Assembly (NCBI GenBank): GCA_016195265.1
Contig: JACPZW010000074.1
Location: forward strand, 29,651-93,650
Reading direction: 5' to 3'
Length of the DNA stretch: 64,000 bases
Origin: Acidobacteriota bacterium
Lineage (GTDB): Bacteria; Acidobacteriota; Vicinamibacteria; Vicinamibacterales; CAVVIG01
Shown: in pieces, positions 1 to 64,000 of the stretch
Layout of the letters: each line of letters begins with the position of its first letter
Numbering within the stretch: position 1 is the stretch's first letter
Translations under genes and position numbers: made by a program
The notes under the pieces: generated by a model
Database searches by the model: none
What the model saw: the letters and a program-made list of their open reading frames with translations, nothing else
Told to the model about the DNA's origin: nothing

Positions 1-131
1 CCGACGCGCACGCGGCGGGGTTCGATCTCGACGATGTGATCGCCGCGCTCGGCGGATCACGTCGCTGACGGCAGGGACCCGCGAGGTCCGCGCGCGGGCC
101 ATAGCGGTCCCGGCGATAAGGAGGAATGCAC

Positions 132-1076
132 ATGGTGCCTGTGGTCTTCGCTGGTCGTCGTTCGGATGAGTCTGGCCGAAGCCTCGCGCGTGTCAACGTG
201 GTCGCGGCGGCGACGCTGCTCGGTTCGATCGTGCTTGGCGTCCTCGGACTGGTCGCCACACGCAACCCGATTCCGCTGGTGGTGATGGTGATCGCCGGCA
301 TCGTGCTCATGCAGGCGCCGCAGATCGCCGACCAATGGGAACGCGGCGTCGTCCTGCGATTCGGGCGGTTCATTGGACTGCGCGGGCCCGGGCTGTTCTG
401 GATCGTGCCCTTCATGGATCGCATGTCGTCGTGGATCGATCAGCGGACGATCACGACGAGCTTTGCCGCCGAACAGACGCTGACGTCGGACACGGTGCCG
501 GTCAACGTCGACGCCGTGCTCTTCTGGATGGTGCACGACGCACAGAAAGCCGCGCTCGAGGTCCAGGACTACGCGCAGGCCGTGAGCTGGGCGGCGCAGA
601 CCGCGCTGCGCGACATCATCGGCCGGACGACGCTCACCGATCTGCTGCGAGGCCGCGAGCGAATCGAAACCGAGTTGCAGCAACTGATCGATCAGCGGTC
701 GAACCCGTGGGGCGTGACGGTGTCGTCGGTCGAGATGCGCGACGTGGTGATTCCCGGCGCGCTGCAGGACGCGATGTCGCGCGAAGCGCAGGCCGCGCGC
801 GAGAAGGCCGCGCGCATCATCCTCGGCCAGGCGGAGATGGAGATCGCAAAGTCGTTTCAGGAGGCGGCCAAATCCTATGCAGATAACCCGGTAGCGCTGC
901 ACTTGCGCGCGATGAACATGTTGTACGAGGGTCTGAAGGAAAAGGGCGCGCTGATGCTGATCCCGAGCAGCGCGGTCGAGTCGATGGGCATGGGCGGATT
1001 GATGGGCGCCGCGGCGCTGCAGCAGCAACGGCTCACGGATTCCGGCGGCCCCAAGAACGATCCGAAAGTGAGCTGA
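132..1076 (+). CDS. SPFH/band-7 (stomatin/prohibitin-like) membrane protein
   Basis: An N-terminal TM stretch is followed by typical SPFH sequence (RGVVLRFGRF...GPGLFWIVPF...VDAVLFW...ALRDIIG). The track ORF starts at 126, but the AAGGAGG at 118-124 is better spaced for the ATG at 132. Confidence 0.85.
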   Translation: MVPVVFAGRRSDESGRSLARVNVVAAATLLGSIVLGVLGLVATRNPIPLVVMVIAGIVLMQAPQIADQWERGVVLRFGRFIGLRGPGLFWIVPFMDRMSSWIDQRTITTSFAAEQTLTSDTVPVNVDAVLFWMVHDAQKAALEVQDYAQAVSWAAQTALRDIIGRTTLTDLLRGRERIETELQQLIDQRSNPWGVTVSSVEMRDVVIPGALQDAMSREAQAAREKAARIILGQAEMEIAKSFQEAAKSYADNPVALHLRAMNMLYEGLKEKGALMLIPSSAVESMGMGGLMGAAALQQQRLTDSGGPKNDPKVS

Positions 1077-1077
1077 T

Positions 1078-2136
1078 ATGAAGACGCTTCCCTGGACGTT
1101 CTGGCTGCTCGCCGGCGTGTTCCTCAGCGTTCAGCAGGACCCGCCGCGGAAACCGATCGCGCCGATCGAGCCCGTCGCCGCGATCGTCGATGCGTTCAAG
1201 ATGCACCCAGTGATTGGGATGCAGGCCGGCGTGGGCCACACCGATGCGCGCGGGTTCGCGTTTGTCATCCCGCTGCTCCGCGACCCGCGCATCCAAGCGC
1301 TCGGCGTCGACGTCGCGATGGAAAACGGCAGCGCGCGCTATCAGACCGTGATGGATCGCTACACGCGCGGCGAGGACGTGCCCTACTCCGAACTGCGGCA
1401 CGTCTGGGACGACACGACGCAGCCACAGACGACGACGGCGATCGGCGACGTCAACCCGATCTATCGCGCGGTCCGCGAGATCAACGCGACGCTGCCGCGC
1501 GATCGGCAGATGCGCGCGCTCCTCGGCGATCCGCCCATCGAATGGGACAACGTGCACACCCGCGCAGACTTTCAGAAGTGGCTGGAGCAGCGTGATCCAA
1601 CCGGCGCGGCCGTCATCCAGCGGGAGTCGCTCGCGAAGGGCCGCCACACGCTCGCGCTCTACGGCTTCGGCCATTTGCAGCGCCGACAGCAGGCGACCAA
1701 CTACAACATGGACAGCCCGGTCGCGCAGACCGTGATCAGCCTGCTCGAAAGGTCAGGTGTGAAGACCTTCATCGTGGGAACCGGCGACGAAACCAACGGG
1801 ATGAATGGCTGGCCCGTCCCGAGCCTCGCGATCCTGCGCGGGACGACGCTCGGCGGGTCGGAGGTGCCGCAGAATCCGTTGCCCCGCGTCACGGTGCAGC
1901 CGGACGGAAGCTTCGTGCCGATTCCACGCGAGCAGTGGATTGGGATCCGCATGGAAGAACAGATGGACGCGATGCTGTACTTCGGTCCGAAGTCGACGGC
2001 GGCGCTCGCGCCGTTATCGCCGACCATCTGCTCGGATCCCGGCTACCTCGACACGCGCCTCGCGCGCATGGCCCTCACGGGCATCCCGCAGTTCGAGGCC
2101 GATCGCCTGAAGCAGTTCTGCGCCGGCGTGAAGTAG
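1078..2136 (+). CDS. secreted hypothetical protein
   Basis: 352-aa ORF with a signal-peptide-like N-terminus (MKTLPWTFWLLAGVFLS) and high third-position GC. It starts 2 nt after the SPFH stop. I recognised no family. Confidence 0.6.
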   Translation: MKTLPWTFWLLAGVFLSVQQDPPRKPIAPIEPVAAIVDAFKMHPVIGMQAGVGHTDARGFAFVIPLLRDPRIQALGVDVAMENGSARYQTVMDRYTRGEDVPYSELRHVWDDTTQPQTTTAIGDVNPIYRAVREINATLPRDRQMRALLGDPPIEWDNVHTRADFQKWLEQRDPTGAAVIQRESLAKGRHTLALYGFGHLQRRQQATNYNMDSPVAQTVISLLERSGVKTFIVGTGDETNGMNGWPVPSLAILRGTTLGGSEVPQNPLPRVTVQPDGSFVPIPREQWIGIRMEEQMDAMLYFGPKSTAALAPLSPTICSDPGYLDTRLARMALTGIPQFEADRLKQFCAGVK

Positions 2137-2150
2137 CGCTCGGCGCGCGC

Positions 2151-2267
2151 CTAGGCGGTGCGCGCTTTGGCGGCCGCCGCGATCAGCGCGCGAATGCGCT
2201 GGCGCCGCAGCATCTTGCGCTTGCGGTTGATCTGGAATCTCGAACGATCGCCGTTGCGTCGCGACAT
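2151..2267 (-). CDS. 38-aa highly basic small protein (hypothetical)
   Basis: Hand-translated as MSRRNGDRSRFQINRKRKMLRRQRIRALIAAAAKARTA. GGAGG lies 5 nt upstream of the ATG (rc of 2268-2280). It falls below the track's length cut-off. Confidence 0.35.
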   Translation of the reverse strand: MSRRNGDRSRFQINRKRKMLRRQRIRALIAAAAKARTA

Positions 2268-2573
2268 GCGGACCTCCTGAATGAACTAGACCTCAGAAGG
2301 CACGACAGCGACCACGGCCGGCGCCGCGAACAACTGCAGGACCTTTCCTTCCGCGACTTCAATCTGAGCGATGACGGTCCGCTTGTGCACGCCGTCCACT
2401 CTCGGGCGGCACCCACGAATCAACTGTGTCGAGCGGAGCGTCGAGAGCACGACGAAGGTAAACGCGCCCATACCGGCAGGACGTTGAATCACGGGACCCT
2501 CACTGCAAAGGCTTTGGTGAGGGCCAGGGCCGGCGGGCCGCAGTGCTCAGAAAAGCAGAAACGTCGACGCGCG

Positions 2574-2876
2574 TTACTTCTTGCGAGGCGTCACGCGCAA
2601 CGCACGCGCGCCGCTCACCCGATCCTCGAGCAGTTCGAACTTGACGTCGTCGCCCACGTGCAGATCGTTGAACGCCGTGCCGTCCCGCAGGTCGCCACGG
2701 TGAAAGTAGACCTCGCGATCATCTTTCAGACGGATGTACCCATGCCCCTGCCCCGTGAAGATCCGCGCGATGCGGCCGGTCGAGGGTTTTCCCCTGGGAT
2801 CGGTCGGCTGTGACGGCTTGCCCGGACGCTTCGGTGCGCCCGGGCGGCCGGAGCCGTACGAATACTCGGCGCTCAC
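2574..2876 (-). CDS. cold-shock-domain-like protein with basic Pro/Gly-rich N-terminal extension
   Basis: The C-terminal ~65 aa look like a CSD/OB fold (GRIARIFTGQGHGYIRLKDDREVYFH...GDDVKFEL). The RNP1 position reads QGHGYI rather than KGFGFI. Confidence 0.65.
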   Translation of the reverse strand: MSAEYSYGSGRPGAPKRPGKPSQPTDPRGKPSTGRIARIFTGQGHGYIRLKDDREVYFHRGDLRDGTAFNDLHVGDDVKFELLEDRVSGARALRVTPRKK

Positions 2877-2891
2877 TGGGTCTACCGCCAG

Positions 2892-3098
2892 TTAGGCCAC
2901 CCGAACGTTCTCGGCGCGGGGACCCTTCGGACCCTGTCCCTTTTCGAACGTGACCGACTGGCCTTCGCGCAGATCGTCGAAGCGCGTGTCGGCGCAGGCG
3001 GAGTTGTGGAAGAAGTACTCGTTGCCGTCGCTCGCCAGGATGAAGCCGAAGCCCTTGTCGCTGACGAGTCTCTTGATCGTGCCGCTCGTTGCTGCCAT
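2892..3098 (-). CDS. cold-shock protein (CspA family)
   Basis: 68 aa with the canonical motifs GTIKRLVSDKGFGFI and YFFHNS. GAGGAG lies upstream of the ATG. Confidence 0.92.
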   Translation of the reverse strand: MAATSGTIKRLVSDKGFGFILASDGNEYFFHNSACADTRFDDLREGQSVTFEKGQGPKGPRAENVRVA

Positions 3099-3287
3099 GT
3101 TGCCGTCTCCTCGATAGTTCCACGTGATAGCGAAAACGCGCTCTGGCAGGGTGGCTGGTCGCGTGGGAGGAATCCAACGCCTGCCCGAAGACCGGTCGGC
3201 GCTGGTAGACGCAGGCTGGCTTACGTGAGAGCGAGGTCCAAGTATACCTCTTTCGGCCGGGCTTAGATAGCCGTCATTACGAATACG
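3099..3287 (-). promoter_or_regulatory. about 190-nt promoter and leader region of the csp gene
   Basis: Non-coding gap between the stop of the PQQ dehydrogenase and the csp ATG. Long structured 5' leaders are usual for cspA-type genes. I could not call a promoter hexamer pair confidently. Confidence 0.3.
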
Positions 3288-4997
3288 TTATTCACGCAGG
3301 CCGAAGACGCAGAGCGACAGGCCCGAGATCGCCGTAACGTACTGTTTCCCATCGACTTCGTAGGTAATCGGGCCGCTCACGATCTGCGCGCCGAGACTGG
3401 CCTTCCACAGCAAGGTCCCGCTTCGCGCGTCCAGCGCCTGGAAGTAGCCCTCGCGTCCGCCGGTGAAAAGCACGTCCGACGCCGTCGTCAGGATGCCGCT
3501 GTCGGTGACGTCGGTCATCGGGAATTTCCACTTCTGCTCGCCAGTCGCCGCATCGAGCGCGAGGACGGCGCCCGTCGACGCCGCTTCCGTCCAGTTGTTG
3601 ATCGGCCCGCGGCGAATCCCGGGCACGGCGGGCGCGCCCGGCACCGGCACGAACGGACGATTGACGCCGCCGCCGAAGTTCCGTCCTTCCTGGTACTCGA
3701 CCGGCGTGCCGCCGAAGATCGTCGCGTAACCTTCCCACGCGGACACATAGAACATCCCGGTGTGCGGGCTGTACGACGGCGAGTACCAATTCGTGCCGCC
3801 CTGATTGCCCGGCCAGGTGGGCATGCCCGGCGGCTGCGGCGTCTGATTGGGACGCCCGCGCTCATCGAACGTGTCCATCCAGTTCACTTTCACGAACGGC
3901 TTGCCGACGAGAAACTTCCCGGTCTCGCGGTCGAGGACATAGAAGTTGCCGTTGCGATTCGCCCAGACCATCGCCTTCAGCGGCTGGCCGTGGAACGTGA
4001 TGTCGGCCAGCACCGGCACCTGCACCGAGTCGTAGTCGTAGCGGTCGTGCGGCGTGAACTGGTAGTGCCACCGCAACCGGCCCGCGTCCGCATCGAGCGC
4101 GACCACGGAATCGGTGTAGAGGTTGTCGCCGGGCCGCTGTTCGTTGTTCCAGTCGGGCCCGGCGTTGCCGACGCCCCAGTACGTCAGATTCAGCGCCGGA
4201 TCGTACGACCCGGTGACCCAGACCGAGCCGCCGCCGTGCTTCCACGCCTCGGGATCGCAGAAGGTACTCGACGCCGGAGGGCACGGCTTCCACGAGTCGC
4301 CGCCGGGCTCGTTCGGCGCGGGGATCGTGTAGAACCGCCACGCTTCCCTTCCGGTGCGCACGTCGTAGGCCGCGACGAAGCCGCGGATCCCGTACTCGCC
4401 TCCGCCGACGCCGACGATCACTTTGTCTTTGACGACGAGCGGCGCGTGCGTCACCGAGTAGCCGCCCTTGCTGTCGGCGACCGTCGTCTTCCAGAGCAGG
4501 CGGCCCGTCTTCGCGTCGATCGCGACCAGATGCGCGTCGAGCGTGCCCATGAAGAGCGTGTCGCCGAGAATCGCGAGGCCGCGATTGTTCGCGCCGCAGC
4601 AGACGATCAGCGTCGGATCCAGCTGGTGCCGGTAGATCCAGAAGACGCGGCCCGTCTTCGCATCGAGCGCGACGACGTCGTTCGGCCGCTGCGTGAGGTA
4701 CATGACGCCGTCGACGACGAGCGGCGACGTCTGCCACGCGCCGGCGACGGCGGCCTGGTACATCCACTTCAGCTCGAGGTTCTTCGCGTTCGCGGGCGTG
4801 ATCTGCGTGAGCCCGCTGTAGCGGTTGCTGAAGTAGCCTCCGGAGTAGATGAGCCAGTTGCGCGCTTCCCGCGCGGCATTCGCCAGACGATCGGATCCCA
4901 CTTGCGCCTGCACGCCGGCGACGGTGACGGTCAGCAACATCGTCAACAGGGCGAGGCGCACGCCGGACATTCCACTCACGCGGCGCGTCATGATCAT
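3288..4997 (-). CDS. PQQ-dependent alcohol dehydrogenase (methanol/ethanol family), lanthanide-type signature
   Basis: The real start is MIMTRRVSGMSGVRLALL (signal peptide). The upstream 212 codons of track ORF 3288..5633 overlap the cytochrome gene in another frame. It has propeller W-motifs, a vicinal CC (LIVCCGANNRG) and HDRYDYDS. Confidence 0.9.
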   Translation of the reverse strand: MIMTRRVSGMSGVRLALLTMLLTVTVAGVQAQVGSDRLANAAREARNWLIYSGGYFSNRYSGLTQITPANAKNLELKWMYQAAVAGAWQTSPLVVDGVMYLTQRPNDVVALDAKTGRVFWIYRHQLDPTLIVCCGANNRGLAILGDTLFMGTLDAHLVAIDAKTGRLLWKTTVADSKGGYSVTHAPLVVKDKVIVGVGGGEYGIRGFVAAYDVRTGREAWRFYTIPAPNEPGGDSWKPCPPASSTFCDPEAWKHGGGSVWVTGSYDPALNLTYWGVGNAGPDWNNEQRPGDNLYTDSVVALDADAGRLRWHYQFTPHDRYDYDSVQVPVLADITFHGQPLKAMVWANRNGNFYVLDRETGKFLVGKPFVKVNWMDTFDERGRPNQTPQPPGMPTWPGNQGGTNWYSPSYSPHTGMFYVSAWEGYATIFGGTPVEYQEGRNFGGGVNRPFVPVPGAPAVPGIRRGPINNWTEAASTGAVLALDAATGEQKWKFPMTDVTDSGILTTASDVLFTGGREGYFQALDARSGTLLWKASLGAQIVSGPITYEVDGKQYVTAISGLSLCVFGLRE

Positions 4998-5791
4998 CGT
5001 CCCTTCAGCGAAAGCAGATAAGCCACGACGTCGGCGAGCTCGGCGTCGGTCAGCGTGCTCTTGTACGACGGCATCGGCGACACCGTGAGGATCGTGTACT
5101 CGCGCAGATCGCTCTTGACGAACGAGACCAATCGCTCCTGATCGTCGATGAGCTGGACGGTGTACGTGTCCTCGTTGAGCCGCCGCCCGTTGATCACCTT
5201 GCCGTCGCGCGTGACGACGCGGACGGGGCGGTTGATCGGAAACATCTGGCTCGTCGGTTCGGTCAGCGAGCGCAGGAGCGACCCCGCGCTGCGCGTGGCG
5301 CCGACGTCGCTCAGGTCCGGTGCCGCGCGCGAGCCTTGATCTCCGACGCGATGGCAGCGCGCGCACGTGCCTTTGCCGTCGAACACGGCGCGTCCGCGGT
5401 CCGCGTCGCCGGGCTTCACCGACCCGCGGTCGAACGAGTTCATGTTGCGCAGATACGCGACGATCCCGGCGAGCTCGGACTGATCGAGCTTGAACGCCTG
5501 CATCCCCGTGCCTTGGATGCCGGCCGTGACGACGCGCGTCAGATCTTGATCGGTGACCGCATTGCGGAACCTGCCGCTGCGCAGGTCCACGCCGCCCACG
5601 CCGTCGCCGTTCGCGCCGTGGCACGTCGTGCACTGGGCGTCGTACAGGCGCGCGCCGTATGCGATGTCGGCGGGCGCGTATTCGCCGGGATGCGCCGCGG
5701 CTTGCGGTTGAGCGGAGACGCGGACGATGAACGGCGGACCCGCGATCGCGAGGCCCAGTAGAGCCCCAAAAAGCAGCGTGTGTGCGCGCAC
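4994..5791 (-). CDS. dihaem c-type cytochrome
   Basis: Two CXXCH motifs (CTTCH, CARCH). The GTG start at 5791 is preceded by GGAGGGG and gives a signal-peptide-like N-terminus (VRAHTLLFGALLGLAIAG). Its TGA overlaps the dehydrogenase ATG (ATGA). Confidence 0.8.
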   Translation of the reverse strand: MRAHTLLFGALLGLAIAGPPFIVRVSAQPQAAAHPGEYAPADIAYGARLYDAQCTTCHGANGDGVGGVDLRSGRFRNAVTDQDLTRVVTAGIQGTGMQAFKLDQSELAGIVAYLRNMNSFDRGSVKPGDADRGRAVFDGKGTCARCHRVGDQGSRAAPDLSDVGATRSAGSLLRSLTEPTSQMFPINRPVRVVTRDGKVINGRRLNEDTYTVQLIDDQERLVSFVKSDLREYTILTVSPMPSYKSTLTDAELADVVAYLLSLKGR

Positions 5792-5882
5792 GTGACCCCT
5801 CCGGTCGGGCCGATTATAGACCCCGACCGTCCGGACGCAATGCCGCCGCTCCTGTGCAGAGTGAACGCGCGACCCGCGCGCG

Positions 5883-5987
5883 CTACTTGCCGGCGTCGTC
5901 GAAATGGCTGACCGTCGTGAAGAGCACCACCGCGGCAAGCGCGCTGAAGCCGGCCGCAAAGAAGGCGACGCAGTAGGTAACGAGCAT
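5883..5987 (-). CDS. 34-aa hydrophobic peptide (single predicted TM)
   Basis: MLVTYCVAFFAAGFSALAAVVLFTTVSHFDDAGK. GGAGGG lies 6 nt upstream of the ATG. It is transcribed in the same direction as the cytochrome and PQQ dehydrogenase. Confidence 0.4.
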   Translation of the reverse strand: MLVTYCVAFFAAGFSALAAVVLFTTVSHFDDAGK

Positions 5988-6296
5988 TGGAATCCCTCCA
6001 GGACGAAGTGATTCCGGCGGGAGCAAACGCGGTGCCCGTCCCACAAGCGATGGATTCAGAGGACTTACCGCTGTTTGGTCCAGGCGGGCCACGCGCGCTG
6101 CCGGATTTTCGTCAGCGCGAGAATCGCTCGGGCGTCGGAGCAGGCCGAAGCAAGGCTGACGACGAGCGGGCGACTGTTGAACTCACACGACCCGGCAAGT
6201 CCCGCGCTATCCGAACGGGCTCACACGCGGCGAGCGATCATCGATGTTCGCGTTCTGCTTCGTGCCGGAAGATGTTTTCGGGGGCGCTTGACGAGT

Positions 6297-6373
<77 letters not shown>

Positions 6374-6391
6374 TCACCTGAGGAATTCCTA

Positions 6392-6420
6392 ATGTTAGCA
6401 TAGGCACTCGCCGCGTCCAA
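6392..6420 (-). promoter_or_regulatory. putative sigma70-like promoter for the tRNA
   Basis: On the minus strand the sequence reads TTGGAC, a 17-nt spacer, then TAACAT. The -10 hexamer ends 18 nt upstream of tRNA position 1. Confidence 0.35.
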
Positions 6421-6429
6421 GGAGATCAG

Positions 6430-7407
6430 ATGTCCCGCCACGCGCCCATCACGGCGATCGTCGCCCTGTCGACTGCGCTCGGCGCGCCGCCGCCCGGCGC
6501 GCAGGTCGTGACCGGACGCGTCGAAGGCGCGCGCGTAATCCAGCAGAATCCCGTCGTGCGCACGGCCGATCCGATCAAACGCGGACTGCAGTTGACCGAT
6601 TTCCCGCGCACGCTGAAGCTCACCGACAACGTCTACACCTACGAGGACTTCCACAGCGGCGACGAGAAGTTCACGACGACGAACATGTTCGTCGTCACGG
6701 ACGAGGGCGTGGTGGTCGCGGATGGTCAGGGCAGCCCCGCCGAAACGAAAGGCCTCGTCGACGCGATCGCCAGGGTCACCGCGCAGCCGATCAGGTACGT
6801 CGTCATCTGCTCGGACCACGGCGATCACACGGCCGGCAACGCGTCCTTCCCCGCCGGCGTCACCTACATCATTCATCCGACGTCAAAAGCGATCCTCGAC
6901 GCCTCCAGGAATGGGTGGAAGCCGCCGGCCAACGCCATCCTCGTCACCGACCGCTACTCCTTCAGGCTCGGCGCTGAAAGCATCGACGTCTTCTTCCTCG
7001 GCCGCGCGCACACAGGCGGCGACCTGAGCGTCGCCGTGCCGAGGCAGAAGATTCTGTTCCTCAGCGAGACGTTCCTGAACCGCGTCTTCCCCGCCATGCG
7101 ATCCGCCTATCCGGCCGAGTGGCTGCGCGCGCTCGACAAGGCCGAAGCGATGAAGGCGAACATCTACATCGCGGGGCATGGCTTCACGGAGCTCGGCCCG
7201 GTGTCGCGTGAAGAACTCACTGCGTATCACAAGGCGTTGCGAGCCGTGATTGCCGAAGCGACGCGCCTCCACAACCGTGGCGTATCGGTTGACGACGCGA
7301 TCACGCAGGCTGACTGGGGCGAGTACGCAACGTGGACGCTGGCTTCGTCCCAGGGACCGATCGCCATCCGAAGGGTGTACGACGAGATGGACGGGAAGCT
7401 GAAGTGA
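6430..7407 (+). CDS. MBL-fold metallo-hydrolase, secreted
   Basis: Signal peptide and an HxHxDH-type motif (SDHGDHTAGN). GGAG lies upstream of the ATG. Confidence 0.85.
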   Translation: MSRHAPITAIVALSTALGAPPPGAQVVTGRVEGARVIQQNPVVRTADPIKRGLQLTDFPRTLKLTDNVYTYEDFHSGDEKFTTTNMFVVTDEGVVVADGQGSPAETKGLVDAIARVTAQPIRYVVICSDHGDHTAGNASFPAGVTYIIHPTSKAILDASRNGWKPPANAILVTDRYSFRLGAESIDVFFLGRAHTGGDLSVAVPRQKILFLSETFLNRVFPAMRSAYPAEWLRALDKAEAMKANIYIAGHGFTELGPVSREELTAYHKALRAVIAEATRLHNRGVSVDDAITQADWGEYATWTLASSQGPIAIRRVYDEMDGKLK

Positions 7408-7408
7408 A

Positions 7409-7460
7409 TTTGAGGATGTGAGGATGTGAGGATGTGTGGATTTGAGGATGTGGGGATTTG
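7409..7460. repeat. imperfect tandem octamer tract (GAGGATGT)n
   Basis: tttGAGGATGTGAGGATGTGAGGATGTGTGGATTTGAGGATGTGGGGATTTG. It fills the whole gap between the MBL stop and the TTG start of the next gene. Confidence 0.85.
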
Positions 7461-8420
7461 AACCTGCCTGCATTCGAAGACGTCGATAGCGCCGCGCGGC
7501 AGATTGCCGGCGTCGCGCATCGGACGCTGGTCGCCACGTCGCGCACGGTGGACGCGCGCACGGGCGCGACGGTCTTCTTCAAGTGCGAGAACCTGCAGCG
7601 CGGCGGCGCCTTCAAGTTCCGCGGCGCCTACAACGCGCTGTCGCGCCTGACGGCTGACGAGCGGCGACGCGGCGTCGTCACGTTCTCGTCCGGCAATCAC
7701 GCGCAGGCGATCGCGCTAGCCGGCCAGGTCCTGAACATCCCGCGCGTCATCGTCATGCCGTCGGACGCGCCATCGGTGAAGCGCGTCGCCACCGAGGGCT
7801 ACGGCGGCGAGGTCGTCCTCTACGATCGCGACACGGAAGATCGTGAAGCGATCGGCCGCCGACTTGCGCGGGACCGCGGGCTGACGCTGATTCCGCCGTA
7901 CGATCATCCGCACATCATTGCCGGCCAGGGCACGGCCGCGCGCGAACTGATCGAGGAAGTCGGCGCACTGGACTTTCTGTTCGCGCCCTGCGGCGGGGGC
8001 GGACTACTGTCGGGCTCGGCGATCGCCGCGCGCGCGATGGCGCCGGGCTGCATGGTGATCGGCGTCGAGCCGGCCGCAGGCGATGATGCCGTGCGGTCGT
8101 TTCGAACGAAGACGTTGCAGACGGTCAAGAATCCGAAGACGGTCGCCGACGGCGCGCGCACGCCGTCGCTCGGGTCGCTCACCTTCCCGCTGGTCCTGCA
8201 ATACGTCAGCGACATGACGTCGGTGGACGATCCCACGCTGCTCGAGACGATGTTCTATCTCTGGGAGCGGCTGAAACTCGTCGTCGAGCCGACCGGCGCG
8301 CTCGGCGCCGCGGCCGCGCTCGACGGATCGTTTCCGATTCGCGGAAAGCGGGTCGGGATCATCCTGAGCGGCGGCAACGTCGATCTGGCGCAGTTGCCGG
8401 AATGGATCGGCCGCCGATGA
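7458..8420 (+). CDS. PLP-dependent threonine/serine dehydratase family (serine racemase / threo-3-hydroxyaspartate ammonia-lyase-like)
   Basis: FFKCENLQRGGAFKFRGA (PLP lysine motif) and SSGNHAQA. It uses a TTG start. Confidence 0.85.
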   Translation: MNLPAFEDVDSAARQIAGVAHRTLVATSRTVDARTGATVFFKCENLQRGGAFKFRGAYNALSRLTADERRRGVVTFSSGNHAQAIALAGQVLNIPRVIVMPSDAPSVKRVATEGYGGEVVLYDRDTEDREAIGRRLARDRGLTLIPPYDHPHIIAGQGTAARELIEEVGALDFLFAPCGGGGLLSGSAIAARAMAPGCMVIGVEPAAGDDAVRSFRTKTLQTVKNPKTVADGARTPSLGSLTFPLVLQYVSDMTSVDDPTLLETMFYLWERLKLVVEPTGALGAAAALDGSFPIRGKRVGIILSGGNVDLAQLPEWIGRR

Positions 8421-9943
8421 GGCGCGTTCTCGCCGTCGTCGCGCTGTGGCTCGCCGCGGCGACCGGGCCGAGCGAGCTCGGCCCCTACGTCCACGCGCAG
8501 CAGGAAGAAACCGGTGCGCCGCGGGCGCGGGCGCCGCTCACGTTTCTGCAGATCAACGACGTCTACCAGATGCTGCCGGTCAACGGACTGGGCGGTCTCG
8601 CGCGTGTCGCGACGATGAAGCGGACGCTCGCGGCCGCTGGCCGGACGCCGGTTCTCGTGCTCGCCGGCGATTTTCTGTCGCCTTCCGTTGCCTCCGGCGT
8701 ATTCAAGGGCGAGCAGATGATCGCCACGCTCAACGCCGCGGGCCTCGACTTCGCGACCCTCGGCAACCACGAGTTCGACTTCGGCGACGACACGCTGATC
8801 CAGCGCATGCACGAGGCGAAGTTCCAGTGGCTGGTCGCGAACGTCATCGACACGAAGACGAGCAAGCCCATCGGCGACGCCGAACCGTACGTGATCAAGA
8901 CGTACGGCGCGCTCAAGGTCGGCTATATCGGCCTTTGCCTGGACACGCGCGAGATCAGCTTTGAAAAGCTGACGCACACGCGCTTCCTCGATCCGCTCGC
9001 CACCGCCGACGCGTACATCCCGCAGGTGAAGCGCGCCGGCGCGAATGTCATCGTGATGGTGACGCACCTGGCGATCGCGGACGACCAGCGGCTCGCCGAT
9101 CGGTTTCCGGAGATCGACCTCATCATCGGCGGACACGAGCACTTCCCCATCACCGTGACGCAGAACCGCACGCTGATCAGCAAGGCCGGGTCCGATGCCC
9201 GTTTCGTCGCGCGGATCGACGTGAGCCGCCAGCCGAACGGCAGGGTCGATCGCTTCTTCGAGCTGATTCCCGTGACGGGCGCGATCCCCGACGAGCCGGC
9301 GACGGCGGCGGTGGCGGCGTCGTACGAGGCCAGGCTCGGCAAGGAACTGGAAGTGGTGATCGGCACCACGCGCGTGCCGCTCGATGGCGAGAGCATTCAC
9401 CTGCGCGCGGAGGAGACGAATCTTGGCGACTTCGTCGCCGACGCCATGCGCGAGGACTCCGGTGCCGACATTACGATCGTCAACGGCGGCAGCGTCCGAG
9501 GCGACAAGGTCTACCCCGCCGGTCCGCTGACGCGCCGGACGCTCATCGAGATCCATCCGTTCGGCAACGTCATTTGCAAGCTGGCGATGGACGGGCGCGC
9601 GATTCTCGAAACGCTGAACATCGCGGTGTCGAAAATACCGGCGGCGGCCGGTCAGTTCCCGCAGATCTCCGGGATGACGATGACGGTCGATCCGCGCGGG
9701 CCGCCCGAGGATCGAGTGCACGACGTGCGGATCAACGGGCGGCCGCTCGACTTGAACAAGACCTACACGGTCGCCACGCTTGATTTCCAACTCACCGGCG
9801 GGGACAACTACTCGCTGTTTCCGAAGCAGCGCGTCCTGGTCGGACCGGAAGCCGGCGGCCTGCTCGCGGCCGCGCTCGAGAAGTACGTCGTCGCCAGGCG
9901 CGAGATCGCCCCGCAGGTCGACGGCCGGATCACGATTCAATAG
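8417..9943 (+). CDS. bifunctional metallophosphatase / 5'-nucleotidase (UshA-like), secreted
   Basis: GNHEFDFG metallophosphoesterase motif plus a 5'-nucleotidase C-terminal region. The ATG at 8417 overlaps the upstream TGA (ATGA) and yields the signal peptide MRRVLAVVALWLAAA. The track start 8402 is also possible. Confidence 0.85.
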   Translation: MRRVLAVVALWLAAATGPSELGPYVHAQQEETGAPRARAPLTFLQINDVYQMLPVNGLGGLARVATMKRTLAAAGRTPVLVLAGDFLSPSVASGVFKGEQMIATLNAAGLDFATLGNHEFDFGDDTLIQRMHEAKFQWLVANVIDTKTSKPIGDAEPYVIKTYGALKVGYIGLCLDTREISFEKLTHTRFLDPLATADAYIPQVKRAGANVIVMVTHLAIADDQRLADRFPEIDLIIGGHEHFPITVTQNRTLISKAGSDARFVARIDVSRQPNGRVDRFFELIPVTGAIPDEPATAAVAASYEARLGKELEVVIGTTRVPLDGESIHLRAEETNLGDFVADAMREDSGADITIVNGGSVRGDKVYPAGPLTRRTLIEIHPFGNVICKLAMDGRAILETLNIAVSKIPAAAGQFPQISGMTMTVDPRGPPEDRVHDVRINGRPLDLNKTYTVATLDFQLTGGDNYSLFPKQRVLVGPEAGGLLAAALEKYVVARREIAPQVDGRITIQ

Positions 9944-9971
9944 AGGGGACGGAAGTCGGTTTCCTTTCGCC

Positions 9972-10667
9972 TTATTCCACCGTGGTCCGGCGCCACGCCA
10001 GCCGACTCACGGCCCCCCTAATACCGACTCCCGTCCTCTTTATCAGGCGGAAGGCCAGAAGCGCCGCGACGACGGCGCCGTAGGTGAGCGGCCGGCGGAT
10101 GTCAGCCTTCACGAGCCACCAGTAGTGCAGCACGCCGAGGCAGCCCGTCGCGTAGACCAGCCGATGCAGCTGATTCCATTGCTTCCCGCCGAGCCGCCGA
10201 ATCATGCCCGCCGTCGACGTCGCCGTGAGCGGCACCATCGTCGTCCACGCGGTGAAGCCGACCGTGATGTAGGGCCGCTTGTAGATGTCCTCCCCCACTG
10301 ACTTCGCGAGATTCCGGACGGTCGTCCACGCGACGATGCCGTTGGGGAAATCGAGGCCGGCGAAGCGATCGGCGATGACGTAGGTCAGGAAGTGCAGCGT
10401 GCCGTAGAAGAACGCGAAGAGCCCGGCCATCCGGCGGAACTTGATGAGCGGATTCCAGCCCGTGAGGCGGCGCAGCGGCGTGATCGCGAGCGTGGCGCAG
10501 AGAAACCGTAATGTCCAGACGCCGGTTTCGTTGGTGAGATCGCTGAGCGGGTTCGCGCTGAGGTTGCCGGTGAGCCCGGCCCACACGAGCCAGGCGGCCG
10601 GCGAGAGGCTCGCGAGAAAGACAACGGGCTTGAGAACGAACCGGACGACGCGATCGGAGATCCTCAA
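9972..10667 (-). CDS. msrQ: protein-methionine-sulfoxide reductase haem-binding subunit MsrQ (YedZ)
   Basis: Ferric-reductase-like TM protein (FFYGTLHFLTYV) located directly downstream of msrP. It uses a TTG start. Confidence 0.85.
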   Translation of the reverse strand: MRISDRVVRFVLKPVVFLASLSPAAWLVWAGLTGNLSANPLSDLTNETGVWTLRFLCATLAITPLRRLTGWNPLIKFRRMAGLFAFFYGTLHFLTYVIADRFAGLDFPNGIVAWTTVRNLAKSVGEDIYKRPYITVGFTAWTTMVPLTATSTAGMIRRLGGKQWNQLHRLVYATGCLGVLHYWWLVKADIRRPLTYGAVVAALLAFRLIKRTGVGIRGAVSRLAWRRTTVE

Positions 10668-10697
10668 GCCCTCAGCCCTTAGCCCTCAGCCCTGTGA
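10668..10697. repeat. 7-nt-period tract (CAGCCCT family)
   Basis: agccctcagcccttagccctcagccctgtgac makes up the entire msrP-msrQ spacer. Confidence 0.8.
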
Positions 10698-11666
10698 CTA
10701 GTAGTTCCGTCGCAGGTCCATCCCTGAGTACAGGCTGGCCACCTGATCGCCGTAGCCGTTGAACATCAGCGTCTTGCGCATCAGGAACTCGCCGATGCGG
10801 CGCTCGGTCGCCTGGCTCCAGCGCGGGTGATCGACCGCCGGGTTGACGTTCGCGTAGAAGCCGTACTCGTTGGCCGCCTGATCCTGCCACGTGTTCAGCG
10901 GCTGCTTCTCGACGAACCGCACCTTGACGATCGACTTGATGTGCTTGAAGCCGTACTTCCAGGGTACGGCGAGCCGCAGCGGCGCGCCGTCCTGGTTCGG
11001 CAGGACCTCGCCGTACAACCCGGCGACGAGAATCGTCAGCGGGTGCATCGCCTCATCCATCCGCAGACCTTCGACGTACGGCCAGCGCAGGACCGGCGAC
11101 CGCAGGCCCGGCATCTGCTTCGAGTCGCCGAGCGTGGTGAACTCCACGAACTTCGCCTTCGACGTCGGCTCGCACTGCTTGATGAAGTCCGAGAGCGGGA
11201 ACCCGATCCACGGAATGATCATCGACCAGCGCTCGACGCAGCGATGACGGTAGATGCGCTCCTCGAGCGTCTTCCCCTTCAGGACGTCCTCGAGGTTCAT
11301 CGGGCCCTTCTTGGCGCACTCGCCGTCCACCGTCACGGTCCAGGGCGTGGTCTTGAAGTTGCGCGCCAGCATCGACGGCTCGTCCTTGTCGGTGCCGAAC
11401 TCGTAATAGTTGTTGTAGGTGGTGATGTCTTCCCACTTGTTCAGCTTCTCGTCGCTGCTGAACGTGCTCTTCTTGATGCCCTCGAGCTTGCGTCCGTGCG
11501 GGGCCGGCGTGGACGCGCGCAGGAGCGCTTCCGATCCGAGAACGCCCGTGGCCGCCGCCGCGACAGCGGTTCCTGTCGCCGCCTGAATGAACTCCCGGCG
11601 GTTGACGTACAGCTTCTTGTCGGTGATTTCCGAGCTCTTGATGTCGGCGGGTTTCTTGATCAGCAT
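10698..11666 (-). CDS. msrP: protein-methionine-sulfoxide reductase catalytic subunit MsrP (YedY), molybdopterin-dependent
   Basis: Tat-type signal ([17 protein letters not shown]) and a [13 protein letters not shown] motif typical of YedY. Confidence 0.9.
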
Positions 11667-11691
11667 GGCTAGTTACTCAGATGCCGGAAAC

Positions 11692-11748
11692 GAGTTCAGG
11701 GTTTCGGGTGTTTGGTTCAGGGTTCCGGGCTCAGCGTTTCGGGTTCGC
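11692..11748. repeat. 7-nt-period tract (GGTTCAG/GGGTTTC family)
   Basis: gagttcagggtttcgggtgtttggttcagggttccgggctcagcgtttcgggttcgc, in the divergent gap between msrP and the M20 gene. Confidence 0.75.
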
Positions 11749-11831
11749 ATTTGCATCATTATATGTACATCTGAGTCCGGTTCCCTGGTCGCAAGGCCGC
11801 AAACTGGGCCCGCCGTACATATAATTCGGTC

Positions 11832-13274
11832 ATGTTGAAACGACACCTTCTGGCCTTTCTCAGCTTCGCTACCCTATTGGCGCCCTGCCTCGTCCTGGCA
11901 CAGGACACGCCGACGGAAAAAGCAGCCGCGCGCGACGTCCTGAAGAAGATGGACGCGCTCGAGAAGTCGCTCGACGTCCCCGCGCTCGTCACGCGCCTCA
12001 CCGGACCCAACCCTGCCCGCGATCAGGTGGTCGCGCGGGCCAAGCAGCTGATGGACACCGAACTCCTCACGCTGGCCGACGACATCGCCACGCATCCGGA
12101 GATCGGTTTCGAAGAAAGACGATCGATCGGCACGCTGATCGACTATCTGCGCAAGCACGACTTCAGCGTCGAGCTCGGCACCGGCGGTCTAGCGACCGCG
12201 TTCGTCGCGAAGTTCCGCCGCAACAACGGCAGCCCGACGATGGGCGTCATCCTCGAATACGACGCGCTGCGCGGCACCAAAGGCGCGTTCCACGGCGACC
12301 AGCACAGCGCGCAGGGGCCGGTCGGCATGGCCGCGGCGATCGCGATGGCCGAGTACCTCGACCGCACGCACACGCCGGGCAGCATCGTCGTCTACGGCAC
12401 GCCGGGCGAAGAGATGATGCCGCCCAACGCGAAGACGGTGATGCACGAGGCGCACGCGTTCGACGGCGCGGACATGATCATCCGCAGCCACGCCTCGTCG
12501 CAGACCTCGCGGCCGGCGCACGGCTTCGGCACGTGCTGCCTGAATATCGTCGGCGCGAAGTACACCTTCAGCGGCGCGCCCACGCACCAGATGACGCCGT
12601 GGAACGGCCGCAACGCGCTCGAAGCCGTGATTCATTTCTTCGAGAACATCGATGCGGTGCGCGCGAGCATCCGGCCGGAGGCGCGGATTCAGGGCATCAT
12701 CACCGAAGGCGGATCGGCGCCCAACGTCGTCCCCGATCGCACCGTCGCGGATTTCTACATCCGCTATCCGGACGAGGTGTATCTGCAGCAGGTCGTCGAG
12801 TTCGTCGACAACGCCGCGAAGGCGGCCGCGCTCGCGACCGGCACGAAGGTCAAGATCGATCACTACGGCAAGGATCTCGACGGCGTGAGCGTGGCGACGT
12901 TCGGCGAGCTGGGCTTCGCCTACATGAAGCAGTTCGGCGCGACCGGCGTGAATCCCGAGCCGGGCAAACCGCAGGGCTTCGAGGAGACCGGCAGCGTGTC
13001 GCGCGATATTCCCGGCATCGGGATCACCGCGCAGTCATCGACCTGGTCGAACCACACGTATGAGATGGACGCGGACAACCTGAAAGAGATCGGCCACAAG
13101 GGCTTCACGGTCGACGCGCAGACGATGGCAGCCGTACTCTTCGACTTTGCCACGCACGAGGACTATCGCGCGGCGGTGAAGAAGGAGTTCGACGGGATCA
13201 AGGCGCTGTTCGGGGAGTATCAGACGGCGCTCAAGAAAGCCTACACGGTGCCGGTGGTGCCTGACCCCAAATAG
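11832..13274 (+). CDS. M20 family amidohydrolase/peptidase (AbgB-like), secreted
   Basis: Signal peptide and M20 metal-site context (VVYGTPGEE, HASSQ). The length is typical of M20D/AbgB. Confidence 0.8.
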   Translation: MLKRHLLAFLSFATLLAPCLVLAQDTPTEKAAARDVLKKMDALEKSLDVPALVTRLTGPNPARDQVVARAKQLMDTELLTLADDIATHPEIGFEERRSIGTLIDYLRKHDFSVELGTGGLATAFVAKFRRNNGSPTMGVILEYDALRGTKGAFHGDQHSAQGPVGMAAAIAMAEYLDRTHTPGSIVVYGTPGEEMMPPNAKTVMHEAHAFDGADMIIRSHASSQTSRPAHGFGTCCLNIVGAKYTFSGAPTHQMTPWNGRNALEAVIHFFENIDAVRASIRPEARIQGIITEGGSAPNVVPDRTVADFYIRYPDEVYLQQVVEFVDNAAKAAALATGTKVKIDHYGKDLDGVSVATFGELGFAYMKQFGATGVNPEPGKPQGFEETGSVSRDIPGIGITAQSSTWSNHTYEMDADNLKEIGHKGFTVDAQTMAAVLFDFATHEDYRAAVKKEFDGIKALFGEYQTALKKAYTVPVVPDPK

Positions 13275-13276
13275 AC

Positions 13277-13340
13277 TTGGTGACTGGTGGCTGGTGACTA
13301 GTGGCTGGCCGGTCCCCAGCCCCTAGCCTCCAGCCTCCTT
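13277..13340. repeat. 7-nt-period tracts (GGCTGGT then CAGCC(C/T)(C/T))
   Basis: ttggtgactggtggctggtgactagtggctggccggtccccagcccctagcctccagcctcc, between convergent genes. Confidence 0.8.
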
Positions 13341-14986
13341 CATTTCACATCCCGCCACGCCTTTCCAGACTGAATCTGTCGCGCGAAGCACGCGCGGGCG
13401 CGGGCGTAAGCGTTACTGAGCGCGCCGGCCGAGACCGGGCGCGCCAGCTCGTTGTCGTCCGGACACGACGGCCGCGCGGATCCCGCGGGCGGCGAGGCCG
13501 CCGGATCCGCGAAATACAGCGCCGCGCCCTCGCGCACCCACTGGGGCCGGCCCGCGAGCGCGCTCTCGGTCATCACGTGGACCAGCTCGTGACGAATCGT
13601 CTGCTCCAGCACGCCACGATCGCGCAGCGCGGCCGGCGGCAGCAGGTGCAGCTCGCCGGCCACGATGGCGCCTGACGTGAACCACGGACGAGCGGTCGCC
13701 TGCTCGTAGTCGTCGGTCGTCGGATGAAATCGCAGCGTCAGCTTCACCGGCGCCGTGACGCCGAGCGTTCGCGCGATCTCATCGCGCGCGCGCACCGCCT
13801 GCTGGAGGATCGCGTCATGCTCGCCTTCGTCGTCATCGGGCAGCGAGATCATGACGTCGGGCGCCGGCGGGCGCGGCGTGCCGGCCGCGCGCACGGACGG
13901 CGGCGCCGCCGGCGCAATGCGCGCCGCCAGCATGGCGGCTGTCGGCGTCACCTTCGAAATCTCCAGACCCGGATAGTAGCGCGCAAGGATTTGATCGGCG
14001 TTCGTGCCGCGTTCGGCGAGCCGCACCGATCCGATCACGCACAAGCCGACGCCGTGGCCGGAGCCGTGACCGCTGAAATGGAACGAGTCACCCTGCTTGC
14101 GAACGGTGAACGCGGCGCTCTTGATGTGCTGCCAGCCGAGCGTGCGTCCGACGACGGTCCGGAGATCCGCGCCGGAGATGACGTCGGGCTTCAGGCCGTC
14201 CAGCGTCAGGCGGCTGACGCGGCCGGACACGTTGCGCGCCGCGACGCGCAGATCCCGCAGCCGTTGGCCGTGAAATCCGCCGGCGCGCAGCGCTTTCAGC
14301 AGATCGGCCGCGCGCAGATCCGCCGTCCACGCGGGCGCACCGTCGCAGGCGTCGTCTTCCCGCGCCGGCAGGTACGCCGGATCCTCATGGCCGGGCCAGA
14401 CGTCCGACGGAATTTCCGTGTGCCCGCCGCAAGATGCGCTGAAATAAATGGACGCGGGCGTGCCGTTGCGCAGCAGGACACGGCCCGCGGTCGCCTGCGT
14501 CGCGCGCGCTGTCGCCGCCACGGCTGCGCGGACCACCTGACAGTGCGTCTGATCGCAGAGATCGAATCCGTCCGCGCGATGGCGTTCGCGATTGGCGAGC
14601 GCGAACGTGCGAATCGCGATCGCGAGCGCCTCGAGCGCGGCCGGCTGACTGTCGCGCGCCGCCTCGCCCGCAAGCACGCGCGCGACGTAGGACTCCATCG
14701 GCAAGGTGACGACGGAATACTTTCCGTTCGCGCCTTGAAAGCCGACGCGAACCGAAATGGGTTCAGGGTTCAGAGTAGAGGGTTCAGGGGTCCTGGCTCC
14801 GGGTTCGGGGTTCTGCGTCGCGGTTCGCGGCGTCGGACTCGGTGTTCGCGGTGCAGCAGGCGCGGGACGAACGCCGCGCGCTTGTTCGGCGCTCGAACCA
14901 AGAACCCTGAACCCTGAACCCTGAACCATGAACCCGGCCACGATCGCGACCGACAGGGTTGATCGAAGTGTCGCCGTCATTGTCAT
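13340..14986 (-). CDS. SpoIID/LytB-domain protein with C-terminal HExxH (peptidase-MA-like) domain
   Basis: SpoIID motif (YFSASCGGHTE) and C-terminal HELVH...EGAALYF. The start is taken at MTMTATLRSTLSVAIVAGF (signal anchor). The track ORF extends to 15160 through an unrelated fragment. Confidence 0.75.
   Translation of the reverse strand: MTMTATLRSTLSVAIVAGFMVQGSGFRVLGSSAEQARGVRPAPAAPRTPSPTPRTATQNPEPGARTPEPSTLNPEPISVRVGFQGANGKYSVVTLPMESYVARVLAGEAARDSQPAALEALAIAIRTFALANRERHRADGFDLCDQTHCQVVRAAVAATARATQATAGRVLLRNGTPASIYFSASCGGHTEIPSDVWPGHEDPAYLPAREDDACDGAPAWTADLRAADLLKALRAGGFHGQRLRDLRVAARNVSGRVSRLTLDGLKPDVISGADLRTVVGRTLGWQHIKSAAFTVRKQGDSFHFSGHGSGHGVGLCVIGSVRLAERGTNADQILARYYPGLEISKVTPTAAMLAARIAPAAPPSVRAAGTPRPPAPDVMISLPDDDEGEHDAILQQAVRARDEIARTLGVTAPVKLTLRFHPTTDDYEQATARPWFTSGAIVAGELHLLPPAALRDRGVLEQTIRHELVHVMTESALAGRPQWVREGAALYFADPAASPPAGSARPSCPDDNELARPVSAGALSNAYARARACFARQIQSGKAWRDVK
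14759..14934. repeat. inverted pair of GGGTTCA heptamer tracts inside a coding region
   Basis: The left arm (gggttcagggttcagagtagagggttcagggg...) and the right arm (...gaaccctgaaccctgaaccctgaaccatgaaccc) are reverse complements of each other. They are translated as the low-complexity linker QNPEPGARTPEPSTLNPEP. Confidence 0.8.
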
Positions 14987-14989
14987 CGT

Positions 14990-15160
14990 CAGCGTTTGAA
15001 AGTCCGGCAGATTGAAGTCCGGACAATGCACTTCGACGTGATGTTCGGCCAGGCGCCCGGTGAAGTACCCGACCTTGGTCGAGCGCGGAGACGAGGCGAA
15101 GCCGTGGAGATAGAAGACCGTCACAGGAACGACTGGCAGCCGGGCCGGCAGCGGCACCAC
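14990..15160 (-). pseudogene. N-terminal fragment of a YqiA-type alpha/beta-hydrolase (esterase)
   Basis: VFYLHGFASSPRSTKVGYFTGRLAEHHVEVHCPDFN resembles the E. coli YqiA N-terminus as I recall it (LYLHGFNSSPRSAKA...LAEHHPDVE). Only about 55 codons are present, and they run into the SpoIID gene's signal anchor and overlap the SET gene's end. Confidence 0.45.
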
Positions 15161-15513
15161 ATCTGCGCCTCGCCACCGGTGTTGTAGTGATAGGTGATCT
15201 CTTCACCTTTGCGGATCCGCCGGGCGGCGCGAATCCAGATCACGCCATCCTTGATCTCGATGTAACAGTTGGGCCGGCAGGCGTGGTTGACGAAGCGCGC
15301 GATGTTGCCCCCGACCGCGGCGTCGACGACGGTGCGGCGCGTCAGCGTGAAACACCAGACGCGGCCGCGCTTGATGTACCGGTGTTCGCGCGTCTCGCTC
15401 TCCCGAACCGAAATCTTCTCGCCGGCGTAGTCGATAATCCGAGTGTTCTTGTTGATGGCCTGCGTCGCGTACACGCCCCATCCGTGAATGTTCGATCGTC
15501 GCTTCTCAATCAC
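15121..15513 (-). CDS. SET-domain protein (putative protein lysine methyltransferase)
   Basis: GWGVYA, NHACRPNC, GEEITYHY and a C-terminal Cys-rich post-SET-like tail (CRCRPGC). Confidence 0.85.
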   Translation of the reverse strand: MIEKRRSNIHGWGVYATQAINKNTRIIDYAGEKISVRESETREHRYIKRGRVWCFTLTRRTVVDAAVGGNIARFVNHACRPNCYIEIKDGVIWIRAARRIRKGEEITYHYNTGGEAQMWCRCRPGCQSFL

Positions 15514-15568
15514 GCGGCAGGAATTATCGCACGCAGAGGCGCTTTCGTACCAGCGCGGCGCGCAGCAG

Positions 15569-15976
15569 TCAGTACTTCAGGACGCGCAGTCCGGGCACGC
15601 GCGAGAAGCCCTTCACGTTCCTGGTCACGAGCGGCGCATCGTCCAGCAAAGCGGCAGTCGCGATCAGTAGGTCCATCGCCGCGACCGGCCGGCCCCGGCG
15701 CGACGTCGCGGCCCGTAACCGCCCAAACAATGGAGCCGAACGGTCGTCCGGATACGTCACGAGCAGGCCTGACAACAACTCATCCAGCAGCTCGTGCTCC
15801 TGGAGTGGGCGCCGCGCCATCTCCGCTCCCGCGCGCAGCTCGCAGACGACATGGACGCTGACGCACAGGATCTCATTTGGCCCCAGGGACTCGATAAAGT
15901 CGAAGACCGAACCTAGACGCTCGGCGGTTGTCTCTCGCGACAGATCGATGAGGAACGAGCTGTCGAGATGGATCAT
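15569..15976 (-). CDS. vapC: type II toxin VapC (PIN domain)
   Basis: MIHLDSSFLID... with PIN acidic residues. There is a 4-nt ATGA overlap with the upstream antitoxin. Confidence 0.8.
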   Translation of the reverse strand: MIHLDSSFLIDLSRETTAERLGSVFDFIESLGPNEILCVSVHVVCELRAGAEMARRPLQEHELLDELLSGLLVTYPDDRSAPLFGRLRAATSRRGRPVAAMDLLIATAALLDDAPLVTRNVKGFSRVPGLRVLKY

Positions 15977-16206
15977 CGCCGTACGGCGCGCGCCGGTTCC
16001 AATCGCCGCGCGCGTACCTGGCTCTCCATCGCGTCGAGCGTGGCTTCATCAAAGCGAATCGATCGCATGCGCTCGATGAACCGCTTCGCCGTCGGCTGGA
16101 TTCCGAAATGTTCGCGGATGACCTGCGAGAACGACTGCCCTGCGCGCTTGTTACGGGAAAGCAACTCGTAGGCTTCGATGTCGATGGTGATCGTCTTGAC
16201 GGCCAT
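15973..16206 (-). CDS. type II antitoxin (VapB-like)
   Basis: MAVKTITIDIEAYELLSRNKRAGQSFSQVIREHF, 77 aa, translationally coupled to vapC. The ATG at 16206 is preferred to the track start 16221. Confidence 0.7.
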   Translation of the reverse strand: MAVKTITIDIEAYELLSRNKRAGQSFSQVIREHFGIQPTAKRFIERMRSIRFDEATLDAMESQVRARRLEPARAVRR

Positions 16207-16258
16207 GCACTTATCATGCACTTAGACTGCCGCGGCGTCAAGCATCGACCGGCGCCTG

Positions 16259-17839
16259 TCAGGCGCGCGCGATCTCGTCCGCGGACCGCAGGGTCAGCGC
16301 CACGAACGTCAGCGTGCCGTTCGTGCAGCCGCCGGTCGGCGTCGTCGGCGCGCCGACGACGAACAGGTTCTCGTGGTCGTGCGTGCGGCCGAAGCTATCG
16401 CACACGCTCGTCGCGGGGTCCGCGCCCATCCGGCAGCCGCCGCCCGGATGATCGAGGTAATCCCCGTCGCTCGTGTTGACGACGCGGCCGTTGCCCGCCT
16501 TCGCCAGCGCGCCGAACACGCCGAGCACGTGCTCCTTCGTCGCCGCCTGGCGCGCGAGCGTCGGCTCGTCGAAGTGGTGCTCGATCTTCGGCATCGGATT
16601 GCCGTGACGGTTCTTCTTCGACGCGTCGAGCGTCAGCCGGCTGTCGGCCGAGGGGTGGACGTCCACGTAGGCGCGCAGCCGCACGGAGCTGCCCTTCGTT
16701 CGGGATCGCCAATCCGCCATCAACTCGTCGCCGAGCAGCAGCTTTCCGTCGGGAGTCCGTAGCCGGGGATTGCGGCCTGACGAACTTTCCCAGACGCGCG
16801 TGTCGTGGCGGACGAACGGCCGATCGGCGCGGCATCGGAAGTACTCGCGCGAGATCAGACTGTGCGTCATGTTCTGTCCGGGATACGTCTGGTCGTCGAT
16901 GTTCGCCGACGCGTTGATGAATCGATGGCCGTTCATATAACGGCCGACGAGACCCGAGCTGTTGGCCAGGCCGTTGGGGAATCGCGCGTTCGCCGACAGC
17001 AACAGCAGATGCGAGCTCCAGCAGTAGCCCGACGCCACGATGAACTTCTTCGCGCGGTACTCGATCGTCTCGTCCGGTCGATCCTGGTGCACGCCGGTCG
17101 CAGACACGATGGTGGCCCTGCGATCGTCGAGCACGAGCCTGCGGACGAGCGTCCGGTCGTGGAGCACGATCTTCTTCGGCTGCGTCAACTGACGGAACGT
17201 GAAGTCCGGCGAGTAGCGCGCGCCGGACGGACAGACCTCGCCGCACGTGTCGTAGACGCAGCAGCCGCCACGGCCGTCGAACGGCGTCAGGTTGCGCGCC
17301 ATCGGCAGCGACTGGAACTTCAGCCCGCTCTGCTCCGCCCACGCTTTCAAGAGCTGCAGGTTGTAGGACAGCGGGATCGGCCCCTGCGGGTACGGCTGAG
17401 TTCGCGCGTCCTCGGGATGCGGGCTTGGCTCGCCGCTGACGTGCAGCCGGCGCTCGGCCTCGCAGTAGTAGCGCTCGAGCTCGCGCCACTCGATCGGCCA
17501 GTCGGTCGCCAGGCCGTACATCGACTTGAGCCGCAGATCCTCTTCCGAGAACCGGTTGCACGCGCCGCCCCAGTGCAGCGCCAGCCCGCCGACCGCCATC
17601 GTCATTGAAATGATTCCCGCCGCTTGCTGGTCTTCGATGTAGTCCTCAGGCCAGGGATGCTCGCCGTACTCGAGCGCACGCTCGCGATACCTGCCGCGAT
17701 TCTGCACGTCGAGGATCGAGCGCCCGGCCTCGACGACGGTCAGCCGCAGACTGGGCCGCAGCTCCGAGAGCTTCAGCGCCAGCATGGCGGACGTGATGCC
17801 GCCGCCGATGATGCACACGTCGGTTTCATGGACTGCCAT
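16259..17839 (-). CDS. GMC family FAD oxidoreductase
   Basis: The start MAVHETDVCIIGGGITSAML gives an FAD Rossmann motif, and the C-terminal half looks GMC-like. The track ORF start 17935 lies inside a repeat hairpin. Confidence 0.9.
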   Translation of the reverse strand: MAVHETDVCIIGGGITSAMLALKLSELRPSLRLTVVEAGRSILDVQNRGRYRERALEYGEHPWPEDYIEDQQAAGIISMTMAVGGLALHWGGACNRFSEEDLRLKSMYGLATDWPIEWRELERYYCEAERRLHVSGEPSPHPEDARTQPYPQGPIPLSYNLQLLKAWAEQSGLKFQSLPMARNLTPFDGRGGCCVYDTCGEVCPSGARYSPDFTFRQLTQPKKIVLHDRTLVRRLVLDDRRATIVSATGVHQDRPDETIEYRAKKFIVASGYCWSSHLLLLSANARFPNGLANSSGLVGRYMNGHRFINASANIDDQTYPGQNMTHSLISREYFRCRADRPFVRHDTRVWESSSGRNPRLRTPDGKLLLGDELMADWRSRTKGSSVRLRAYVDVHPSADSRLTLDASKKNRHGNPMPKIEHHFDEPTLARQAATKEHVLGVFGALAKAGNGRVVNTSDGDYLDHPGGGCRMGADPATSVCDSFGRTHDHENLFVVGAPTTPTGGCTNGTLTFVALTLRSADEIARA

Positions 17840-17849
17840 AAGAATCTCT

Positions 17850-17884
17850 ACCACGGAGGACACAGAGGATACGTCCTCCGTGGT
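17850..17884. repeat. minimal member of the ACCACGGAGGAC palindromic repeat family (12-bp stem hairpin)
   Basis: ACCACGGAGGAC-acagaggatac-GTCCTCCGTGGT, lying between the small-subunit stop (17887) and the GMC start (17839). Confidence 0.85.
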
Positions 17885-17886
17885 TA

Positions 17887-18456
17887 CTAACTCATCGGCG
17901 CGGGGCGACGCGTGGTGATCTGAATCGGGCGGCACACCTCGCGGTTGATCGCCGCGTGATAACAGAGATCGTTCGCCTCGCTGCTGCGGAAGAAGTGCGC
18001 CATCAGGTCGGCCACGACGTGCTGGCCCAGCGGCCGGGGTGGCAGGTTGCGCACGCCGGCCTTGACGAACGCGGCGTCGAGCAGCGCGCGTCGCGCTTCA
18101 GGATCGAGCGCGCTCCAGCGGCCGCCGCGCGCGCGGGCGTCGGCCTCGAGCGACGACAACTGCGCGAGGTACACCGGCACGGGCGACGCGCCCGACTTCT
18201 GCAGCCGCGGATGGCCGTACCCGTGCGCGAGCGCGACGCCCTCGCGATAGCCGCGCGTCCAGACGACGAATTTCTCGACGGCCGTGCGCAGTTGCGCGGC
18301 GGCGATCGACGCCGGCAGCACCGTGGGTGCGATCTCGTGCAGGAACGCGACGGCCTCCGGCGTCAGCTCACGCGGCTGCGCGAAGACGCGCAGGCGGGCG
18401 AACGGCAGGACGGCGGGCAACGCGGCGATCCACTGAATGAGCGTGCGGCGTTTCAT
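17887..18456 (-). CDS. Tat-signal small subunit (gluconate 2-dehydrogenase subunit 3-like) partner of the GMC oxidoreductase
   Basis: MKRRTLIQWIAALPAVLPFARL (twin-arginine type). About 189 aa, immediately upstream of the GMC gene. Confidence 0.7.
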   Translation of the reverse strand: MKRRTLIQWIAALPAVLPFARLRVFAQPRELTPEAVAFLHEIAPTVLPASIAAAQLRTAVEKFVVWTRGYREGVALAHGYGHPRLQKSGASPVPVYLAQLSSLEADARARGGRWSALDPEARRALLDAAFVKAGVRNLPPRPLGQHVVADLMAHFFRSSEANDLCYHAAINREVCRPIQITTRRPAPMS

Positions 18457-18499
18457 GCAAGCCTCCGAACTGGAGGAATCGTAGCAGCCATGGGGCCGG

Positions 18500-19522
18500 A
18501 TGCTATACTTTTTAATTGTGGCTGTGCTCACCACACTCGGCCGTCAGGCGCGCTCGGTGCGCGAGTTCGTGCGCGGGCTCGCGCACACGGCCCACCCGCT
18601 GCTCGTGCAGATCATCCCGATCCGCCGCTGCAACATCGACTGCGGCTACTGCAACGAGTACGACAAGGTCTCCGCTCCGGTGCCGGCCGACGTCATGCTG
18701 CGCCGGATCGACAAGCTCGCCGAGCTGGGCACGTCCGTCGTCGCCTTCAGCGGCGGCGAGCCGATGCTGCACCCGGATCTCGACGCGCTCATCCGCCGCA
18801 TCCGCGGACGCGGCATGATGGCTGGCCTGATCACGAACGGTTACTACCTGGTGCCGAAGCGCATCGAGCAGCTGAACGAGGCGGGACTGGACTTCCTGCA
18901 GATCAGCATCGACAACGTCGAGCCGGACGAGGTCTCGAAGAAGAGCCTCCGGCTGCTCGACAAGAAGCTCGAGCACCTGCGCGACCACGCCGCCTTCGAC
19001 ATCAACATCAACTCGGTGCTCGGCGGCGGGATCAAGAACCCCGAGGACGCGCGGACGATCAACAACCGCGCCCGCGCGCTCGGATTCTCCACGTCGATCG
19101 GGATCATCCACGACGGATCGGGCCGGCTGAAGCCGCTCGGTCCCGTCGAACGCAAGGTGTACGACGAGGTCTCGGCCGCCATCAACGGGCCGTGGCAGGT
19201 CTTCAAGAATCTCTATTCAGGGATCACGAGCTTCCAGGACAACCTTGCCGACGGCAAGCCGAACGAGTGGCGCTGCAGGGCGGGCGGCCGCTACCTGTAC
19301 ATCTGCGAGGAAGGCCTCGTGCACTACTGCTCGCAGCAGCGCGGCTTCCCCGGCGTGCCGCTCGACACGTACACCGTGGACGACATCCGACGGGCGTTCA
19401 ACACGCCCAAGTCGTGCGCGCCGTACTGCACCGTCGGCTGCGTCCACCGCGTGTCGACGATGGACTTCTGGCGCAGTCCTCAGGATGCGGTGGCCGGCGC
19501 CCAGTCAGTCGTTAGTCGCTAA
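18500..19522 (+). CDS. radical SAM protein with C-terminal Cys-rich region
   Basis: CNIDCGYC (CX3CX2C), GGEPML, and C-terminal CRAGG...YC...CAPYCTVGC. The exact start is uncertain. Confidence 0.85.
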   Translation: MLYFLIVAVLTTLGRQARSVREFVRGLAHTAHPLLVQIIPIRRCNIDCGYCNEYDKVSAPVPADVMLRRIDKLAELGTSVVAFSGGEPMLHPDLDALIRRIRGRGMMAGLITNGYYLVPKRIEQLNEAGLDFLQISIDNVEPDEVSKKSLRLLDKKLEHLRDHAAFDININSVLGGGIKNPEDARTINNRARALGFSTSIGIIHDGSGRLKPLGPVERKVYDEVSAAINGPWQVFKNLYSGITSFQDNLADGKPNEWRCRAGGRYLYICEEGLVHYCSQQRGFPGVPLDTYTVDDIRRAFNTPKSCAPYCTVGCVHRVSTMDFWRSPQDAVAGAQSVVSR

Positions 19523-19539
19523 GTCCCGGGCTGGAACTC

Positions 19540-19582
19540 CCAGCCCTCAGCCCTCAGCTCAGCCTTCAGCCCTCAGCCCTCC
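19540..19582. repeat. 7-nt-period tract (CAGCCCT family)
   Basis: cccagccctcagccctcagctcagccttcagccctcagccctcc, between convergent genes. Confidence 0.85.
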
Positions 19583-19585
19583 AAT

Positions 19586-21961
19586 CTAGCGTCCTGAGAA
19601 CCTCACCCTCACACCGGCATTCACCAGCCGCGGTGTGCCGATCGTCGAGGGGTTGGTCTGCACGAAGTACACCGTGTCCAGCAGGTTCTGCACGCCGAAG
19701 AACGCCTGAATGTTCCGGCCGAGCTGGCGCGATGCACTCAGATCGACGACCGTGTAGCCCGGCAGGCCCGCCGGATAGTTTGCGGCGTATCCGGCGTCGG
19801 CCAGCGTGGCGACGGGGATGAAGTTGACGTTCAGATCGTCGTTGTACGTCAGGCCGACGAACTGCATGCCCAGCGTGACAGTCGCGTACTTCGGGTTCGA
19901 ATAGGCCGCCTGCAGCGTGCCCCGGTTCTTCGATACCTGCTGCAACTGCTTCCCCAGCAGCGCCGCGGTCGCCGTGCCGCCGTCGGTGACTGTCGCATCG
20001 TCGTAGACGTATCCAGCGGAGAAGCGCCACGACGAGCCGACGCGGTAGTCGACGTCGGTCTGCACGCCGCGGACCTGCGTTTCGGGCACGTTCTGCTTCT
20101 GCGCCAAGGTCGAGGACAGCGTGACGTTCAACACCGGATTGGTGATGCGATTCTCGAACCACGTGACGCGCACCGACACGTTCTTCGCCGGTGCGATGTT
20201 GACGCCCACCTCTCCGCCGATCAGGCGCTCCGGGGCGAGCAGTTCGTTCGGACGCGTGGTGACCGCTCCGACCGAGAACTGGCGATACAGTTCCGTCAGC
20301 GTCGGCGCGCGGAATCCGGAATTGGCGGCGCCCCACACGCTGACGCGATCCGACGCGTGATAGAGCGCCCCGACGTGCGGGCTGACGACCGTGTCGTTCC
20401 CGTCGGGAATCGAGGCGCGATTGTTGGCCGTCGGCAGACCCGTCGCCAGCGTGGTCTCGAGATTGTGCCCGTTGTAGTTGTTCCAGCGGTCGACGCGCGC
20501 GCTCAGCGTGAGCACCAGCCTGTCGATCGGCGTGAAGATGTCCTGTACGAACGCGCCGAGGCTCTGCTGCGTGCCGCCTGAAAACCGTTGCACGGACAGT
20601 GTGGCCGCCTGCGTCACGCCCGTGATCGCCGTCGGCAGCGCGGCGACATAAGCCGCCTCCTGGCTCTCGCCGTCCACCCACCGCCAGTCGAACCCCGCAC
20701 TGAAGGCATGGGATCTGCCGAGGGCCCTGGACCACTGGGCCATGCCGCCGACGCCGTTGGTGGGCACGTTCTGGTCCGTCGCGAGACGGACGACGTTGCG
20801 AGTGGTGGCCGAGTTGGTGACCGCGAGAAAGTTGAAGTGCGCCCGTTGCGCGTCGACGAAGACACGCGCCTGCAAATCGCTGTCGTCCTGTAACCGCGCA
20901 CGAATGCCGCCGTTCAGCGTGGTCCACCGCGTATCGTTCAATTCGCCCACCTTGGCGTTGTTCCGGTTCTCGGAGAAATAGCCGGCGCGGGCAAAACCGA
21001 GAACTCGATCGGACGGCGTGAACTCGAGCTTCGCCGTGAAGTTCTTGTATTCGACATTGCCGTTGTTGTCGATCGGACCGCGCTCGATCGGCGCCACGAT
21101 CGGGAACCCGTCGGTGTGGAGGAAACTCCCCTCGACAGCCGCCGAGACCGTGTTCCATTGGTCGCTGCCGAAGAAGTCGAACTTCGGACTGTTGTGGTCG
21201 CCGTACTGCGGATTGAGCTCGATGGTGCGGCGGATGGGATGGCTGGTGATGATGTTGATGACGCCGCCCATGGCGATGTTCCCGTACAGGCTCGACGACG
21301 AGTCTTCGGTAATCTCGACGCGATCGACGCTCGCCAGCGGCACGCGGGTCCAGTACACCCAGCCGCCGAACGGATCGTTGAAGGGGATGCCGTCGAGCAG
21401 GACGAGCGTGCGGCTCTGGCCGCTGGGTCCAATGCCGCGCAAGGACACGCCCTGCGCCGTCGGCTGCGCAACGAGACTGCTCGTGCGCCGGAAGAGGCTG
21501 AACGACGGCACCTGGCGCAGCACGTCGTCGGCGATCAGCGCGGGCGACGCCTGGACCGCCTCGTTGGTGATGACGTTGACGCTCGCGGGCACATCGCCAA
21601 GGCGCTGCTCGCTGCGCGTCGGGGTCACAGTGACGACTTCGAGCAGCGTCGCGGGCTCGACGGTGATGTCGAGCGCGCCGCCCGAGGCCGACGCCTTCTG
21701 CGTCTTCTCGGCGAAACCGCCCGCGCGGACCACGACCGTCACGTCGCCCGCCTCGGGTGTTTCAACGGCGAAGCGGCCGTCGGGACCGGTGACGGTCCGG
21801 AGTTCCGGCCCGCTCGCGGGCCGGACGATGACCGCCGCGTCGGCGACCACGGCGCCCGTGGTGTCGCGGACGACGCCGGAGATGGATGAAACCGCCAAAA
21901 ACAAGATGAGTGCCGCAATCACTGGTGTCCTCCTACCGATCGGTGTCCCGCGGAATCGCAA
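19586..21961 (-). CDS. TonB-dependent receptor with N-terminal CarboxypepD_reg domain
   Basis: Signal peptide and plug motifs (GVSLRGIGPSGQSRTLVLLDGIPFNDPFGGWVYW, SSSLYGNIAMGGVINI), followed by a long barrel. Confidence 0.9.
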   Translation of the reverse strand: MRFRGTPIGRRTPVIAALILFLAVSSISGVVRDTTGAVVADAAVIVRPASGPELRTVTGPDGRFAVETPEAGDVTVVVRAGGFAEKTQKASASGGALDITVEPATLLEVVTVTPTRSEQRLGDVPASVNVITNEAVQASPALIADDVLRQVPSFSLFRRTSSLVAQPTAQGVSLRGIGPSGQSRTLVLLDGIPFNDPFGGWVYWTRVPLASVDRVEITEDSSSSLYGNIAMGGVINIITSHPIRRTIELNPQYGDHNSPKFDFFGSDQWNTVSAAVEGSFLHTDGFPIVAPIERGPIDNNGNVEYKNFTAKLEFTPSDRVLGFARAGYFSENRNNAKVGELNDTRWTTLNGGIRARLQDDSDLQARVFVDAQRAHFNFLAVTNSATTRNVVRLATDQNVPTNGVGGMAQWSRALGRSHAFSAGFDWRWVDGESQEAAYVAALPTAITGVTQAATLSVQRFSGGTQQSLGAFVQDIFTPIDRLVLTLSARVDRWNNYNGHNLETTLATGLPTANNRASIPDGNDTVVSPHVGALYHASDRVSVWGAANSGFRAPTLTELYRQFSVGAVTTRPNELLAPERLIGGEVGVNIAPAKNVSVRVTWFENRITNPVLNVTLSSTLAQKQNVPETQVRGVQTDVDYRVGSSWRFSAGYVYDDATVTDGGTATAALLGKQLQQVSKNRGTLQAAYSNPKYATVTLGMQFVGLTYNDDLNVNFIPVATLADAGYAANYPAGLPGYTVVDLSASRQLGRNIQAFFGVQNLLDTVYFVQTNPSTIGTPRLVNAGVRVRFSGR

Positions 21962-23885
21962 ACGCCACGAGCGAAGCGTCTTCGCCTCCGCCCGTCGCGA
22001 TGACTATGAACTGCCGGCCGCCGGAACGATACGTCATCGGCGTGCCGTGTGTACGGCGGAGGTTCGCGTGCCACCGCTCCGCACCCGTGGCCGCATCGAC
22101 CGCGTGCAGCGCGAGGTCGCCGCCGCCCGCGAACACCAGTCCGCCCGCCGTCGCTAGCACGCCCGGCGCGCCGGCCACGCCAAGTGACGCGGGGAGCGCG
22201 ACGCCCGCCAGCGCCGGATGCCGCCGCAGCGACGGCGTGTCGCCGAACGGCACGCGCCACTTGATCGCGCCGCGATTCAGATCGACCGCCACCAGATGAC
22301 CGAACGGAGGCTTGAGCAGCGGCAGGCCGTCCATGAACGTGGCGCTGGTGTCGCCGACCCGCGTGAGATCGGCGTCCACCTCGGACGCGCGCGGATTGGC
22401 GCTGCTGCGATCGGGCGCGCCGACGCGAGCGATGTTCGCTTCGTTGGTCGTCTTGAAGAACAGGACGCCGCTTTGCGCGTCGAACGCCGCGCCGCCCCAG
22501 TTGGCGCCGCCGATCAATCCCGGCCGCTGCACCGTGCCTTTCGCGCTCGGCGGCGTGAAGACGGGGCCAATGCGGTACTTCTGCAGTTCCTTCTGCGCCG
22601 CCGCTTTCAGCTCCGGCGTCGCGTCGAACGCGTCATCGAGCGTGACGCCCTGCTCGGTGAACGCCGGCGGCTTCGTGGGAAACGGTTGCGTCGGCCACGC
22701 GTGCTCGCCGTCGACGTCGCTCGGCGGAACCGGACGTTCTTCAATCGGCCAGACGGGTGCGCCCGTCACCCGATCGAAAACGAACGCGAATCCCTGCTTC
22801 GTCAGCTGCACGACGGCGTCGATCGTGCGGCCGTCGACGTGAATCGTCACGAGACTTGGCGGCGAGGGGTTGTCGTAGTCCCACAGCCCGTGATGCACGA
22901 GCTGGTAGTGCCACTTGCGCTTCCCGGTGTTCGCGTCGAGGCAGACGATCGACTCGCCGAACAGACCGGAGCCGGGACGGCGGCCGCCGTAGAAATCGTT
23001 GCTCGGTGTCGTCACGGGAAGATAGACGAGCCCGCGCGCCTCGTCGAGCGTCATCGGCGCCCAGACATTGGTGTGACCCGTGTACGCCCACGAGTCGTTC
23101 TGCCACGTGTCGTTGCCGAACTCGCCCGGCTGCGGAATGGTGTGGAACGTCCAGACCTGTTTGCCGGTGCGCGCGCTGAACGCTCGTACGTCGCCCGGCG
23201 GATCATTCTTATACGCGAGCCGATCGCCGACGCCGTTGCCGAGGATCACCAGGTCCTTATAGACGACCGGAGGCGACGTGTTCGTGTAGTGCCGCTTGTT
23301 GATCTCCCAGACCAGGCCCTGGCTCAAGTCGGTCACACCGCGCGTGCCGAAGCTGTCGACGGGACGACCGGTCGCCGCATCGAGGCAAATCAGGCGATAG
23401 CGGCTGTTAATGAAGATGCGCAGCGCGCCGCCGGCCGCACTGTCGTACCACGCGGCGACACCGCGATGCACGAAGCCCGAGCCGTTGGGCGGCTGGCCGT
23501 CTTCGTACGCCCTGGGATCGAACGACCAGCGTTCGGCGCCGGTGTCGGCGTTCAGCGCGACGACACGGTTGTACGGCGTGCTGAAGTACAGCACGTTGTC
23601 GATCATCAGCGGCGTCGTCTGAAACTCTCCAGGCCGCGTGCCGAACTCGGCCAACACGTTCTCACGCGCCGCCCACTCCCACGCGACCGTCAGGCGCGCC
23701 ACATTCGACGCGTTGACGTCGGTCAGCGGCGAGTACTTCGTGCCCGCCTGATCGCCGCCGTAGTAGGGCCAGTCGCGCGCCGCGGGACGGTCACGTTGAC
23801 CGCCGGCGGCGAGGGCGATTGCGAAGATCAGCGCGCCGAACACCGGTTTCAGCATCGAGAACATCGCAGGATTATAATGCGCCAC
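21933..23885 (-). CDS. PQQ-dependent dehydrogenase (glucose/quinate/shikimate family), secreted
   Basis: WPYYGGDQAGTKYSPL and HHGLWDYD, with propeller repeats. The true start is probably at MFSMLKP. Confidence 0.85.
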   Translation of the reverse strand: MAHYNPAMFSMLKPVFGALIFAIALAAGGQRDRPAARDWPYYGGDQAGTKYSPLTDVNASNVARLTVAWEWAARENVLAEFGTRPGEFQTTPLMIDNVLYFSTPYNRVVALNADTGAERWSFDPRAYEDGQPPNGSGFVHRGVAAWYDSAAGGALRIFINSRYRLICLDAATGRPVDSFGTRGVTDLSQGLVWEINKRHYTNTSPPVVYKDLVILGNGVGDRLAYKNDPPGDVRAFSARTGKQVWTFHTIPQPGEFGNDTWQNDSWAYTGHTNVWAPMTLDEARGLVYLPVTTPSNDFYGGRRPGSGLFGESIVCLDANTGKRKWHYQLVHHGLWDYDNPSPPSLVTIHVDGRTIDAVVQLTKQGFAFVFDRVTGAPVWPIEERPVPPSDVDGEHAWPTQPFPTKPPAFTEQGVTLDDAFDATPELKAAAQKELQKYRIGPVFTPPSAKGTVQRPGLIGGANWGGAAFDAQSGVLFFKTTNEANIARVGAPDRSSANPRASEVDADLTRVGDTSATFMDGLPLLKPPFGHLVAVDLNRGAIKWRVPFGDTPSLRRHPALAGVALPASLGVAGAPGVLATAGGLVFAGGGDLALHAVDAATGAERWHANLRRTHGTPMTYRSGGRQFIVIATGGGEDASLVAFAIPRDTDR

Positions 23886-23907
23886 GCGTCAATTTCACGG
23901 GGGCCTC

Positions 23908-25140
23908 ATGCGATCCAAGAGTGCGTTGTTCGCCGTCGTGCTGCTCGCGCCGTTCGCGCTCGCTGTCACACTTCTGGCACAAACGTCGACGATCCGGATT
24001 CGCGCGGCCGCCGTGGCCGACGGCACGGGCAAGGTGACGCGGAACGCGACGGTGGTCGTGCAGGGATCCAAAATCACGGCGATCGAGGCGAACGCCACGG
24101 GCGCCGCCGGCGCCGCGACCTACAACCTCGGACAACTGACGATTATGCCCGGCATGATCGACGTCCACGCGCACGTCGGCTGGCACTTCGACAAGGACGG
24201 CCGCTACGCCGCGCGGCCGGGCACACCGGCGCAGGAGATGCTGTACAGCGCCGAGAACGCGTTCGTGACGCTGATGGCCGGCTTCACGACGGTCCAGAGC
24301 CCGGGCCAGGCGAACGACGTCGAGCTGCGCGAGGCGATCGCGCGCGGCATCCTGCCGGGCCCGCGCATTCTCACCTCCATCCGCCAGATCAACGAGCGCA
24401 GCGGGACGCCCGACGAGATCCGGCAGAAGGTCCGCCAGCTGAAGACGGACGGCGCGGACGTCGTCAAGATCTTCGCGTCGGCGAGCATCCGCGACGGCGG
24501 GACGCAGACGATGACCGACGCGCAGCTGCAGGCGGTCTGCGGCGAGGCCAACGCGCAGGGGATGCGCACGATGGTCCACGCGCACAGCCCCGAGTCAATC
24601 AAGGCCTCGCTGAACGCGGGCTGCCAGCAGATCGAGCACGGCGTCTTCGCCAACGACGAAGTGCTGAAGCTCATGGCCGACAAGGGTGTCTACTTCGACC
24701 CGAACGTCGGGGTCGTCCTGCAGAACTACCTGAGCAACAAGGTGAAGTACCTCGGTATCGGCAACTACAACGAGGAAGGCTTCGCGTACATGGAGAAGGG
24801 GCTGAAGATCAACGCAGAGATGATGAAGAAGGCGGTCGCGACGCCGAAGCTGATGATGGTGCTCGGGACGGATGCCGTCGCCGGCGCGCACGGCCACAAC
24901 GCCGACGAGCTCGTCGAGCGCGTGCGCCAGGGCGGCCAGAAGCCAATGGACGCGATCATCTCGGCGACGTCGCTGGCCGCGAAGTCACTGCGGCTGGACA
25001 AGACGATCGGCACGCTCGCGCCAGGCTACGAGGCGGATCTGATTGCCGTGGACGGCGATCCGACGACGGACATCACCGCCGTGACGCGCGTCGCGTTCGT
25101 GATGAAGGGCGGGAAGGTCTATAAGAACGTGAGTAAGTGA
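23908..25140 (+). CDS. amidohydrolase family protein, secreted
   Basis: Signal peptide, MPGMIDVHAHVG metal-binding motif and a C-terminal DLIAVDGDP motif. Confidence 0.85.
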   Translation: MRSKSALFAVVLLAPFALAVTLLAQTSTIRIRAAAVADGTGKVTRNATVVVQGSKITAIEANATGAAGAATYNLGQLTIMPGMIDVHAHVGWHFDKDGRYAARPGTPAQEMLYSAENAFVTLMAGFTTVQSPGQANDVELREAIARGILPGPRILTSIRQINERSGTPDEIRQKVRQLKTDGADVVKIFASASIRDGGTQTMTDAQLQAVCGEANAQGMRTMVHAHSPESIKASLNAGCQQIEHGVFANDEVLKLMADKGVYFDPNVGVVLQNYLSNKVKYLGIGNYNEEGFAYMEKGLKINAEMMKKAVATPKLMMVLGTDAVAGAHGHNADELVERVRQGGQKPMDAIISATSLAAKSLRLDKTIGTLAPGYEADLIAVDGDPTTDITAVTRVAFVMKGGKVYKNVSK

Positions 25141-25143
25141 CTC

Positions 25144-25401
25144 TTAGTGCTTGTGGCGCTCCCGGCGGGCCATCACTTCGGTGACGCCCACCTCGAGCGC
25201 GTGGACGAGCGCGATCTCCTGCTTCTCGAGCGGAATCGTCTGCAGGTACGACACGATCGACGCGCGCTCGATGAACAGCTGGTGGATCGTCATCGTGTTG
25301 CCCAGCAGTTCCACGGCGCGACCGGCCGTGGCCTGGACGGGCGTCACGTCGTGAGGCAACGTTTCCCGAGGCATCGGCTCCTGAAGCGGCGTGTCGGCCA
25401 C
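25144..25401 (-). CDS. hypothetical 85-aa protein
   Basis: High GC3 and a balanced composition, unlike the Arg-rich shadow ORF on the opposite strand. No family recognised. Confidence 0.5.
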   Translation of the reverse strand: MADTPLQEPMPRETLPHDVTPVQATAGRAVELLGNTMTIHQLFIERASIVSYLQTIPLEKQEIALVHALEVGVTEVMARRERHKH

Positions 25402-25537
25402 GGCAGTACCCTCCCTGAGCGCCGGCTCGTCTCCCCCGGCGGCGCGATACCGACGGCTATCGCAAGCCCGGTGCCAGAGGTTCGGCCCGCAATCCCGGGC
25501 ATTCGTGGTCCGCGTGTCACAAAACGGCCCACGACGA

Positions 25538-26479
25538 TCACGATATTCGCCGCAGTCGCGCCACGAGGGCGTTCATATCCTGCGGGAGCGGCACCTCGAA
25601 CTGCATCGCGCGGCCGTCGACCGGGTGGCGGAACGTCAGCCGGTGCGCGTGCAGCGCTTGTCGAGGAAACGCGATCGTGCGCAGCGAGTCCGGGCCGTAG
25701 GTGTAGCGCTGCTCGCCGACCAGCGTGTGGCCGCGCAGCCGCGCCTGCAGGCGGATCTGATTCCGGCGACCGGTGAGCAGCTCCACTTCGATCAGCGAGG
25801 CGCCGGCGAATTTTTCGATCACGCGATAGTGACAGACGGCGTCCTTGCCTTTCGGATCGCGCGGATGGGTTTCTTTCTGAATGAGCGCCCGCTCGTCCCA
25901 GACCATGTAGTCGCGCCATGTGCCCGACGCCGGCGTCGGATGCCCGTAGACGACCGCCAGGTACACCCGCTCGGGCTCGTGACGCTTGAACTGCTCCTTG
26001 AGCGCCTTCTGCGTCTTCGCCGTTTTCGAGAACAGCACGAGGCCCGACGTATCGCGATCGATGCGATGGACGACGAAGGGCCGGCGCCGGCCGCGGCGGC
26101 TGAGGTAGGCCTCGAGATCCTCGAACACCGATCGCGCGTCACGCCTGCGCGTCGGCGGCAGCGGCACCGCCAGCACGCCCGCCGGCTTGTTCAGCACGAG
26201 AATCGTGTCGTCTTCGTACACGATGGGCAGATCGCGCTCCTCGCCGATCGCCGATCGGCGCTTCGAACTGCCCGGCCGGTCCATCCACACGCGGACGACG
26301 TCGCCCGCGGCGAGACGGACGCCCGCGTCGGCGATCGTCACCTCGCGTTCGTTGAGGAACACCTTGCGGCGATCGAGCGCGGTGACGGCCTTGCCGCGCG
26401 AGCCGAGGCGCGCCGCGCCGGCGAGAAACTTGTCGAGCCGGAGATCGGCAGCATCGGGATCGATAGTCCATTGCGGCAT
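25538..26479 (-). CDS. RluA-family 23S rRNA pseudouridine synthase (RluD-like) with S4 domain
   Basis: RLDKFLA (S4 domain) and HRIDRDTSGLVLF (catalytic Asp motif). Confidence 0.9.
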   Translation of the reverse strand: MPQWTIDPDAADLRLDKFLAGAARLGSRGKAVTALDRRKVFLNEREVTIADAGVRLAAGDVVRVWMDRPGSSKRRSAIGEERDLPIVYEDDTILVLNKPAGVLAVPLPPTRRRDARSVFEDLEAYLSRRGRRRPFVVHRIDRDTSGLVLFSKTAKTQKALKEQFKRHEPERVYLAVVYGHPTPASGTWRDYMVWDERALIQKETHPRDPKGKDAVCHYRVIEKFAGASLIEVELLTGRRNQIRLQARLRGHTLVGEQRYTYGPDSLRTIAFPRQALHAHRLTFRHPVDGRAMQFEVPLPQDMNALVARLRRIS

Positions 26480-26522
26480 GTGGCACAGTCAGCTGTTTCT
26501 AATCTGCTGAAGAAGAGGCTCT

Positions 26523-26607
26523 ACCACGGAGGACACGGAGACAAACGGAGGTCACTGTCAATAGCCGATACCTCGCGATCTCCGCTCAACACCGTGAACT
26601 CCGTGGT
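26523..26607. repeat. 85-bp member of the ACCACGGAGGAC palindromic repeat family
   Basis: ACCACGGAGGACACGGAGA ... AACTCCGTGGT, with the same 'ctct' left flank as the 17.85 kb copy. Confidence 0.75.
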
Positions 26608-26672
26608 TGCATGTCCGTGTCCGCCAGCTCGTGCGCGCGAATCGCTCACCCACAAGACTAGAATTGTTGATC

Positions 26673-27311
26673 ATGCCTTCGTCTGCCGTCTCTCTCACAT
26701 GCGCAGCGGTCGCGCTGTGCGCGTGGATGACCGTTTCGGCCTGTTCGAAGACGCCGGAACCGCCGCCTGTCGCCGCTGCGCCACCGGCCTCAACGCGCGT
26801 GGGACGCGTTGAGGGCAAAGGGCCCGTGCCGGCGCCGGGCGCCTCGGTCGTCGTCGCGCTGGAGCCGAAGACCCCGCGGACGTTTCCTGTCCAGGACGAA
26901 GCGCCGGTGATGGATCAGGTGGGCCAGACGTTCTCGCCGGCACTGCTCATCGTGCGCACCGGGCAGCCGGTGAAGTTCCGCAACAGCGACGACACGCTGC
27001 ACAACGTCAACGTGAAGGAAGAGGGCACGCGCGTCCAGTCGTTCAACGTGGCGATCCCCACCGACGGCGTGTACGAGTTCACGTTCCCGCACGACGGCTT
27101 CTACCGCGTCGGCTGCGACATCCATCCGGCGATGGCCGCGTCGCTCTTCGCCGCGTCGACGCCGTACGTGACGCTCGCCGACGGCGACGGCGGATTCTCG
27201 TTCACCGATGTGCCGCCCGGCGCGTGGACGATCACGATCTACTCCGCGGGGCGGCAACTGCAGCGCGACGTCGAGGTGACGAAGGGCGTGTCGACCGTGA
27301 CTGTTGAATAA
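26673..27311 (+). CDS. cupredoxin-like (type-1 copper site) lipoprotein with C-terminal CarboxypepD_reg-like domain
   Basis: Lipobox (VSAC), candidate copper ligands HNV...GCDIHPAM, then a GDGGFSFTDVPPGAWTITIY beta-sandwich. Confidence 0.7.
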   Translation: MPSSAVSLTCAAVALCAWMTVSACSKTPEPPPVAAAPPASTRVGRVEGKGPVPAPGASVVVALEPKTPRTFPVQDEAPVMDQVGQTFSPALLIVRTGQPVKFRNSDDTLHNVNVKEEGTRVQSFNVAIPTDGVYEFTFPHDGFYRVGCDIHPAMAASLFAASTPYVTLADGDGGFSFTDVPPGAWTITIYSAGRQLQRDVEVTKGVSTVTVE

Positions 27312-27351
27312 CGCGCTGCTGCGCGCGAGTACCGCCGCCGCACGATTCGTC

Positions 27352-27759
27352 CTACCGCGGCCGCTTCATCAGCAGCGTCGTCCCATCCGGCGTCGTCCAG
27401 GCGATGCCGGTCGTCTCCCAGCCGGCCGCGCCCTGCTGATCGACGACGGGCGCGGGCTTGGCGTTGGTCGGAATCGTGAGCGTCATGTACTCCCACGCCT
27501 GGCGCGCCAGATGGACCTTCACGACGTCGGGCACACGCGGCTCGCCGCCCTGCACAATCTGCACGCGCAGGGGCGCGTCGAGCGTGGCGTCCCGCAGGTT
27601 GACGGGGACCGCTTCGGTGCGGCCGCTGTTCATCACCCAAACGCGCGCCTGCGTCATCTGTCCGGGCTGGCCCTGATCGGGCGCAGCAAGCATCGCCGAA
27701 CCGCCGACGACGAGCGCACCGGCTGCGAGCGCGGACACGACGATCGATCGCATAGTCAC
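27352..27759 (-). CDS. secreted hypothetical protein
   Basis: Signal peptide MTMRSIVVSALAAGALVVGGSAMLAAP and high GC3. Confidence 0.6.
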   Translation of the reverse strand: MTMRSIVVSALAAGALVVGGSAMLAAPDQGQPGQMTQARVWVMNSGRTEAVPVNLRDATLDAPLRVQIVQGGEPRVPDVVKVHLARQAWEYMTLTIPTNAKPAPVVDQQGAAGWETTGIAWTTPDGTTLLMKRPR

Positions 27760-27874
27760 CTCGCACTGTGGGGCCGACTTTGGCCTTGACGTAGGGGCCG
27801 ACCTTGGTTGGCCCGGTCTGCGATTAGGACATCTCAGCGCGGGGTGTTGTCTTACTTCTGAGGCACCCGCGCCT

Positions 27875-28956
27875 TCAGCTCGTCCGACCAGTTCTGGACC
27901 CTAGGTTGTGCGTGTCATCAGCCTTGAGCATGATGAACCGCTGGCCGTCCGGGCTGACGTCGTACCAGGCATCGCCCGAGGGATTGGTCACGGTCACGAA
28001 CCGGCCTTCAAAGAGCAGCGCCGGCGTACCAAGTTCGAGGCCATCGCCCTTGGCGGCAATCGGCGCCGCCATCATTTTGTCACCACTCCTGAAGAAGAGT
28101 TCGCGGCCGTTCTTGCTCCAGGTCGGCTCGGTGCCTCCGTCCGTCGACACCGTGTAGCGGGGGCCCGGGCCCGGGAAGGCCTGCACGGAGATTTCGAAAC
28201 GGGTCGTGTCGTCGGACAGGAATTACGCGACCGCGATGTCGGCAATCCGCTTCGTGCGATCCTTCTCGACTGCACGTACGAGAAAGGTCCGTACGTGCGC
28301 CGGGGTGTCCGCAGGCAGTGCGGTCCAATCGGGCTGGCCGCGCAGCACCGCGGCGAGCGTCTCACTGACATCTTCAGCCTCGAACGCGCGCTTGCCGGTG
28401 AGCATCTCGTAGAGCACGCACCCGAACGCCCAGATGTCGCTGCGCCTGTCGGCCGTGCGTCCTTTCGCCTGCTGGCGAGCCCGAAGTCCAACACCTTCAC
28501 GGTGCCGTCATCGCGGACCTTGATGTTCGCCGGCTTCAGATCGCGATGGACAATTCCCTGCTCGTGCGCCGCTCCAAACGCGTCCGCGATCTGGCGCGCA
28601 ATCGCCAGCGCCTCGTCAATTGCCGGGACTGAAGTCTTCGCCCTCAGTCCTCCGATTCGTTCCGCCAGCGTCTCGCCCTCGACCAGATCGAGCACGATGC
28701 CAGTGACGCCGTTCGAGTTCTCGAGGCCGTACACGGCGGCGATATTCGGATGATTGAGCGTGGCCCGGACTTCGGCTTCACGCTGGAAGCGCCCCAGTCG
28801 CTCCGGATCGGCGGCGAACGCCTCCGGCAGGACCTTGATGGCAACCTCGCGCCTGAGTTGTGTATCGCGCGCGCGATAGAGCTCGCCCACGCCCCCTGCG
28901 CCTAGCAGCGCGATGATTTCGTACGGGCCGAGCCGTGTGCCGGGAGACAGGGGCAT
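27875..28956 (-). pseudogene. Ser/Thr protein kinase with TolB-like propeller, disrupted (internal deletions plus frameshift)
   Basis: Intact subdomains run from GxGxxG to [14 protein letters not shown]. After DFGLA the reading frame breaks, and the sequence resumes in another frame at ...[21 protein letters not shown] (28223..28417). Only one terminal propeller blade remains (27875..28186). Confidence 0.8.
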
Positions 28957-29056
28957 GGCGCGTGATTCTCGCGACGGATCCTCTGACGACAAAGGAGAAT
29001 GGTGCGGGAACGTCCTGCAACTTGACAGGCGATGGCGAGGTGACCACACTGGTCAT

Positions 29057-29368
29057 ATGAAGAGTAATCTCACCGAAACGAGGGCCAGCGTCGTTCAGTT
29101 GAAAGCGCGGCTGAGTGAGTATCTGCGTCGCGTGAAGGCCGGCCACGAGCTCGTCATCACTGAGCGCGGTCTGCCCATTGCGCGCATTCTCCCGCTCGAT
29201 GTCGATCAACAGAAGTCGACGCGTCATGAGCGGCTGGTTCGTGCAGGCGTCATCCGTCCTGGGCGAAATGGCGGGCGCGTGCCGAAGTCGATCCTCGAAA
29301 CCCCTCCCGTCAAGATATCAGGCGTGCTGGACGCGTTGCTGGCGGAACGTGACGAAGATTACACGTAA
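29057..29368 (+). CDS. type II antitoxin, Phd/YefM family
   Basis: MKSNLTETRASVVQLKARLSEYLRRVKAGHELVITERGLPIARILP. Its stop overlaps the ATG of the PIN gene (TAATG). Confidence 0.75.
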   Translation: MKSNLTETRASVVQLKARLSEYLRRVKAGHELVITERGLPIARILPLDVDQQKSTRHERLVRAGVIRPGRNGGRVPKSILETPPVKISGVLDALLAERDEDYT

Positions 29369-29820
29369 TGTTCTGGGACGCCTCGGCGATTGTTCCACTC
29401 GGATTCAAGGAAGCTGATACGGCCGGCCTTCTGGTGCTCGCAAAGGCCGAAACGCAGTTTACCGTCTGGTGGGCCACGCCGGTGGAGTGCGGCGGAGCGG
29501 CGTATCGCCGGCGACGGGAAGGCCGGTGCGACGCGGAGGCGTTGCGAGCAGGTGTTCAGCGTTTCCGGGAATTGATGGCCGCTGCGGACTTCGTCCTTCC
29601 AACTGATGCGTTGCGGCATCGAGCGGAGCATGTGATCGCCGCCCACCCATTGCGCGCCGCGGACGCGCTTCAGCTTGCGGCCGCGTTGTCCTGGTGCGAT
29701 GAACAGCCGTGGAACGAGTCGTTCGTGTGTCTCGACAAACGGCTGCGAGACGCGGCTCGTCAAGAAGGCTTCTCCGTCCTGCCCGAAGAACACGCCTGGA
29801 GCGGTCGCGTCCGGCTTTAG
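29368..29820 (+). CDS. vapC: type II toxin VapC (PIN domain)
   Basis: MFWDASAIVPL... with a PIN layout and a C-terminal FVCLDKRLRDAA. Confidence 0.75.
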   Translation: MFWDASAIVPLGFKEADTAGLLVLAKAETQFTVWWATPVECGGAAYRRRREGRCDAEALRAGVQRFRELMAAADFVLPTDALRHRAEHVIAAHPLRAADALQLAAALSWCDEQPWNESFVCLDKRLRDAARQEGFSVLPEEHAWSGRVRL

Positions 29821-29826
29821 CCTGCC

Positions 29827-30648
29827 CTAGTAAAAATCGTGCGCGTCGAACTCGATGGACGTGCCGCCCAGCCCGGTCACTTGCTCGGCGCGGATCGACG
29901 TCACGCCTTCCTGGTTCTGCAGCACGCCGTCGACGATCAGGAACGGCTCCGCGATGATGACGCGAGCAGATCGACTTTCACGATCCCCATGTCCGCGCAA
30001 CCGTCCTTGTCCCACTGCACGACGACGCGGCCGGGCATGCTGGCGTTTTCGAGCGGCACGACGGCGTCGAGCCGGCCCTGGCAGATCACCATCCCGCCCG
30101 AGTGCTGGCCGAGATGGCGCGGCAGATCCTGCATCTCCTTCCACAGCCGCGCGAAGTGCCGCACGCGATCCGACTGGAGATCGAGGCCGAGCACCTTGCC
30201 TACTTCCCGCGCCGCGCTCCGGCCGCGGTACGTGATCACATTTGCCGTCATTGCTGCTTTTGACCCTTCGGGGGCGGCGCCGCGTGTGTTGTTGCACTTT
30301 TCGTACACGTGCTGGATGACGCGCTCGCGCCGGTCGCCGCTCGGCAGATCGAGATCGATGTCCGGCCGTCGAGCTCCTCGAGCGCGAGCGCGCCCTCGCC
30401 TTTCGGCGCGCGCAGTTTCATGCAGGTGATTAGTCGGCAGAGATTCTGATGACCCTCTGTGGATTCACACAGCACCGGCAGGAGGAACTGAGAACTGGGA
30501 ACTGAGAACTGCGGGAACCGCGAGAACTGCGGTCCAAGTTCTCATTTTTCAGTTCTAAGTTCTCAGTTCCGATCGTCAACTCTGCGCCCACGATCGGACG
30601 GATCCCGGCCGCGCGCGCGGCTTTATGGAAGCGCGGGATCCCGTACAC
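29827..30648 (-). pseudogene. remnants of a DNA polymerase III alpha subunit gene (DnaE/DnaE2-like)
   Basis: Four fragments lie in different frames: a PHP N-terminus (GIPRFHKAARAAGIRPIVGAELT), ESTEGHQNLCRLITCMKLRAPKGEG, HSGGMVICQGRLDAVVPLENASMPGRVVVQWDKD, and a C-terminal OB fragment (FLIVDGVLQNQEGVTSIRAEQV). About 0.8 kb remains of a gene that is normally about 3 kb. Confidence 0.7.
30485..30570. repeat. inverted 7-nt-period tract (GAGAACT family)
   Basis: gaactgagaactgggaactgagaactgcgggaaccgcgagaactgcgg / aagttctcatttttcagttctaagttctcagttcc. It sits inside the polymerase remnant. Confidence 0.8.
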
Positions 30649-30883
30649 GCCGGCGCGATCGAGCAGCGGGGATGTTATTGAGCCGGAGGTAGACGCGCAA
30701 CTGGCCGCGGTGGTGGATCACGTGATTCATGACGAAGCTGCGGACGCAGGCGGCGCGCGGCATCGACCACGATTTCGCGTGCGGCTTCCAGCCCAGTGTG
30801 TCGTCGGACACGCGTTCCAGAACGCGTCGGGTGGTGGCCATTTCCTGATCGAATTCCGGGAGAAGTGCGTCGGTGATCGCCAT
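30623..30883 (-). pseudogene. DinB-family (four-helix bundle) protein remnant
   Basis: The N-terminus LLPEFDQEMATTRRVLERVSDDTLGWKPH is joined directly to the C-terminal HHRGQLRVYLRL motif, so the middle is missing and the tail is out of frame. Confidence 0.6.
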
Positions 30884-30885
30884 GC

Positions 30886-30977
30886 TCAGCTCCTTTTAGC
30901 TTTTAGCTTTCAGCTCTCAGCTTTCGGCTCTCAGTTTTAAGTTTTCTGTTTTCAGTTTCAGTTTTCAGTTTCAGTCC
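30886..30977. repeat. direct 6-7-nt-period tract (AGCTYTC / CAGTTTT)
   Basis: tcagctccttttagcttttagctttcagctctcagctttcggctctcagttttaagttttctgttttcagtttcagttttcagtttcag. Confidence 0.8.
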
Positions 30978-31303
30978 GCTATCGCATCAATGAACCAGCC
31001 GTGCCCGGCGCGATCCCGGCCATTCCATGGATCGAGCCCTGCCTGTTGGGCGTCGTCTTGCTGCGGCGCGCCGGCGATGAGCAACAGTGACGGAGGCGGC
31101 CGAACACCGGTTGCAGCGGACGGCGCTTCGCGCCGCCGCTGAGCCGGAGCGTCATGGCCGCACGCGAGAATTGGTCGCGACGTTCAATCACGACGTCGGT
31201 GCGTTATGCGAGTACCTTCGCGAGAGACAGCGCGAGCACAGCGGCCGTGTGGTAACCCGTGAGCCGCGTCGCCCGGAGGTCCTAGAAGCTCCGGAGAAAT
31301 GAT

Positions 31304-32740
31304 TCACTGCGAGGGACTCTGCGGCGCGCTCGCCCAGGCGGCCGGCCCCCAGCGCCGCTCCACCCGCAGCCCGTCAATCACCGTCACGCCGCCGAGACTG
31401 TTGATCGTGTGGATGCCGTCGGGCCACGCGGTCCCTGCAGGCGGATCGAGCGCAAGCACGGCCTCCTCGCGGAATCGCGTCGGCGACAAATCGACCAGCC
31501 GGTTGATCGTGATGCCGGCGCCGTAGCGCCGGGCGCAGTTCTGCGCGGGCCGGTAAATCGCGCCGCCGAGACTGAACAAGGCCCCGGCGGGCCGGCTCGA
31601 TCGCGTGTCCGACTTCACCGGATTCAACGCGTGGGGCTGCCAGGGTCCGCGCCAGGTATCGGCGAAAAACACGTAGAGATCGGTCTGGTCTTCGTCACCC
31701 TGCTTCGTGCAGAACAGCCACCACTTCCTGTCGTGCTCCACCAAGGTCGAGTCCACGAACGGAAAGTCCGTCATCAGATCGCCCTGCGCCGTCCACATTC
31801 CCGACGGCTCGTCGCACTGGAACACGGAGACGCGGCGCGCGCGATGCGTTTCCGGTAGACAGTAGAGCCGCGCACGGCCGTCACGCGGGTCGGCCTCGCG
31901 CAGCAGAAACGGGTACGACGCGCGCGACGGCAGATCCGGACGGCTGCGCGCCGAGAGCACGGTGCCGTCGCGCCGCACGCGCAGCTCGCTCAGTCCCTTG
32001 GATCGGGACGGATAGCGGTAATCCTCGACCAGCAACCGGACGTCCTCGGCGTCCACGCCGAGCAGAAACGGATCGGCATAGAAGCGATCGGCCGGTTGGC
32101 CGATGAGCCACGCGGGCGGCGGCAGGCGCCCGCGCTGCAGGACGTCTTCGACGCCGAACGGGAGGAGGCCGACGCTCCATCGCTGCCGCGTCAGCCAGCT
32201 TCGCACGGTGTCGCCAATGACGCCGCCGGCCGGCTCGGGATGCCGTGGCGGTTCGAGCAACGCGCATCCGGTGATCGACACCGGCGTCGCATCGACGATC
32301 CCGGCGTCGCCCGACAGGATCTGGCGCAAGACCCGCGCGCACCACGGCGCGACGCGATCGGGAACCGACGCCGTGCCCCACCCGTTGATCGTGCGCGCGC
32401 GATACCAGCCCTCGTGCAGCACGATGACGCGATCCGGATCGCGCGTGATGCGGCACAGCCGCGCGACGGTGCCGGCGGCGCCGCCGGCCAGCGGCGCGCC
32501 GTCGCCGAATCGATACCGCCAGACGCCGAGCGATGGATCGATCGGGCACGCGACCTCCGCGAGATCGATGAGCACGTCGCACGCGAGGCCGGCCAGCGCG
32601 GACGGCGCGCGATCGGGCTCGACGAGGTCCAGCTCGACGCCGTCGACGCCGCGCGCGGCGGCGACGGCCGCGCGATGCCATGGCCGCGCGGATCGCTCCT
32701 CAAGAATGACGCCGACGCGGACACAACGATCAGATCTCAC
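31304..32740 (-). CDS. hypothetical two-domain protein (formyltransferase-like N-region plus beta-propeller/GH43-like C-region)
   Basis: The coding-looking part of track ORF 31304..33427 begins near the GTG at 32740 (VRSDRCVRVGVILEE). The C-terminal half has repeated hydrophobic-W/F blade-like segments (RFYADPFLL, WWLFCTKQGD, WRGPWQPHALNP). The family assignment is tentative. Confidence 0.6.
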   Translation of the reverse strand: MRSDRCVRVGVILEERSARPWHRAAVAAARGVDGVELDLVEPDRAPSALAGLACDVLIDLAEVACPIDPSLGVWRYRFGDGAPLAGGAAGTVARLCRITRDPDRVIVLHEGWYRARTINGWGTASVPDRVAPWCARVLRQILSGDAGIVDATPVSITGCALLEPPRHPEPAGGVIGDTVRSWLTRQRWSVGLLPFGVEDVLQRGRLPPPAWLIGQPADRFYADPFLLGVDAEDVRLLVEDYRYPSRSKGLSELRVRRDGTVLSARSRPDLPSRASYPFLLREADPRDGRARLYCLPETHRARRVSVFQCDEPSGMWTAQGDLMTDFPFVDSTLVEHDRKWWLFCTKQGDEDQTDLYVFFADTWRGPWQPHALNPVKSDTRSSRPAGALFSLGGAIYRPAQNCARRYGAGITINRLVDLSPTRFREEAVLALDPPAGTAWPDGIHTINSLGGVTVIDGLRVERRWGPAAWASAPQSPSQ

Positions 32741-32761
32741 GCGGCGGTAGAATATCGCATC

Positions 32762-33610
32762 GTGTCCCAACGCGAGGCCCGCCGCACGGTGCTCTCGGCG
32801 GCCGACCACTCCTACGCGCGCACGCTGTTCCAGCTGCTGCTGAGCGCCGAGCGCCACGGCGCCCACACCCAGTGTGCGTGGACCGTCTTCGATCTCGGGC
32901 TCACGCCGGGCGATCGCGCGACGCTCGGCTCGCACTTCCCGTGGTGCCGCGTCGAGAGGTTCCCGTTCGACGCGCACCCGCCGCACGTGCGCGCGCTGGC
33001 GTCCTGCGCGTGGAAGCCGGTGGTGGTCGACGATGTCCTGGCGCGCGACGGCGGCCTGGTCATTTGGCTCGACAGCGCGTCGCTGCTCCACGCCGGACTC
33101 GATGACGCCTTCGCGCGCGTCGCCGCCGACGGTCTGTTCACGCTCGTCGGACAATCGCCCGCGCGGCGCTGGTGCCATCCTGCAACATTCGAATGCATGC
33201 GCACGCCTGAGTCCGATCGCGATCGGCCGTGCCGCTCGGCCGGCGTTCTCGGGTTCTCGAGCGAGCCCCCCGCGGTGCGCGACCTCGTCGCGGAGTGGCG
33301 CCGGCTCGCATTGATCCCCGGCTGCCTCGCGCCGCCGGGCGCCGGCCGAAGCAACCATCGCTACGATCAGGCGATCCTCACGAACCTGCTGCACGCGTAC
33401 GCGCGCGAGCGCGGTCTCAGGCTGCACGACGACGAAGTGGACATCTCGTCCACGCGCCAGGTCAGGTGGGTCTCGACGCGCAACGCCGTCGCGCCCTGGG
33501 TGCCGCTCGCGGCGGATCCCCTCGTGCGCGCGTACTACGCGGCGTACAAGCTGGGCGACCGCCTGGTGCTGCGCGCTCGCGCCGGCCTGACGCCGAGCCG
33601 CGCGCGGTGA
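32762..33610 (+). CDS. hypothetical protein, possibly a DUF1647-like nucleotide-sugar transferase
   Basis: The coding-looking part of track ORF 32096..33610 begins at the GTG at 32762 (VSQREARRTVLSAADHSYARTLFQLLLS). It contains NHRYDQAILTNLL. The family assignment comes from memory only. Confidence 0.5.
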   Translation: MSQREARRTVLSAADHSYARTLFQLLLSAERHGAHTQCAWTVFDLGLTPGDRATLGSHFPWCRVERFPFDAHPPHVRALASCAWKPVVVDDVLARDGGLVIWLDSASLLHAGLDDAFARVAADGLFTLVGQSPARRWCHPATFECMRTPESDRDRPCRSAGVLGFSSEPPAVRDLVAEWRRLALIPGCLAPPGAGRSNHRYDQAILTNLLHAYARERGLRLHDDEVDISSTRQVRWVSTRNAVAPWVPLAADPLVRAYYAAYKLGDRLVLRARAGLTPSRAR

Positions 33611-33620
33611 CGCGGAAGGA

Positions 33621-34343
33621 TTACGGCACGACGCCGCGGAGGCTCGTATCCACGCGCGTGCCCGCGTAGAGCGCCGAAAAGACCTGGTCGGCCACGTTGC
33701 GCTCGTCCGGCGCGCGACGGCGCTTGAGCGTGGGATCGTCGGGAAATTGCTCGGCGCCGCGCGCCCAGGCGTCGCGGGCCTTGGCCGGGTCCTCGAGCCG
33801 CCAATATCCGTCGCCGAGCGATACGTAGACGCGCGCCAGCAGAAGGGCGGGCGTGTCGGGTGTGACCAGCGTCAGCGCCCGGTTCAAATCCCCGATGCCG
33901 CGCGGGATGCGCTTGAAGATGAAGTTGTTGTAGTAGAGATTCACGACGCCGCGGACGTAGTACGCGAGCACCGACGGCTTGAGCTCGATGGACTTCGTCA
34001 GGCTGTCCATGGCGTCGCGCCCGAGATAGAGCCGGCGGATGTCGCCGGCGACGGGCACCTTGTCCACGCAGGCGAGCGCGTGGCTGATCAGGATGTTCGG
34101 GCCCCTCCCCTTGCGCTTGGACAGCCGCTCGAGCGTGTCGATCGCGCGGTCGAACTGGCTCGAGGCAATCGCCAGCTGCCGGTAGTCCGCGGCCACCCGC
34201 AGGTTCTCGGGATTGGCCGCCACCGCCTGCTCGAACTCCGCGAGCTTCACGAGATCGGCGCGTCCGGCCTGCGCCGTCAACACCGCGCCCCCGCACACGC
34301 ACGCCAGCAGAGCGGGAACCAGCCGCGCCCGGCGTCTCCGCAT
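33621..34343 (-). CDS. TPR-like lipoprotein
   Basis: MRRRRARLVPALLACVCGG (lipobox LLAC) followed by helical-repeat-like sequence. Its ATG overlaps the upstream barrel's TGA by 1 nt (TGATG). The track merges it into an 820-aa ORF whose upstream part is a shadow frame. Confidence 0.7.
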   Translation of the reverse strand: MRRRRARLVPALLACVCGGAVLTAQAGRADLVKLAEFEQAVAANPENLRVAADYRQLAIASSQFDRAIDTLERLSKRKGRGPNILISHALACVDKVPVAGDIRRLYLGRDAMDSLTKSIELKPSVLAYYVRGVVNLYYNNFIFKRIPRGIGDLNRALTLVTPDTPALLLARVYVSLGDGYWRLEDPAKARDAWARGAEQFPDDPTLKRRRAPDERNVADQVFSALYAGTRVDTSLRGVVP

Positions 34344-36817
34344 CAGCGCTCGAACCGTAGCTGCAGCCGGAACTGACGGTACTCGGAGTTGTAGAACGTG
34401 CCGAACGCCGGCGAGCTGATGTTGGCCTGCACGTCCACCGGGTTGAAGGACGCGAGGGCGTTGTAGGCCCGAATGCCGATCCACGGGGCAAGCTTGAAGA
34501 TATGAAAGCGGTGCTCGAGGCCCAGATCGAGATGGAACCGGTTCGGCAGGCGATAGCTGTTCCGCGGTCCGACGAAGTCGAGGGCGTCGTTGACGATCGA
34601 ATACGGCAGGCCCGTCCGCCAGTCGAGAATGCCGATGACCAGCCAGCGCGGCGACGGCATCAGGTGGCCGCGCGCGAACAGCCGGTGCGGCACGTCCGTC
34701 GTCGCGGGACCGGATTGGTTCGGTCCGATGATGGGCCACATCATCGTGTCGAAATACCGCGCGAACGCGTTGAGGTCGCTCTCGGCGAACGCGCGGGAGT
34801 ACGACACGTTCAGGTCGGCCGCCGGCGATCGCGCGTAGTGAATGCCCGCTTCGAGCGCGCGGTACACCGCTTCGCCCGAGCTGTCGAGCAGCAGCTGCCC
34901 GACGCCGGCGCGCTGCAGCGTATCGACGATGAGCTCGTGGCCGTCGCGGCGCTCGAGCAGGCCGGCGTGGACGGACCAGCGGGCCGTCCAGCGATGGTCG
35001 TACGAGATGTCCCACGTCCGGCTGCGCGCCGTCCGCAGCTCGGGGTCGGTCACGTGCGTGAACGGCACCTGCGAGAGCAGGCTGGCGCCGTCCGCGGCGA
35101 AGCGCGAGTCGACGAACGTCTCGAACTGCGCGAACGCGCCCGCCGCCGACGGCGTACGTTCGAAGAACAGGCCGTAGCCGCCACGCAGAACTTCGCTGCC
35201 CGACGCGTTCAGCAGCAGCGCCGCGCCGACGCGCGGTGTCAGGTTCCACCGAGCGACCACGCCGTCGCGGTCGAGCCGGGCGCCGTACTCGAGGTACCAC
35301 CGCGTGGACGGCTGCCAGCGGTCCTGCGCGAAGATCGCCAGGTCCGTGCTGCCGAGCTGCTGCGCGGTCGCCGGACTGAAGTCGAGCCGGCGCGACAGCG
35401 TTCCGTCGGGCCGCCGGATCAGCACCGGGCGGCTCGCGCTCATCCCGTCGTAGCCGTTGACCAGCACGTCGATGCCGCCCTTGTACAAGTGCAGGCCGCC
35501 CGACGCGGTCGCGGCCGACCCCGCAATCGTCTGGATCCACTGGAAGGTGGACAGCGCGCGGCTCTGCGTGTTGTAGAAATTTCCGAGCGTGGTGTCCGGG
35601 TACAGCTGCATCAGCGCGGCGCCCTGCCCCGCCAAATCCGTGCGCGACGCGCGCCACTGCACGGTGGACTCGCCGATGAGCCGATCGGTCCACAGCGCGC
35701 GCTCGGTCAGCGAGACGTGCTTCACGCGCTCGCGGAGGTTGACCGCGGCCTCCGGCGGCGTGAACGTGCCGAGTGACGCGTAGTCGCTGACGCTCGGAAA
35801 CAGCCCGACATGGCCGATGAGCGAATGGCGCGCCGTGATATTCGCGTCCACGCGCGAGAACGAGCTCAGCCAGTGCGTGGTCTGCAGCTCGTTCTGCGGG
35901 CGGCTCGGTACGTCGTCGCTGCTGTAGCGGTACTGACCGGTCTGTTCGAGGAAGAGCTTGTTCGGAATGATCGGCCCGCCCGTCTCGACGCGGGGGCCGA
36001 AGCCGGCGATGCCCTGGACGTTCCAGTCCTCCTGGCGTTTGGTCCGGAACGTCGGATCGAGATTGTTCAGCCGCAACCGCCACTGATCGCCGGCCCTGCG
36101 CGTCTGGATGACGACCAGGCCCGACGCGAACCGCCCGTACTCGACCGCGTACGGATTCGGCAGCACCGACACCGAATCGATCGCATCGTCGGGCAGCGTC
36201 AGGTGCACGAGGCCCATGCCCGGATCCGCGAGCGTCGTCGCGCCGATCTGCACGCCCGACTGCGTCGGCCGTCCACCTTTGATGCTCATCCCGCCCGGCA
36301 CTTCGATCACGGTGGCGAGCAGGCGCATCGCGGCGCCCAGCCCGCCGCCGGGCGCCAGCTTGTCCGTTTCCTTGTCGCTGATCGTGTCCGCCTTGGCGAG
36401 CGTGTCGCCGCTCGACACGATCGACCGCGGCGCGACGACGTCGACCGTGTCGGTCAGCGTGGCAATGGCGAGGTCGATCAGCACGGTGGTCGACCTGCCG
36501 GCCACGACGGTCGCACTGAGGGCGATCGCCGTGAACCCTTCGAGCGAGGCCACGACGCTGTATTTGCCTTCGGGGATCCCGTCGGCCCGGTAGCGGCCGT
36601 CGCCTTCGCTCACCAGCGACGCGACTTCGCGATTGACGGCAAAGATGACGATCTTCACGCCCGGCAACACGACGGTCCCGTTGAGCGTCGTGACGACGCC
36701 TTCAATCGAACCCGCCACGTCCTGTGCCTGCGCGCGCGCGGCGCTTGCGCACACCACGGCCACGGCCAGCACCACGGCCGGGACGAAGCGCCGCGGGAGT
36801 CCAGACCGTAGCTTCAC
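34343..36817 (-). CDS. outer-membrane CarboxypepD_reg / plug / beta-barrel protein (Oar-like TonB-dependent transporter family), paralog 1
   Basis: Signal peptide, CarboxypepD_reg region (GVVTTLNGTVVLPGVKIVI...GRYRADGIPEGKY), plug (SIKGGRPTQSGVQIG...LPNPYAVEYGRFASGLVVIQTRRA) and about 550 aa of barrel ending in LRFER. Confidence 0.85.
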   Translation of the reverse strand: MKLRSGLPRRFVPAVVLAVAVVCASAARAQAQDVAGSIEGVVTTLNGTVVLPGVKIVIFAVNREVASLVSEGDGRYRADGIPEGKYSVVASLEGFTAIALSATVVAGRSTTVLIDLAIATLTDTVDVVAPRSIVSSGDTLAKADTISDKETDKLAPGGGLGAAMRLLATVIEVPGGMSIKGGRPTQSGVQIGATTLADPGMGLVHLTLPDDAIDSVSVLPNPYAVEYGRFASGLVVIQTRRAGDQWRLRLNNLDPTFRTKRQEDWNVQGIAGFGPRVETGGPIIPNKLFLEQTGQYRYSSDDVPSRPQNELQTTHWLSSFSRVDANITARHSLIGHVGLFPSVSDYASLGTFTPPEAAVNLRERVKHVSLTERALWTDRLIGESTVQWRASRTDLAGQGAALMQLYPDTTLGNFYNTQSRALSTFQWIQTIAGSAATASGGLHLYKGGIDVLVNGYDGMSASRPVLIRRPDGTLSRRLDFSPATAQQLGSTDLAIFAQDRWQPSTRWYLEYGARLDRDGVVARWNLTPRVGAALLLNASGSEVLRGGYGLFFERTPSAAGAFAQFETFVDSRFAADGASLLSQVPFTHVTDPELRTARSRTWDISYDHRWTARWSVHAGLLERRDGHELIVDTLQRAGVGQLLLDSSGEAVYRALEAGIHYARSPAADLNVSYSRAFAESDLNAFARYFDTMMWPIIGPNQSGPATTDVPHRLFARGHLMPSPRWLVIGILDWRTGLPYSIVNDALDFVGPRNSYRLPNRFHLDLGLEHRFHIFKLAPWIGIRAYNALASFNPVDVQANISSPAFGTFYNSEYRQFRLQLRFER

Positions 36818-36851
36818 TCGTCAGTTTCCGTTGGGTCGTTCCATTGTGGCT

Positions 36852-37448
36852 CTACGCCGAGTGGGTTTTCAAGGTGGCGCGCGCCCGAAAGCGCGCAGTC
36901 AGTTCGGTCGGCGACGGATCGACCCGGCCAATCCCAGGCTGATTGCCGCGCTCCACGTCCACGACGAGCATCGCGGGCCCGCGTGTGGAAAACCATGATT
37001 GCAGCGCGCCGGCCAGCGCGTGTTCGTCGCGCACGCGGACGACGGAGCGGTACCCCGCGGCGCGCGCGACGGCGTCGAGCGGCACGCGGTCTGAAATCGT
37101 CCGCTGATCGCCGGTCGATCCGTGCGCGGCGTTGTCGAAGACGATGTGATAGAAGTTCGCCGGCGCGGCGGCCGCGACGCTGCCGAGCGTGCCCATGTTC
37201 ATCAGCACGTTACCGTCGCCGTCGAAGACGACGACCGTGCGCGCCGGCTGGACGATCGCGAGCCCGAGTCCAATCGACGAGGCGAGGCCCATCGAGCCGA
37301 TCATGTAGAACCGCGACGGTGTGTCGGCATGCGCGTACAGCTCGCGCCCGATCATGCCGTTGCAGACGACGGTCAGGCAGTCCGGTCCGTTCGCGGCCGC
37401 GGCATCCACGGCATCGGCCGCGCGCGCGACCGCATAGGCGCGCGTCAC
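36852..37448 (-). CDS. phosphonopyruvate/sulfopyruvate decarboxylase family, beta (TPP-binding) subunit
   Basis: GSMGLASSIGLGLA...VFDGDGNVLMNMG (the GDG-X-N TPP motif). The GTG start overlaps the alpha-subunit TGA (GTGA). Confidence 0.8.
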   Translation of the reverse strand: MTRAYAVARAADAVDAAAANGPDCLTVVCNGMIGRELYAHADTPSRFYMIGSMGLASSIGLGLAIVQPARTVVVFDGDGNVLMNMGTLGSVAAAAPANFYHIVFDNAAHGSTGDQRTISDRVPLDAVARAAGYRSVVRVRDEHALAGALQSWFSTRGPAMLVVDVERGNQPGIGRVDPSPTELTARFRARATLKTHSA

Positions 37449-37951
37449 GACTGCAGCCTGCCCTTTCCGACGACGAGCGCGACGGGCCTGCGCGTCTCGT
37501 GCATGGTGCACGTGAGGCGGTCAATGTCCGGTGCAAGGGTCGGCGGCTCGAACACGGCGAACGGGATCCGCAGCAATTGCAGCAACGGCGTCATCACATC
37601 GCCCATGATGAGGTGCTCGGGCGCGTCATTGCCGCTTTTGCCGCCCTCGCCGCGCCAGCTGATCACGAGCAGCGCCGGGATGTCGTAGATCTGGTGCAGC
37701 GAGACGAGCGCGTTCATGCTGACGCCGAGCCCGCTGTTCTGCATGAAGACGACCGGCTGCCGGCCGCCGAGGTATGCGCCGGCCGCGATTCCCAACGCGG
37801 AGTCCTCGCGCACGGCGCTGAGGTAGCCGTAGCGCGGCTCGGCGTCGAGGATGCGCGTCACGCCCTCGAAGAGCGAGCACGGAACGCCCGTGAAGTAGTT
37901 GTAGCCGTGCTGTTCGAGCAGGTCGAGGAACCGCCGCGAAGGACTAGCCAA
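37445..37951 (-). CDS. phosphonopyruvate/sulfopyruvate decarboxylase family, alpha (pyrimidine-binding) subunit
   Basis: FLDLLEQHGYNYFTGVPCSLF...REDSALGIAAGAYLGG...FMQNSGLG. The proposed TTG start at 37951 overlaps the upstream gene's end by 8 nt. Confidence 0.75.
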   Translation of the reverse strand: MASPSRRFLDLLEQHGYNYFTGVPCSLFEGVTRILDAEPRYGYLSAVREDSALGIAAGAYLGGRQPVVFMQNSGLGVSMNALVSLHQIYDIPALLVISWRGEGGKSGNDAPEHLIMGDVMTPLLQLLRIPFAVFEPPTLAPDIDRLTCTMHETRRPVALVVGKGRLQS

Positions 37952-39623
37952 CTTCGGTCCACGCCCGGCGGTAGTCGTCGAACGTATCGACTTCGAGCCA
38001 GCCCTGGTAGATGCCGACCGAGCCGACCGCATGGCCGCGCCGGATGACCTCGTGCAGCAGGTCGGTGAGCTTCGCCGTCCGCAGCGACGGCGACTCGTGC
38101 ACCGGGGCGGACTCGCCGCGGTCGCGCAACTCGCGATAGACCTCGCCGAGGATCTGGCACCCGCGCGCCGACAGCTTCGCCATGCCGATGAACTCGGCGG
38201 TCGCCTGGCCCGCGTCGAGCCCCTGCCCGATCGCCGTGATCCGCACGGGCTGATCGTCGGCGAGGAAGCGGTGGTGGCGCCGCGGCGTGGGCGTCTCGAT
38301 CACGAGGTCGGCGGATGCGCCCTCGCGCGTCGCGCGCGTGTCCGGCCACGAGCGATCGCAGACGAGCGCGATGTCCTCGTCGGACTGCAGCAGCCGGTCC
38401 AGGATGTTCTTGTCGAACAGAATGTCGCCGTACATCACGATCACCGCGCCGGACAGCTCCGCGCCCGCGCGCAGCAGGCTCTCGAGCTCGCCGCTCTCCT
38501 CGAACGCGTCGTTGTCGTAATAGCGGACGTTGGGGATGGTGATCTGTTCTTTCTTGTAGCCGCGCACGACGGCGATCGGGCGGACGCCGGCCTGCTGCAG
38601 CGCGTCCACCTGGCGCTCGAGGATCGGCTTCCCTTTGACTTCGAGCATCGCCTTCGGCCGATCCGCGACGAGCGGCATCAGCCGGCGGTCGAAGCCCGCG
38701 GCCAGAATCACCGCCTTGACCGTCTCGGCGTCGGCCGGCAAGTATTCTTTCTCGTCGGCCTTCATCTGCGCGAGGTTCACGAGCCGGTAGACCTCGGCGA
38801 GCGGCACGATGCGATCCTCGACCGCGGACGCGCGTCCGGTCTCGCGAATCGTCTTCAGGGCATCCTGCGCCGCGCGAATCGCCGCGCGCATGCCCTGGTT
38901 CGCGAAGATCATCATCTTGAAGCCGGCGCGCGCCAGCTCGTCCACGCTCGCGTCGTTGTAGGTCGTCGGCACGCAGACGAGCGGCGTCAGGCGATCCCAT
39001 TCGGCCGCGAACTGCGCGATCTCGTCCATCGTGTGGTGCTTGGAGTGGATCAACACGGCGTCGGCGCCCGCGTCGGCGTACGCGCGGCCGCGGCGCAGCG
39101 CTTCCTCCATGCCCAAGCCGGCGATCAGTGCTTCGGTGCGCGCGACGATCACGAGCTCGCCGGCGGCGGCGTCGACGGCCGACGTGATCTTCAGGACCTG
39201 CTCGTCGGTGTCGGTGAGCAGGCGCTTCACGCCGCCGTAGAAACTGCAGCGCTTCGGAAAGACGTTGTCTTCGATGCAGATGCTGGCGATGCCGGCGGCG
39301 GCGAACGCGCGCACGGTCCGGATCGCGTTGATCGAGTTGCCGAAACCCGTGTCGCAATCGGCCATCACCGGGAGGCTGGTCGCCTCGTTCATGATCTGCG
39401 CGGCGTGGAGCGTCTCGGTCATCGTGAGGATGCTCGCGTCCGGCACGGCGTAGCTCGCGCTGATCTCGAAGCCGCTCGCCCAGACCGCGTCGTACCCGGC
39501 TTCCTCGACGATCCGCGCCGTCAGCCCGTCGTGCGCGCCGCCGAGCACGATCGGCCCGGGCCTGGCGAGCAGCCGGCGGAGCGCCGCAGCTTTCGAGAGA
39601 AGCGGTGAAGAACGTTTCGTCAT
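37944..39623 (-). CDS. PEP-mutase-like (isocitrate lyase/PEP mutase superfamily) domain fused to a C-terminal LicC/PntC-like nucleotidyltransferase
   Basis: The N-terminal 290 aa include GAHDGLTARIVEEAGYDAVWASGFE, DCDTGFG, ICIEDNVFPKRCSF and LIHSK. The C-terminal 260 aa include AVILAAGFDRRLMPLVADRPKAMLEV...GWLEVDTFDDY. The start is MTKRSSPLL at 39623. Confidence 0.85.
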   Translation of the reverse strand: MTKRSSPLLSKAAALRRLLARPGPIVLGGAHDGLTARIVEEAGYDAVWASGFEISASYAVPDASILTMTETLHAAQIMNEATSLPVMADCDTGFGNSINAIRTVRAFAAAGIASICIEDNVFPKRCSFYGGVKRLLTDTDEQVLKITSAVDAAAGELVIVARTEALIAGLGMEEALRRGRAYADAGADAVLIHSKHHTMDEIAQFAAEWDRLTPLVCVPTTYNDASVDELARAGFKMMIFANQGMRAAIRAAQDALKTIRETGRASAVEDRIVPLAEVYRLVNLAQMKADEKEYLPADAETVKAVILAAGFDRRLMPLVADRPKAMLEVKGKPILERQVDALQQAGVRPIAVVRGYKKEQITIPNVRYYDNDAFEESGELESLLRAGAELSGAVIVMYGDILFDKNILDRLLQSDEDIALVCDRSWPDTRATREGASADLVIETPTPRRHHRFLADDQPVRITAIGQGLDAGQATAEFIGMAKLSARGCQILGEVYRELRDRGESAPVHESPSLRTAKLTDLLHEVIRRGHAVGSVGIYQGWLEVDTFDDYRRAWTEVG

Positions 39624-39675
39624 GGATTCGACGATACCACAGTCACGCCGCGATAAAGTTAAAGTACGTGCCACC

Positions 39676-40785
39676 GTGCTGATACAACCTGTCCGGGGAC
39701 GCCGCGCGTTCCGCGAGTTCATCAATTACGCCTACGAGAGAAACGCCGCCGATCCGCACTGGATTCCTCCGCTGCGGCTCTCCGAACACGAGCGGCTGAA
39801 GCCGTCCAAGAACCCGTTCTTCGCGCACGCCGACGTCGAGCTGTTTCTCGTCCGCCGCGACAACGGCGTGGTCGGGCGCATCGCGGCCATCGACGATCGG
39901 CTGCACGAAAAGACACACGGCGACCAGACGGCGATGTTCGGGTTCTTCGAAGCGGCGGACGCCGAGGCCGCGCGCGCGCTGCTGGCCACGGTCGAACGGT
40001 GGGCGGCGGCGCGCGGCCGCCGGCGCGTGCGCGGACCGATCAATCCGTCGCTCAACGAAAGTTGCGGCCTGCTGATCGACGGCTTCGACACAGACTCGAT
40101 GCTGCTGATGCCGCACAATCCGCCGGAGTACGCCGCGTTTATCGAGTCTGCGGGCTACGCCAAGGGGATGGATCTCTACGCCTGGCTGTACGAGATCGCG
40201 GCGCAACCGCCCGAGGTCATCGCGCGGCTCGCGGCGCGCCTGCGCGAGCGGCTGCAGCTGGTCCTGCGTCCGCTGAAGCTGTCCGAGTTCACGGCCGAGG
40301 TCGAACGCCTGCGCGACATCTACTGCGGCGCGTGGGAGCACAACTGGGGATTCGTGCCGCCGACGCGGGAGGAATTCCAGCGACTCGCCACCGAGCTCAA
40401 GCCGATCTTCGATACGCGCGCCGCCGTCGTCGCCGAATCGAACGGCCGGATGGTGGCCTGCGCCGTGGCGGTGCCCGACATCAACCAGGCGCTCAAGGGG
40501 ACGAGCGGCCGGCTGTTCCCGAGCGCGCTGTTCCGGCTGCTGCTGCGCCACCGCTACATCGACCAGGCGCGGCTGCTGCTGCTCGGCGTCGCGCCCGAGT
40601 TCCGCACGCGCGGCCTCTACCCGCTGCTGATGTTCGAATTGCACCGCCAGATCGCGGGCGGACCCTACAAGCGGATGGAGTTCTCGTGGGTGCTCGAGCA
40701 CAACCGCGACATCAACCAGCCCGCCGAACAAGCCGGCGCGCGCCGCTACAAGACCTACCGCATCTACGAGAAGCTCCTCGGTTGA
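39676..40785 (+). CDS. GNAT-like N-acyltransferase family protein (candidate ceramide-synthase-type step)
   Basis: About 370 aa, including FREFINYAYERNAADPHWIPPLR...GFFEA...RGPINPS...LLLGVAPEFRTRGLY (acyl-CoA N-acyltransferase fold features). The start is uncertain: the track ATG at 39622 overlaps the divergent pepM-like ATG, so the GTG at 39676 is preferred. Confidence 0.65.
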   Translation: MLIQPVRGRRAFREFINYAYERNAADPHWIPPLRLSEHERLKPSKNPFFAHADVELFLVRRDNGVVGRIAAIDDRLHEKTHGDQTAMFGFFEAADAEAARALLATVERWAAARGRRRVRGPINPSLNESCGLLIDGFDTDSMLLMPHNPPEYAAFIESAGYAKGMDLYAWLYEIAAQPPEVIARLAARLRERLQLVLRPLKLSEFTAEVERLRDIYCGAWEHNWGFVPPTREEFQRLATELKPIFDTRAAVVAESNGRMVACAVAVPDINQALKGTSGRLFPSALFRLLLRHRYIDQARLLLLGVAPEFRTRGLYPLLMFELHRQIAGGPYKRMEFSWVLEHNRDINQPAEQAGARRYKTYRIYEKLLG

Positions 40786-41073
40786 ACCACAGAGGACACC
40801 GAGGACACGGAGAGAATGTGAATAGCCACGGAGCCACGAAGACACAGAGGTGTTCGACGCGGCGCCGCGAAGCGGCGGGCCTGGCAGTCAGCGAGCCGCG
40901 CGAGCGACAGCGGACCGATTAGATGCCTGTCGTTCGCACGGCTCGCTGACTGCCTGACACGCGGCCTGGTCCGCAGGCCGCCCGCGTCGAACACGATCCG
41001 TGGAGTCTCGCTTCTCCGTGCCTCTGCGACTCTGTGGCTAATTTCCCTCCGTGTCCTCCGCGTCCTCCGTGGT
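40786..41073. repeat. 288-bp nested palindromic element, copy 1
   Basis: The termini ACCACAGAGGACACCGAGGACACGGAG / CTCCGTGTCCTCCGCGTCCTCCGTGGT are inverted. Inner arms are GTGTTCGACGCGG / CGCGTCGAACAC, and a central 16-bp perfect stem is GGCAGTCAGCGAGCCG / CGGCTCGCTGACTGCC. Confidence 0.9.
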
Positions 41074-41132
41074 TGACGCTCTTTCTTCTTCTTCCGAGAT
41101 TTCTGCGCGTTCCGTGTTGATCGTCGTCAGTC

Positions 41133-43601
41133 CTATCGCTCGAACCGGAACTGCAGCCGGACGCCGCGGTTGTCCGAGTTGTAGAACGTGCCGTACGACG
41201 GCGCGCTGGTGTTGGACTGGACGTCCGCCGGCAGGAACGCGCCGAGGATGTTGGTCACGCGGATGCCGATCCACGGCTGGAACCGCAGCACCTTGATCCG
41301 CCGCTCGAGGCCGAGCTCCAGCCGTGCCGCATCCGGAAAACGCTGCGCGTTGCGCGGCTCGACGAAGTCCAGCATCTCGTTGACGGTCGAGTACGGCACG
41401 CCCGTCCGCCAGTCGAATACCCCGAGCAACAGCCAGCGGGGCGCCGGCATCAGGCGGCCCCGCACGAACAGCCGGTGCGGCACGTCGGCGTTCAGCGGCC
41501 CGTACGCATTGGCGCCGATGACCGGCGCGAGCACGGTGTCGAAGAAATTCGTGAGCGCGTTCAGGTCGCCCTGCGCCGACGACCGCACGTACGACACGTC
41601 GACGTCGGCGGAGGCCCCGCGCGTGAAGTGCACGCCGACTTCGCCGTCGCGGTAACTCGACGCGCCGCCGCTCGAGAGCGTGAGCGCGGCGCCCGTCGGC
41701 GTCGCCGACGGCGTCACGATCAGCTCCTGCCGCCCCTCGCGCTGGAGATACGCCGCGCGGAACGCCCAGCGCGCGTTCAACCGGTACTCGTAGCCGACGT
41801 CCCACGTCCGGCTCCGCGGCGTCTCGAGGTTCGGCGCCGCGATCCGCGCCACGCGCACGGCAGGGCCGAGGGGCGTGCGGCCGTCCGCGGCGAACCGCCG
41901 GTCCGTCTCGCGCTCGAACGTCTCGAACGCGCCGGCGACCGCCGGCGTGCGCTCGTAGAACAGGCCCCAGCCGCCGCGCAGGACGGAGCTGCCTGACTCA
42001 CTCAGAAGCACGGCCGTTCCAAGGCGCGGCGACACATTGACCCGGCCGAGAATCCCGTCGCGATCGAGACGGCCGCCGGCTTCGACGTACCAGCGCGGGC
42101 GCAGCTGCAGCCGATCCTGCGCGAACACCGCCGCTTCGGTGCTCCCCACCGACTGACTCGTGGCGGCGTCGAAGTCGATGCGCCGCGCGGTCGTGCCGTC
42201 ACCGCGGTCGATCACAACCGACCGGCTCTCGCTCGTGCCGTCGTACTCTAGGCGAATCACGTCCAGGCCGACCTTGAACAGGTGCACGCCGCCCAGGCCG
42301 TCGCGGTCCGTCGTCACGACACTGACGAGCTGGTACGCCGTGGAGTTGCGGTGCTGACTGTTGAAGAAGTTGCCCAGCGTCGTATCCGGCTGCAGCTCCA
42401 TCGGCGCGGTCCCCTGGGGAACCACGTCCGTGCGCGACTGGAAGAACTGGATCGTCGTCTCGCTGACCGTCTTGCCGGTCCACATCGCGCGTTCGGTGAC
42501 GGCCGCCTGCGTGGCGAATGTGTGGAAGTCGATCGACGCGTCCGGCGGAATGAACGTACCGAGCGTCGCAAATGTCGACTGGCTCGGGAACACCCCGACG
42601 GTCGCGCCGAGCATGTGCCGCCGCGAGACGTTCGCGTCGACGCGCGTGAACGAGCTCATCGACGTCGAGACGCGCTCCTCGTCCGGGGGCCGGCTCGGCA
42701 CTTCCCCGCGGCTGTAGCGGAATTGTCCGGTCTGTTCGACAAACAGTTTGTCCTCGATCACCGGTCCGCCCGTTGCGAACCGCGGGCCCCACGCGTCGAT
42801 GTGCGTGAAGCTGAAGGGCTGGTCACGCCGGTTGCGGAACGTCGGACCGAAGCGGTTGATCCGGAACTTCCACTGATCCTTCGCGCGCCGCGTCTGGATC
42901 ACGACGAGGCCCGACGCGAACCGGCCGTACTCGACGGCATAGGGGTTCGGCAGCACCGTGACCGAATCGATCGCATCGTCGGGCAGCGCCACCTGCGCGA
43001 TCGCGGACGCGGGATCCACGACCGACGCCGCGCCCAGCTGTACGCCCGACTGGTTCGGGCGCCCGCCTTTGATGCTGACGCTGCCGTTCGGCAGCGTGAT
43101 GGCAGTTGAGAGCATCCGGACGGCGCCCTGAAAACCCGCGCCCGGCACGAACTGATCGAGCTCGCGGCTGGCAATCGCTTCCACCGTCGCCAGCGTGTTG
43201 CCGCTCGAGACGGCGGTCGTCGTCCCGACGACGTCGATCGTGTCGGAGAGCGTACCGATCGGCAGATCGACCATGACGTGCGCGGGATCGCGGTCGCTGA
43301 CGACGGCGGACTCCAGCACCGTCTCGAAGCCCTCCAGCACCGCCATCACGCGGTACGTGCCGGTCACCAGGCCGCCGACGCGAAAGCGGCCGTCGCCGTC
43401 GCTCACCACGGTCGCGACAATCCGGCCGGTCGCGTCGATGACGAACACGCTGGCGCCGCCGAGCGGCGTCGTGTGCTGCGTCGAGATCGCGCCTTCAATG
43501 GCGCCGAGCGGCACCTGTGCCGCTGCGAGGGCCGAAGATGCGGCGAGCAGCGCGGCGACCAGCAATGGATGATGCCACCGGACGCGGCGCATCACTCTCA
43601 T
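41133..43601 (-). CDS. outer-membrane CarboxypepD_reg / plug / beta-barrel protein (Oar-like TonB-dependent transporter family), paralog 2
   Basis: Same architecture as 34343..36817, with long identical peptides (LPNPYAVEYGRFASGLVVIQTRRA). It ends in FRFER. The start MRVMRRVRWHHPLLVAALLAASSALAAAQ at 43601 overlaps the upstream TGA (ATGA). The track ORF extends spuriously to 43922. Confidence 0.85.
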   Translation of the reverse strand: MRVMRRVRWHHPLLVAALLAASSALAAAQVPLGAIEGAISTQHTTPLGGASVFVIDATGRIVATVVSDGDGRFRVGGLVTGTYRVMAVLEGFETVLESAVVSDRDPAHVMVDLPIGTLSDTIDVVGTTTAVSSGNTLATVEAIASRELDQFVPGAGFQGAVRMLSTAITLPNGSVSIKGGRPNQSGVQLGAASVVDPASAIAQVALPDDAIDSVTVLPNPYAVEYGRFASGLVVIQTRRAKDQWKFRINRFGPTFRNRRDQPFSFTHIDAWGPRFATGGPVIEDKLFVEQTGQFRYSRGEVPSRPPDEERVSTSMSSFTRVDANVSRRHMLGATVGVFPSQSTFATLGTFIPPDASIDFHTFATQAAVTERAMWTGKTVSETTIQFFQSRTDVVPQGTAPMELQPDTTLGNFFNSQHRNSTAYQLVSVVTTDRDGLGGVHLFKVGLDVIRLEYDGTSESRSVVIDRGDGTTARRIDFDAATSQSVGSTEAAVFAQDRLQLRPRWYVEAGGRLDRDGILGRVNVSPRLGTAVLLSESGSSVLRGGWGLFYERTPAVAGAFETFERETDRRFAADGRTPLGPAVRVARIAAPNLETPRSRTWDVGYEYRLNARWAFRAAYLQREGRQELIVTPSATPTGAALTLSSGGASSYRDGEVGVHFTRGASADVDVSYVRSSAQGDLNALTNFFDTVLAPVIGANAYGPLNADVPHRLFVRGRLMPAPRWLLLGVFDWRTGVPYSTVNEMLDFVEPRNAQRFPDAARLELGLERRIKVLRFQPWIGIRVTNILGAFLPADVQSNTSAPSYGTFYNSDNRGVRLQFRFER

Positions 43602-44368
43602 TCTGCGCTCCGCGACGCCTGAAGCCTCGGCCAGACGTCGTCCCTTACGCGGGCCAAGTGCTGCTCGTCGTCGACTTCGCCCCACAGCAGATCGGGCACG
43701 AACACCGCGCCAATGGCGCGCTCGGCGGCGATGGCGACCAAGGCATCGGTCTCGTAGTCCATGCGCTCGTGGCCGCACCGGTCCACGAACGCGGTGAACG
43801 CCCGCTGCATCGCCTGCGCGCCCGCGGCCGACAGGCGCGTGATGCCGACGAATTCTCCGGTGATGCTCGGCAGGTCGGCGGCGCGCTTGCTCATCGACCG
43901 CAGCCGGCCGTTGGGCGCGCATACCCAGACTTCATCGCCGGCCCCGGTCGGACCTGAAAGGAGCGTCGCGTCCGGGAACGAAGGCGACGAGAGGATCGCC
44001 GTCACGGCTCTCGCTTCATACACGATGTCGCTTTCGAGCACGAGGACGCCGCCGGCGCGATCGCCCGTGGAGACGGCGTCGAGCGCCCGCGCGAGCGACG
44101 CCATGCTGCCGGACGAGGCGTACCGCTCGTTCAGGACGGTCCGCACCCCAGGCCGCCCGGCCGCAAACCGCTCGTACTGATCGGCGCAGTACCCCGCGAC
44201 GATGGTCACCTCGGAGATACCCGCGTCGCCCAGGACGTGGACTGACCGGCCGACGAGCGTCTCGCCGTCGATCTCGATCAAGCCCTTCGGCCGCGCGTCC
44301 ACGATGGATCGGAGGCGCGTGCCCATGCCCGCGGCCAGAATGATCGCACGGCTGTCACGCGCGGCCAA
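43598..44368 (-). CDS. LicC/PntC-like nucleotidyltransferase (stand-alone)
   Basis: AIILAAGMGTRL...RPKGLIEI...WGEVDDEQHL. The TTG start lies 11 nt upstream of the phnW-like stop. Confidence 0.85.
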   Translation of the reverse strand: MAARDSRAIILAAGMGTRLRSIVDARPKGLIEIDGETLVGRSVHVLGDAGISEVTIVAGYCADQYERFAAGRPGVRTVLNERYASSGSMASLARALDAVSTGDRAGGVLVLESDIVYEARAVTAILSSPSFPDATLLSGPTGAGDEVWVCAPNGRLRSMSKRAADLPSITGEFVGITRLSAAGAQAMQRAFTAFVDRCGHERMDYETDALVAIAAERAIGAVFVPDLLWGEVDDEQHLARVRDDVWPRLQASRSAE

Positions 44369-45437
44369 TCGCCGCTCCCAGGCACTCGACGAAACGCCGG
44401 TAGTCCTCCTCGCGCACGTCGCCCATGGTCGCGACGCGGAACAACGAGGCCGCCAGGGGCCCCTGCCCCGCGTAAATGACGAAGCCGTCGCGCTTCAGCG
44501 CGTCGTGGAGCGCGGGATAGCCGAGCTGGCGCGGCAGCGAGATCGCGGTCAGCGTCGTGGAGCGCAGCGCCGGCGGCAGCAGCAGATCGAGACCGAGCGC
44601 CGCGACGCCGTCGCGGACGATCGCCGCCGCGCGGCCGTACCGGGCGACGCGGCCGTCCACGGTCTCGTCGATGAGCTCGTCGAGCGCGGCGCGCAGGGCG
44701 TAGGCGATCTGCACGGCCGGCGTGAAGGGCGTCGATCGCTTTTCCTGCTCGTCGTGATGCCGCGGCAGGTGCAGATACAGCGTGCGCTCGGGGTAGCCGC
44801 GCATGGCGTCCATGAACTCGCGCTTGACCAGGGCGAACGACAGGCCCGGCAGTCCCTGCACGCACTTGTTCGCGGTGCACACGACGGCGTCGGGCGCCAG
44901 CCGCGCGAAGTCGAACGCCTCGCCCGCCAGCGCGCTGACGGCGTCCACCAGCAGACGCGTGCCCTTCAGCTTGCAGAGCGCGGCGATTGGCGCGAGCTCG
45001 TTGAGCAGACCCGTCGTCGTCTCATGGTGCACGATCGCCAGCGCATCGTAGCGCGTGTGGGCGAGGCGCAGCGCCAGCGCGTCGATGGCCGGGCGTTCCG
45101 TCGGCGCGCACGCCACGACCTCGTGCTCGATGCCGTGCGCGCGCGCGATCCGCGCGATCCGCTCGCCATAGACACCGTTCTGGACGACCAGCAGCCGCCC
45201 GCCGGCCGGCACGGCGGAACTCGTCATGGCTTCCACCATCGCGGTGCCGCTGCCGGTCAGCAGCACCGACGTGTACTCGCCGCGCGGCGTGCGAAACGCT
45301 TCGAGCAGGCGCCGGCGGATGCCGTCCTGCAAATCGAAGAACTCGGGCTCGCGGTGACAGAGATCGGGACCGGCGAGCGCGTCGCGGACGCGCGGGCTGA
45401 CGTTCACCGGACCCGGATTGAGCAGGATGGTCCTCAT
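44355..45437 (-). CDS. phnW: 2-aminoethylphosphonate:pyruvate aminotransferase-like class V aminotransferase
   Basis: LLNPGPVNVSPRVRDAL, and CTANKCVQGLPGLSF (PLP lysine context as in PhnW). Confidence 0.8.
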   Translation of the reverse strand: MRTILLNPGPVNVSPRVRDALAGPDLCHREPEFFDLQDGIRRRLLEAFRTPRGEYTSVLLTGSGTAMVEAMTSSAVPAGGRLLVVQNGVYGERIARIARAHGIEHEVVACAPTERPAIDALALRLAHTRYDALAIVHHETTTGLLNELAPIAALCKLKGTRLLVDAVSALAGEAFDFARLAPDAVVCTANKCVQGLPGLSFALVKREFMDAMRGYPERTLYLHLPRHHDEQEKRSTPFTPAVQIAYALRAALDELIDETVDGRVARYGRAAAIVRDGVAALGLDLLLPPALRSTTLTAISLPRQLGYPALHDALKRDGFVIYAGQGPLAASLFRVATMGDVREEDYRRFVECLGAAIGRA

Positions 45438-45474
45438 TCGAGGGCACCCGGCGACGCAGAGCCCGCGGGCAGGT

Positions 45475-45754
45475 GGTCACGAAGACACGAAGACACGAAG
45501 AAGAAAAAAGAAGAATGGGCCACAGAGTCACAGAGACACAGAGGTGTTCGACACGGCGCCGCGAAGCGGCGTCCGTCGGCTGAAAACCGGCGTCGCAAAC
45601 GACTGGGTCTCTCGTGCTCGTCGCTTGCGAAGCCGGTTTCCGGCCGACCAGCGCGGCCTGCTCCGCAGGCCGCCCGCGTCGAACACGATCTACGGAATCT
45701 CGATCTCCGTGCCTCGGTGTCTCTGTGGCCTATTTCCCTCTGTGTCCTCCGTGG
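45475..45754. repeat. 280-bp nested palindromic element, copy 2 (same orientation as copy 1)
   Basis: It shares with copy 1 the segments CACAGAGGTGTTCGAC(G/A)CGGCGCCGCGAAGCGGCG and CGCGGCCTG(G/C)TCCGCAGGCCGCCCGCGTCGAACACGATC...CTCCGTGCCTC...CTCTGTGGC..TATTTCCCTC.GTGTCCTCC. The central about 90 bp differs but is again self-complementary. Confidence 0.9.
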
Positions 45755-45843
45755 CATTATCTGTTCCGCGTTTTCGGCGAGTTCTGTGTCGACCGTCGTT
45801 CGTCCCGAATCATCGTGCCCAGGCTACTAGTATCACACGCGCG

Positions 45844-46635
45844 TCAGACGCCGATCGCCAGAACGAGCGCCCAGATCGCCAGCGCGAGCGCGGCGCCCGC
45901 GACGACGTCCACGGTGTAGTGGTAGCGGCCGGCCACGCACGCGACGCTGATGCTCGCGGCGAGCGCGAACAGGATCGCGCCCGTCCACGGCATCGCCCCG
46001 GCGACGGCCATCGCGACCGCGAGCGAGCCGGCCACGTGTCCGCTCGGAAACGTGTTCGCGCCGATCGTGAACGTGCTGACCATCTGCGACGCCATCTGGT
46101 GGATCGCGCGTTCGCGCTGGCTCGACGGCCGCTCGATCGCCCAGGGCGGGCGCGTCTGAATGACGCTGAGCGGCGCAAACGCCCCGAATTCGGCGGCGAT
46201 GACCATCGTCCAGTAGTGATCCGCCATCGCGCCGCGGCCCGTCCACAGCAGCGCGGCGAAGCCGGCGGGAATCAGCAGAAAGCAGCCGACGTAGACGATT
46301 TCCAGGTACGCCAGCACCACGCGCGGCCAGTGCGCGAACCGCGTCGTCGGATCCCCCAGCAGCCGGTGATCCCACGCCATCAGCCACGCTTCGAACGACG
46401 GGGACGAGCCGACGAAGAACCGGCCCGACACCCAGTAGCCGACGAGGATCATGATCGCCGGCGCCCAGTCGCGCACCATCGGGCCCGCGCCGCGCGGCAG
46501 GATCCAGATCCCGGCGCCCATGGCGACGCCGACGATCGTGACTTGCGCGCGGCGCGACGCGGGCAGCGGCCTGAGCCACGCCGCCGCCGCCATCACACCG
46601 AAATATCCCGCCGCGAGCCCCTCCGAAAAACGCAC
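45844..46635 (-). CDS. PAP2_C / sphingomyelin-synthase-like phospho-headgroup transferase (polytopic membrane protein)
   Basis: Multiple TM segments, with FPSGH (46036..46050) and RYHYTVDV (45904..45927) matching the SMS/IPC-synthase D3/D4 motifs (SGH, HYTxDV). The start is uncertain (46635 GTG, 46593 ATG or 46689 ATG). Confidence 0.75.
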   Translation of the reverse strand: MRFSEGLAAGYFGVMAAAAWLRPLPASRRAQVTIVGVAMGAGIWILPRGAGPMVRDWAPAIMILVGYWVSGRFFVGSSPSFEAWLMAWDHRLLGDPTTRFAHWPRVVLAYLEIVYVGCFLLIPAGFAALLWTGRGAMADHYWTMVIAAEFGAFAPLSVIQTRPPWAIERPSSQRERAIHQMASQMVSTFTIGANTFPSGHVAGSLAVAMAVAGAMPWTGAILFALAASISVACVAGRYHYTVDVVAGAALALAIWALVLAIGV

Positions 46636-46669
46636 GGTATCGACCTCTCGTGATGCTAACGTATGTCGC

Positions 46670-47635
46670 GTGTCCACCGCCGCGTACACCCGCGTCGAGT
46701 ACGCCGAGCCGCACGTCGCGCGCGGGCGTCAGATTCTCGCGGCGCATCCGGAACTGCGCGCCCTCGCGGGACCGCGGGCGGCGAGCGCGGTGTGGATCGT
46801 GGTGCTCGTGACGGTGCAGATCGCCCTAGCCGTCGCGCTCGGGAATCAATCGTGGCACATCTGGCTGCCGCTGGCCTACCTCGCGGGCGCCACGATCGAT
46901 CACGCACTGTGGGCGCTCATTCACGAGTGCGCCCACAATCTCATCTTCGGCGCGCGGCTCGGCAATCGCGCCGCGGCGCTCACCGCGAATCTGCCGCTGG
47001 TCTTTCCCGCGGCCATGTCGTTCTGCAAGTACCACCTGCTCCACCATCGCCACATGGGCGAGATGGACCTCGACGCTGATCTCGCCGGCCCCGACGAAGC
47101 GCGGATGGTCGGCCGGTCGTCGTTGCTCAAGACCCTGTGGCTGGCGGCGTTCGTGCTCGTCGTCGGCACGCTGCGGCCCCGGCGTCTGACGCGCGTGCCG
47201 TTCGCGGATCGGTGGACGGCGATCAATATGGTGATTCAGGCGATTGCCGTCGCCGCGCTCGTCTGGTGGGCCGGCTGGGCGCCGCTGAAGTACCTCGTCG
47301 CCTCGTCGGTCCTCGCGATCGGCTTCCACCCGCTCGGCGCGCGGTGGATTCAGGAACATTACGTGTTCGCCCCCGGGCAGGAGACGTACTCCTACTACGG
47401 CCCGCTCAACCGCGTGTCGTTCAACGTGGGCTACCACAACGAGCATCACGATCTGGTGACGGTTCCCTGGTCCCAGCTCCCGCGGATCCGCGCCGGCGCG
47501 CCGGAATTCTACGACTCGCTGACGTCTCACGGCTCGTGGACGAAGCTGCTCGTCGCGTTTCTCCGGGACCGCGACGTGACGCTCTTCAGCCGCATCGTCC
47601 GTCCGCTGCGGGGCGAGCACGCGCGCGAGCCGTGA
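46670..47635 (+). CDS. sphingolipid delta4-desaturase (DEGS/DES1-like) fatty acid desaturase
   Basis: N-terminal Lipid_DES-like EPHVARGRQILAAHPELRAL and three His boxes (HECAHN, HLLHHRH, HNEHHD). The GTG start is at 46670. Confidence 0.85.
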   Translation: MSTAAYTRVEYAEPHVARGRQILAAHPELRALAGPRAASAVWIVVLVTVQIALAVALGNQSWHIWLPLAYLAGATIDHALWALIHECAHNLIFGARLGNRAAALTANLPLVFPAAMSFCKYHLLHHRHMGEMDLDADLAGPDEARMVGRSSLLKTLWLAAFVLVVGTLRPRRLTRVPFADRWTAINMVIQAIAVAALVWWAGWAPLKYLVASSVLAIGFHPLGARWIQEHYVFAPGQETYSYYGPLNRVSFNVGYHNEHHDLVTVPWSQLPRIRAGAPEFYDSLTSHGSWTKLLVAFLRDRDVTLFSRIVRPLRGEHAREP

Positions 47636-48594
47636 TCCGCCGGGTCGCGATCACGGGGGCGACCGGATTTATCGGCCGCCATCTGACGGCCGATCTCGCC
47701 TCCCGCGGCGTTGCCGTCCAGGCCATCCAGCGTCCCGAATCCCGACAGACGGCGCCTGAAGGCGCGACCGTCGTCCGCGCCGCGCTCGACGAGGGCGCAC
47801 TGCGGCCCGCGTTCGCCGGCGCCGACGCGGTCGTGCATCTGGCGGGCGTCGTCTCGTCGGCGCGCGCGCGCGACTTCGCCGACGTCAACGTCGCCGGCGC
47901 GCAGGCGGTCGCCCGCGCCGCGCGTGCGGCGGACGTGCCCGTGATTCACATCTCGAGCCTTGCCGCCGCCGGTCCGGCGTCGCCGGCGGCGCCGCGCGGC
48001 GAAGCAGATGCGCCTCGGCCCCTGACGCCCTATGGCAGAAGCAAACTCGAAGGCGAGCGCGCGCTGGCGGCGGAACGCGGTCTGCGCTGGACGATTCTGC
48101 GGCCCGGCGTCGTCTACGGGCCCGGCGATCGCGCCATGCTGCCGCTGTTCGCGTTCGCCCGACGCGGCGTCCTGCCGCTCGTCGGCCTGGCGACGGCGGC
48201 GTACACGTTCGTCTACGTCGACGATCTCGTGCGCGCGATTGTCGCCGCGCTGGAACAGCCTCCGCGGCAGGACACGCTTTTTGTCGGCCACCCGCAGCCG
48301 GTCGCCGCCCGCGCGCTGCTCGAGAACATCCGATCGATCGTGGGTGGCAGCGCCATCGTCGTGCCGATCCCGATGATCCTCACCCGCGCGGCGGCGGCTG
48401 CCGGGGATCTCGCCGGCGCGCTCACCGGCCGACCCATGACCATCAACAGCTCGCGCTACGCGGAACTGGCGTCGGAGGGGTTCGTGTGCAGGGTCGATCG
48501 GCTGCGCGAGCAGCTGGGAATCGTGGCTGAAGTGGATCTTGCGGAAGGCCTGACGCGGACCGCGGCATGGTACAAAAGTCGTGGATGGTTGTAA
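47632..48594 (+). CDS. NAD(P)-dependent epimerase/dehydratase-family SDR (candidate 3-keto-sphingoid/ceramide reductase)
   Basis: VAITGATGFIGRHL Rossmann motif and YGRSK catalytic Y-x3-K. The GTG start overlaps the desaturase TGA (GTGA). Confidence 0.8.
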   Translation: MIRRVAITGATGFIGRHLTADLASRGVAVQAIQRPESRQTAPEGATVVRAALDEGALRPAFAGADAVVHLAGVVSSARARDFADVNVAGAQAVARAARAADVPVIHISSLAAAGPASPAAPRGEADAPRPLTPYGRSKLEGERALAAERGLRWTILRPGVVYGPGDRAMLPLFAFARRGVLPLVGLATAAYTFVYVDDLVRAIVAALEQPPRQDTLFVGHPQPVAARALLENIRSIVGGSAIVVPIPMILTRAAAAAGDLAGALTGRPMTINSSRYAELASEGFVCRVDRLREQLGIVAEVDLAEGLTRTAAWYKSRGWL

Positions 48595-48673
48595 TTCAGA
48601 TTTCAGAGTTCAGAGTTCAGATTGATTGCAGATTGGATTCAGAATCTTAAATCTGAACTCTGAAATCTGAAAT
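48595..48673. terminator. palindromic TCTGAAA-family tract filling the gap between convergent genes (probable bidirectional terminator)
   Basis: ttcagatttcagagttcagagttcagatt ... aatctgaactctgaaatctgaaat. The two halves are reverse complements and occupy the entire intergenic space. Confidence 0.55.
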
Positions 48674-49879
48674 CTAACTGACCGCGACCCGCGTGACTCC
48701 CAGCTCCGCGCCGACTCTTCCCAGCACGTCGAGCGCGCGGGCGATGTGCTCGGGCGTGTGCGCCGCGGAGCAGCTGGCGCGCAACACGCATTCGTCGACA
48801 GGACACCCGGGCGGGACAATCAGGTTGACGTAAAGGCCGTCGGCCAGCAGGCGCTGCCACAGTGCGATCGTGCGCGCCTCGTCGCCGGTCATGATGGGCA
48901 CGATGGGCGATTCCGTTTCGCCGATCACGTAGCCGATGTCGCGGAGCCCCTGCCGGAGCCGGCGCACGTTCGCCCACAGCTGATCGCGCAGTTCGGGATG
49001 CGTGCGCACGACGTTGACGGCGGCGCTCACGCTCGCGATATTGGCGGGCGAACCCGACGCGGTGAAGACGTAGGCGCGCGCCAGAAAATGCAGCGCCTTC
49101 AGCTCAGGATGGTCCGAGACGCAGACGCCGCCGATGCCCGCCAGCGACTTCGAGAACGTCCCGACCAGGAAGTCCACGTGCTCGAGCACGCCCTGATCTT
49201 CCGCGCAGCCCAGTCCGCTCGGGCCGTAGGTGCCGAGCGAATGCGCTTCGTCGACGAGCAGGTACGCGCCGTGCGCACGGCAGACCTCGACGATGTCGCC
49301 GAGCGGCGCCACGTCGCCGCGAATCGAATACAGGCCCTCGACGACGACGAGCTTGTTGCGGTGGTGGCGGTCCAGGCGCTCGAGCTTCTTGAGGAGGCTC
49401 TCGGCGGAATTGTGGCGGAACCCGATGACCTGGGCCGCCGTCTGGCGTGTCGCATCGTAAATGCTCGCGTGGCTGTCGCCGTCGATCAAGATGACGTCGC
49501 CCGCGCCGCACAAACCGCCGACCAGGGACAGATTGGCCTGATAACCAGTACTGAATATGATGGCGTGGCGCTTGCCGAACCACTCGGCGAACTGCCGCTC
49601 GAGGTCTTCATGAATCGCCAGCGTGCCGTTCGCCGTCCGCGAGCCGGTGGTGCCCGCGCCGTACTCGGCCACCGCGCGCTGCGCGGCCGCGATGACGTCG
49701 GGATGCAGCGTCAGACCCAGATAGTTGTTGGACCCGAACATCAGCGTGGGCCGGCCCTGAACCACGACTTCGCACGGCCCGAGGACCCGGTCGATGACGG
49801 TCAGACCGGGCATGGCGGTGCGGTCGGCGAACTTCGCGCACCGTTCCTCGACCGCCCGCAATTTATTGAGAAGGTCCAT
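48674..49879 (-). CDS. alpha-oxoamine synthase (serine palmitoyltransferase-like; the SPT/KBL/BioF/CFAT family cannot be resolved by eye)
   Basis: The start is MDLLNKLRAVE at 49879. It has SNNYLGL, DEAHSLG and GTFSKSLAGIGG (PLP lysine). The track ORF extends spuriously to 50320. Confidence 0.8.
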   Translation of the reverse strand: MDLLNKLRAVEERCAKFADRTAMPGLTVIDRVLGPCEVVVQGRPTLMFGSNNYLGLTLHPDVIAAAQRAVAEYGAGTTGSRTANGTLAIHEDLERQFAEWFGKRHAIIFSTGYQANLSLVGGLCGAGDVILIDGDSHASIYDATRQTAAQVIGFRHNSAESLLKKLERLDRHHRNKLVVVEGLYSIRGDVAPLGDIVEVCRAHGAYLLVDEAHSLGTYGPSGLGCAEDQGVLEHVDFLVGTFSKSLAGIGGVCVSDHPELKALHFLARAYVFTASGSPANIASVSAAVNVVRTHPELRDQLWANVRRLRQGLRDIGYVIGETESPIVPIMTGDEARTIALWQRLLADGLYVNLIVPPGCPVDECVLRASCSAAHTPEHIARALDVLGRVGAELGVTRVAVS

Positions 49880-49905
49880 CAGCCCTTTGCTCTCTGCCCT
49901 CAGCC

Positions 49906-51576
49906 CTACGATCGCACCGCCTCCGCCACCAGCTCGCCGCGCTCGTATCGCGCCTTGGTCGCAGCGCGCTGCACTTTCCCGCTCGTCGTCCGGCTGACCG
50001 TTCCGCTGGGGACCAGCGCCACGGCGTCCACGTACAGCCCGAAGAGATCGCCAATCCGGCGCCGGATCGAATCCGTCAGCAGATCCGTCGCGACCGTGCC
50101 GTTCGGCTCCGCGACGATGACCACGCGATCGGGGCGCCCGTGATTGGTGGCGCCGAACGCCACGACGCGGCCGCGACGCACGCCCGCGAGGCCGTCGACG
50201 GCCCATTCCAGATCCTGCGGGTGGTACTTGCGGCCGTGGACGATGATGACGTCCTTGGCGCGTCCGCAGACAAACAGTTCGCCCTCCGAAAGATACCCGA
50301 GATCGCCCGTGTGCAGCCACCCATCCCGGATGGTCTGCGCCGTCAGGGCATCCCGCTTATAGTAGCCCAGCATAACCGAGGGGCCCGCCAGCAGGATTTC
50401 TCCCACGTGCCGCTCGGGCAGGGGCCGGCCGTTCTCGCCCACGATACGCATCTGGTGCTCGGGGAGGGGTTTTCCGCAGCTGACGAGGCCGACCGACAGG
50501 CCTTCCCCTTTATGCGGGATCGCGATGCGGCGTTCCGTCAGCGCGTCGGCGGAGACTTCCTCCGTGCGCGGCGCGCGCCCGCGTGCCGGAAAAGCGGCAG
50601 CCAGGACGTGCTCGGCGAGCCCGTAGCTCGGCAGATAGCTGGTTTTCCGGAAGCCGACGGGCGCGAACTTCTGCGCGAAGGCCGCGAGCGTCGGCGGATG
50701 GATCGGCTCGGCTCCACAGCCCGCGACGCGCCACGAGGAAAGATCGAGCCCCGCCATGTCGCGGTCCTTCACGCGGCGGACGCACAGATCGTACGCGAAG
50801 TTGGGGCCGAAGCTGATCGTGCCGCGGTGACGGGTTATCGCCGTGAGCCACTCCGACGGCCGCTTCACGAACGCGTGCGGCGTCAGGAGCACGCACGGGC
50901 AGCGCCCGTACAATGCGCCGAACGCCATCCCGACGAGTCCCATGTCGTGATTGAGCGGCAGCCAGCTGACCGCCACGTCGTCGGGCGTCGTGCCGACGCC
51001 GTGGTTGTTGAACGCGTCGACGTTGGCCGAGACGTTGGCGTGCGTGAGCGCGACGCCTTTGGGCGAGGACGTGGATCCGGACGTGAACTGGACAAAAGCG
51101 ATGTCCTCGATCTTCGGCATCTCCTCCGGCTCGTCGCACGGTCCCTGCAGGGTGGCGTGGGCCAGCACCTGCGTGAGCTCCGGACACTGCGCGCGGACGC
51201 GGTCGAACGCAGGGACCAGCGCCTCCGTCGTGATGATCGTCTTGGCGCCCGACGATCGCAGGATCGACGTGGTCAGTTCGAGATACCGCGGCAGATCGCT
51301 CGTCGTGGCAGGCGGATAGAGCGAGGCCGGGATGACGCCCGCCAAGGACGCGCCGAACAGGGTCGCGAGAAATTCCTCGGCGTCGGCCAGCACGATGGCC
51401 AAAAGGTCGCCGCGACGCAGGCCGGCATCGCGAAGTCCGGCCGCGACCTGAATCGCGCGGCAGCGCAGGTCGCTGTACGAGACGAAGCGCTCCGTGCCTC
51501 CGGACACGAAGACGAAGCCGGCGCGCGTGCGCGCGGCGTCGTTGAGCGCTTCGGGCATGGTCCGCGGGCTCGGCAT
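49906..51576 (-). CDS. fatty acyl-AMP ligase / acyl-ACP synthetase (ANL superfamily)
   Basis: FVQFTSGSTSSPKGVALTHANV (A3 motif) and a FAAL-like length and layout. Its ATG overlaps the upstream ACP TGA by 1 nt. Confidence 0.85.
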   Translation of the reverse strand: MPSPRTMPEALNDAARTRAGFVFVSGGTERFVSYSDLRCRAIQVAAGLRDAGLRRGDLLAIVLADAEEFLATLFGASLAGVIPASLYPPATTSDLPRYLELTTSILRSSGAKTIITTEALVPAFDRVRAQCPELTQVLAHATLQGPCDEPEEMPKIEDIAFVQFTSGSTSSPKGVALTHANVSANVDAFNNHGVGTTPDDVAVSWLPLNHDMGLVGMAFGALYGRCPCVLLTPHAFVKRPSEWLTAITRHRGTISFGPNFAYDLCVRRVKDRDMAGLDLSSWRVAGCGAEPIHPPTLAAFAQKFAPVGFRKTSYLPSYGLAEHVLAAAFPARGRAPRTEEVSADALTERRIAIPHKGEGLSVGLVSCGKPLPEHQMRIVGENGRPLPERHVGEILLAGPSVMLGYYKRDALTAQTIRDGWLHTGDLGYLSEGELFVCGRAKDVIIVHGRKYHPQDLEWAVDGLAGVRRGRVVAFGATNHGRPDRVVIVAEPNGTVATDLLTDSIRRRIGDLFGLYVDAVALVPSGTVSRTTSGKVQRAATKARYERGELVAEAVRS

Positions 51577-51839
51577 CAGGACTTTGGCCGCTCCCCGACC
51601 AGGTCGGCGACTTGCGCGACGATGTGCCCCACCGTACGCGTGGCGGGCACGTCGTTGAGCGGAATCGAAATGTCGAAGCGGTCCTCGAGCTCGGCGATGA
51701 CCTCGAGCACCTGCAACGAATCGAATCCCAGATCGGCGATCAGGTCGCTGTCGAGCGAGGGCGTGATCGGGCGGCGGCTCACGCTGTTGAGGACGTCGAT
51801 CACGCCTTCTTCAATGGCGGCGAAGGCTGGCTGCGGCAT
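51576..51839 (-). CDS. acyl carrier protein (ACP 1)
   Basis: 87 aa with DLGFDSLQVLEVI (phosphopantetheine Ser motif). The track embeds it in a 240-aa ORF whose upstream part is non-coding. Confidence 0.8.
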   Translation of the reverse strand: MPQPAFAAIEEGVIDVLNSVSRRPITPSLDSDLIADLGFDSLQVLEVIAELEDRFDISIPLNDVPATRTVGHIVAQVADLVGERPKS

Positions 51840-51917
51840 GGCAGAAATGTTGCGTAAGAATAGCATCACCCTGTGAGAAAACAATAACGGTATGATGCCG
51901 TCCGGCGGGAGGTTGAC
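51840..51917. promoter_or_regulatory. divergent promoter region between the two ACP-led operons
   Basis: A 78-bp, locally AT-rich spacer (gcagaaatgttgcgtaagaatagcatcaccctgtgagaaaacaataacggtatgatgcc), with GGGAGG before the GTG of ACP 2. I could not call hexamers confidently. Confidence 0.35.
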
Positions 51918-52172
51918 GTGGCGCAGGACATCGAGCGGCAGGTCATCGAGTTGATCGCGCGCAAGAAGAAGCTGGACCCGGCGCGGATCTCCTCGGCCAG
52001 CACGTTCGAGGAGCTCGGGCTCGATTCGCTCGACGCCGCGGATTTGATCTTCACGATCGAGGACACCTTCAAGATCGTCGTCCCCGACGAGGCGGCGGTG
52101 TCGATGAAGTCGGTCGCGCAGGTCATCGCCGGCGTGCAGGCGCTCGCGGCGGGCGGCACCGGGGCGCTCTGA
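51918..52172 (+). CDS. acyl carrier protein (ACP 2)
   Basis: 84 aa with ELGLDSLDAADLI. GTG start with GGGAGG 7 nt upstream. Confidence 0.85.
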   Translation: MAQDIERQVIELIARKKKLDPARISSASTFEELGLDSLDAADLIFTIEDTFKIVVPDEAAVSMKSVAQVIAGVQALAAGGTGAL

Positions 52173-52173
52173 C

Positions 52174-53403
52174 GTGCGGCGCGTCGCCGTCACCGGACTC
52201 GGGGCGGTGTCCGCGCTCGGGATCGGCGTCGCCCCGTTCTGGGCGCGCGTCGTCGCCGGCGCCAGCGGCGTCCGGCGCATCACCAATTTCGACGCCACCG
52301 GATTTCTCGCGCAGATCGCCGCCGAAGTGCCCGGCTACGATCCCGCGGAGCACTTCACCGGCACCGAGCAGGAGATCCTCGATCGCTTCGCGCAGTTTGC
52401 GCTCATTGCCGCGGGCGAAGCGTGCGCGCAGGCGGGCCTGACGCTCGCCGACGAGGAACGCGATCGCGCCGGCGTGACGATCGGCAGCGCCATGGGCGGC
52501 GCCGTCACCCAGGACGATCGGTACCGGAAGATCTACGCCGAGGGCGCCCCGCGCGTGCACCCGTTCACCATCCCGCGGATCATGAACAACGCGGCCACGT
52601 CGCACGTCAGCATCCGGCACGGGCTGCGCGGGCCGGCGCTGGCGATCGGGACGGCGTGCGCCGCGTCGGCGCACGCGATTGGAGAGGCCTTCGAGATCAT
52701 CCGCGCCGGCCGCGCCGACGTGATGATCGCCGGCGGCGCCGACGCGCCGATTACGCCCGGCGTCGTGCGCGGGTGGGAGGCGATGCGCGTGCTGGCGCCG
52801 CCGCCCTCCGACGACGCGTCGCGCGCGTGCCGCCCGTTCAGCCGCGATCGCCTCGGGCTGGTGCTCGGCGAAGGCGCGGGGATGCTCGTCCTCGAAGCGT
52901 GGGATCGCGCCGAGGCGCGCGGCGCGACCATCCTGGCGGAGGTGGCCGGCTACGCCGCGACGGCCGACTCGGGACACATCACGCAACCCGGCGTGCACGC
53001 GCCCGTGCGTGCTATCGAGCGCGCGCTCGCGCAGGCGGGCCTCGCGCCGGCCGACGTCGACTACGTGAACGCGCACGGCACGGCGACCCGCCTCAACGAC
53101 GCGACCGAGACGACGGTTCTCAAGCAGGCCTTCGGCGTCGGCGCGGCGCGGCTGGCGATCAGCTCGACCAAGGCCGTCCACGGGCACGCGATGGGCGCGT
53201 CGGCGGCGCTCGAATGCATCGCGACCATCCTCGCGATCCGCGAGGGCGTTGCGCCTCCGACGGCCAACTACACCGAGCCCGATCCGGAATGCGACCTGGA
53301 CTACGTCCCGAACACCGCGCGGCCGTTGCCGATTCGCGCGGCGATTTCGAATTCGTTCGCGTTCGGCGGGTTGAACGCCGTGTTGGCGATCAAGAAGATC
53401 TGA
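52174..53403 (+). CDS. beta-ketoacyl-ACP synthase II (FabF-like)
   Basis: IGTACAASAHAIG (active-site Cys), NAHGTAT and KAVHGHAMGAS (His-His). Confidence 0.9.
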   Translation: MRRVAVTGLGAVSALGIGVAPFWARVVAGASGVRRITNFDATGFLAQIAAEVPGYDPAEHFTGTEQEILDRFAQFALIAAGEACAQAGLTLADEERDRAGVTIGSAMGGAVTQDDRYRKIYAEGAPRVHPFTIPRIMNNAATSHVSIRHGLRGPALAIGTACAASAHAIGEAFEIIRAGRADVMIAGGADAPITPGVVRGWEAMRVLAPPPSDDASRACRPFSRDRLGLVLGEGAGMLVLEAWDRAEARGATILAEVAGYAATADSGHITQPGVHAPVRAIERALAQAGLAPADVDYVNAHGTATRLNDATETTVLKQAFGVGAARLAISSTKAVHGHAMGASAALECIATILAIREGVAPPTANYTEPDPECDLDYVPNTARPLPIRAAISNSFAFGGLNAVLAIKKI

Positions 53404-53453
53404 ATCTGAAATCTGCGTCTGAATCTGAAATCTGAAGTCTGAAATCTGAAATC
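53401..53453. repeat. direct 7-nt-period tract (TCTGAAA family)
   Basis: tgaatctgaaatctgcgtctgaatctgaaatctgaagtctgaaatctgaaatc. It starts at the KAS stop codon. Confidence 0.85.
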
Positions 53454-53483
53454 ACCGCGGCCTGGGAAGGTAGAATATCGGGA

Positions 53484-54566
53484 ATGCGCTTCTGCCTTTC
53501 AGCGCTCGTGCCGTTCGTCCTTGCGGCCGCGGTTTCCGCTCAGATCGATCCGAAGACCGCGCTGCTGGAGCGCAGCGCGTGGGCCGCGCTCAACGCAGGC
53601 CAGGCGCACGCGGCGGTCGAGGCGTTTCGCGAAGCGCTCGCGGCTGATCCGAAAAACGCGCGGCTCCATCTCGGCGCCGGCCTGGCGGCGGCGCTCGAGC
53701 GGCGGGACGCCGACGCCCGCGATGAATTCGAGCGCGCCCTCGCGCTGGATCCGAAGCTGCCGCAGGCGCGCGCGCGGCTCGGACTGATCCAGTACCGCCT
53801 GGGCGATCCGGCGAACGCGATCCGCACCTACGAAATCGTCGTCGCCGAGAATCCCGGGGACAAGGACGCGCAGGCGACGCTCGACCGGTGGAAGCGCGAA
53901 GCCGAGCTCCACGATCGCATGCAGCAGGCGATCGGCTCCCATTTCACCGTGTCGTTCGAGGGACCACGCGAGGAAGACGTCGCCGCGCAGGCGCTCGAGT
54001 CGCTCGACCGCGCGTACTGGCGCATCGGCCAGCTGCTCGGCAGCTATCCGAACGAGCCGATTCCGGTCGTCCTCTACACGACGCAGCAGTTCAGTGACAT
54101 CACGCGATCTCCGGCATGGGCCGCGGGCGCCTACGACGGCACGATCCGCGTGCCGATGCGCGGCGCGCTCGACAAACAGCGGGAGCTGGATCGCGTGCTC
54201 GCGCACGAGTTCACGCACGCGCTGATCCGCACGCTCGCCTCGCGCGGCGTGCCGACGTGGCTCAACGAAGGCATCGCGACCGCGCTCGAGGCCGACGATC
54301 TCGACTGGGCGCAGAAAAACGTCGCGAAGGCCGACAAGCCCGTGCCGCTGCGCGCGCTGCAGAACGGATTCAGCCGATTCAACGGCGCGCAGGCGCAGCT
54401 CGCCTACGCGACGAGCGCGCTCGCCGCGCGTCGTCTGCTCGAAGAGGCTGGCGGTTTCGCGATCGCGAACCTGCTGCGCGACCTCGGCGCCGGCATCGAC
54501 TTCGAGACGGCCTTCCTCCACCGCATCCAGCGCTCGTTCGCGGATTTCCAGTCCGCGCCGTTCTGA
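53484..54566 (+). CDS. secreted TPR-repeat protein with C-terminal peptidase-MA-like HExxH domain
   Basis: Signal peptide, TPR-like helices, and AHEFTHAL...WLNEGIA. Confidence 0.75.
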   Translation: MRFCLSALVPFVLAAAVSAQIDPKTALLERSAWAALNAGQAHAAVEAFREALAADPKNARLHLGAGLAAALERRDADARDEFERALALDPKLPQARARLGLIQYRLGDPANAIRTYEIVVAENPGDKDAQATLDRWKREAELHDRMQQAIGSHFTVSFEGPREEDVAAQALESLDRAYWRIGQLLGSYPNEPIPVVLYTTQQFSDITRSPAWAAGAYDGTIRVPMRGALDKQRELDRVLAHEFTHALIRTLASRGVPTWLNEGIATALEADDLDWAQKNVAKADKPVPLRALQNGFSRFNGAQAQLAYATSALAARRLLEEAGGFAIANLLRDLGAGIDFETAFLHRIQRSFADFQSAPF

Positions 54567-54650
54567 TCCCCACATTCTCCGTACAGTCAATCGCGGAATG
54601 CGGCATGTATCGGACGACCAATCCGGCACTCCGCCATCCTCAATCCGCCG

Positions 54651-56090
54651 TTGGCTGAGCCCGCCGGGTCCGCGGCTCACTTATACTGGGCGTCGATGGC
54701 GACGCCCAGTCCCGCCCAGGCGATCGACGCCGCGGCCGCCGAACTCAAGCAACTGCTCGGCGGCCGCGCGAACGACACCACGGCCGTCCGCGAGCATCAC
54801 AGCCGCGGCGAGTCGTACCACGCGCCCGCCGCGCCCGACATCGTCTGCTTCCCGCACACGACGGATGAAGTCGCCGAGATCCTGAAGATCAGCGCGCGGC
54901 TGAAGATCCCCGTCGTCCCGTTCGGCGCGGGCACGTCGCTCGAAGGCCACGTCAACGCGATTCACGGCGGCATCTCGATCGATCTGCGCGAGATGAATAA
55001 GATCGTTCGCGTCAGCGTCGAGGATCTCGACGTCACCGTCGAAGCCGGCGTCACCCGCAAGCAGTTGCACAAGGCGCTCAACAACACCGGTCTCACCTTC
55101 CCCGTCGATCCGGGCGCTGACGCGACCATCGGCGGCATGACCGCGACGCGCGCCTCGGGCACGACCGCCGTCCGCTACGGCACGATGCGCGAGAACGTGC
55201 TCGGCCTGACTGTCGTCCTCGCCGACGGCACGGTGATCAAGACCGGCACGCGCGCGCGCAAGTCGTCGACCGGCTACGACCTGACGCGGCTGTTCGTCGG
55301 TTCGGAAGGCACGCTCGGAGTGATCACCGAGGTCACGCTACGCCTCCATCCGCTGCCCGAGGCCGTCTCGGCCGCCATCTGCGCGTTCGATTCCATCGAG
55401 GGGGCCGTCAACACCGTCATCGCGACGATTCAGCTCGGCGTGCCGGTCGCGCGGATTGAATTGCTCGACGAGACCGCGCTGGTCGCCGTCAACCGGTACT
55501 CGACGACCGGCTATCCCATTGCGCCGACGCTGTTCTTCGAATTCCACAGCGACAGCGAGCATCACGTCGCCGATCAAGCGGAGACGGTCCAGGGCCTCGC
55601 GAACGAGCGCGGCGGACACAGCTTTCAGTGGGCGACGCGGCTCGAGGATCGCGAGAAGCTGTGGCAGGCGCGACACGAAGCGCTCTACGCCGCCCTCGCG
55701 ATGCGCCCTGGCTCGCGCGGCTGGACGACGGACGTCTGCGTGCCGATTTCGAAGCTGGCGGAGTGCGTCGTCGAGACGCGGAAGGACAACACCGGCGCCC
55801 CGTTTCCGATCTGCCTCGTGGGCCACGCCGGCGACGGCAACTTCCACCTTATATATGTGCTTGATCCCGACAACCCGTCCGAACTCGAAGAAGCCGGCCG
55901 GCTGAACGATCGCATGATCCGGCGCGCGCTCGCGCTCGGCGGCACGTGCAGCGGCGAGCACGGCGTGGGCATCGGCAAGATGAAGTATCTCGAAGCCGAG
56001 CATGGCCCCGCACTCGACGTGATGCGTGCAATCAAGCGCACTCTTGATCCGGACAATCGCATGAACCCCGGTAAGATGTTGGACGTGTAG
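54651..56090 (+). CDS. FAD-linked oxidase (GlcD / D-lactate dehydrogenase family)
   Basis: FAD_binding_4-type N-terminal half (PVVPFGAGTSLEGH) and a C-terminal GGTCSGEHGVGIGK. The alternative start at 54696 is equally plausible. Confidence 0.85.
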   Translation: MAEPAGSAAHLYWASMATPSPAQAIDAAAAELKQLLGGRANDTTAVREHHSRGESYHAPAAPDIVCFPHTTDEVAEILKISARLKIPVVPFGAGTSLEGHVNAIHGGISIDLREMNKIVRVSVEDLDVTVEAGVTRKQLHKALNNTGLTFPVDPGADATIGGMTATRASGTTAVRYGTMRENVLGLTVVLADGTVIKTGTRARKSSTGYDLTRLFVGSEGTLGVITEVTLRLHPLPEAVSAAICAFDSIEGAVNTVIATIQLGVPVARIELLDETALVAVNRYSTTGYPIAPTLFFEFHSDSEHHVADQAETVQGLANERGGHSFQWATRLEDREKLWQARHEALYAALAMRPGSRGWTTDVCVPISKLAECVVETRKDNTGAPFPICLVGHAGDGNFHLIYVLDPDNPSELEEAGRLNDRMIRRALALGGTCSGEHGVGIGKMKYLEAEHGPALDVMRAIKRTLDPDNRMNPGKMLDV

Positions 56091-56092
56091 GC

Positions 56093-56126
56093 GTGGTGGC
56101 TGGTGGCTGGTGGCTGGTGGCTGGTG
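56093..56126. repeat. tandem heptamer (GGCTGGT) x about 5
   Basis: gtggtggctggtggctggtggctggtggctggtg, immediately after the upstream stop. Confidence 0.9.
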
Positions 56127-56144
56127 GCTGGTGAAAAGAAGAAC

Positions 56145-57026
56145 ATGAGAATCCGAATGCGTCGTGTCTTCGCAGCCGCGGTCGTCGCCGCGCTCCTTCT
56201 GCTCGCTCCGCTGCACGCGGCCGGGCGCGCGTTCGCGTGGAAGGCGACGGGCAAGGGCGGCGGCGCCGTCTACCTCGTCGGCTCGATTCACATGCTGTCG
56301 AGCGCGATGTATCCGCTGGCGCCCTCGCTCGAGTCGGCCTACAAGGATTCCGATCTGCTCGTCGAGGAAGTGGACCTCGGGCAGATGATGGACCCGTCGT
56401 CGCAGATGCAACTGCTGATGCGCGGCATGCTGCCCTCGTCCCAGTCGCTCGAGAAAGTGCTCACGCCCGCCACGTACGCGCTGGTCAGCAAGCGCCTCGA
56501 AAGCTCAGGCGCGATGGAGCCGCTCAAGCTGATGAAGCCGTGGATGGTCGCGCTGATGGTCGAGGCGCTCGAATGGCAGAAAGCCGGCCTCGATCCGGAG
56601 CTCGGCCTCGACAAGCATTTCTACGACGAAGCGAAGAACGACAGCAAGGGCGTCCAGGGGCTGGAGACGGCCGACGATCAGCTGTCCATCTTCGACACGA
56701 TGACGATGGATCAGCAGGACCACATGCTCGCGCAGACGATCAAGGACATCGACGCCGAGCAGGCGCAGATGTCGAAGATGATGGACGCGTGGAAAACAGG
56801 CGACGTCGCGTCGGTCGAGCGCGTCGTGCTCTCGGGCCTGAAACAGGATCCGACGCTGTACCAGCGCCTGCTGGTCGGCCGGAACAAGAACTGGATGCCG
56901 AAGATCGAAGCGCTCTTCGCCCGGCGCGGCCACGCGCTGGTCGTCGTCGGCGCCGCGCACCTCGTCGGCCCCGACGGCCTCGTCGCGATGCTCAAGGCCC
57001 GGGGCTACGCGGTCGAGCAGATGTGA
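56145..57026 (+). CDS. TraB/GumN family protein, secreted
   Basis: Signal peptide MRIRMRRVFAAAVVAALLLLAP, plus GSIHML and VVGAAHLVGPDGL motifs. Confidence 0.75.
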   Translation: MRIRMRRVFAAAVVAALLLLAPLHAAGRAFAWKATGKGGGAVYLVGSIHMLSSAMYPLAPSLESAYKDSDLLVEEVDLGQMMDPSSQMQLLMRGMLPSSQSLEKVLTPATYALVSKRLESSGAMEPLKLMKPWMVALMVEALEWQKAGLDPELGLDKHFYDEAKNDSKGVQGLETADDQLSIFDTMTMDQQDHMLAQTIKDIDAEQAQMSKMMDAWKTGDVASVERVVLSGLKQDPTLYQRLLVGRNKNWMPKIEALFARRGHALVVVGAAHLVGPDGLVAMLKARGYAVEQM

Positions 57027-57029
57027 TCA

Positions 57030-57051
57030 GGCGGGTCCAAAAGGACCCGCC
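57030..57051. terminator. 9-bp-stem hairpin between convergent genes; also a copy of a roughly 30-bp repeat motif
   Basis: GGCGGGTCC-aaaa-GGACCCGCC followed by ctacgtatcgg. There is no U-run. Confidence 0.4.
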
Positions 57052-57093
57052 CTACGTATCGGATGTAGGCCGGATCCTTTCGGACCCGGCGCG

Positions 57094-59115
57094 TCATTTT
57101 GGGAAGTGCTGCTCGTACCACTTGATGCTGCGATCGATGCTGTCGACGATGTGCTTCGATTCGCGGATGCCGTGGCCCTCCCTCGGATAGCGCACCATCA
57201 CCGCCTCCGTCCCGACGTCCTTTAGCGCGATGTAGAACTGCTCCGCCTCGGCGATCGGCACGTCGTTGTCGTTCTCGCCGTGCATCAGCAGCGTCGGCGT
57301 GTGCGCGTGGGCGACATGCCGCAGCGCCGACCGCTGCAGGAGCGTATCCATCAGCGTGCCCTGATGCGGATACACGCCCCACTCCATCGCTTCGTACTGG
57401 TTGTAGTACGTCATGTAGTTGTAGCTGATGATGTTCGTGATCGCCGCGGTCGGAATCGCGGCCTTGAAGATGTTGGTCTGCGTGATCAGCCAGGTCGACA
57501 GCTGACCGCCGTAGCTCGTTCCCTCGACGCTAAGGCGATCGCGATCGATCCACGGATAGCGGCGCAGTGCCGCGTTGACGCCGTACAGCACGTCCTGCCC
57601 TTCGTTCCCGTTCTGATCGGCGAACACCGCATCCGCGAACGCCTGGCTGTATCCGGTCGAGCCGCGATAGTTGACCATCAGCGTCGCCCACCCACGTGCG
57701 GCGTAGACCTGATTCTTGAAATTGAATGACGGCCCCTGCTGGCCATGCGGGCCGCCGTGGATGTTCACGATGAGCGGATAGGTCCGACCAGGGTCGGACC
57801 CTGCCCCACCGGCCGACAGGCCGAGCGGTTTCGTCAGAAACGCTTCCACCTCGAACTTGTTGTCGTTCGAGACGAACGTGAACGACTCGACGTCGGCGAC
57901 CCGCTTGCCGGCGAGGACTGACGCGTTCAGGTCGGTCATCTTGCGGCCGGCGACGTACAGCTCGGCCTGATCTGAGGGCGTCGAAAGCGTGTACGCGAGC
58001 ACGGTCTTCGCCATCGAGTGCGCGCCGACCGACCCGCGCTCGCCCACCAGCATCTCCGGCTTGCCGCCCGCAATCGCCATGCGATACAGGTGCACGGTGC
58101 CGCGCTCCTGGGCGGTCACCAGCACCGCGCGGCCGTCCGGCGTCCACTCGGGCGGACCCTGACGATTGTCGAGCGCCGTGCCGATCTCGCGACGATTCGT
58201 GCCGTCCGCGTTCACCACCCAGACGTGCGTGTCCTCCATCGTCGTCTCGCGATCGGTCAGGCCGCGCTTGGTGGCTTCGAACGCGATCGACCGGCCGTCC
58301 GGCGACCAGCGCGGACGGTATTCGGCGTTCTCGGTCGCGGTGATCCGGCGGATCGACTTGTCGCTCAGCTTCAGCGCGAAGATGTCGTAGTTGAAGAACT
58401 CGTCATCGTCGGCCGCGAGATTCGTGAGAAACACGATTTCATCGCCGTTCGGCGACCAGTCGATCGAATGTTCGTAGTGGGTGCCGCTCGTAAGCGGCTC
58501 GACGCGGCCCGACGCGACGTCCACGACGAAGAGGTGCAGGCGGCGGTTGTCGTTGAAATGCGTCAGGCCTTCGGCCGCGTCCGGCTTGTAGAGATAGCGC
58601 GTGATCACCATCGGATCGCCGGTGGCGTCGGCGGTTTCCGGCCCGGGCACGGACGAGACAAAGGCGATCCGCCTGCTGTCGGGCGACCATGCCATCGTCT
58701 TTCCTGAACCAGGCAACGGCGCGTTGGTGCCGGACATCTCCGCCAGAAATCGCTTCCCCGTTCCATCGGGCTTCGCGATGACGAGGCCCGACTGCTCGCC
58801 CACGCGGCCTCGGTACGCGATCCACTGCGAGTCGGGCGACCACTCGGGGTTGCCCGAGGACTCCTTGTCGCCGCCGAAGCGGACGCTCTTTCCGTCGGCG
58901 ATGGTCATCACCCACAGCTGCGAGTACGGCCGGCGGTCGCCGTCATTGTTGTCCACCGTGTAGGCGACGCGCGCCCCGTCGGGCGACACCTGCACGCCCG
59001 TCACGGAGCGCAGCTTGAGCAGATCGCTGCTCTGGAGACCGGGCTGAGCGAACGTCGCGCCAGCCATCGCCAGCACGAACATGGATGAGAAGACGAAGCG
59101 AGCGCGCATAGGCAT
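57094..59115 (-). CDS. S9 family serine peptidase with N-terminal TolB-like beta-propeller
   Basis: Signal peptide at MPMRARFVFSSMFVLAMAG, catalytic GTSYGG, and a C-terminal HGENDNDVP...GH triad context. Confidence 0.9.
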   Translation of the reverse strand: MPMRARFVFSSMFVLAMAGATFAQPGLQSSDLLKLRSVTGVQVSPDGARVAYTVDNNDGDRRPYSQLWVMTIADGKSVRFGGDKESSGNPEWSPDSQWIAYRGRVGEQSGLVIAKPDGTGKRFLAEMSGTNAPLPGSGKTMAWSPDSRRIAFVSSVPGPETADATGDPMVITRYLYKPDAAEGLTHFNDNRRLHLFVVDVASGRVEPLTSGTHYEHSIDWSPNGDEIVFLTNLAADDDEFFNYDIFALKLSDKSIRRITATENAEYRPRWSPDGRSIAFEATKRGLTDRETTMEDTHVWVVNADGTNRREIGTALDNRQGPPEWTPDGRAVLVTAQERGTVHLYRMAIAGGKPEMLVGERGSVGAHSMAKTVLAYTLSTPSDQAELYVAGRKMTDLNASVLAGKRVADVESFTFVSNDNKFEVEAFLTKPLGLSAGGAGSDPGRTYPLIVNIHGGPHGQQGPSFNFKNQVYAARGWATLMVNYRGSTGYSQAFADAVFADQNGNEGQDVLYGVNAALRRYPWIDRDRLSVEGTSYGGQLSTWLITQTNIFKAAIPTAAITNIISYNYMTYYNQYEAMEWGVYPHQGTLMDTLLQRSALRHVAHAHTPTLLMHGENDNDVPIAEAEQFYIALKDVGTEAVMVRYPREGHGIRESKHIVDSIDRSIKWYEQHFPK

Positions 59116-59138
59116 GGTCCGTGACTCCATACGTAGGC

Positions 59139-59158
59139 CCAGGTCCTTTTGGACCCGG
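59139..59158. repeat. inverted second copy of the GGGTCCAAAAGGACC...CCTACGTAT motif
   Basis: The rc reads ccgGGTCCAAAAGGACCtgggCCTACGTATgg, matching 57032..57062. Confidence 0.7.
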
Positions 59159-59228
59159 CTCAGGCGGATCTGAAAAAGACTCACCCTACATCTTCGTGAC
59201 GTATTCTATCTCCCGGCGGAGGACGGAC

Positions 59229-60812
59229 ATGATGCGCCGGATGATGACGACGGCGGCGGCGGTCGCGATGCTGACGGGCGTGGTGGGCCTGCGCGCCGAT
59301 GCGAAACGGTGGTGGTCGCACGTCGAAGCGCTCGCCAGTGACGGCATGGAAGGCCGCAACACCGGCAGTCCCGGCCACACCCGCGCCGCCGACTACGTCG
59401 CCGCGCAGTTCAAGAGCGACGGCCTCGAGCCGGCCGGTGCCGGCGGGTACATCCAGCCGGTCGCCTTCAAGACGCGGACGATCGTCGAGGCGAGATCGAG
59501 CCTCGCGCTCGTGAGGAGCGGCAAGACCGAAACGCTGACGCTTGGCGAGGACGCGAACATCAGCGTGCGCGTCGATCCTGCTCCATCGGTTGACGCGCCG
59601 CTGGTGTTCGTCGGCTACGGCCTGAACATTCCCGAGCGCAACATCAACGACTTCGCCGGGGTCTCGCTCACGGGCGCGATGGTCGTCTATGTCTCGTCGA
59701 CGCCGCGATCGCTTCCGGGCCCGCTGCAGGCGCACTTTGGATCGGCCGCCGAGCGCTGGAAGATGTACAAGGCCGCGGGCGCGATCGGCACGATCAGCAT
59801 TGCCAACCCGAAGAGCATGGACATTCCGTGGGCGCGCTCCACGCTCGCGCGTCTCGCGCCGGCCATGTCGCTCGCGGATCCGGCGCTCGACGACGCGCCG
59901 GGGCAGCAGTTGTCGGTGACGTGGAATCCCGCACACGCGGACAAGCTCCTCGCCGGCTCCGGTCACACGTTTCAGGAAATGCTCGATCTCGTCGACGCCG
60001 GCAAACCGGTCCCGTCCTTCGCGCTGCCGGCGCGGCTGAAGGCGACGACGACGGTCGAGCGCGCGGACGTCGTGTCGCAGAACGTGGCCGGCATCCTGCG
60101 CGGTGCCGACCCCGCGCGTCGCAACGAATTCGTCGTCGTGTCGGCGCACCTCGATCATCTCGGCACCGGCGGCGCGGTGAAGGGCGACACCATCTACAAC
60201 GGCGCGATGGACAACGCATCCGGGATCGCGGCGATTCTCGAGGTGGCCGCGTCGCTCCACGAATCGGGCGTCAGGCCGGCGCGATCGATTCTGTTCGTCG
60301 CAGTCACCGGCGAGGAGAAGGGCGAGCTCGGATCGCGTTACTTCGCCGCGCACCCGACGGTGCCGCGCGCGAGCATGGTCGCCAACGTCAACACGGACAT
60401 GTTCCTGCCGCTCTTCCCGCTGAAGACGCTCATGGTGCTCGGGCTCGACGAATCCGATCTCGGCCAGGACATTCGTGCAACGGCGAAGCAGCTCGGGCTG
60501 AGCGTCCAGGCGGATCCCGAGCCGCAGCGCAACCGGTTCGTGCGCAGCGATCAGTACAGCTTCGTCAAGGCGGGGATTCCGGCGCTGGCGATGAAGGTCG
60601 GCTACGAGGCGAACACGCCAGAGGCCGCGACGGCGGCGAAGTGGACCGCCGAGCGGTACCACGCGCCGTCGGACGACCTGACGCAGCCGATCGACCTCTC
60701 GGCCGCCGAGAAATACGTCGACGTCGTGCGCACGGTCGCCGTCCGCATCGCGAATCGCGCGGATCGGCCGAAGTGGAACGACGCGAGCTTCTTCAAGCGC
60801 TTCGCGCAGTAA
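59229..60812 (+). CDS. M28 family metallopeptidase with PA domain, secreted
   Basis: Start MMRRMMTTAAAVAMLTG with GGAGG upstream. It has HLDHLG and GAMDNASG metal-ligand motifs. Confidence 0.85.
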   Translation: MMRRMMTTAAAVAMLTGVVGLRADAKRWWSHVEALASDGMEGRNTGSPGHTRAADYVAAQFKSDGLEPAGAGGYIQPVAFKTRTIVEARSSLALVRSGKTETLTLGEDANISVRVDPAPSVDAPLVFVGYGLNIPERNINDFAGVSLTGAMVVYVSSTPRSLPGPLQAHFGSAAERWKMYKAAGAIGTISIANPKSMDIPWARSTLARLAPAMSLADPALDDAPGQQLSVTWNPAHADKLLAGSGHTFQEMLDLVDAGKPVPSFALPARLKATTTVERADVVSQNVAGILRGADPARRNEFVVVSAHLDHLGTGGAVKGDTIYNGAMDNASGIAAILEVAASLHESGVRPARSILFVAVTGEEKGELGSRYFAAHPTVPRASMVANVNTDMFLPLFPLKTLMVLGLDESDLGQDIRATAKQLGLSVQADPEPQRNRFVRSDQYSFVKAGIPALAMKVGYEANTPEAATAAKWTAERYHAPSDDLTQPIDLSAAEKYVDVVRTVAVRIANRADRPKWNDASFFKRFAQ

Positions 60813-61536
60813 TCGCGTCGCGCACGAGCGCGAGCAGCGCGACGCACGCCGTGTCGGTCCGCAAGGTGCGGGCGCCCATGCCGATCGCCTGAAAACCGCG
60901 GGCCTCGATCAGGCGCATCTCGAAGTTATTCCAGCCGCCCTCGGGTCCGATCGCGATCAGGACGCGGCGATCGTTCACGTCACCCAGCGCCGCAGCCACT
61001 GAACTCGTCGCAGACGGATCGGCCACGATCCTGAGGCTGTTGCCGGCAAGGCCATCCAGCTCGTCCTCGACGAACACCTTGAACTGGCGGTGAATGGACA
61101 CCTCGGGCAGCCGCGTGTCGCGCGCCTGCTGGAGGCCCTCAATCAGCAACAGGCGGTAGCACTCGGGCGTCACGACGTGCGTGTCGAAATAGTTGCGCTC
61201 GACCCGCTCGGCGTTCGTCAGCATGATGCGTCCGACGCCGAGCGCGGCGAGCTGCGCCCACAGGCGCCGCAGCACTTTCGGCCGCGGCAGCGCGAGCAAC
61301 AGATCCACCGACGGCCGCGGCGGCACGCTCGCATCGAAGACGCAGCGAAGCGCGACCGCCCCGCCGCCGATGGACTGGACCGTGCCCACGCCGAACGGAC
61401 CGTCGAGCATGCCGACGCGGACGGTCTGCCCCGGCGAGACGCTGAGGACGTTCAACAGGTGCGCGGCGCGCGCGCCCGAAAGGCTCACGTCGCCGGACGC
61501 ATCCACTTCAGCCGCTTCGAGCAGGATGAGATTCAA
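60793..61536 (-). CDS. rsmE: 16S rRNA (uracil1498-N3)-methyltransferase RsmE
   Basis: PUA-like N-terminus, and LLLALPRPK...IGPEGGW...LRTDTA motifs. The proposed TTG start gives about 247 aa. The track ORF start 61797 overlaps the M48 gene. Confidence 0.8.
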   Translation of the reverse strand: MNLILLEAAEVDASGDVSLSGARAAHLLNVLSVSPGQTVRVGMLDGPFGVGTVQSIGGGAVALRCVFDASVPPRPSVDLLLALPRPKVLRRLWAQLAALGVGRIMLTNAERVERNYFDTHVVTPECYRLLLIEGLQQARDTRLPEVSIHRQFKVFVEDELDGLAGNSLRIVADPSATSSVAAALGDVNDRRVLIAIGPEGGWNNFEMRLIEARGFQAIGMGARTLRTDTACVALLALVRDAITARSA

Positions 61537-61546
61537 TCGGCGCGCT

Positions 61547-62857
61547 TCATCGCTTGAAGACGTCGCCGTAGACGAGCGGCTGGCCGCTGCGCCAGGGGTG
61601 ATAGTCGTTGGCGAAGTCGATGCGCTCGCCGAGCGGCGGATGGCTCTCGCGCCAGATCTTGTAGAGCAGGCCCGGCCGCGGCACACCGAGGACGTCGGTC
61701 TGCAGCTTGACGAACGCCGCCGCCGCGCTGTGATTCGTCTGCGTGATTTCGAGCCCGAACCGGTCGGCCTCGTGCTCGACGTGCCGCGTGAACGCATTTT
61801 CGAACGGCGTGGTCACGAACGAGAAGACGCCGGTCAGCGCCAGGAGTAACGGCAGCGACGCGATGTCGCTGAGGCTGGCGAAGCCGAACCGCGCGCTGTA
61901 CCGCGCGAGCACGGCGCCTGCGGTCCTGTAGGCCACGTAGAACGACAGCATGATCGTGAAGGAGGACAGCGCGATCAGCTGCCACGTGTGGCCGAGCGCG
62001 TAATGCCCCATTTCGTGGCCCATCACGAACATCAGTTCGCGCTCGTTCATCCGCCGGATGATGGTGTCCCAGAGCACGATGCGCTTCGTGCCGAACATGC
62101 CGGCGACGTAGGCGTTGAGCGTCTTCGTGTCCACGCTCTTGTTCACCTGGAACACGCGGCTGCCGTCGATGCCCGCGCGATCGGCGAGCGCGAGGATGCG
62201 CGTCTCCAGCGCCTTGTCCTGCATCGGCTCGAACCTGTTGAACAGCGGCGCGATCCAGATCGGCGCGATGAGATTGCCGGCGATGATGAACGGAATCAGG
62301 GCGACCGCCGAATACAGCCACCAACGAGTCGGGCTCTTCCGCAGCAGCAGGTACGGCACCCAGATCACCAGCGGCCCGATGACGCACGCGACGCCGAGCG
62401 ACGTCAGCGTGTCCGTCCACCATTTCTGCAGCGTCTGGTTCGATAATCCGTACGCATGCTGGCGGACGAACTCGACGTAGTACGCGCGCGGCAGATCGAC
62501 AACCGACGTGATGATCGTGAAGAGGATGAAGTAGACGGCGAGCGTGAAGAACCACTTGCGGCCGATGCGCTGCGACCAGTCGCGCAGCCGCGCCGAGAGC
62601 CCGGTCGCCAGAAGGACGATCAGGATCAGAAACGACCACGCCTGCTCGACGGCCCACAGAATGTTGCCGCTCGCGTGATACTGAAGCGCCTTCTCGGTCG
62701 GCGGAGGCACCTCGACCGGCTGCGTCTCGTCAACAGCCGCGCTCGCCGCCGCGGCAGGCTGCTCCGGCGCCTGATCGGCCGACGTGACCGCCTCAGAAGA
62801 GCTGACGGTGAGGACCAATGACAACAGCAGCGTTGGCAGCATGATGCGATTACTCAA
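61547..62857 (-). CDS. M48 family (Ste24/HtpX-like) integral membrane zinc metallopeptidase
   Basis: Multiple TM segments and the HExxH motif in VMGHEMGHYALGH. Confidence 0.85.
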   Translation of the reverse strand: MSNRIMLPTLLLSLVLTVSSSEAVTSADQAPEQPAAAASAAVDETQPVEVPPPTEKALQYHASGNILWAVEQAWSFLILIVLLATGLSARLRDWSQRIGRKWFFTLAVYFILFTIITSVVDLPRAYYVEFVRQHAYGLSNQTLQKWWTDTLTSLGVACVIGPLVIWVPYLLLRKSPTRWWLYSAVALIPFIIAGNLIAPIWIAPLFNRFEPMQDKALETRILALADRAGIDGSRVFQVNKSVDTKTLNAYVAGMFGTKRIVLWDTIIRRMNERELMFVMGHEMGHYALGHTWQLIALSSFTIMLSFYVAYRTAGAVLARYSARFGFASLSDIASLPLLLALTGVFSFVTTPFENAFTRHVEHEADRFGLEITQTNHSAAAAFVKLQTDVLGVPRPGLLYKIWRESHPPLGERIDFANDYHPWRSGQPLVYGDVFKR

Positions 62858-62882
62858 TTACCCAACTACTCAACTCCCCAAT

Positions 62883-63734
62883 TCATTTCTTCTCGATTGG
62901 CAGGTCGTCCCGGTTCCCCCACTCCTCCCAGGCGCCGTAGTAGTTCCTGAGCTTGTCGTACCCGATGAGGTGAAGGGCGAACAGATCGACTGACGCGCGC
63001 ATGCCGACCTGGCAGTAGGCGATCACTTCCTGCGACGGCACAATCCCGCGGTCCTCGTAGATCTTCCTGATCTCGTCCGCGGGCTTGAACGTCTTCGCCT
63101 GCGGATCGAGCAGATCCTCCCAGTACACCGGCGTGGAGGATTTGATGAAGCCGCCGCGCTTGATGCCGCGCAGATCCTTGCCGTCGATCTCGTTCTGCGT
63201 CCGCGCATCGACGATCCTGATGCCCGGCTTCTCGATGGCCGCGACGACGTCGCTCGCGGTCGCGATCCATTTCGGCTGTGGCGTCGCGGTGAACCGCCCC
63301 GCCGGCACGGGCGTCGTCTCCGACGTTATCTGAGTGGTCGGCCGATGCTCGGCGCTCCACTTGGTCCAGCCGCCGTTCATCAGCGCCACGTTCGAGTGGC
63401 CGAAGTAGTTGAGGATCCACCACAGCCGCGCCGCGTAGATGCCGCCGCGTTCGTCGTAGACGACCACGCGCGTCGAGTTGGAGATGCCGAGCTTCGCCAT
63501 CATCGCCTCGAACACCGCCTGCGTCGGCAGGAACGTCGGCGGCGCCTGGCCGTCGCGAATGGCGACGGGCGACAACCAGACCGCGCCGGGCACGTGACCG
63601 GCGGCAAATCCGCTCTGCCGCATGTCAACGATACGAACGTGGCCGTCCGCGGCGTGCGCCGCGACCCAGTCCGTGTCCACGAGTTGGTCCGGGTGCGCGT
63701 ACGTCACGGCCAGCAGGGCGATCATCGCAATCAT
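62883..63734 (-). CDS. tandem-rhodanese sulfurtransferase (thiosulfate/3-mercaptopyruvate sulfurtransferase-like)
   Basis: Two rhodanese halves, with the active-site loop YCQVGMRAS in the C-terminal domain. Confidence 0.85.
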   Translation of the reverse strand: MIAMIALLAVTYAHPDQLVDTDWVAAHAADGHVRIVDMRQSGFAAGHVPGAVWLSPVAIRDGQAPPTFLPTQAVFEAMMAKLGISNSTRVVVYDERGGIYAARLWWILNYFGHSNVALMNGGWTKWSAEHRPTTQITSETTPVPAGRFTATPQPKWIATASDVVAAIEKPGIRIVDARTQNEIDGKDLRGIKRGGFIKSSTPVYWEDLLDPQAKTFKPADEIRKIYEDRGIVPSQEVIAYCQVGMRASVDLFALHLIGYDKLRNYYGAWEEWGNRDDLPIEKK

Positions 63735-63784
63735 GCGCGAAGTTTAACCCACACGGTTGCGTTTCCCGATACAGTGTGAGGTTC

Positions 63785-64000
63785 ATGCCTCCCCTGTCGG
63801 GCGTCTCCGTGCTCGTCGCGGGCGCCGGTCTCGCCGGCCTCGCGGCCGCGCGCGACCTCACCGCGCGTGGCGCGAGCGTGACGGTCGTGGACGCGCACGA
63901 TCGGGTCGGCGGACGCGTCTGGACCGTCCGCGACGGCTTCGCGCAGGACCAGTACGCCGAGGGCGGCGGCGACATGATCGACGAGGCGCAGCACGAGATC
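63785..64000 (+). CDS. flavin-containing amine oxidase family protein (5' partial, runs off the window)
   Basis: Hand translation gives MPPLSGVSVLVAGAGLAGLAAARDLTARGASVTVVDAHDRVGGRVWT..., i.e. a GxGxxG motif plus RVGGR. There is no stop before the window end. Confidence 0.7.
   Translation, partial: MPPLSGVSVLVAGAGLAGLAAARDLTARGASVTVVDAHDRVGGRVWTVRDGFAQDQYAEGGGDMIDEAQHEI

Follow-up and report, generated by a model that had tools for sequence, protein, structure and literature searches.

A variant Cys-Ser gating loop marks a multi-phylum clade of probable PEP mutases in phosphonate gene clusters

Does a protein that lacks two residues of the EDKX5NS motif still work as a PEP mutase (PepM)? The question is raised by a gene on the minus strand of a 64,000-nucleotide stretch of an Acidobacteriota genome (contig JACPZW010000074.1, positions 29,651 to 93,650; hereafter the window), which encodes a PEP-mutase-like domain with EDN and CS where canonical PepM has EDK and NS. 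The comparisons presented here suggest that the domain is probably a working PEP mutase from a large uncharacterised clade, termed CS-type, with a differently built gating loop. Literature searches (FPKRCS, EDK variants, divergent PepM, and Sorangium AEP/phosphono-sphingolipid) found no description of this clade.

The open reading frame of the gene spans 37944..39725 (-), and residues were counted from the Met at 39623, a start that gives a protein of 559 aa and agrees with a full-length homolog of the same length (P0241). Pfam recognized PEP_mutase followed by NTP_transf_3, the latter match spanning ORF residues 338-456; a MobA-like PF12804 domain joined to Ppm or encoded beside it is the arrangement expected of a PntC-type cytidylyltransferase. 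The commonest Ppm fusion partner is indeed PF12804 (PMC6697681), and the fusion to a PntC-like NTP transferase noted in the initial annotation recurs in 78 of the 80 genome loci collected for the clade. The minus strand reads ...ATC GAA GAC AAC GTC TTT CCG AAG CGC TGC AGT TTC..., translated as I117-E-D-N-V-F-P-K-R-C-S-F128; the EDN-VFPKR-CS motif had been read exactly from the sequence at 39240-39272, a range that covers E118-F128. The coordinates of all features are collected in Table 1.

Table 1. Features of the CS-type locus in the window, with the evidence for each.
Feature	Coordinates	Strand	Evidence
PEP-mutase-like domain, residues 1-296	38736..39623	-	PF13714 (PEP_mutase) 2.4e-57; 5unc best PDB sequence match; AF2; Foldseek; residue table
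F52, replacing canonical Leu48	39470..39468	-	residue table
Variant gating-loop motif E118-D-N120-V-F-P-K124-R125-C126-S127	39243..39272	-	sequence, alignments, homolog conservation
Rest of remodelled loop: F128, Y129 (39239..39237), R134 (39224..39222)	39222..39242	-	group-specific column analysis
Fused C-terminal MobA-like nucleotidyltransferase domain (PntC-type position), including stop codon	37944..38735	-	PF12804 (NTP_transf_3) 4.4e-16
Phosphonopyruvate decarboxylase (Ppd) alpha half (TPP_enzyme_N)	37445..38032	-	TIGR03297 8.1e-40
Phosphonopyruvate decarboxylase (Ppd) beta half (TPP_enzyme_C)	36852..37511	-	TIGR03297 3.8e-51, PF02775
GNAT-like protein, 387 aa, divergently transcribed	39622..40785	+	weak PF00583 match, 1.1e-3
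Second, free-standing NTP transferase (PntC-like)	43598..44368	-	PF12804 2.8e-17
2-Aminoethylphosphonate aminotransferase (PhnW/AepZ type)	44355..45437	-	TIGR03301 3.8e-102
PAP2_3/PAP2_C membrane protein, like sphingomyelin/IPC synthases; candidate head-group transferase	45844..46689	-	Pfam

Alignments to PepM, phosphonopyruvate hydrolase (PPH) and a lyase-type chain set the variant motif in correspondence with EDK-X5-NS of canonical PepM and with EDQ-x3-K(K/R)CG of the lyases. Against the PepM structures, the window Cys falls opposite Asn122 and the window Asn opposite Lys116 (mussel PepM numbering), which puts Cys126 and Asn120 in the places of the 'N' and the 'K' of EDKX5NS. Both of these substitutions had been named in the initial annotation and both are present, but a description limited to the two proved too narrow: column comparisons indicate that the change is a remodelling of the loop at six positions (F48, N116, R121, C122, Y125 and R130, mussel numbering), and the third motif position is itself variable (N/S/T/A/R). 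While the canonical loop follows the pattern ED-K-xFPK-(T/V/R)-N-S-(F/L)-(I/L/H)...Q, the CS-type loop reads ED-N-xFPK-R-C-S-F-Y...R, and canonical Leu48 is a Phe in the CS-type protein.

In the residue table, K116 and N122 are the only residues of known catalytic function that the clade does not conserve. The Mg2+ cluster formed in mussel PepM by Asp58, Asp85, Asp87 and Glu114 is found in the window as D62, D89, D91 and E118 (D58, D85 and E114 in 21/21 CS-type representatives, D87 in 19/21), the phosphoryl-holding Arg159 and His190 correspond to R162 and H193, and the gating-loop Lys120 and Ser123 to K124 and S127, with the Lys again in all 21 representatives; S46 is also retained. The best PDB sequence match was PepM 5unc (5.4e-77), with mussel PepM at 1.6e-61 and PPH at 4.9e-61, and lyase structures trailed by 38 or more orders of magnitude in E-value. 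An AF2 monomer model of the domain (pLDDT 94.4, pTM 0.91) showed the (beta/alpha)8 barrel and had 5unc (TMq 0.94, rmsd 1.4) and 1pym (TMq 0.92) as its top Foldseek matches. The NCBIfam PepM model TIGR02320 was the top-scoring model at 271.3 bits and still fell short of its trusted cutoff of 319.55; because CS-type proteins lie under this cutoff, their NCBI name is merely 'isocitrate lyase/PEP mutase family protein'.

The variant loop is not peculiar to the window. The pattern ED[N/S/T/A]xFPKRCS[F/L]Y was found in 118 of the 120 closest protein clusters and at all 80 independent genome loci. Among 118 clade homologs, the best-kept markers are the Tyr at mussel position 125 (window Y129; 118/118, where canonical PepM has L, H or I) and the Cys (115/118, with Asn in two and Ser in one); the Ser corresponding to S127 is present in 117, and R134, which is Gln in canonical PepM, is nearly invariant in homolog alignment A1, where Y129 is invariant. 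The Asn120 column is looser (N 98, S 9, T 4, A 3 and R 3 of 118). The Cys is encoded by TGC at 71 of the 80 loci and by TGT at nine, and both the AGY and TCN codon families are in use for the Ser that follows it. Because 80/80 loci keep the motif with synonymous codons, the sequences indicate that it is under purifying selection. A sequencing or assembly error at the motif codons, which had been raised as a possible explanation, is ruled out by the same codon usage and by the presence of the motif in 80/80 genome assemblies and 118/120 clusters. Carriers include Acidobacteriota, Sorangium and Minicystis (Myxococcota), Planctomycetota, Binatia and Nitrospirales, and one homolog came from Aspergillus; the nearest homolog, P0001, which is 77% identical and was found on two contigs, carries Ser in place of the Cys. 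Judged by this distribution, the CS-type variant is the signature of a large, multi-phylum, previously uncharacterised clade. The proposal that it represents a divergent PepM clade missed by motif filters is likely to be correct, as the clade spans several phyla, lies below the NCBIfam cutoff and would not pass the published pipelines, which demand a perfect EDKX5NS.

The genes around the domain bear on what it makes. In the window it is coupled to a phosphonopyruvate-consuming enzyme, the split Ppd, immediately downstream. The ORF of the fusion gene runs into that of Ppd-alpha; a conserved overlap or a frameshift was considered and rejected as an ORF-calling artefact, homology beginning about 30 codons into the ORF at most loci. 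Alignments of Ppd-alpha homologs begin mostly at query residues 30-39, and translation of Ppd-alpha probably begins some 30 codons inside the ORF, past the stop of the upstream gene. A sulfonate pathway with sulfopyruvate decarboxylase (ComDE) in place of Ppd was also entertained. It was dropped because both halves favour Ppd (136.9 vs 114.9 and 174.2 vs 161.7 bits) and the aminotransferase is of the PhnW/AepZ type, and no reaction is known by which a PepM fold would yield sulfopyruvate. The aminotransferase scored 342 bits against a TIGR03301 cutoff of 360.8, and the free-standing NTP transferase is 29% identical to the fused domain. The PAP2 gene is syntenic in the closest relatives (loci L001-L004 and L006), and the gene for the GNAT-like protein, possibly an N-acyltransferase or ceramide-synthase analogue, adjoins the PepM gene in L001, L002, L004 and L006 too. 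With a split Ppd, a PhnW/AepZ-type aminotransferase and a PAP2 gene, the phosphonate and lipid context first ascribed to the gene holds.

Beyond the window, the variant recurs in homologs that keep Ppd and aminotransferase neighbours. At the 57 of the 80 loci that extend 4 kb or more in each direction (full loci), both Ppd halves were present in 42, directly downstream in 38 of those, the aminotransferase AEPT in 23 and a second NTP transferase in 41. Ppd was absent within 10 kb at 15 full loci. Loci that lack Ppd come from Binatia and some Nitrospirales and Polyangiales and have squalene-cyclase-like, Rieske, polyprenyl synthase, or PntC and CDP-OH transferase genes as neighbours; these neighbours are uninformative about the mutase step. 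Stand-alone, unfused CS-type proteins also adjoin phosphonopyruvate-using enzymes. Independent contexts comprise a CS-type domain fused to Ppd-alpha beside AEPT and a TauD-family gene (P0083), one with a PF00155 aminotransferase, an ATP-grasp enzyme and an MFS transporter (P0104, in a cluster that we take to be phosphonoalamide-like), one with a 2-hydroxyacid dehydrogenase and an NTP-transferase/aminotransferase fusion (P0035), and one with split Ppd, AEPT and PntC (P0109), and all four point to phosphonopyruvate as the product.

Relatives with other residues at position 122 occur in comparable settings. One protein has the same loop with Asn at 122 (P0076, EDN..QNS) in a context of CDP-OH transferase, split Ppd and AEPT, and in EDN..HS, EDQ..NS and EDH..NS relatives the fusion partner is an NTP-transferase, a 2-Hacid_dh or an AMP-binding domain, from which it follows that position 122 tolerates N, C, H and S in phosphonate settings. 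Since the EDN...NS relative shares the Ppd/AEPT context, Cys and Asn look interchangeable at this position.

In the pathway that these observations suggest, the CS-type domain would convert PEP to phosphonopyruvate, with Cys126 perhaps standing in for Asn122 by hydrogen-bonding to the migrating phosphoryl group or by filling space beside it, and the clade-specific Arg125, Tyr129, Arg134 and Phe52 may compensate for the missing Asn122 and Lys116 side chains. The two-subunit Ppd encoded directly downstream would pull the unfavourable equilibrium forward, the AEP transaminase would next yield 2-aminoethylphosphonate, and the fused and free nucleotidyltransferases would activate it, CMP-AEP being the probable product. 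A lipid, probably a ceramide in view of the adjacent gene set, would then receive the head group.

A different chemistry, in which the lyase-type Cys acts as a nucleophile or acid/base instead of supporting a plain dissociative PEP-to-phosphonopyruvate shift, had been offered as the alternative and is unlikely. It might take the form of C-P bond formation via a transient thiophosphoryl-enzyme, or the enzyme might act like a lyase or hydrolase on a phosphonate or 2-keto acid feeding the pathway. When HMMER aligns the domain with 4iqd, a lyase-type chain, IEDNVFPKRCSFYGG is in register with IEDQQLPKKCGHLNG, and the window Cys therefore lies opposite the 4iqd lyase Cys, an exact match to the Cys of K(K/R)CGH, which is a general acid/base in lyases; with the same residue opposite Asn122 of the PepM structures, the initial annotation's view of the loop as a hybrid of mutase and lyase is supported. 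The Cys is 97% conserved in the clade and is accompanied by a conserved Arg beside it and the clade-specific Tyr and Arg, and against lyase structures the domain scores 15-45 bits above two canonical PepMs. The likeness to lyases, however, stops at K-R-C: EDN and C-S-F stand against EDQ and C-G-H of the lyase loop (EDQ...K(K/R)CGH), the Ser-Phe after the Cys replacing the lyase Gly-His, the lyase Glu is a His at the His190 position ('LIHSK' in the window vs 'FPEAL' in 4iqd), the lyase substrate-binding segment NxTE is the PepM-type VPTTY ('VPTTY' vs 'NMTEF'), and the lyase model TIGR02317 prpB gave 184.7 bits against a cutoff of 354.4. The Asn-bearing relatives in the same context, the His-bearing ones with the same fusion partner and the Ser of the nearest homolog argue against an indispensable catalytic thiol and hence against different chemistry, and the downstream enzymes require phosphonopyruvate under any mechanism. 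When 153 domain sequences were placed in a neighbour-joining tree with lyase-like sequences as the root, EDN-type sequences (CS, NS, HS and SS) lay closest to the root as a basal grade and the EDK..NS sequences with PPH formed the crown, which would fit a lyase-like chemistry, but the bootstrap support of the tree is weak (about 0-3% for exact splits; a CS-free clade holding 85 or more of the 90 K/NS sequences in only 37.5% of replicates), and because of this poor support neither ancestral status nor CS monophyly is claimed. It is quite improbable that the CS-type clade is a surviving intermediate between C-C lyases and P-C mutases in which the ancestral lyase Cys is still catalytic, perhaps by forming a transient S-phosphocysteine or by gating enolate chemistry as an acid/base; if it were, two mechanistically distinct routes to a C-P bond would exist on one scaffold.

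Asn122 has been tied to the mutase-versus-hydrolase outcome, with Thr in its place in PPH (PMC7916636), so a Cys at this position could alter the reaction. It is nevertheless very unlikely that the domain is a PPH-like hydrolase, which would release pyruvate and phosphate from phosphonopyruvate or PEP and use the Cys to protonate the pyruvate enolate. While PPH equals mussel PepM in sequence closeness to the domain and departs from PepM at this same loop position, and a thiol near C3 could donate a proton, PPH relatives stand apart in the tree as their own EDK..D(T/S)S group, and the PPH model TIGR02321 scored the domain, which lacks the EDK...D-T-S loop, at 215.2 bits against a cutoff of 374.4. 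A hydrolase would also be futile in such biosynthetic surroundings, which hold Ppd, AEPT, PntC and lipid genes and in one case a Ppd-alpha fusion. It is likewise very unlikely that the domain is catalytically dead and serves the nucleotidyltransferase only as a scaffold or for dimerisation, with phosphonopyruvate supplied by a canonical PepM elsewhere. The diagnostic motif does lack two of its residues, but metal and substrate ligands are all kept over more than 100 sequences at 50-77% identity, and unfused CS-type proteins lie beside phosphonopyruvate-using enzymes. No second PepM-like gene, canonical or otherwise, was found in the window or within 10 kb at any of the 80 loci, the neighbourhoods that this survey covered.

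If CS-type domains are active PEP mutases, as we consider probable, the consequences reach beyond this locus. Published PepM surveys accept only a perfect EDKX5NS (including PMC6697681 and PMC8942020), although one marine study tolerated up to two motif mismatches next to Ppd. Nearly all phosphonate-biosynthesis censuses and most natural-product genome mining impose this requirement and discard CS-type proteins, which are widespread in dominant soil and sediment lineages. Soil phosphonate production would then be under-counted, and unexplored clusters (lipid-linked AEP, putative phosphonoalamide-like and dehydrogenase-linked) would become visible. Asn122 and Lys116, held as hallmarks of the mutase, would be dispensable, Ser123 and His190 look like better discriminators, and the question of what separates mutase, hydrolase and lyase chemistry would be sharpened. 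Cultured carriers exist in Sorangium cellulosum So ce56 (NC_010162.1, locus L008) and Minicystis rosea DSM 24000 (CP016211.1, locus L018), and OZ246887.1 and OZ245001.1 are further complete genomes with a CS-type gene.

Among known systems, canonical PepM (EC 5.4.2.9; Mytilus edulis 1M1B/1PYM, Streptomyces platensis 5UNC) has the same fold, with 47% identical residues in the Foldseek structural alignment of 5UNC and 37-39% for mussel PepM, and its clusters likewise couple the gene to Ppd, AEPT and nucleotidyltransferases. PPH is a catabolic enzyme. Its representatives (PalA, Variovorax sp. Pal2, 2DUA/2HJP) are similarly close and also deviate from PepM at Asn122, but they keep EDK and have Asp-Thr-Ser, and differ from the CS-type in both loop and context. 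The C-C lyases (PrpB, isocitrate lyase, petal death protein, oxaloacetate hydrolase and 2,3-dimethylmalate lyase) share Lys-(Lys/Arg)-Cys at the same loop positions and differ in EDQ, Cys-Gly-His, the Glu for His190 and the substrate-binding segment. A parallel in gene organization is found in phosphonolipid and phosphonoglycan clusters that encode a Ppm-PntC fusion (Rice et al. 2019, PMC6697681; the 'Burkholderiales_CDP-OH' group of Li & Horsman 2022, PMC8942020), which have in common with the window an N-terminal PEP_mutase joined to PF12804, an additional free-standing PntC, Ppd, AEPT and lipid genes. Those inventories were limited to perfect EDKX5NS, a filter that the CS-type clade fails. 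The window also differs in having a Ppd split into alpha and beta subunits, and its lipid genes are of the PAP2-/ceramide-type instead of, or in some relatives beside, a CDP-alcohol phosphatidyltransferase.

On its minus strand at 39275..39240 the window reads ATC GAA GAC AAC GTC TTT CCG AAG CGC TGC AGT TTC, which translates to I-E-D-N-V-F-P-K-R-C-S-F, and the loop EDN-VFPKR-CS described in the initial annotation is exact to the base. These twelve residues are numbers 117-128, as first annotated, if the Met at 39623 is taken as the start, giving a protein of 559 aa, equal in length to the full-length homolog P0241. The fusion of the mutase domain to a cytidylyltransferase-like domain was likewise borne out, with both Pfam domains in one ORF and the NTP-transferase fusion present in 78 of 80 related loci.

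The 296-aa mutase domain was searched against 5.8 billion proteins, and 118 of the best 120 clusters (53-87% identity) had a recognisable loop, always in the variant form. In mussel PepM numbering, where Cys126 of the window protein is position 122, these homologs carried N (98), S (9), T (4), A (3) or R (3) at position 116, R at 121 (113), C (115), N (2) or S (1) at 122, S at 123 (117) and Y at 125 (118/118). In contrast, a profile built from the solved sequences of PepM and phosphonopyruvate hydrolase (PPH) gave 120 matches with the canonical K and N in 120/120 each, and mostly T at 121 and L, H or I at 125. A genome scan using one genome per species yielded 80 loci, all encoding xEDNxFPKRCSFY or a near variant (CS-type), from Acidobacteriota (several Vicinamibacterales and the Terriglobia MAG L001, 92% identical and fully syntenic with the window), Sorangium (Sorangium cellulosum So ce56 plus other strains), Minicystis rosea, many Polyangiales, Planctomycetota, Binatia and Nitrospirales. 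The Cys codon was TGC in 71 loci and TGT in 9, and the following Ser codon came from both the AGY and TCN families. Since the same residues recur in all 80 loci with synonymous codon variation, the loop amino acids are under purifying selection, and a sequencing or assembly error has essentially no probability. Two CS-type clusters (L066, CAMBZJ010000034.1; L079, CAZXFE010000088.1) come from MAG contigs that bear the taxon names Klebsiella pneumoniae and Enterobacteriaceae, with best matches otherwise deltaproteobacterial or Binatia-like, and probably reflect mis-binning or a wrong taxonomic label.

The nearest solved structures by sequence are the PepM 5unc (5.4e-77) and mussel PepM 1m1b (1.6e-61), followed by PPH (4.9e-61) and C-C lyases (from 2e-38). 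An AlphaFold model from 31 clade members (pLDDT 94.4) also matched PepMs best (5unc and mussel, TMq 0.94 and 0.92). In an alignment of 153 domain sequences (50%-identity library representatives, PDB sequences and selected matches), the CS-type group retains the known-role residues S46, D58/D85/D87/E114 (Mg2+ cluster), K120, S123, R159 and H190. Six positions set it apart from canonical PepM (L48F, K116N, T121R, N122C, (L/H/I)125Y and Q130R), and because all six lie on or against the gating loop, the EDN...CS substitutions are one face of a coordinated lid remodelling. The window protein scores 271 bits with the NCBIfam PepM model, under the 319.55 cutoff, and lacks two defining PepM features, K116 and N122, which is why several of its closest homologs are named by NCBI only as 'isocitrate lyase/phosphoenolpyruvate mutase family protein'. 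We regard it as PepM-like, with PepM its closest relative, and as a putative member.

Features of the window and of one fungal locus
Feature	Position	Strand	Remarks
PEP_mutase/NTP_transf_3 fusion ORF	37944..39725	-	PEP_mutase 2.4e-57, then NTP_transf_3 4.4e-16 (Pfam)
Phosphonopyruvate decarboxylase (Ppd) subunit halves	37445..38032 and 36852..37511	-	TIGR03297 best model for both
2-Aminoethylphosphonate (AEP) aminotransferase (AEPT), PhnW/AepZ-type	4-6 kb from fusion gene	same as fusion gene	342 bits, cutoff 360.8
Second NTP transferase	4-6 kb from fusion gene	same as fusion gene	Pfam
CarboxypepD_reg + TonB-type beta-barrel outer-membrane paralogs (n=2)	34343..36817 and 41133..43610	-
GINT1_N-like gene	31304..33427
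GNAT-like protein, divergent from mutase gene	39622..40785	+
NAD-dependent epimerase/dehydrogenase (CerR-like)	within 47137..48594	+
Alpha-oxoamine-synthase-type Aminotran_1_2 (Spt-like)	within 48674..50320	-
AMP-binding, acyl-ACP-synthetase-like (AasR-like)	49906..51576	-
ACP	51918..52172	+
CS-type protein P0026, Aspergillus violaceofuscus KZ825156.1	L081 10001..10981		59% identical, loop EDNIFPKRCSFY

The phosphonate context first ascribed to the gene also held. Alpha and beta Ppd genes directly follow the fusion gene, with the aminotransferase and second NTP transferase nearby; the split, which resembles the layout of sulfopyruvate decarboxylase ComDE, occurs in essentially all related loci. 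The apparent 89-nt overlap between one Ppd ORF (37445..38032) and the gene upstream of it is an artefact of ORF calling, as homology begins ~30 codons in. The two barrel genes lie in among the phosphonate genes. Among the 57 loci with 4 kb or more of sequence on either side, both Ppd halves were found in 42, Ppd immediately downstream in 38, a second NTP transferase in 41 and AEPT in 23, so the variant does recur beside Ppd and aminotransferase genes. Other CS-type/NTP-transferase fusions, in Binatia (L044, L046, L051, L052, L060, L062) and Nitrospirales (L065, L071), have no Ppd within 10 kb; their neighbours include squalene-cyclase-like, Rieske, NUDIX, polyprenyl synthase or carotenoid-synthesis genes, and by analogy these loci recall speculated phosphonoterpene clusters.

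Bacterial ceramide synthesis comprises five functions (PMC11324152), and Pfam counterparts of all five, namely the tabulated Spt-like, ACP, AMP-binding, NAD-dependent epimerase/dehydrogenase and GNAT-like genes, are present in the window, along with sphingolipid-desaturase-like (FA_desaturase+Lipid_DES), ketosynthase and PAP2/sphingomyelin-synthase-like genes. A reasonable guess from gene content is that the product would be a ceramide-AEP type phosphonosphingolipid in an acidobacterium. The ceramide-type set spans 45844..53403 beside the phosphonate genes, and the GNAT-like and GINT1_N-like genes lie further left.

Further gene arrangements contain CS-type genes. P0083 joins a CS-type domain to the Ppd alpha half and has AEPT, Ppd-beta, a TauD-family oxygenase and methyltransferases around it; P0109 occurs with split Ppd, AEPT and the cytidylyltransferase PntC; P0035, in a glycan locus, has a D-2-hydroxyacid dehydrogenase on one side and on the other an NTP transferase fused to an aminotransferase. 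After P0104 come an aminotransferase (PF00155), a ligase of the ATP-grasp type and an MFS exporter, an order that matches the layout of phosphonoalanine-peptide clusters. The predicted common denominator of all four is phosphonopyruvate. PMC8942020 links PF00155 to phosphonoalanine, gives the PEP-to-phosphonopyruvate equilibrium as unfavourable and has all known pathways couple PepM to a consuming enzyme. Given this coupling, the contexts speak strongly, if indirectly, for phosphonopyruvate as the product of CS-type proteins. The Aspergillus violaceofuscus locus, where P0026 neighbours a zinc alcohol dehydrogenase, an FAD-binding oxidase, MFS transporters and Zn-cluster regulators, may represent a fungal phosphonate cluster that has gone unrecognised.

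The protein had also been described as a PepM/lyase hybrid, which holds at the Cys. When HMMER aligns the domain to 4iqd, a lyase-type chain, the window IEDNVFPKRCSFYGG is in register with IEDQQLPKKCGHLNG, making the window Cys positionally homologous to the lyase Cys, which acts as general acid/base and is mutated in the PrpB structure 1xg3 (C123S). Elsewhere the site departs from the lyases: lyase Gly-His is replaced by Ser-Phe, Glu by the PepM-type His ('LIHSK' versus 'FPEAL') and 'NMTEF' by the PepM-type 'VPTTY'. The CS-type domain scores 15-45 bits above two canonical PepMs against lyase structures, and when an NJ tree takes its root from lyase-like sequences, those of EDN type fall nearest to it; as bootstrap support for this topology is weak, an ancestral, intermediate position is a lead rather than a result.

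The shared Cys would be the basis for thiol-dependent or otherwise different chemistry, which we consider unlikely. P0076 has the clade-type loop with Asn at 122 (EDNVFPKQNSFY) in the same setting as the clade (CDP-alcohol transferase, split Ppd and AEPT), and P0001, the closest homolog among the matches listed (77% identity, on two contigs), has Ser at 122 (EDN..RSS); the latter is unfused, without Ppd and directly upstream of an outer-membrane barrel gene (L089 2503..4974). Loops among the nearest 150 of the 50%-identity representatives were K/NS (89), N/CS (19), N/NS (13), N/HS (2) and several others. In the representative library, a non-canonical-loop fusion set (P0250, P0248, P0264, P0322, P0294, P0334 and P0374) includes EDN..HS and EDN..QNS proteins fused to NTP_transf_3, one EDQ..RNS protein fused to a 2-hydroxyacid dehydrogenase and another to NTP_transf_3, and EDN..RNS and EDH..RNS proteins with an AMP-binding partner; one EDN..TNS protein carries a Fom1-like N-terminal cytidylyltransferase (CTP_transf_like). 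With such partners, these loops indicate that a strict EDKX5NS rule misses several groups besides the CS type. Across the phosphonate-type proteins, position 116 is K/N/Q/H and 122 is N/C/H/S, while Ser123, Lys120, His190 and Arg159 are invariant. This pattern speaks against a thiol nucleophile that the enzyme cannot do without, and fits a residue 122 that acts sterically or through hydrogen bonds.

A PPH-like hydrolase, second to PepM by sequence, is very improbable, and a dead scaffold domain marginally more so: the known-role residues are retained, and no second PepM-like gene was found in the window or any of the 80 loci. The favoured and, in our judgement, probable reading is a divergent PepM clade missed by motif filters, as the initial annotation had offered, given PepM as nearest relative, the loop in 80/80 loci, the phosphonate contexts and the failure of strict EDKX5NS. 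Residues for Mg2+-bound PEP are conserved, and the standard PepM reaction is proposed: conserved Arg162 and His193 would hold the migrating phosphoryl, and Cys126, Arg125, Tyr129 and Arg134 of the lid would stand in for the Asn122, Lys116 and Gln130 contacts. Split Ppd would draw the reaction forward, followed by AEP transamination and nucleotide activation by the fused and free PntC-type domains.

Major surveys, PMC6697681 and PMC8942020 among them, demand a perfect EDKX5NS; only one survey tolerated mismatches, two at most, where Ppd was adjacent. Full-text literature searches found no description of the CS-type loop or assay of a member. For the mining of genomes for phosphonates the finding matters in practice. 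The loop also poses a mechanistic question, and its carriers include cultured Sorangium and Minicystis. The window cluster has the same architecture as known Ppm-PntC phosphonolipid clusters (PMC6697681, PMC8942020); what is new is the variant of the enzyme.

Follow-up and report, generated by a model that had tools for sequence, protein, structure and literature searches.

In the 64,000-nucleotide stretch of DNA analyzed here (hereafter, the window), which derives from a Vicinamibacteria-like soil Acidobacterium, four elements (E1–E4) form a nested palindromic repeat family that is real and previously undescribed; literature searches, both with the sequence and by subject, turned up no account of the motif. 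The explanation that we prefer, and to which we give an even chance of being correct, is that E1–E4 are members of a modular family of REP/MITE/ERIC-like repeats that are palindromic, non-coding, and few in copy number. The elements are built of nested layers: an outer hairpin with CACGGAGGA-type array arms, which by itself makes up E1 and E2; a second array hairpin of a like kind inside the first; and, inside the second, a conserved core composed of a 13-bp stem, a four-way junction, two hairpins conserved in sequence, and one variable paired stem. The family is unusual in its tandem-array arms, its four-way core with a hypervariable paired stem, the flips of its nested layers, the co-transfer of a flank, and its low copy number.

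A preliminary description of this DNA had proposed four members, all of them intergenic and one of them inside a two-gene pair, and these points held. The 12-mer ACCACGGAGGAC, exact or with one mismatch, has seven matches in the window, all seven of which lie at the ends of the four elements, when about 0.008 exact matches are expected by chance (128 kb counting both strands; 2 × 64,000/4^12). The inner inverted arms, GTGTTCGACRCGG, occur exactly four times and are confined to the two long copies, E3 and E4. E1 (17850–17884) is an arms-only mini-hairpin with a 12-bp stem (ACCACGGAGGAC/GTCCTCCGTGGT), located between a small-subunit gene (17887–18534, minus strand) and a GMC oxidoreductase gene (16259–17840, minus strand), which are thus on the same strand. 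E2 (26523–26607) is an 85-bp palindrome with 9-bp termini (ACCACGGAG/CTCCGTGGT) and inner stems of its own, and lies between the diverging starts of an RluA gene (26479, minus strand) and a gene encoding a CarboxypepD_reg domain (26673, plus strand). E3 (40786–41073), a nested palindrome of 288 bp, is placed between two converging genes, one encoding 387 amino acids (stop codon at 40783–40785) and the other a TonB-dependent receptor (stop at 41133). E4 (45475–45754), a nested palindrome of 280 bp, separates a PAP2 gene (45844–46689, minus strand) from a class-V aminotransferase gene (44355–45437, minus strand) in a PEP-mutase/sphingolipid-type lipid cluster. E3 and E4 are 4.7 kb apart in one gene cluster, a proximity that fits local duplication as well as transposition. 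The intergenic position of all four was established with open reading frames (ORFs) picked by third-position G+C (the window has 67% G+C), and the ORFs running across the elements have the wrong GC3 pattern, so the elements are without coding capacity.

The arms are tandem arrays of 8–9-nt units (e.g., CACGGAGGA, CACAGAGA, and CACGAAGA); they are 9–32 nt long and 88–100% complementary, and the elements measure 35–288 bp. Four layers were distinguished in the long copies: (i) outer arms with the ends ACCAC.../...GTGGT; (ii) a second pair of array arms with the ends GCCAC.../...GTGGC; (iii) a small asymmetric “bulge” hairpin on one side; and (iv) a perfect 13-bp stem, P2, which closes a four-way junction. 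Besides P2, the junction has three branches: hairpin A (GCGGCCTGC..GCAGGCCGC), a variable stem of approximately 38 bp, and hairpin C (CGCCGC-TTC-GCGGCG). E1 consists of the outer layer only, and E2 of the outer layer with its own interior. The left arms of E3 (40786–40849) comprise an outer array (40786–40816, 9-nt units) and a middle array (40824–40849, 8-nt units). They are followed by the core (40850–40994), with P2 (40850–40862 paired with 40982–40994), hairpin C (40863–40877), the variable hairpin (approximately 40878–40960), and hairpin A (40961–40981), and then by the right arms (40995–41073), with the bulge mini-hairpin (approximately 40995–41017), the middle array, an internal loop, and the outer array (41046–41073). 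In the core of E4 (45544–45686), P2 occupies 45544–45556 and 45674–45686, hairpin C 45557–45571, the variable hairpin 45572–45652, and hairpin A 45653–45673. Both long copies carry a non-palindromic flank of approximately 60 nt, “ext,” on one side: in E3 this asymmetric flank is at 41074–41131 (minus strand, GACGACGATCAACACGGAAC..., with an A-rich end), and in E4 at 45755–45831 (minus strand). On the minus strand of E4, which is the transcribed one, a U-rich tract resembling a terminator tail (UUCUUCUUUUUUCUUCUU, 45500–45516) is found directly 3′ of the middle hairpin.

A repeat search identified a left block of 53 nt shared by the two long copies (40825–40877 versus 45519–45571, 91% identical), as well as the outer arms of E3 (32 nt, 88% complementary) and its central arms (39 nt, 85% complementary); on the right side, E3 and E4 have approximately 100 nt in common. 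Their central regions are only 42% identical, and each folds into the stem of approximately 38 bp, which agrees with the earlier statement that the centers are unrelated in sequence and yet self-complementary. The term “central hairpin” used for them was apt as regards self-complementarity, but the center is not a single hairpin; it is a four-way junction with its 13-bp closing stem, two small conserved hairpins, and a long variable one. RNA folding, which had been suggested as a check, gave −190/−214 kcal/mol for E3 (plus/minus strand; z = −13.4/−15.9 versus shuffled sequence) and −152/−166 kcal/mol for E4 (z = −8.3/−11.1), i.e., the long copies fold far better than shuffles, with z-scores of −8 to −16. 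When E3 was folded as DNA, the z-score was −12. The short elements gave values of approximately −5 on both strands (E2) and of −5 to −6 (E1), and in all four window elements the minus strand was the better-folding one.

The core was found in further genomes, and seven distinct cores were compared: E3, E4, and five others from related metagenome-assembled genomes (MAGs) and metagenomes. The latter are locus L001 in the Acidobacteria MAG GCA_016195295; L021, L057, and L069 in metagenomes; and L124–126 in GCA_020073005, which was reached by protein-anchored look-ups and lies at the orthologous E3 site. L162 is also at the orthologous E3 site, with the core cut down to a bare P2 hairpin. The relatives of the window are labeled Acidobacteriia or Vicinamibacterales. 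The core is rare: a search of 185,579 species genomes with the two-sided exact core pattern gave a single true locus, L001. In metagenomes, at least 120 loci matched a one-sided 19-mer taken from the core; among the matches listed, nearly all were coding, and the only elements were L021, L057, and L069. Of the rejected matches, the one inspected, L040, codes for an NHL-repeat protein (..VFDAGG..); L038 is likewise coding. L002, from a Rubrivivax MAG, shares the exact 13-nt inverted pair and has nothing else alike (31.8 bits), and was treated as probably unrelated. A covariance-model search of the window and 36 loci detected no further cores, a plasmid collection gave no match, and viral contigs had no match to the core pattern.

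The preliminary description had stated that structure is conserved where sequence is not. This holds, because the module of P2, A, and C has a mean identity of 92% across copies, the variable hairpin is 54% identical yet 89–95% paired, and base pairs change on both sides. In the model-fitted alignment of the seven cores, 93.6% of the cells were paired and 18 of 56 pairs had changed on both sides, compared with 7.4 ± 2.0 in shuffles (0 of 500 reached 18) and 1–7 in slid controls. After the register of one row was corrected, 94.9% were paired and the both-side changes rose to 22 of 56 pairs; the weight of the conclusion that structure is kept is limited by the seven sequences being related and the alignment being fitted. 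The perfect 13-bp inverted repeats of P2 are conserved across genomes, and in L124 three P2 pairs are altered on both sides with pairing retained.

We compared the orthologous sites of relatives whose PAP2 or RluA proteins are 78–91% identical to those of the window. The E4 site is empty in L123, L124–127, and L162, in which 30 nt separate the PAP2 and aminotransferase genes or the two overlap. The E2 site is empty in L128–131, with 20–50 nt between the two starts and flanks that align up to the junction of AGTCT and CATGCC. The E3 palindrome is absent in L123 and L127, and the site is filled in L124–126 and L162. Elements have thus been gained and lost, since close relatives have empty sites in place of E2 and E4 and the E3 palindrome is missing from two of them; such same-site differences support the dispersed palindromic repeat family first proposed. 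The sites of L123 and L127 at E3 have an ext-like stretch alone, with one mismatch to the 17-mer motif; in L162 the core interior has been lost; and both L124 and L162 contain an inverted internal copy of ext. The E1 hairpin is present at its orthologous site (L130:12104–12142) with the stem unchanged and the loop different, and another arms-only hairpin lies between dinB and dnaE2 (L128:3771–3849). L161, which comes from a second, independent assembly of the same strain, matches the window exactly over 1,434 nt, E4 included.

The filled and empty sites also define the inserted DNA, which exceeds the palindrome and so shows that the extents first given fall short: the full E2 insertion is approximately 172 nt (26481–26652) and the whole E4 insertion approximately 380 nt (approximately 45452–45831). 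The ext flank travels with the palindrome in E4 and in L069. L069 was considered as an orthologue of E4 and rejected, as its upstream gene differs and the common flank is part of the element; the idea that ext is a small ORF was also rejected, as no frame or start is conserved among E3, E4, and L069. No convincing target-site duplication or clean common end was found in the filled versus empty junctions at E2, E3, and E4. Given that the inserted DNA includes ext and that no duplicated target was observed, movement would not be a clean cut-and-paste at the inverted ends.

Parts of the element also change orientation. When E4 was compared with L069 and L057, the arms, the bulge, and (in L069 only) ext aligned forward, with scores for the arms of 34–45 forward versus 15–25 reverse. 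The interior between the P2 repeats aligned as the reverse complement (72/66, versus 35/31 forward), and this flip is corroborated by the C′-variable′-A′ order and the complemented loops. The orthologous E3 site shows three states: the order is A-variable-C in the window and the opposite in L124, and in L162 the entire middle layer including the bulge is reversed relative to ext. The core, and independently the middle layer, are therefore each found in either orientation relative to the asymmetric flanks. The flips are unlikely to be assembly artefacts, because the perfect repeats are 13 bp, below the assembler k-mer length. There was no sign of mixed orientation in the population, L161 having the same orientation as the window. 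Elements have thus been gained, lost, internally deleted, and flipped on the timescale of 78–91% protein identity, which argues for mobile or duplicative DNA and not for fixed regulatory sites.

Under the preferred reading of a mobile or duplicative repeat family, pairing would be kept because the element must fold, either as hairpin or cruciform DNA or as RNA, and palindrome-correcting template switches in replication may add to it. The conserved parts, P2, A, and C, probably serve as the surface by which a factor encoded elsewhere recognizes the element. In agreement with the earlier remark that the window has no transposase, a Pfam search of approximately 45 window ORFs detected no transposase, recombinase, HUH enzyme, or reverse transcriptase. 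No mobility genes were found beside the other copies, no Y1/HUH transposase gene in the 64 kb plus approximately 150 kb of related loci, and no parent insertion sequence, sharing the ends and encoding a transposase, in the window or the related loci examined. We also propose, as a rather doubtful further step, that the four-way core is a folded-DNA substrate of a putative enzyme (a recombinase or one of the HUH/TIRYT type) whose gene lies elsewhere; next to the 13-bp stem and the two invariant small hairpins, its variable stem would be a spacer free to change provided that pairing is retained, the core would be nested in the loops of array-hairpin terminators, and the two orientations of the core and of the surrounding layer would be the trace of hairpin-mediated copying or inversion. 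If this were true, the core would represent a mobile module of a new kind, defined by its structure, in a lineage where array palindromes have shaped all of the intergenic DNA.

The compensatory changes could also be explained by selection on the fold of a structured non-coding RNA, either cis-acting (a terminator, a stabilizer, or an RNase III site) or a small RNA gene, although we judge this explanation rather unlikely. The strong covariation is in its favor, as are the intergenic position of all copies, most of them 3′ of a gene, and the fact that at E1, E4, and L057 the transcribed strand folds better than its complement. On the transcribed strand of E4, L001, and L162, the middle hairpin has a U-rich tract after it; by eye, a hairpin with an immediate U tract was recognized in E4 (minus strand), E3 (plus strand), L001 (minus strand), and L162 (minus strand), and not in E2 or L021. 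However, at L021 and at the E1 orthologue in L130 it is the untranscribed strand that has the better fold; the core occurs flipped with respect to transcription; and a terminator role makes no sense at E2 because it stands between two diverging gene starts. The consensus terminator scan called none of these sites, and the promoter scan found no promoter-like site in or near the elements. A search of a non-coding RNA database had been recommended, and we used Rfam: no family reached its gathering threshold on the elements, the only pass in the window being a tRNA (6300–6373), and the matches around E3 and E4 were generic miRNA hairpins with 15–38 bits against thresholds of 60–168 bits. The retron, ribozyme, and small-RNA readings were rejected on the anatomy and the Rfam results. 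The presence/absence differences among close relatives argue against an essential RNA. Thus, of the earlier reading as a structured RNA module, the fold kept by paired changes stands, and RNA-level selection is unproven, because the better-folding strand does not track transcription and because G-U pairs do not outnumber A-C pairs in the core (10 versus 6, taken as no strand bias). We therefore see in an RNA role a likely incidental feature of some sites, not the cause of the folding. Where an element lies 3′ of a gene and has a U-rich tail (E4, the plus strand of E3, L001, and L162), it would most likely act also as a terminator or 3′ stabilizer.

Tandem arrays are not limited to the elements. 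About a dozen other intergenic arrays with 7–9-nt units of unrelated sequences occur in the window, several of them paired as hairpins, and at 14750–14945 array arms enclose a branched GC-rich center. At the orthologous spacers, the relatives have different arrays or none, along with new array hairpins and expansions with different units. All of this would be expected if the palindromes were made in place, with slippage producing arrays, template-switch inverted duplication turning them into hairpins, and palindrome correction keeping the pairing, so that the apparent family would be a product that this process yields again and again, and the elements would have neither mobility nor a function of their own. 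The inverted internal copies of ext in L124 and L162 are likewise expected of fold-back copying, and the few mismatches and the balance of G-U and A-C pairs in the core point the same way. Nevertheless, the same P2, A, and C, 92% identical, together with the ACCAC terminus, are present at unrelated loci in different genomes, which independent local generation cannot give, and E4 and L069 carry ext where the empty sites are without it. We therefore regard an origin in place as improbable for the family.

A programmed invertible switch (inverton), in which a recombinase acting at the 13-bp repeats would flip the interior of 117–119 bp and alter the expression of neighboring genes, is very unlikely: perfect 13-bp P2 repeats conserved across genomes (with both sides changed and pairing kept in L124) do bound a segment present in both orientations against the same asymmetric flanks, across copies and at the orthologous E3 site, but there is no recombinase gene in the window or near the other copies, no promoter within the segment or near the elements, and one orientation only in the two assemblies of the same strain, the interior is itself nearly palindromic so that a flip alters little, and the larger second layer flips too (L162), which is better fitted by recombination or template switching between any inverted repeats.

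As for membership in known classes, the earlier label “REP/MITE-like” is appropriate in that the elements are a dispersed palindromic family. Like MITEs, they have terminal inverted repeats, a small size, no coding capacity, and filled and empty sites in relatives; however, their status as strict MITEs is unproven, with no target-site duplication, inserted DNA that reaches beyond the inverted ends, ext traveling along, and a low copy number of the core. A REP is a palindrome of 20–40 bp tagged with GTAG or CGTC at one end (PMC3733652). Our elements end in ACCACGGAGG.../...CCTCCGTGGT and have no GTAG/CGTC tag, and only E1 falls within the size range. Acidobacteria encode RAYT-like transposases, “TIRYTs,” which are flanked by inverted repeats able to form repeat families (PMC3733652). 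The REP/BIME-RAYT and acidobacterial TIRYT families (PMC3733652) resemble the present one in being extragenic palindromes and presumed substrates, in folded single-stranded form, of HUH/Y1 enzymes with genes at other places, and in that the hairpin shape outweighs the stem sequence. In contrast to REP/RAYT systems, no Y1 transposase gene was found in the DNA examined here, and the long copies are approximately 10 times the size of a REP. A TIRYT-type, hairpin-recognizing HUH enzyme as the mover is a lead and not a result. Integron attC sites were also considered and rejected: P2 (GTTCGAC ... GTCGAAC) has the opposite polarity to RYYYAAC ... GTTRRRY, and there are neither cassettes nor an integrase.

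MITE-like palindromic intergenic repeats are represented by ERIC/IRU in enterobacteria, Correia/NEMIS in Neisseria, and BOX/RUP in pneumococcus. As in these families, our elements are non-coding, 35–300 bp in length, and provided with terminal inverted repeats that form long imperfect hairpins; they are intergenic, often co-transcribed, and variably present at a given site among related strains; and they are modular, with internal insertions and deletions giving rise to size classes. Unlike them, the Acidobacterium family shows no target duplication, has arms of 8–9-nt tandem arrays, a low copy number of the core, and a four-way core with one hypervariable, always-paired stem, holds its core and middle layer in both orientations inside the arms, and carries a flank along. 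Intrinsic (bidirectional) terminators are similar in having a GC-rich hairpin, A-rich before and U-rich after on the transcribed strand (E4, the plus strand of E3, L001, L162, and L128:3771–3849), and in their position at gene 3′ ends. Compared with terminators, the stems here are 10–20 times longer than usual, besides being branched and repeated; E2 occupies a promoter region, a U tract is missing from L021, and the consensus scan calls none. The heptamer arrays of cyanobacteria (STRR) consist of short units repeated in tandem, which occur only between genes and whose sequences, within one genome, are many and unrelated. The 7–9-nt tandem units of the present lineage are likewise only intergenic and of many unrelated sequences in one genome, whereas they belong to a different phylum, are often hairpin-paired, and include one array type that encloses a conserved core. 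The flip/flop terminal palindromes of parvoviruses are long stems closing small hairpins, in two inverted orientations against an asymmetric flank. The core within its arms, with its long stem, small internal hairpins, and both orientations relative to the asymmetric flank, is comparable as an analogy only, because our elements are internal to the chromosome and not the ends of a replicon, and nothing points to hairpin-primed replication or to a nicking protein.

The known dispersed palindromic repeats come mainly from proteobacteria and firmicutes, and to our knowledge hardly any have been described in Acidobacteria, which are abundant in soil and mostly uncultured. The family presents, in one small system, a long palindrome that has been gained, lost, internally deleted, and inverted at orthologous sites, and places a recognition-like conserved module beside a stem that evolves only by paired changes. 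It is thus a usable natural test case for what maintains the pairing, whether selection at the level of RNA, selection at the level of folded DNA, or palindrome correction linked to replication, and for which enzyme moves such elements. The elements also split operons, as between the PAP2 and aminotransferase genes in a lipid cluster of the phosphonate/sphingolipid type, and they can mislead gene callers and assemblers working on such MAGs.

The arm unit has a wider occurrence than the core. The arm motif ACCACGGAGGACACGGAGG has 29 exact matches in viral contigs, where the arrays are single, unpaired, and intergenic, comprise 2–4 units, occur in both orientations, and have the same ACCAC boundary as the elements. 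In the phage contigs, the motif does not flank a transposase, and the possibility that the motifs are the ends of larger transposons was rejected, as the DNA between them encodes replication and packaging genes. The arms may accordingly be a general intergenic signal and not element ends, and the wide distribution of the unit in intergenic DNA weakens the view that it is merely a transposon end. One of these contigs, L138, is a true phage contig, in which an array ends 7 nt before the start codon of the terminase gene.

Both E3 and E4, the two long palindromes whose arms are tandem arrays of 8–9 nt units, fall inside a gene cluster at 36852-53403. This cluster looks like a phosphonate/sphingolipid-type lipid pathway: its members include a PEP mutase, a split phosphonopyruvate-decarboxylase-like TPP enzyme, aminotransferases, nucleotidyltransferases, PAP2, a Lipid_DES-type desaturase, an epimerase, an acyl-AMP ligase and a ketoacyl synthase. 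Two paralogous TonB-dependent receptor genes (34343-36817 and 41133-43922) lie 6790 bp apart with a DNA identity of ~70–78%, and the palindrome, together with the asymmetric ~60-nt flanking extension, follows the stop codon of the second gene only. The E3 site also occurs without the palindrome, in spacers of two relatives (L123:7095-7145 and L127:5995-6040). Both spacers retain an extension-like stretch, GACGACGATCAACGCCGAAC, with one mismatch to the extension motif; CGGAATTCCG, a perfect palindrome of 10 nt, sits just ahead of the stop codon of the neighboring gene. Either the extension is older than the palindrome, or the palindrome was cleanly deleted at this site.

The array-armed architecture recurs at 14750-14945, where arms of (GGGTTCA)n and (TGAACCC)n surround a branched GC-rich center. 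Its predicted fold has an energy of −106 kcal/mol (z = −5.6), and the architecture is the same as that of E3 and E4, although the sequence is unrelated. About 12 further intergenic tandem arrays with units of 7–9 nt, unrelated in sequence, were found in the window (7408-7461, 10662-10693, 11714-11746, 13278-13338, 19541-19581, 30485-30569, 30893-30974, 48578-48693, 53398-53453, 56094-56133 and 62851-62881). Their units are TGAGGATG, CCTCAGC, GGTTCAG, TGGTGAC, CAGCCCT, GAACTGA, CTTTCAG, TTCAGAG, ATCTGAA, TGGTGGC and TACTCAAC, and several of the arrays occur as inverted pairs that can fold into hairpins. Around one-third of the intergenic spacers in the window contain a short-unit array.

Comparison of the window with two relatives, L128 and L130, indicates that these arrays turn over fast. 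L128 carries a (GGAAGAA)n/(CTTCTTC)n hairpin at 11240-11330, and the matching window site (about 25140-25160) has none. The radical-SAM gene ends in its 3′ region with a (CAACGAC)n array of ~9 units in L128 (19250-19310) versus 2–3 in the window (19500-19530) and in L130. Relatives carry an imuA-like/imuB-like/dinB/dnaE2 cassette (L128:919-7455) at the site matching window 27800-31300. In the window, unannotated ORFs and 7-nt arrays surround a lone DNA_pol3_alpha fragment of 123 aa (29937-30308), and the cassette looks degraded.

Outside these genomes, the arm motif ACCACGGAGGACACGGAGG had 29 exact matches among IMG/VR viral contigs (L132-L160). The viral arrays are single and intergenic, occur in both orientations, contain 2–4 units each, and always start with (T)TAACCAC, TTGACCAC or TTCACCAC (e.g., L138:6644-6670, L137:9257-9283 and L144:8694-8729). 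In L138, a true phage, one such array stops 7 nt upstream of the start codon of the large terminase. A 157-nt palindrome in a MAG labelled uncultured Rubrivivax (L002:2961-3117) scored 31.8 bits with the covariance model of the core that E3 and E4 share. It has the exact 13-nt pair GTGTTCGACGCGG/CCGCGTCGAACAC and nothing else in common with the core, and could be a chance match or a distant relative.
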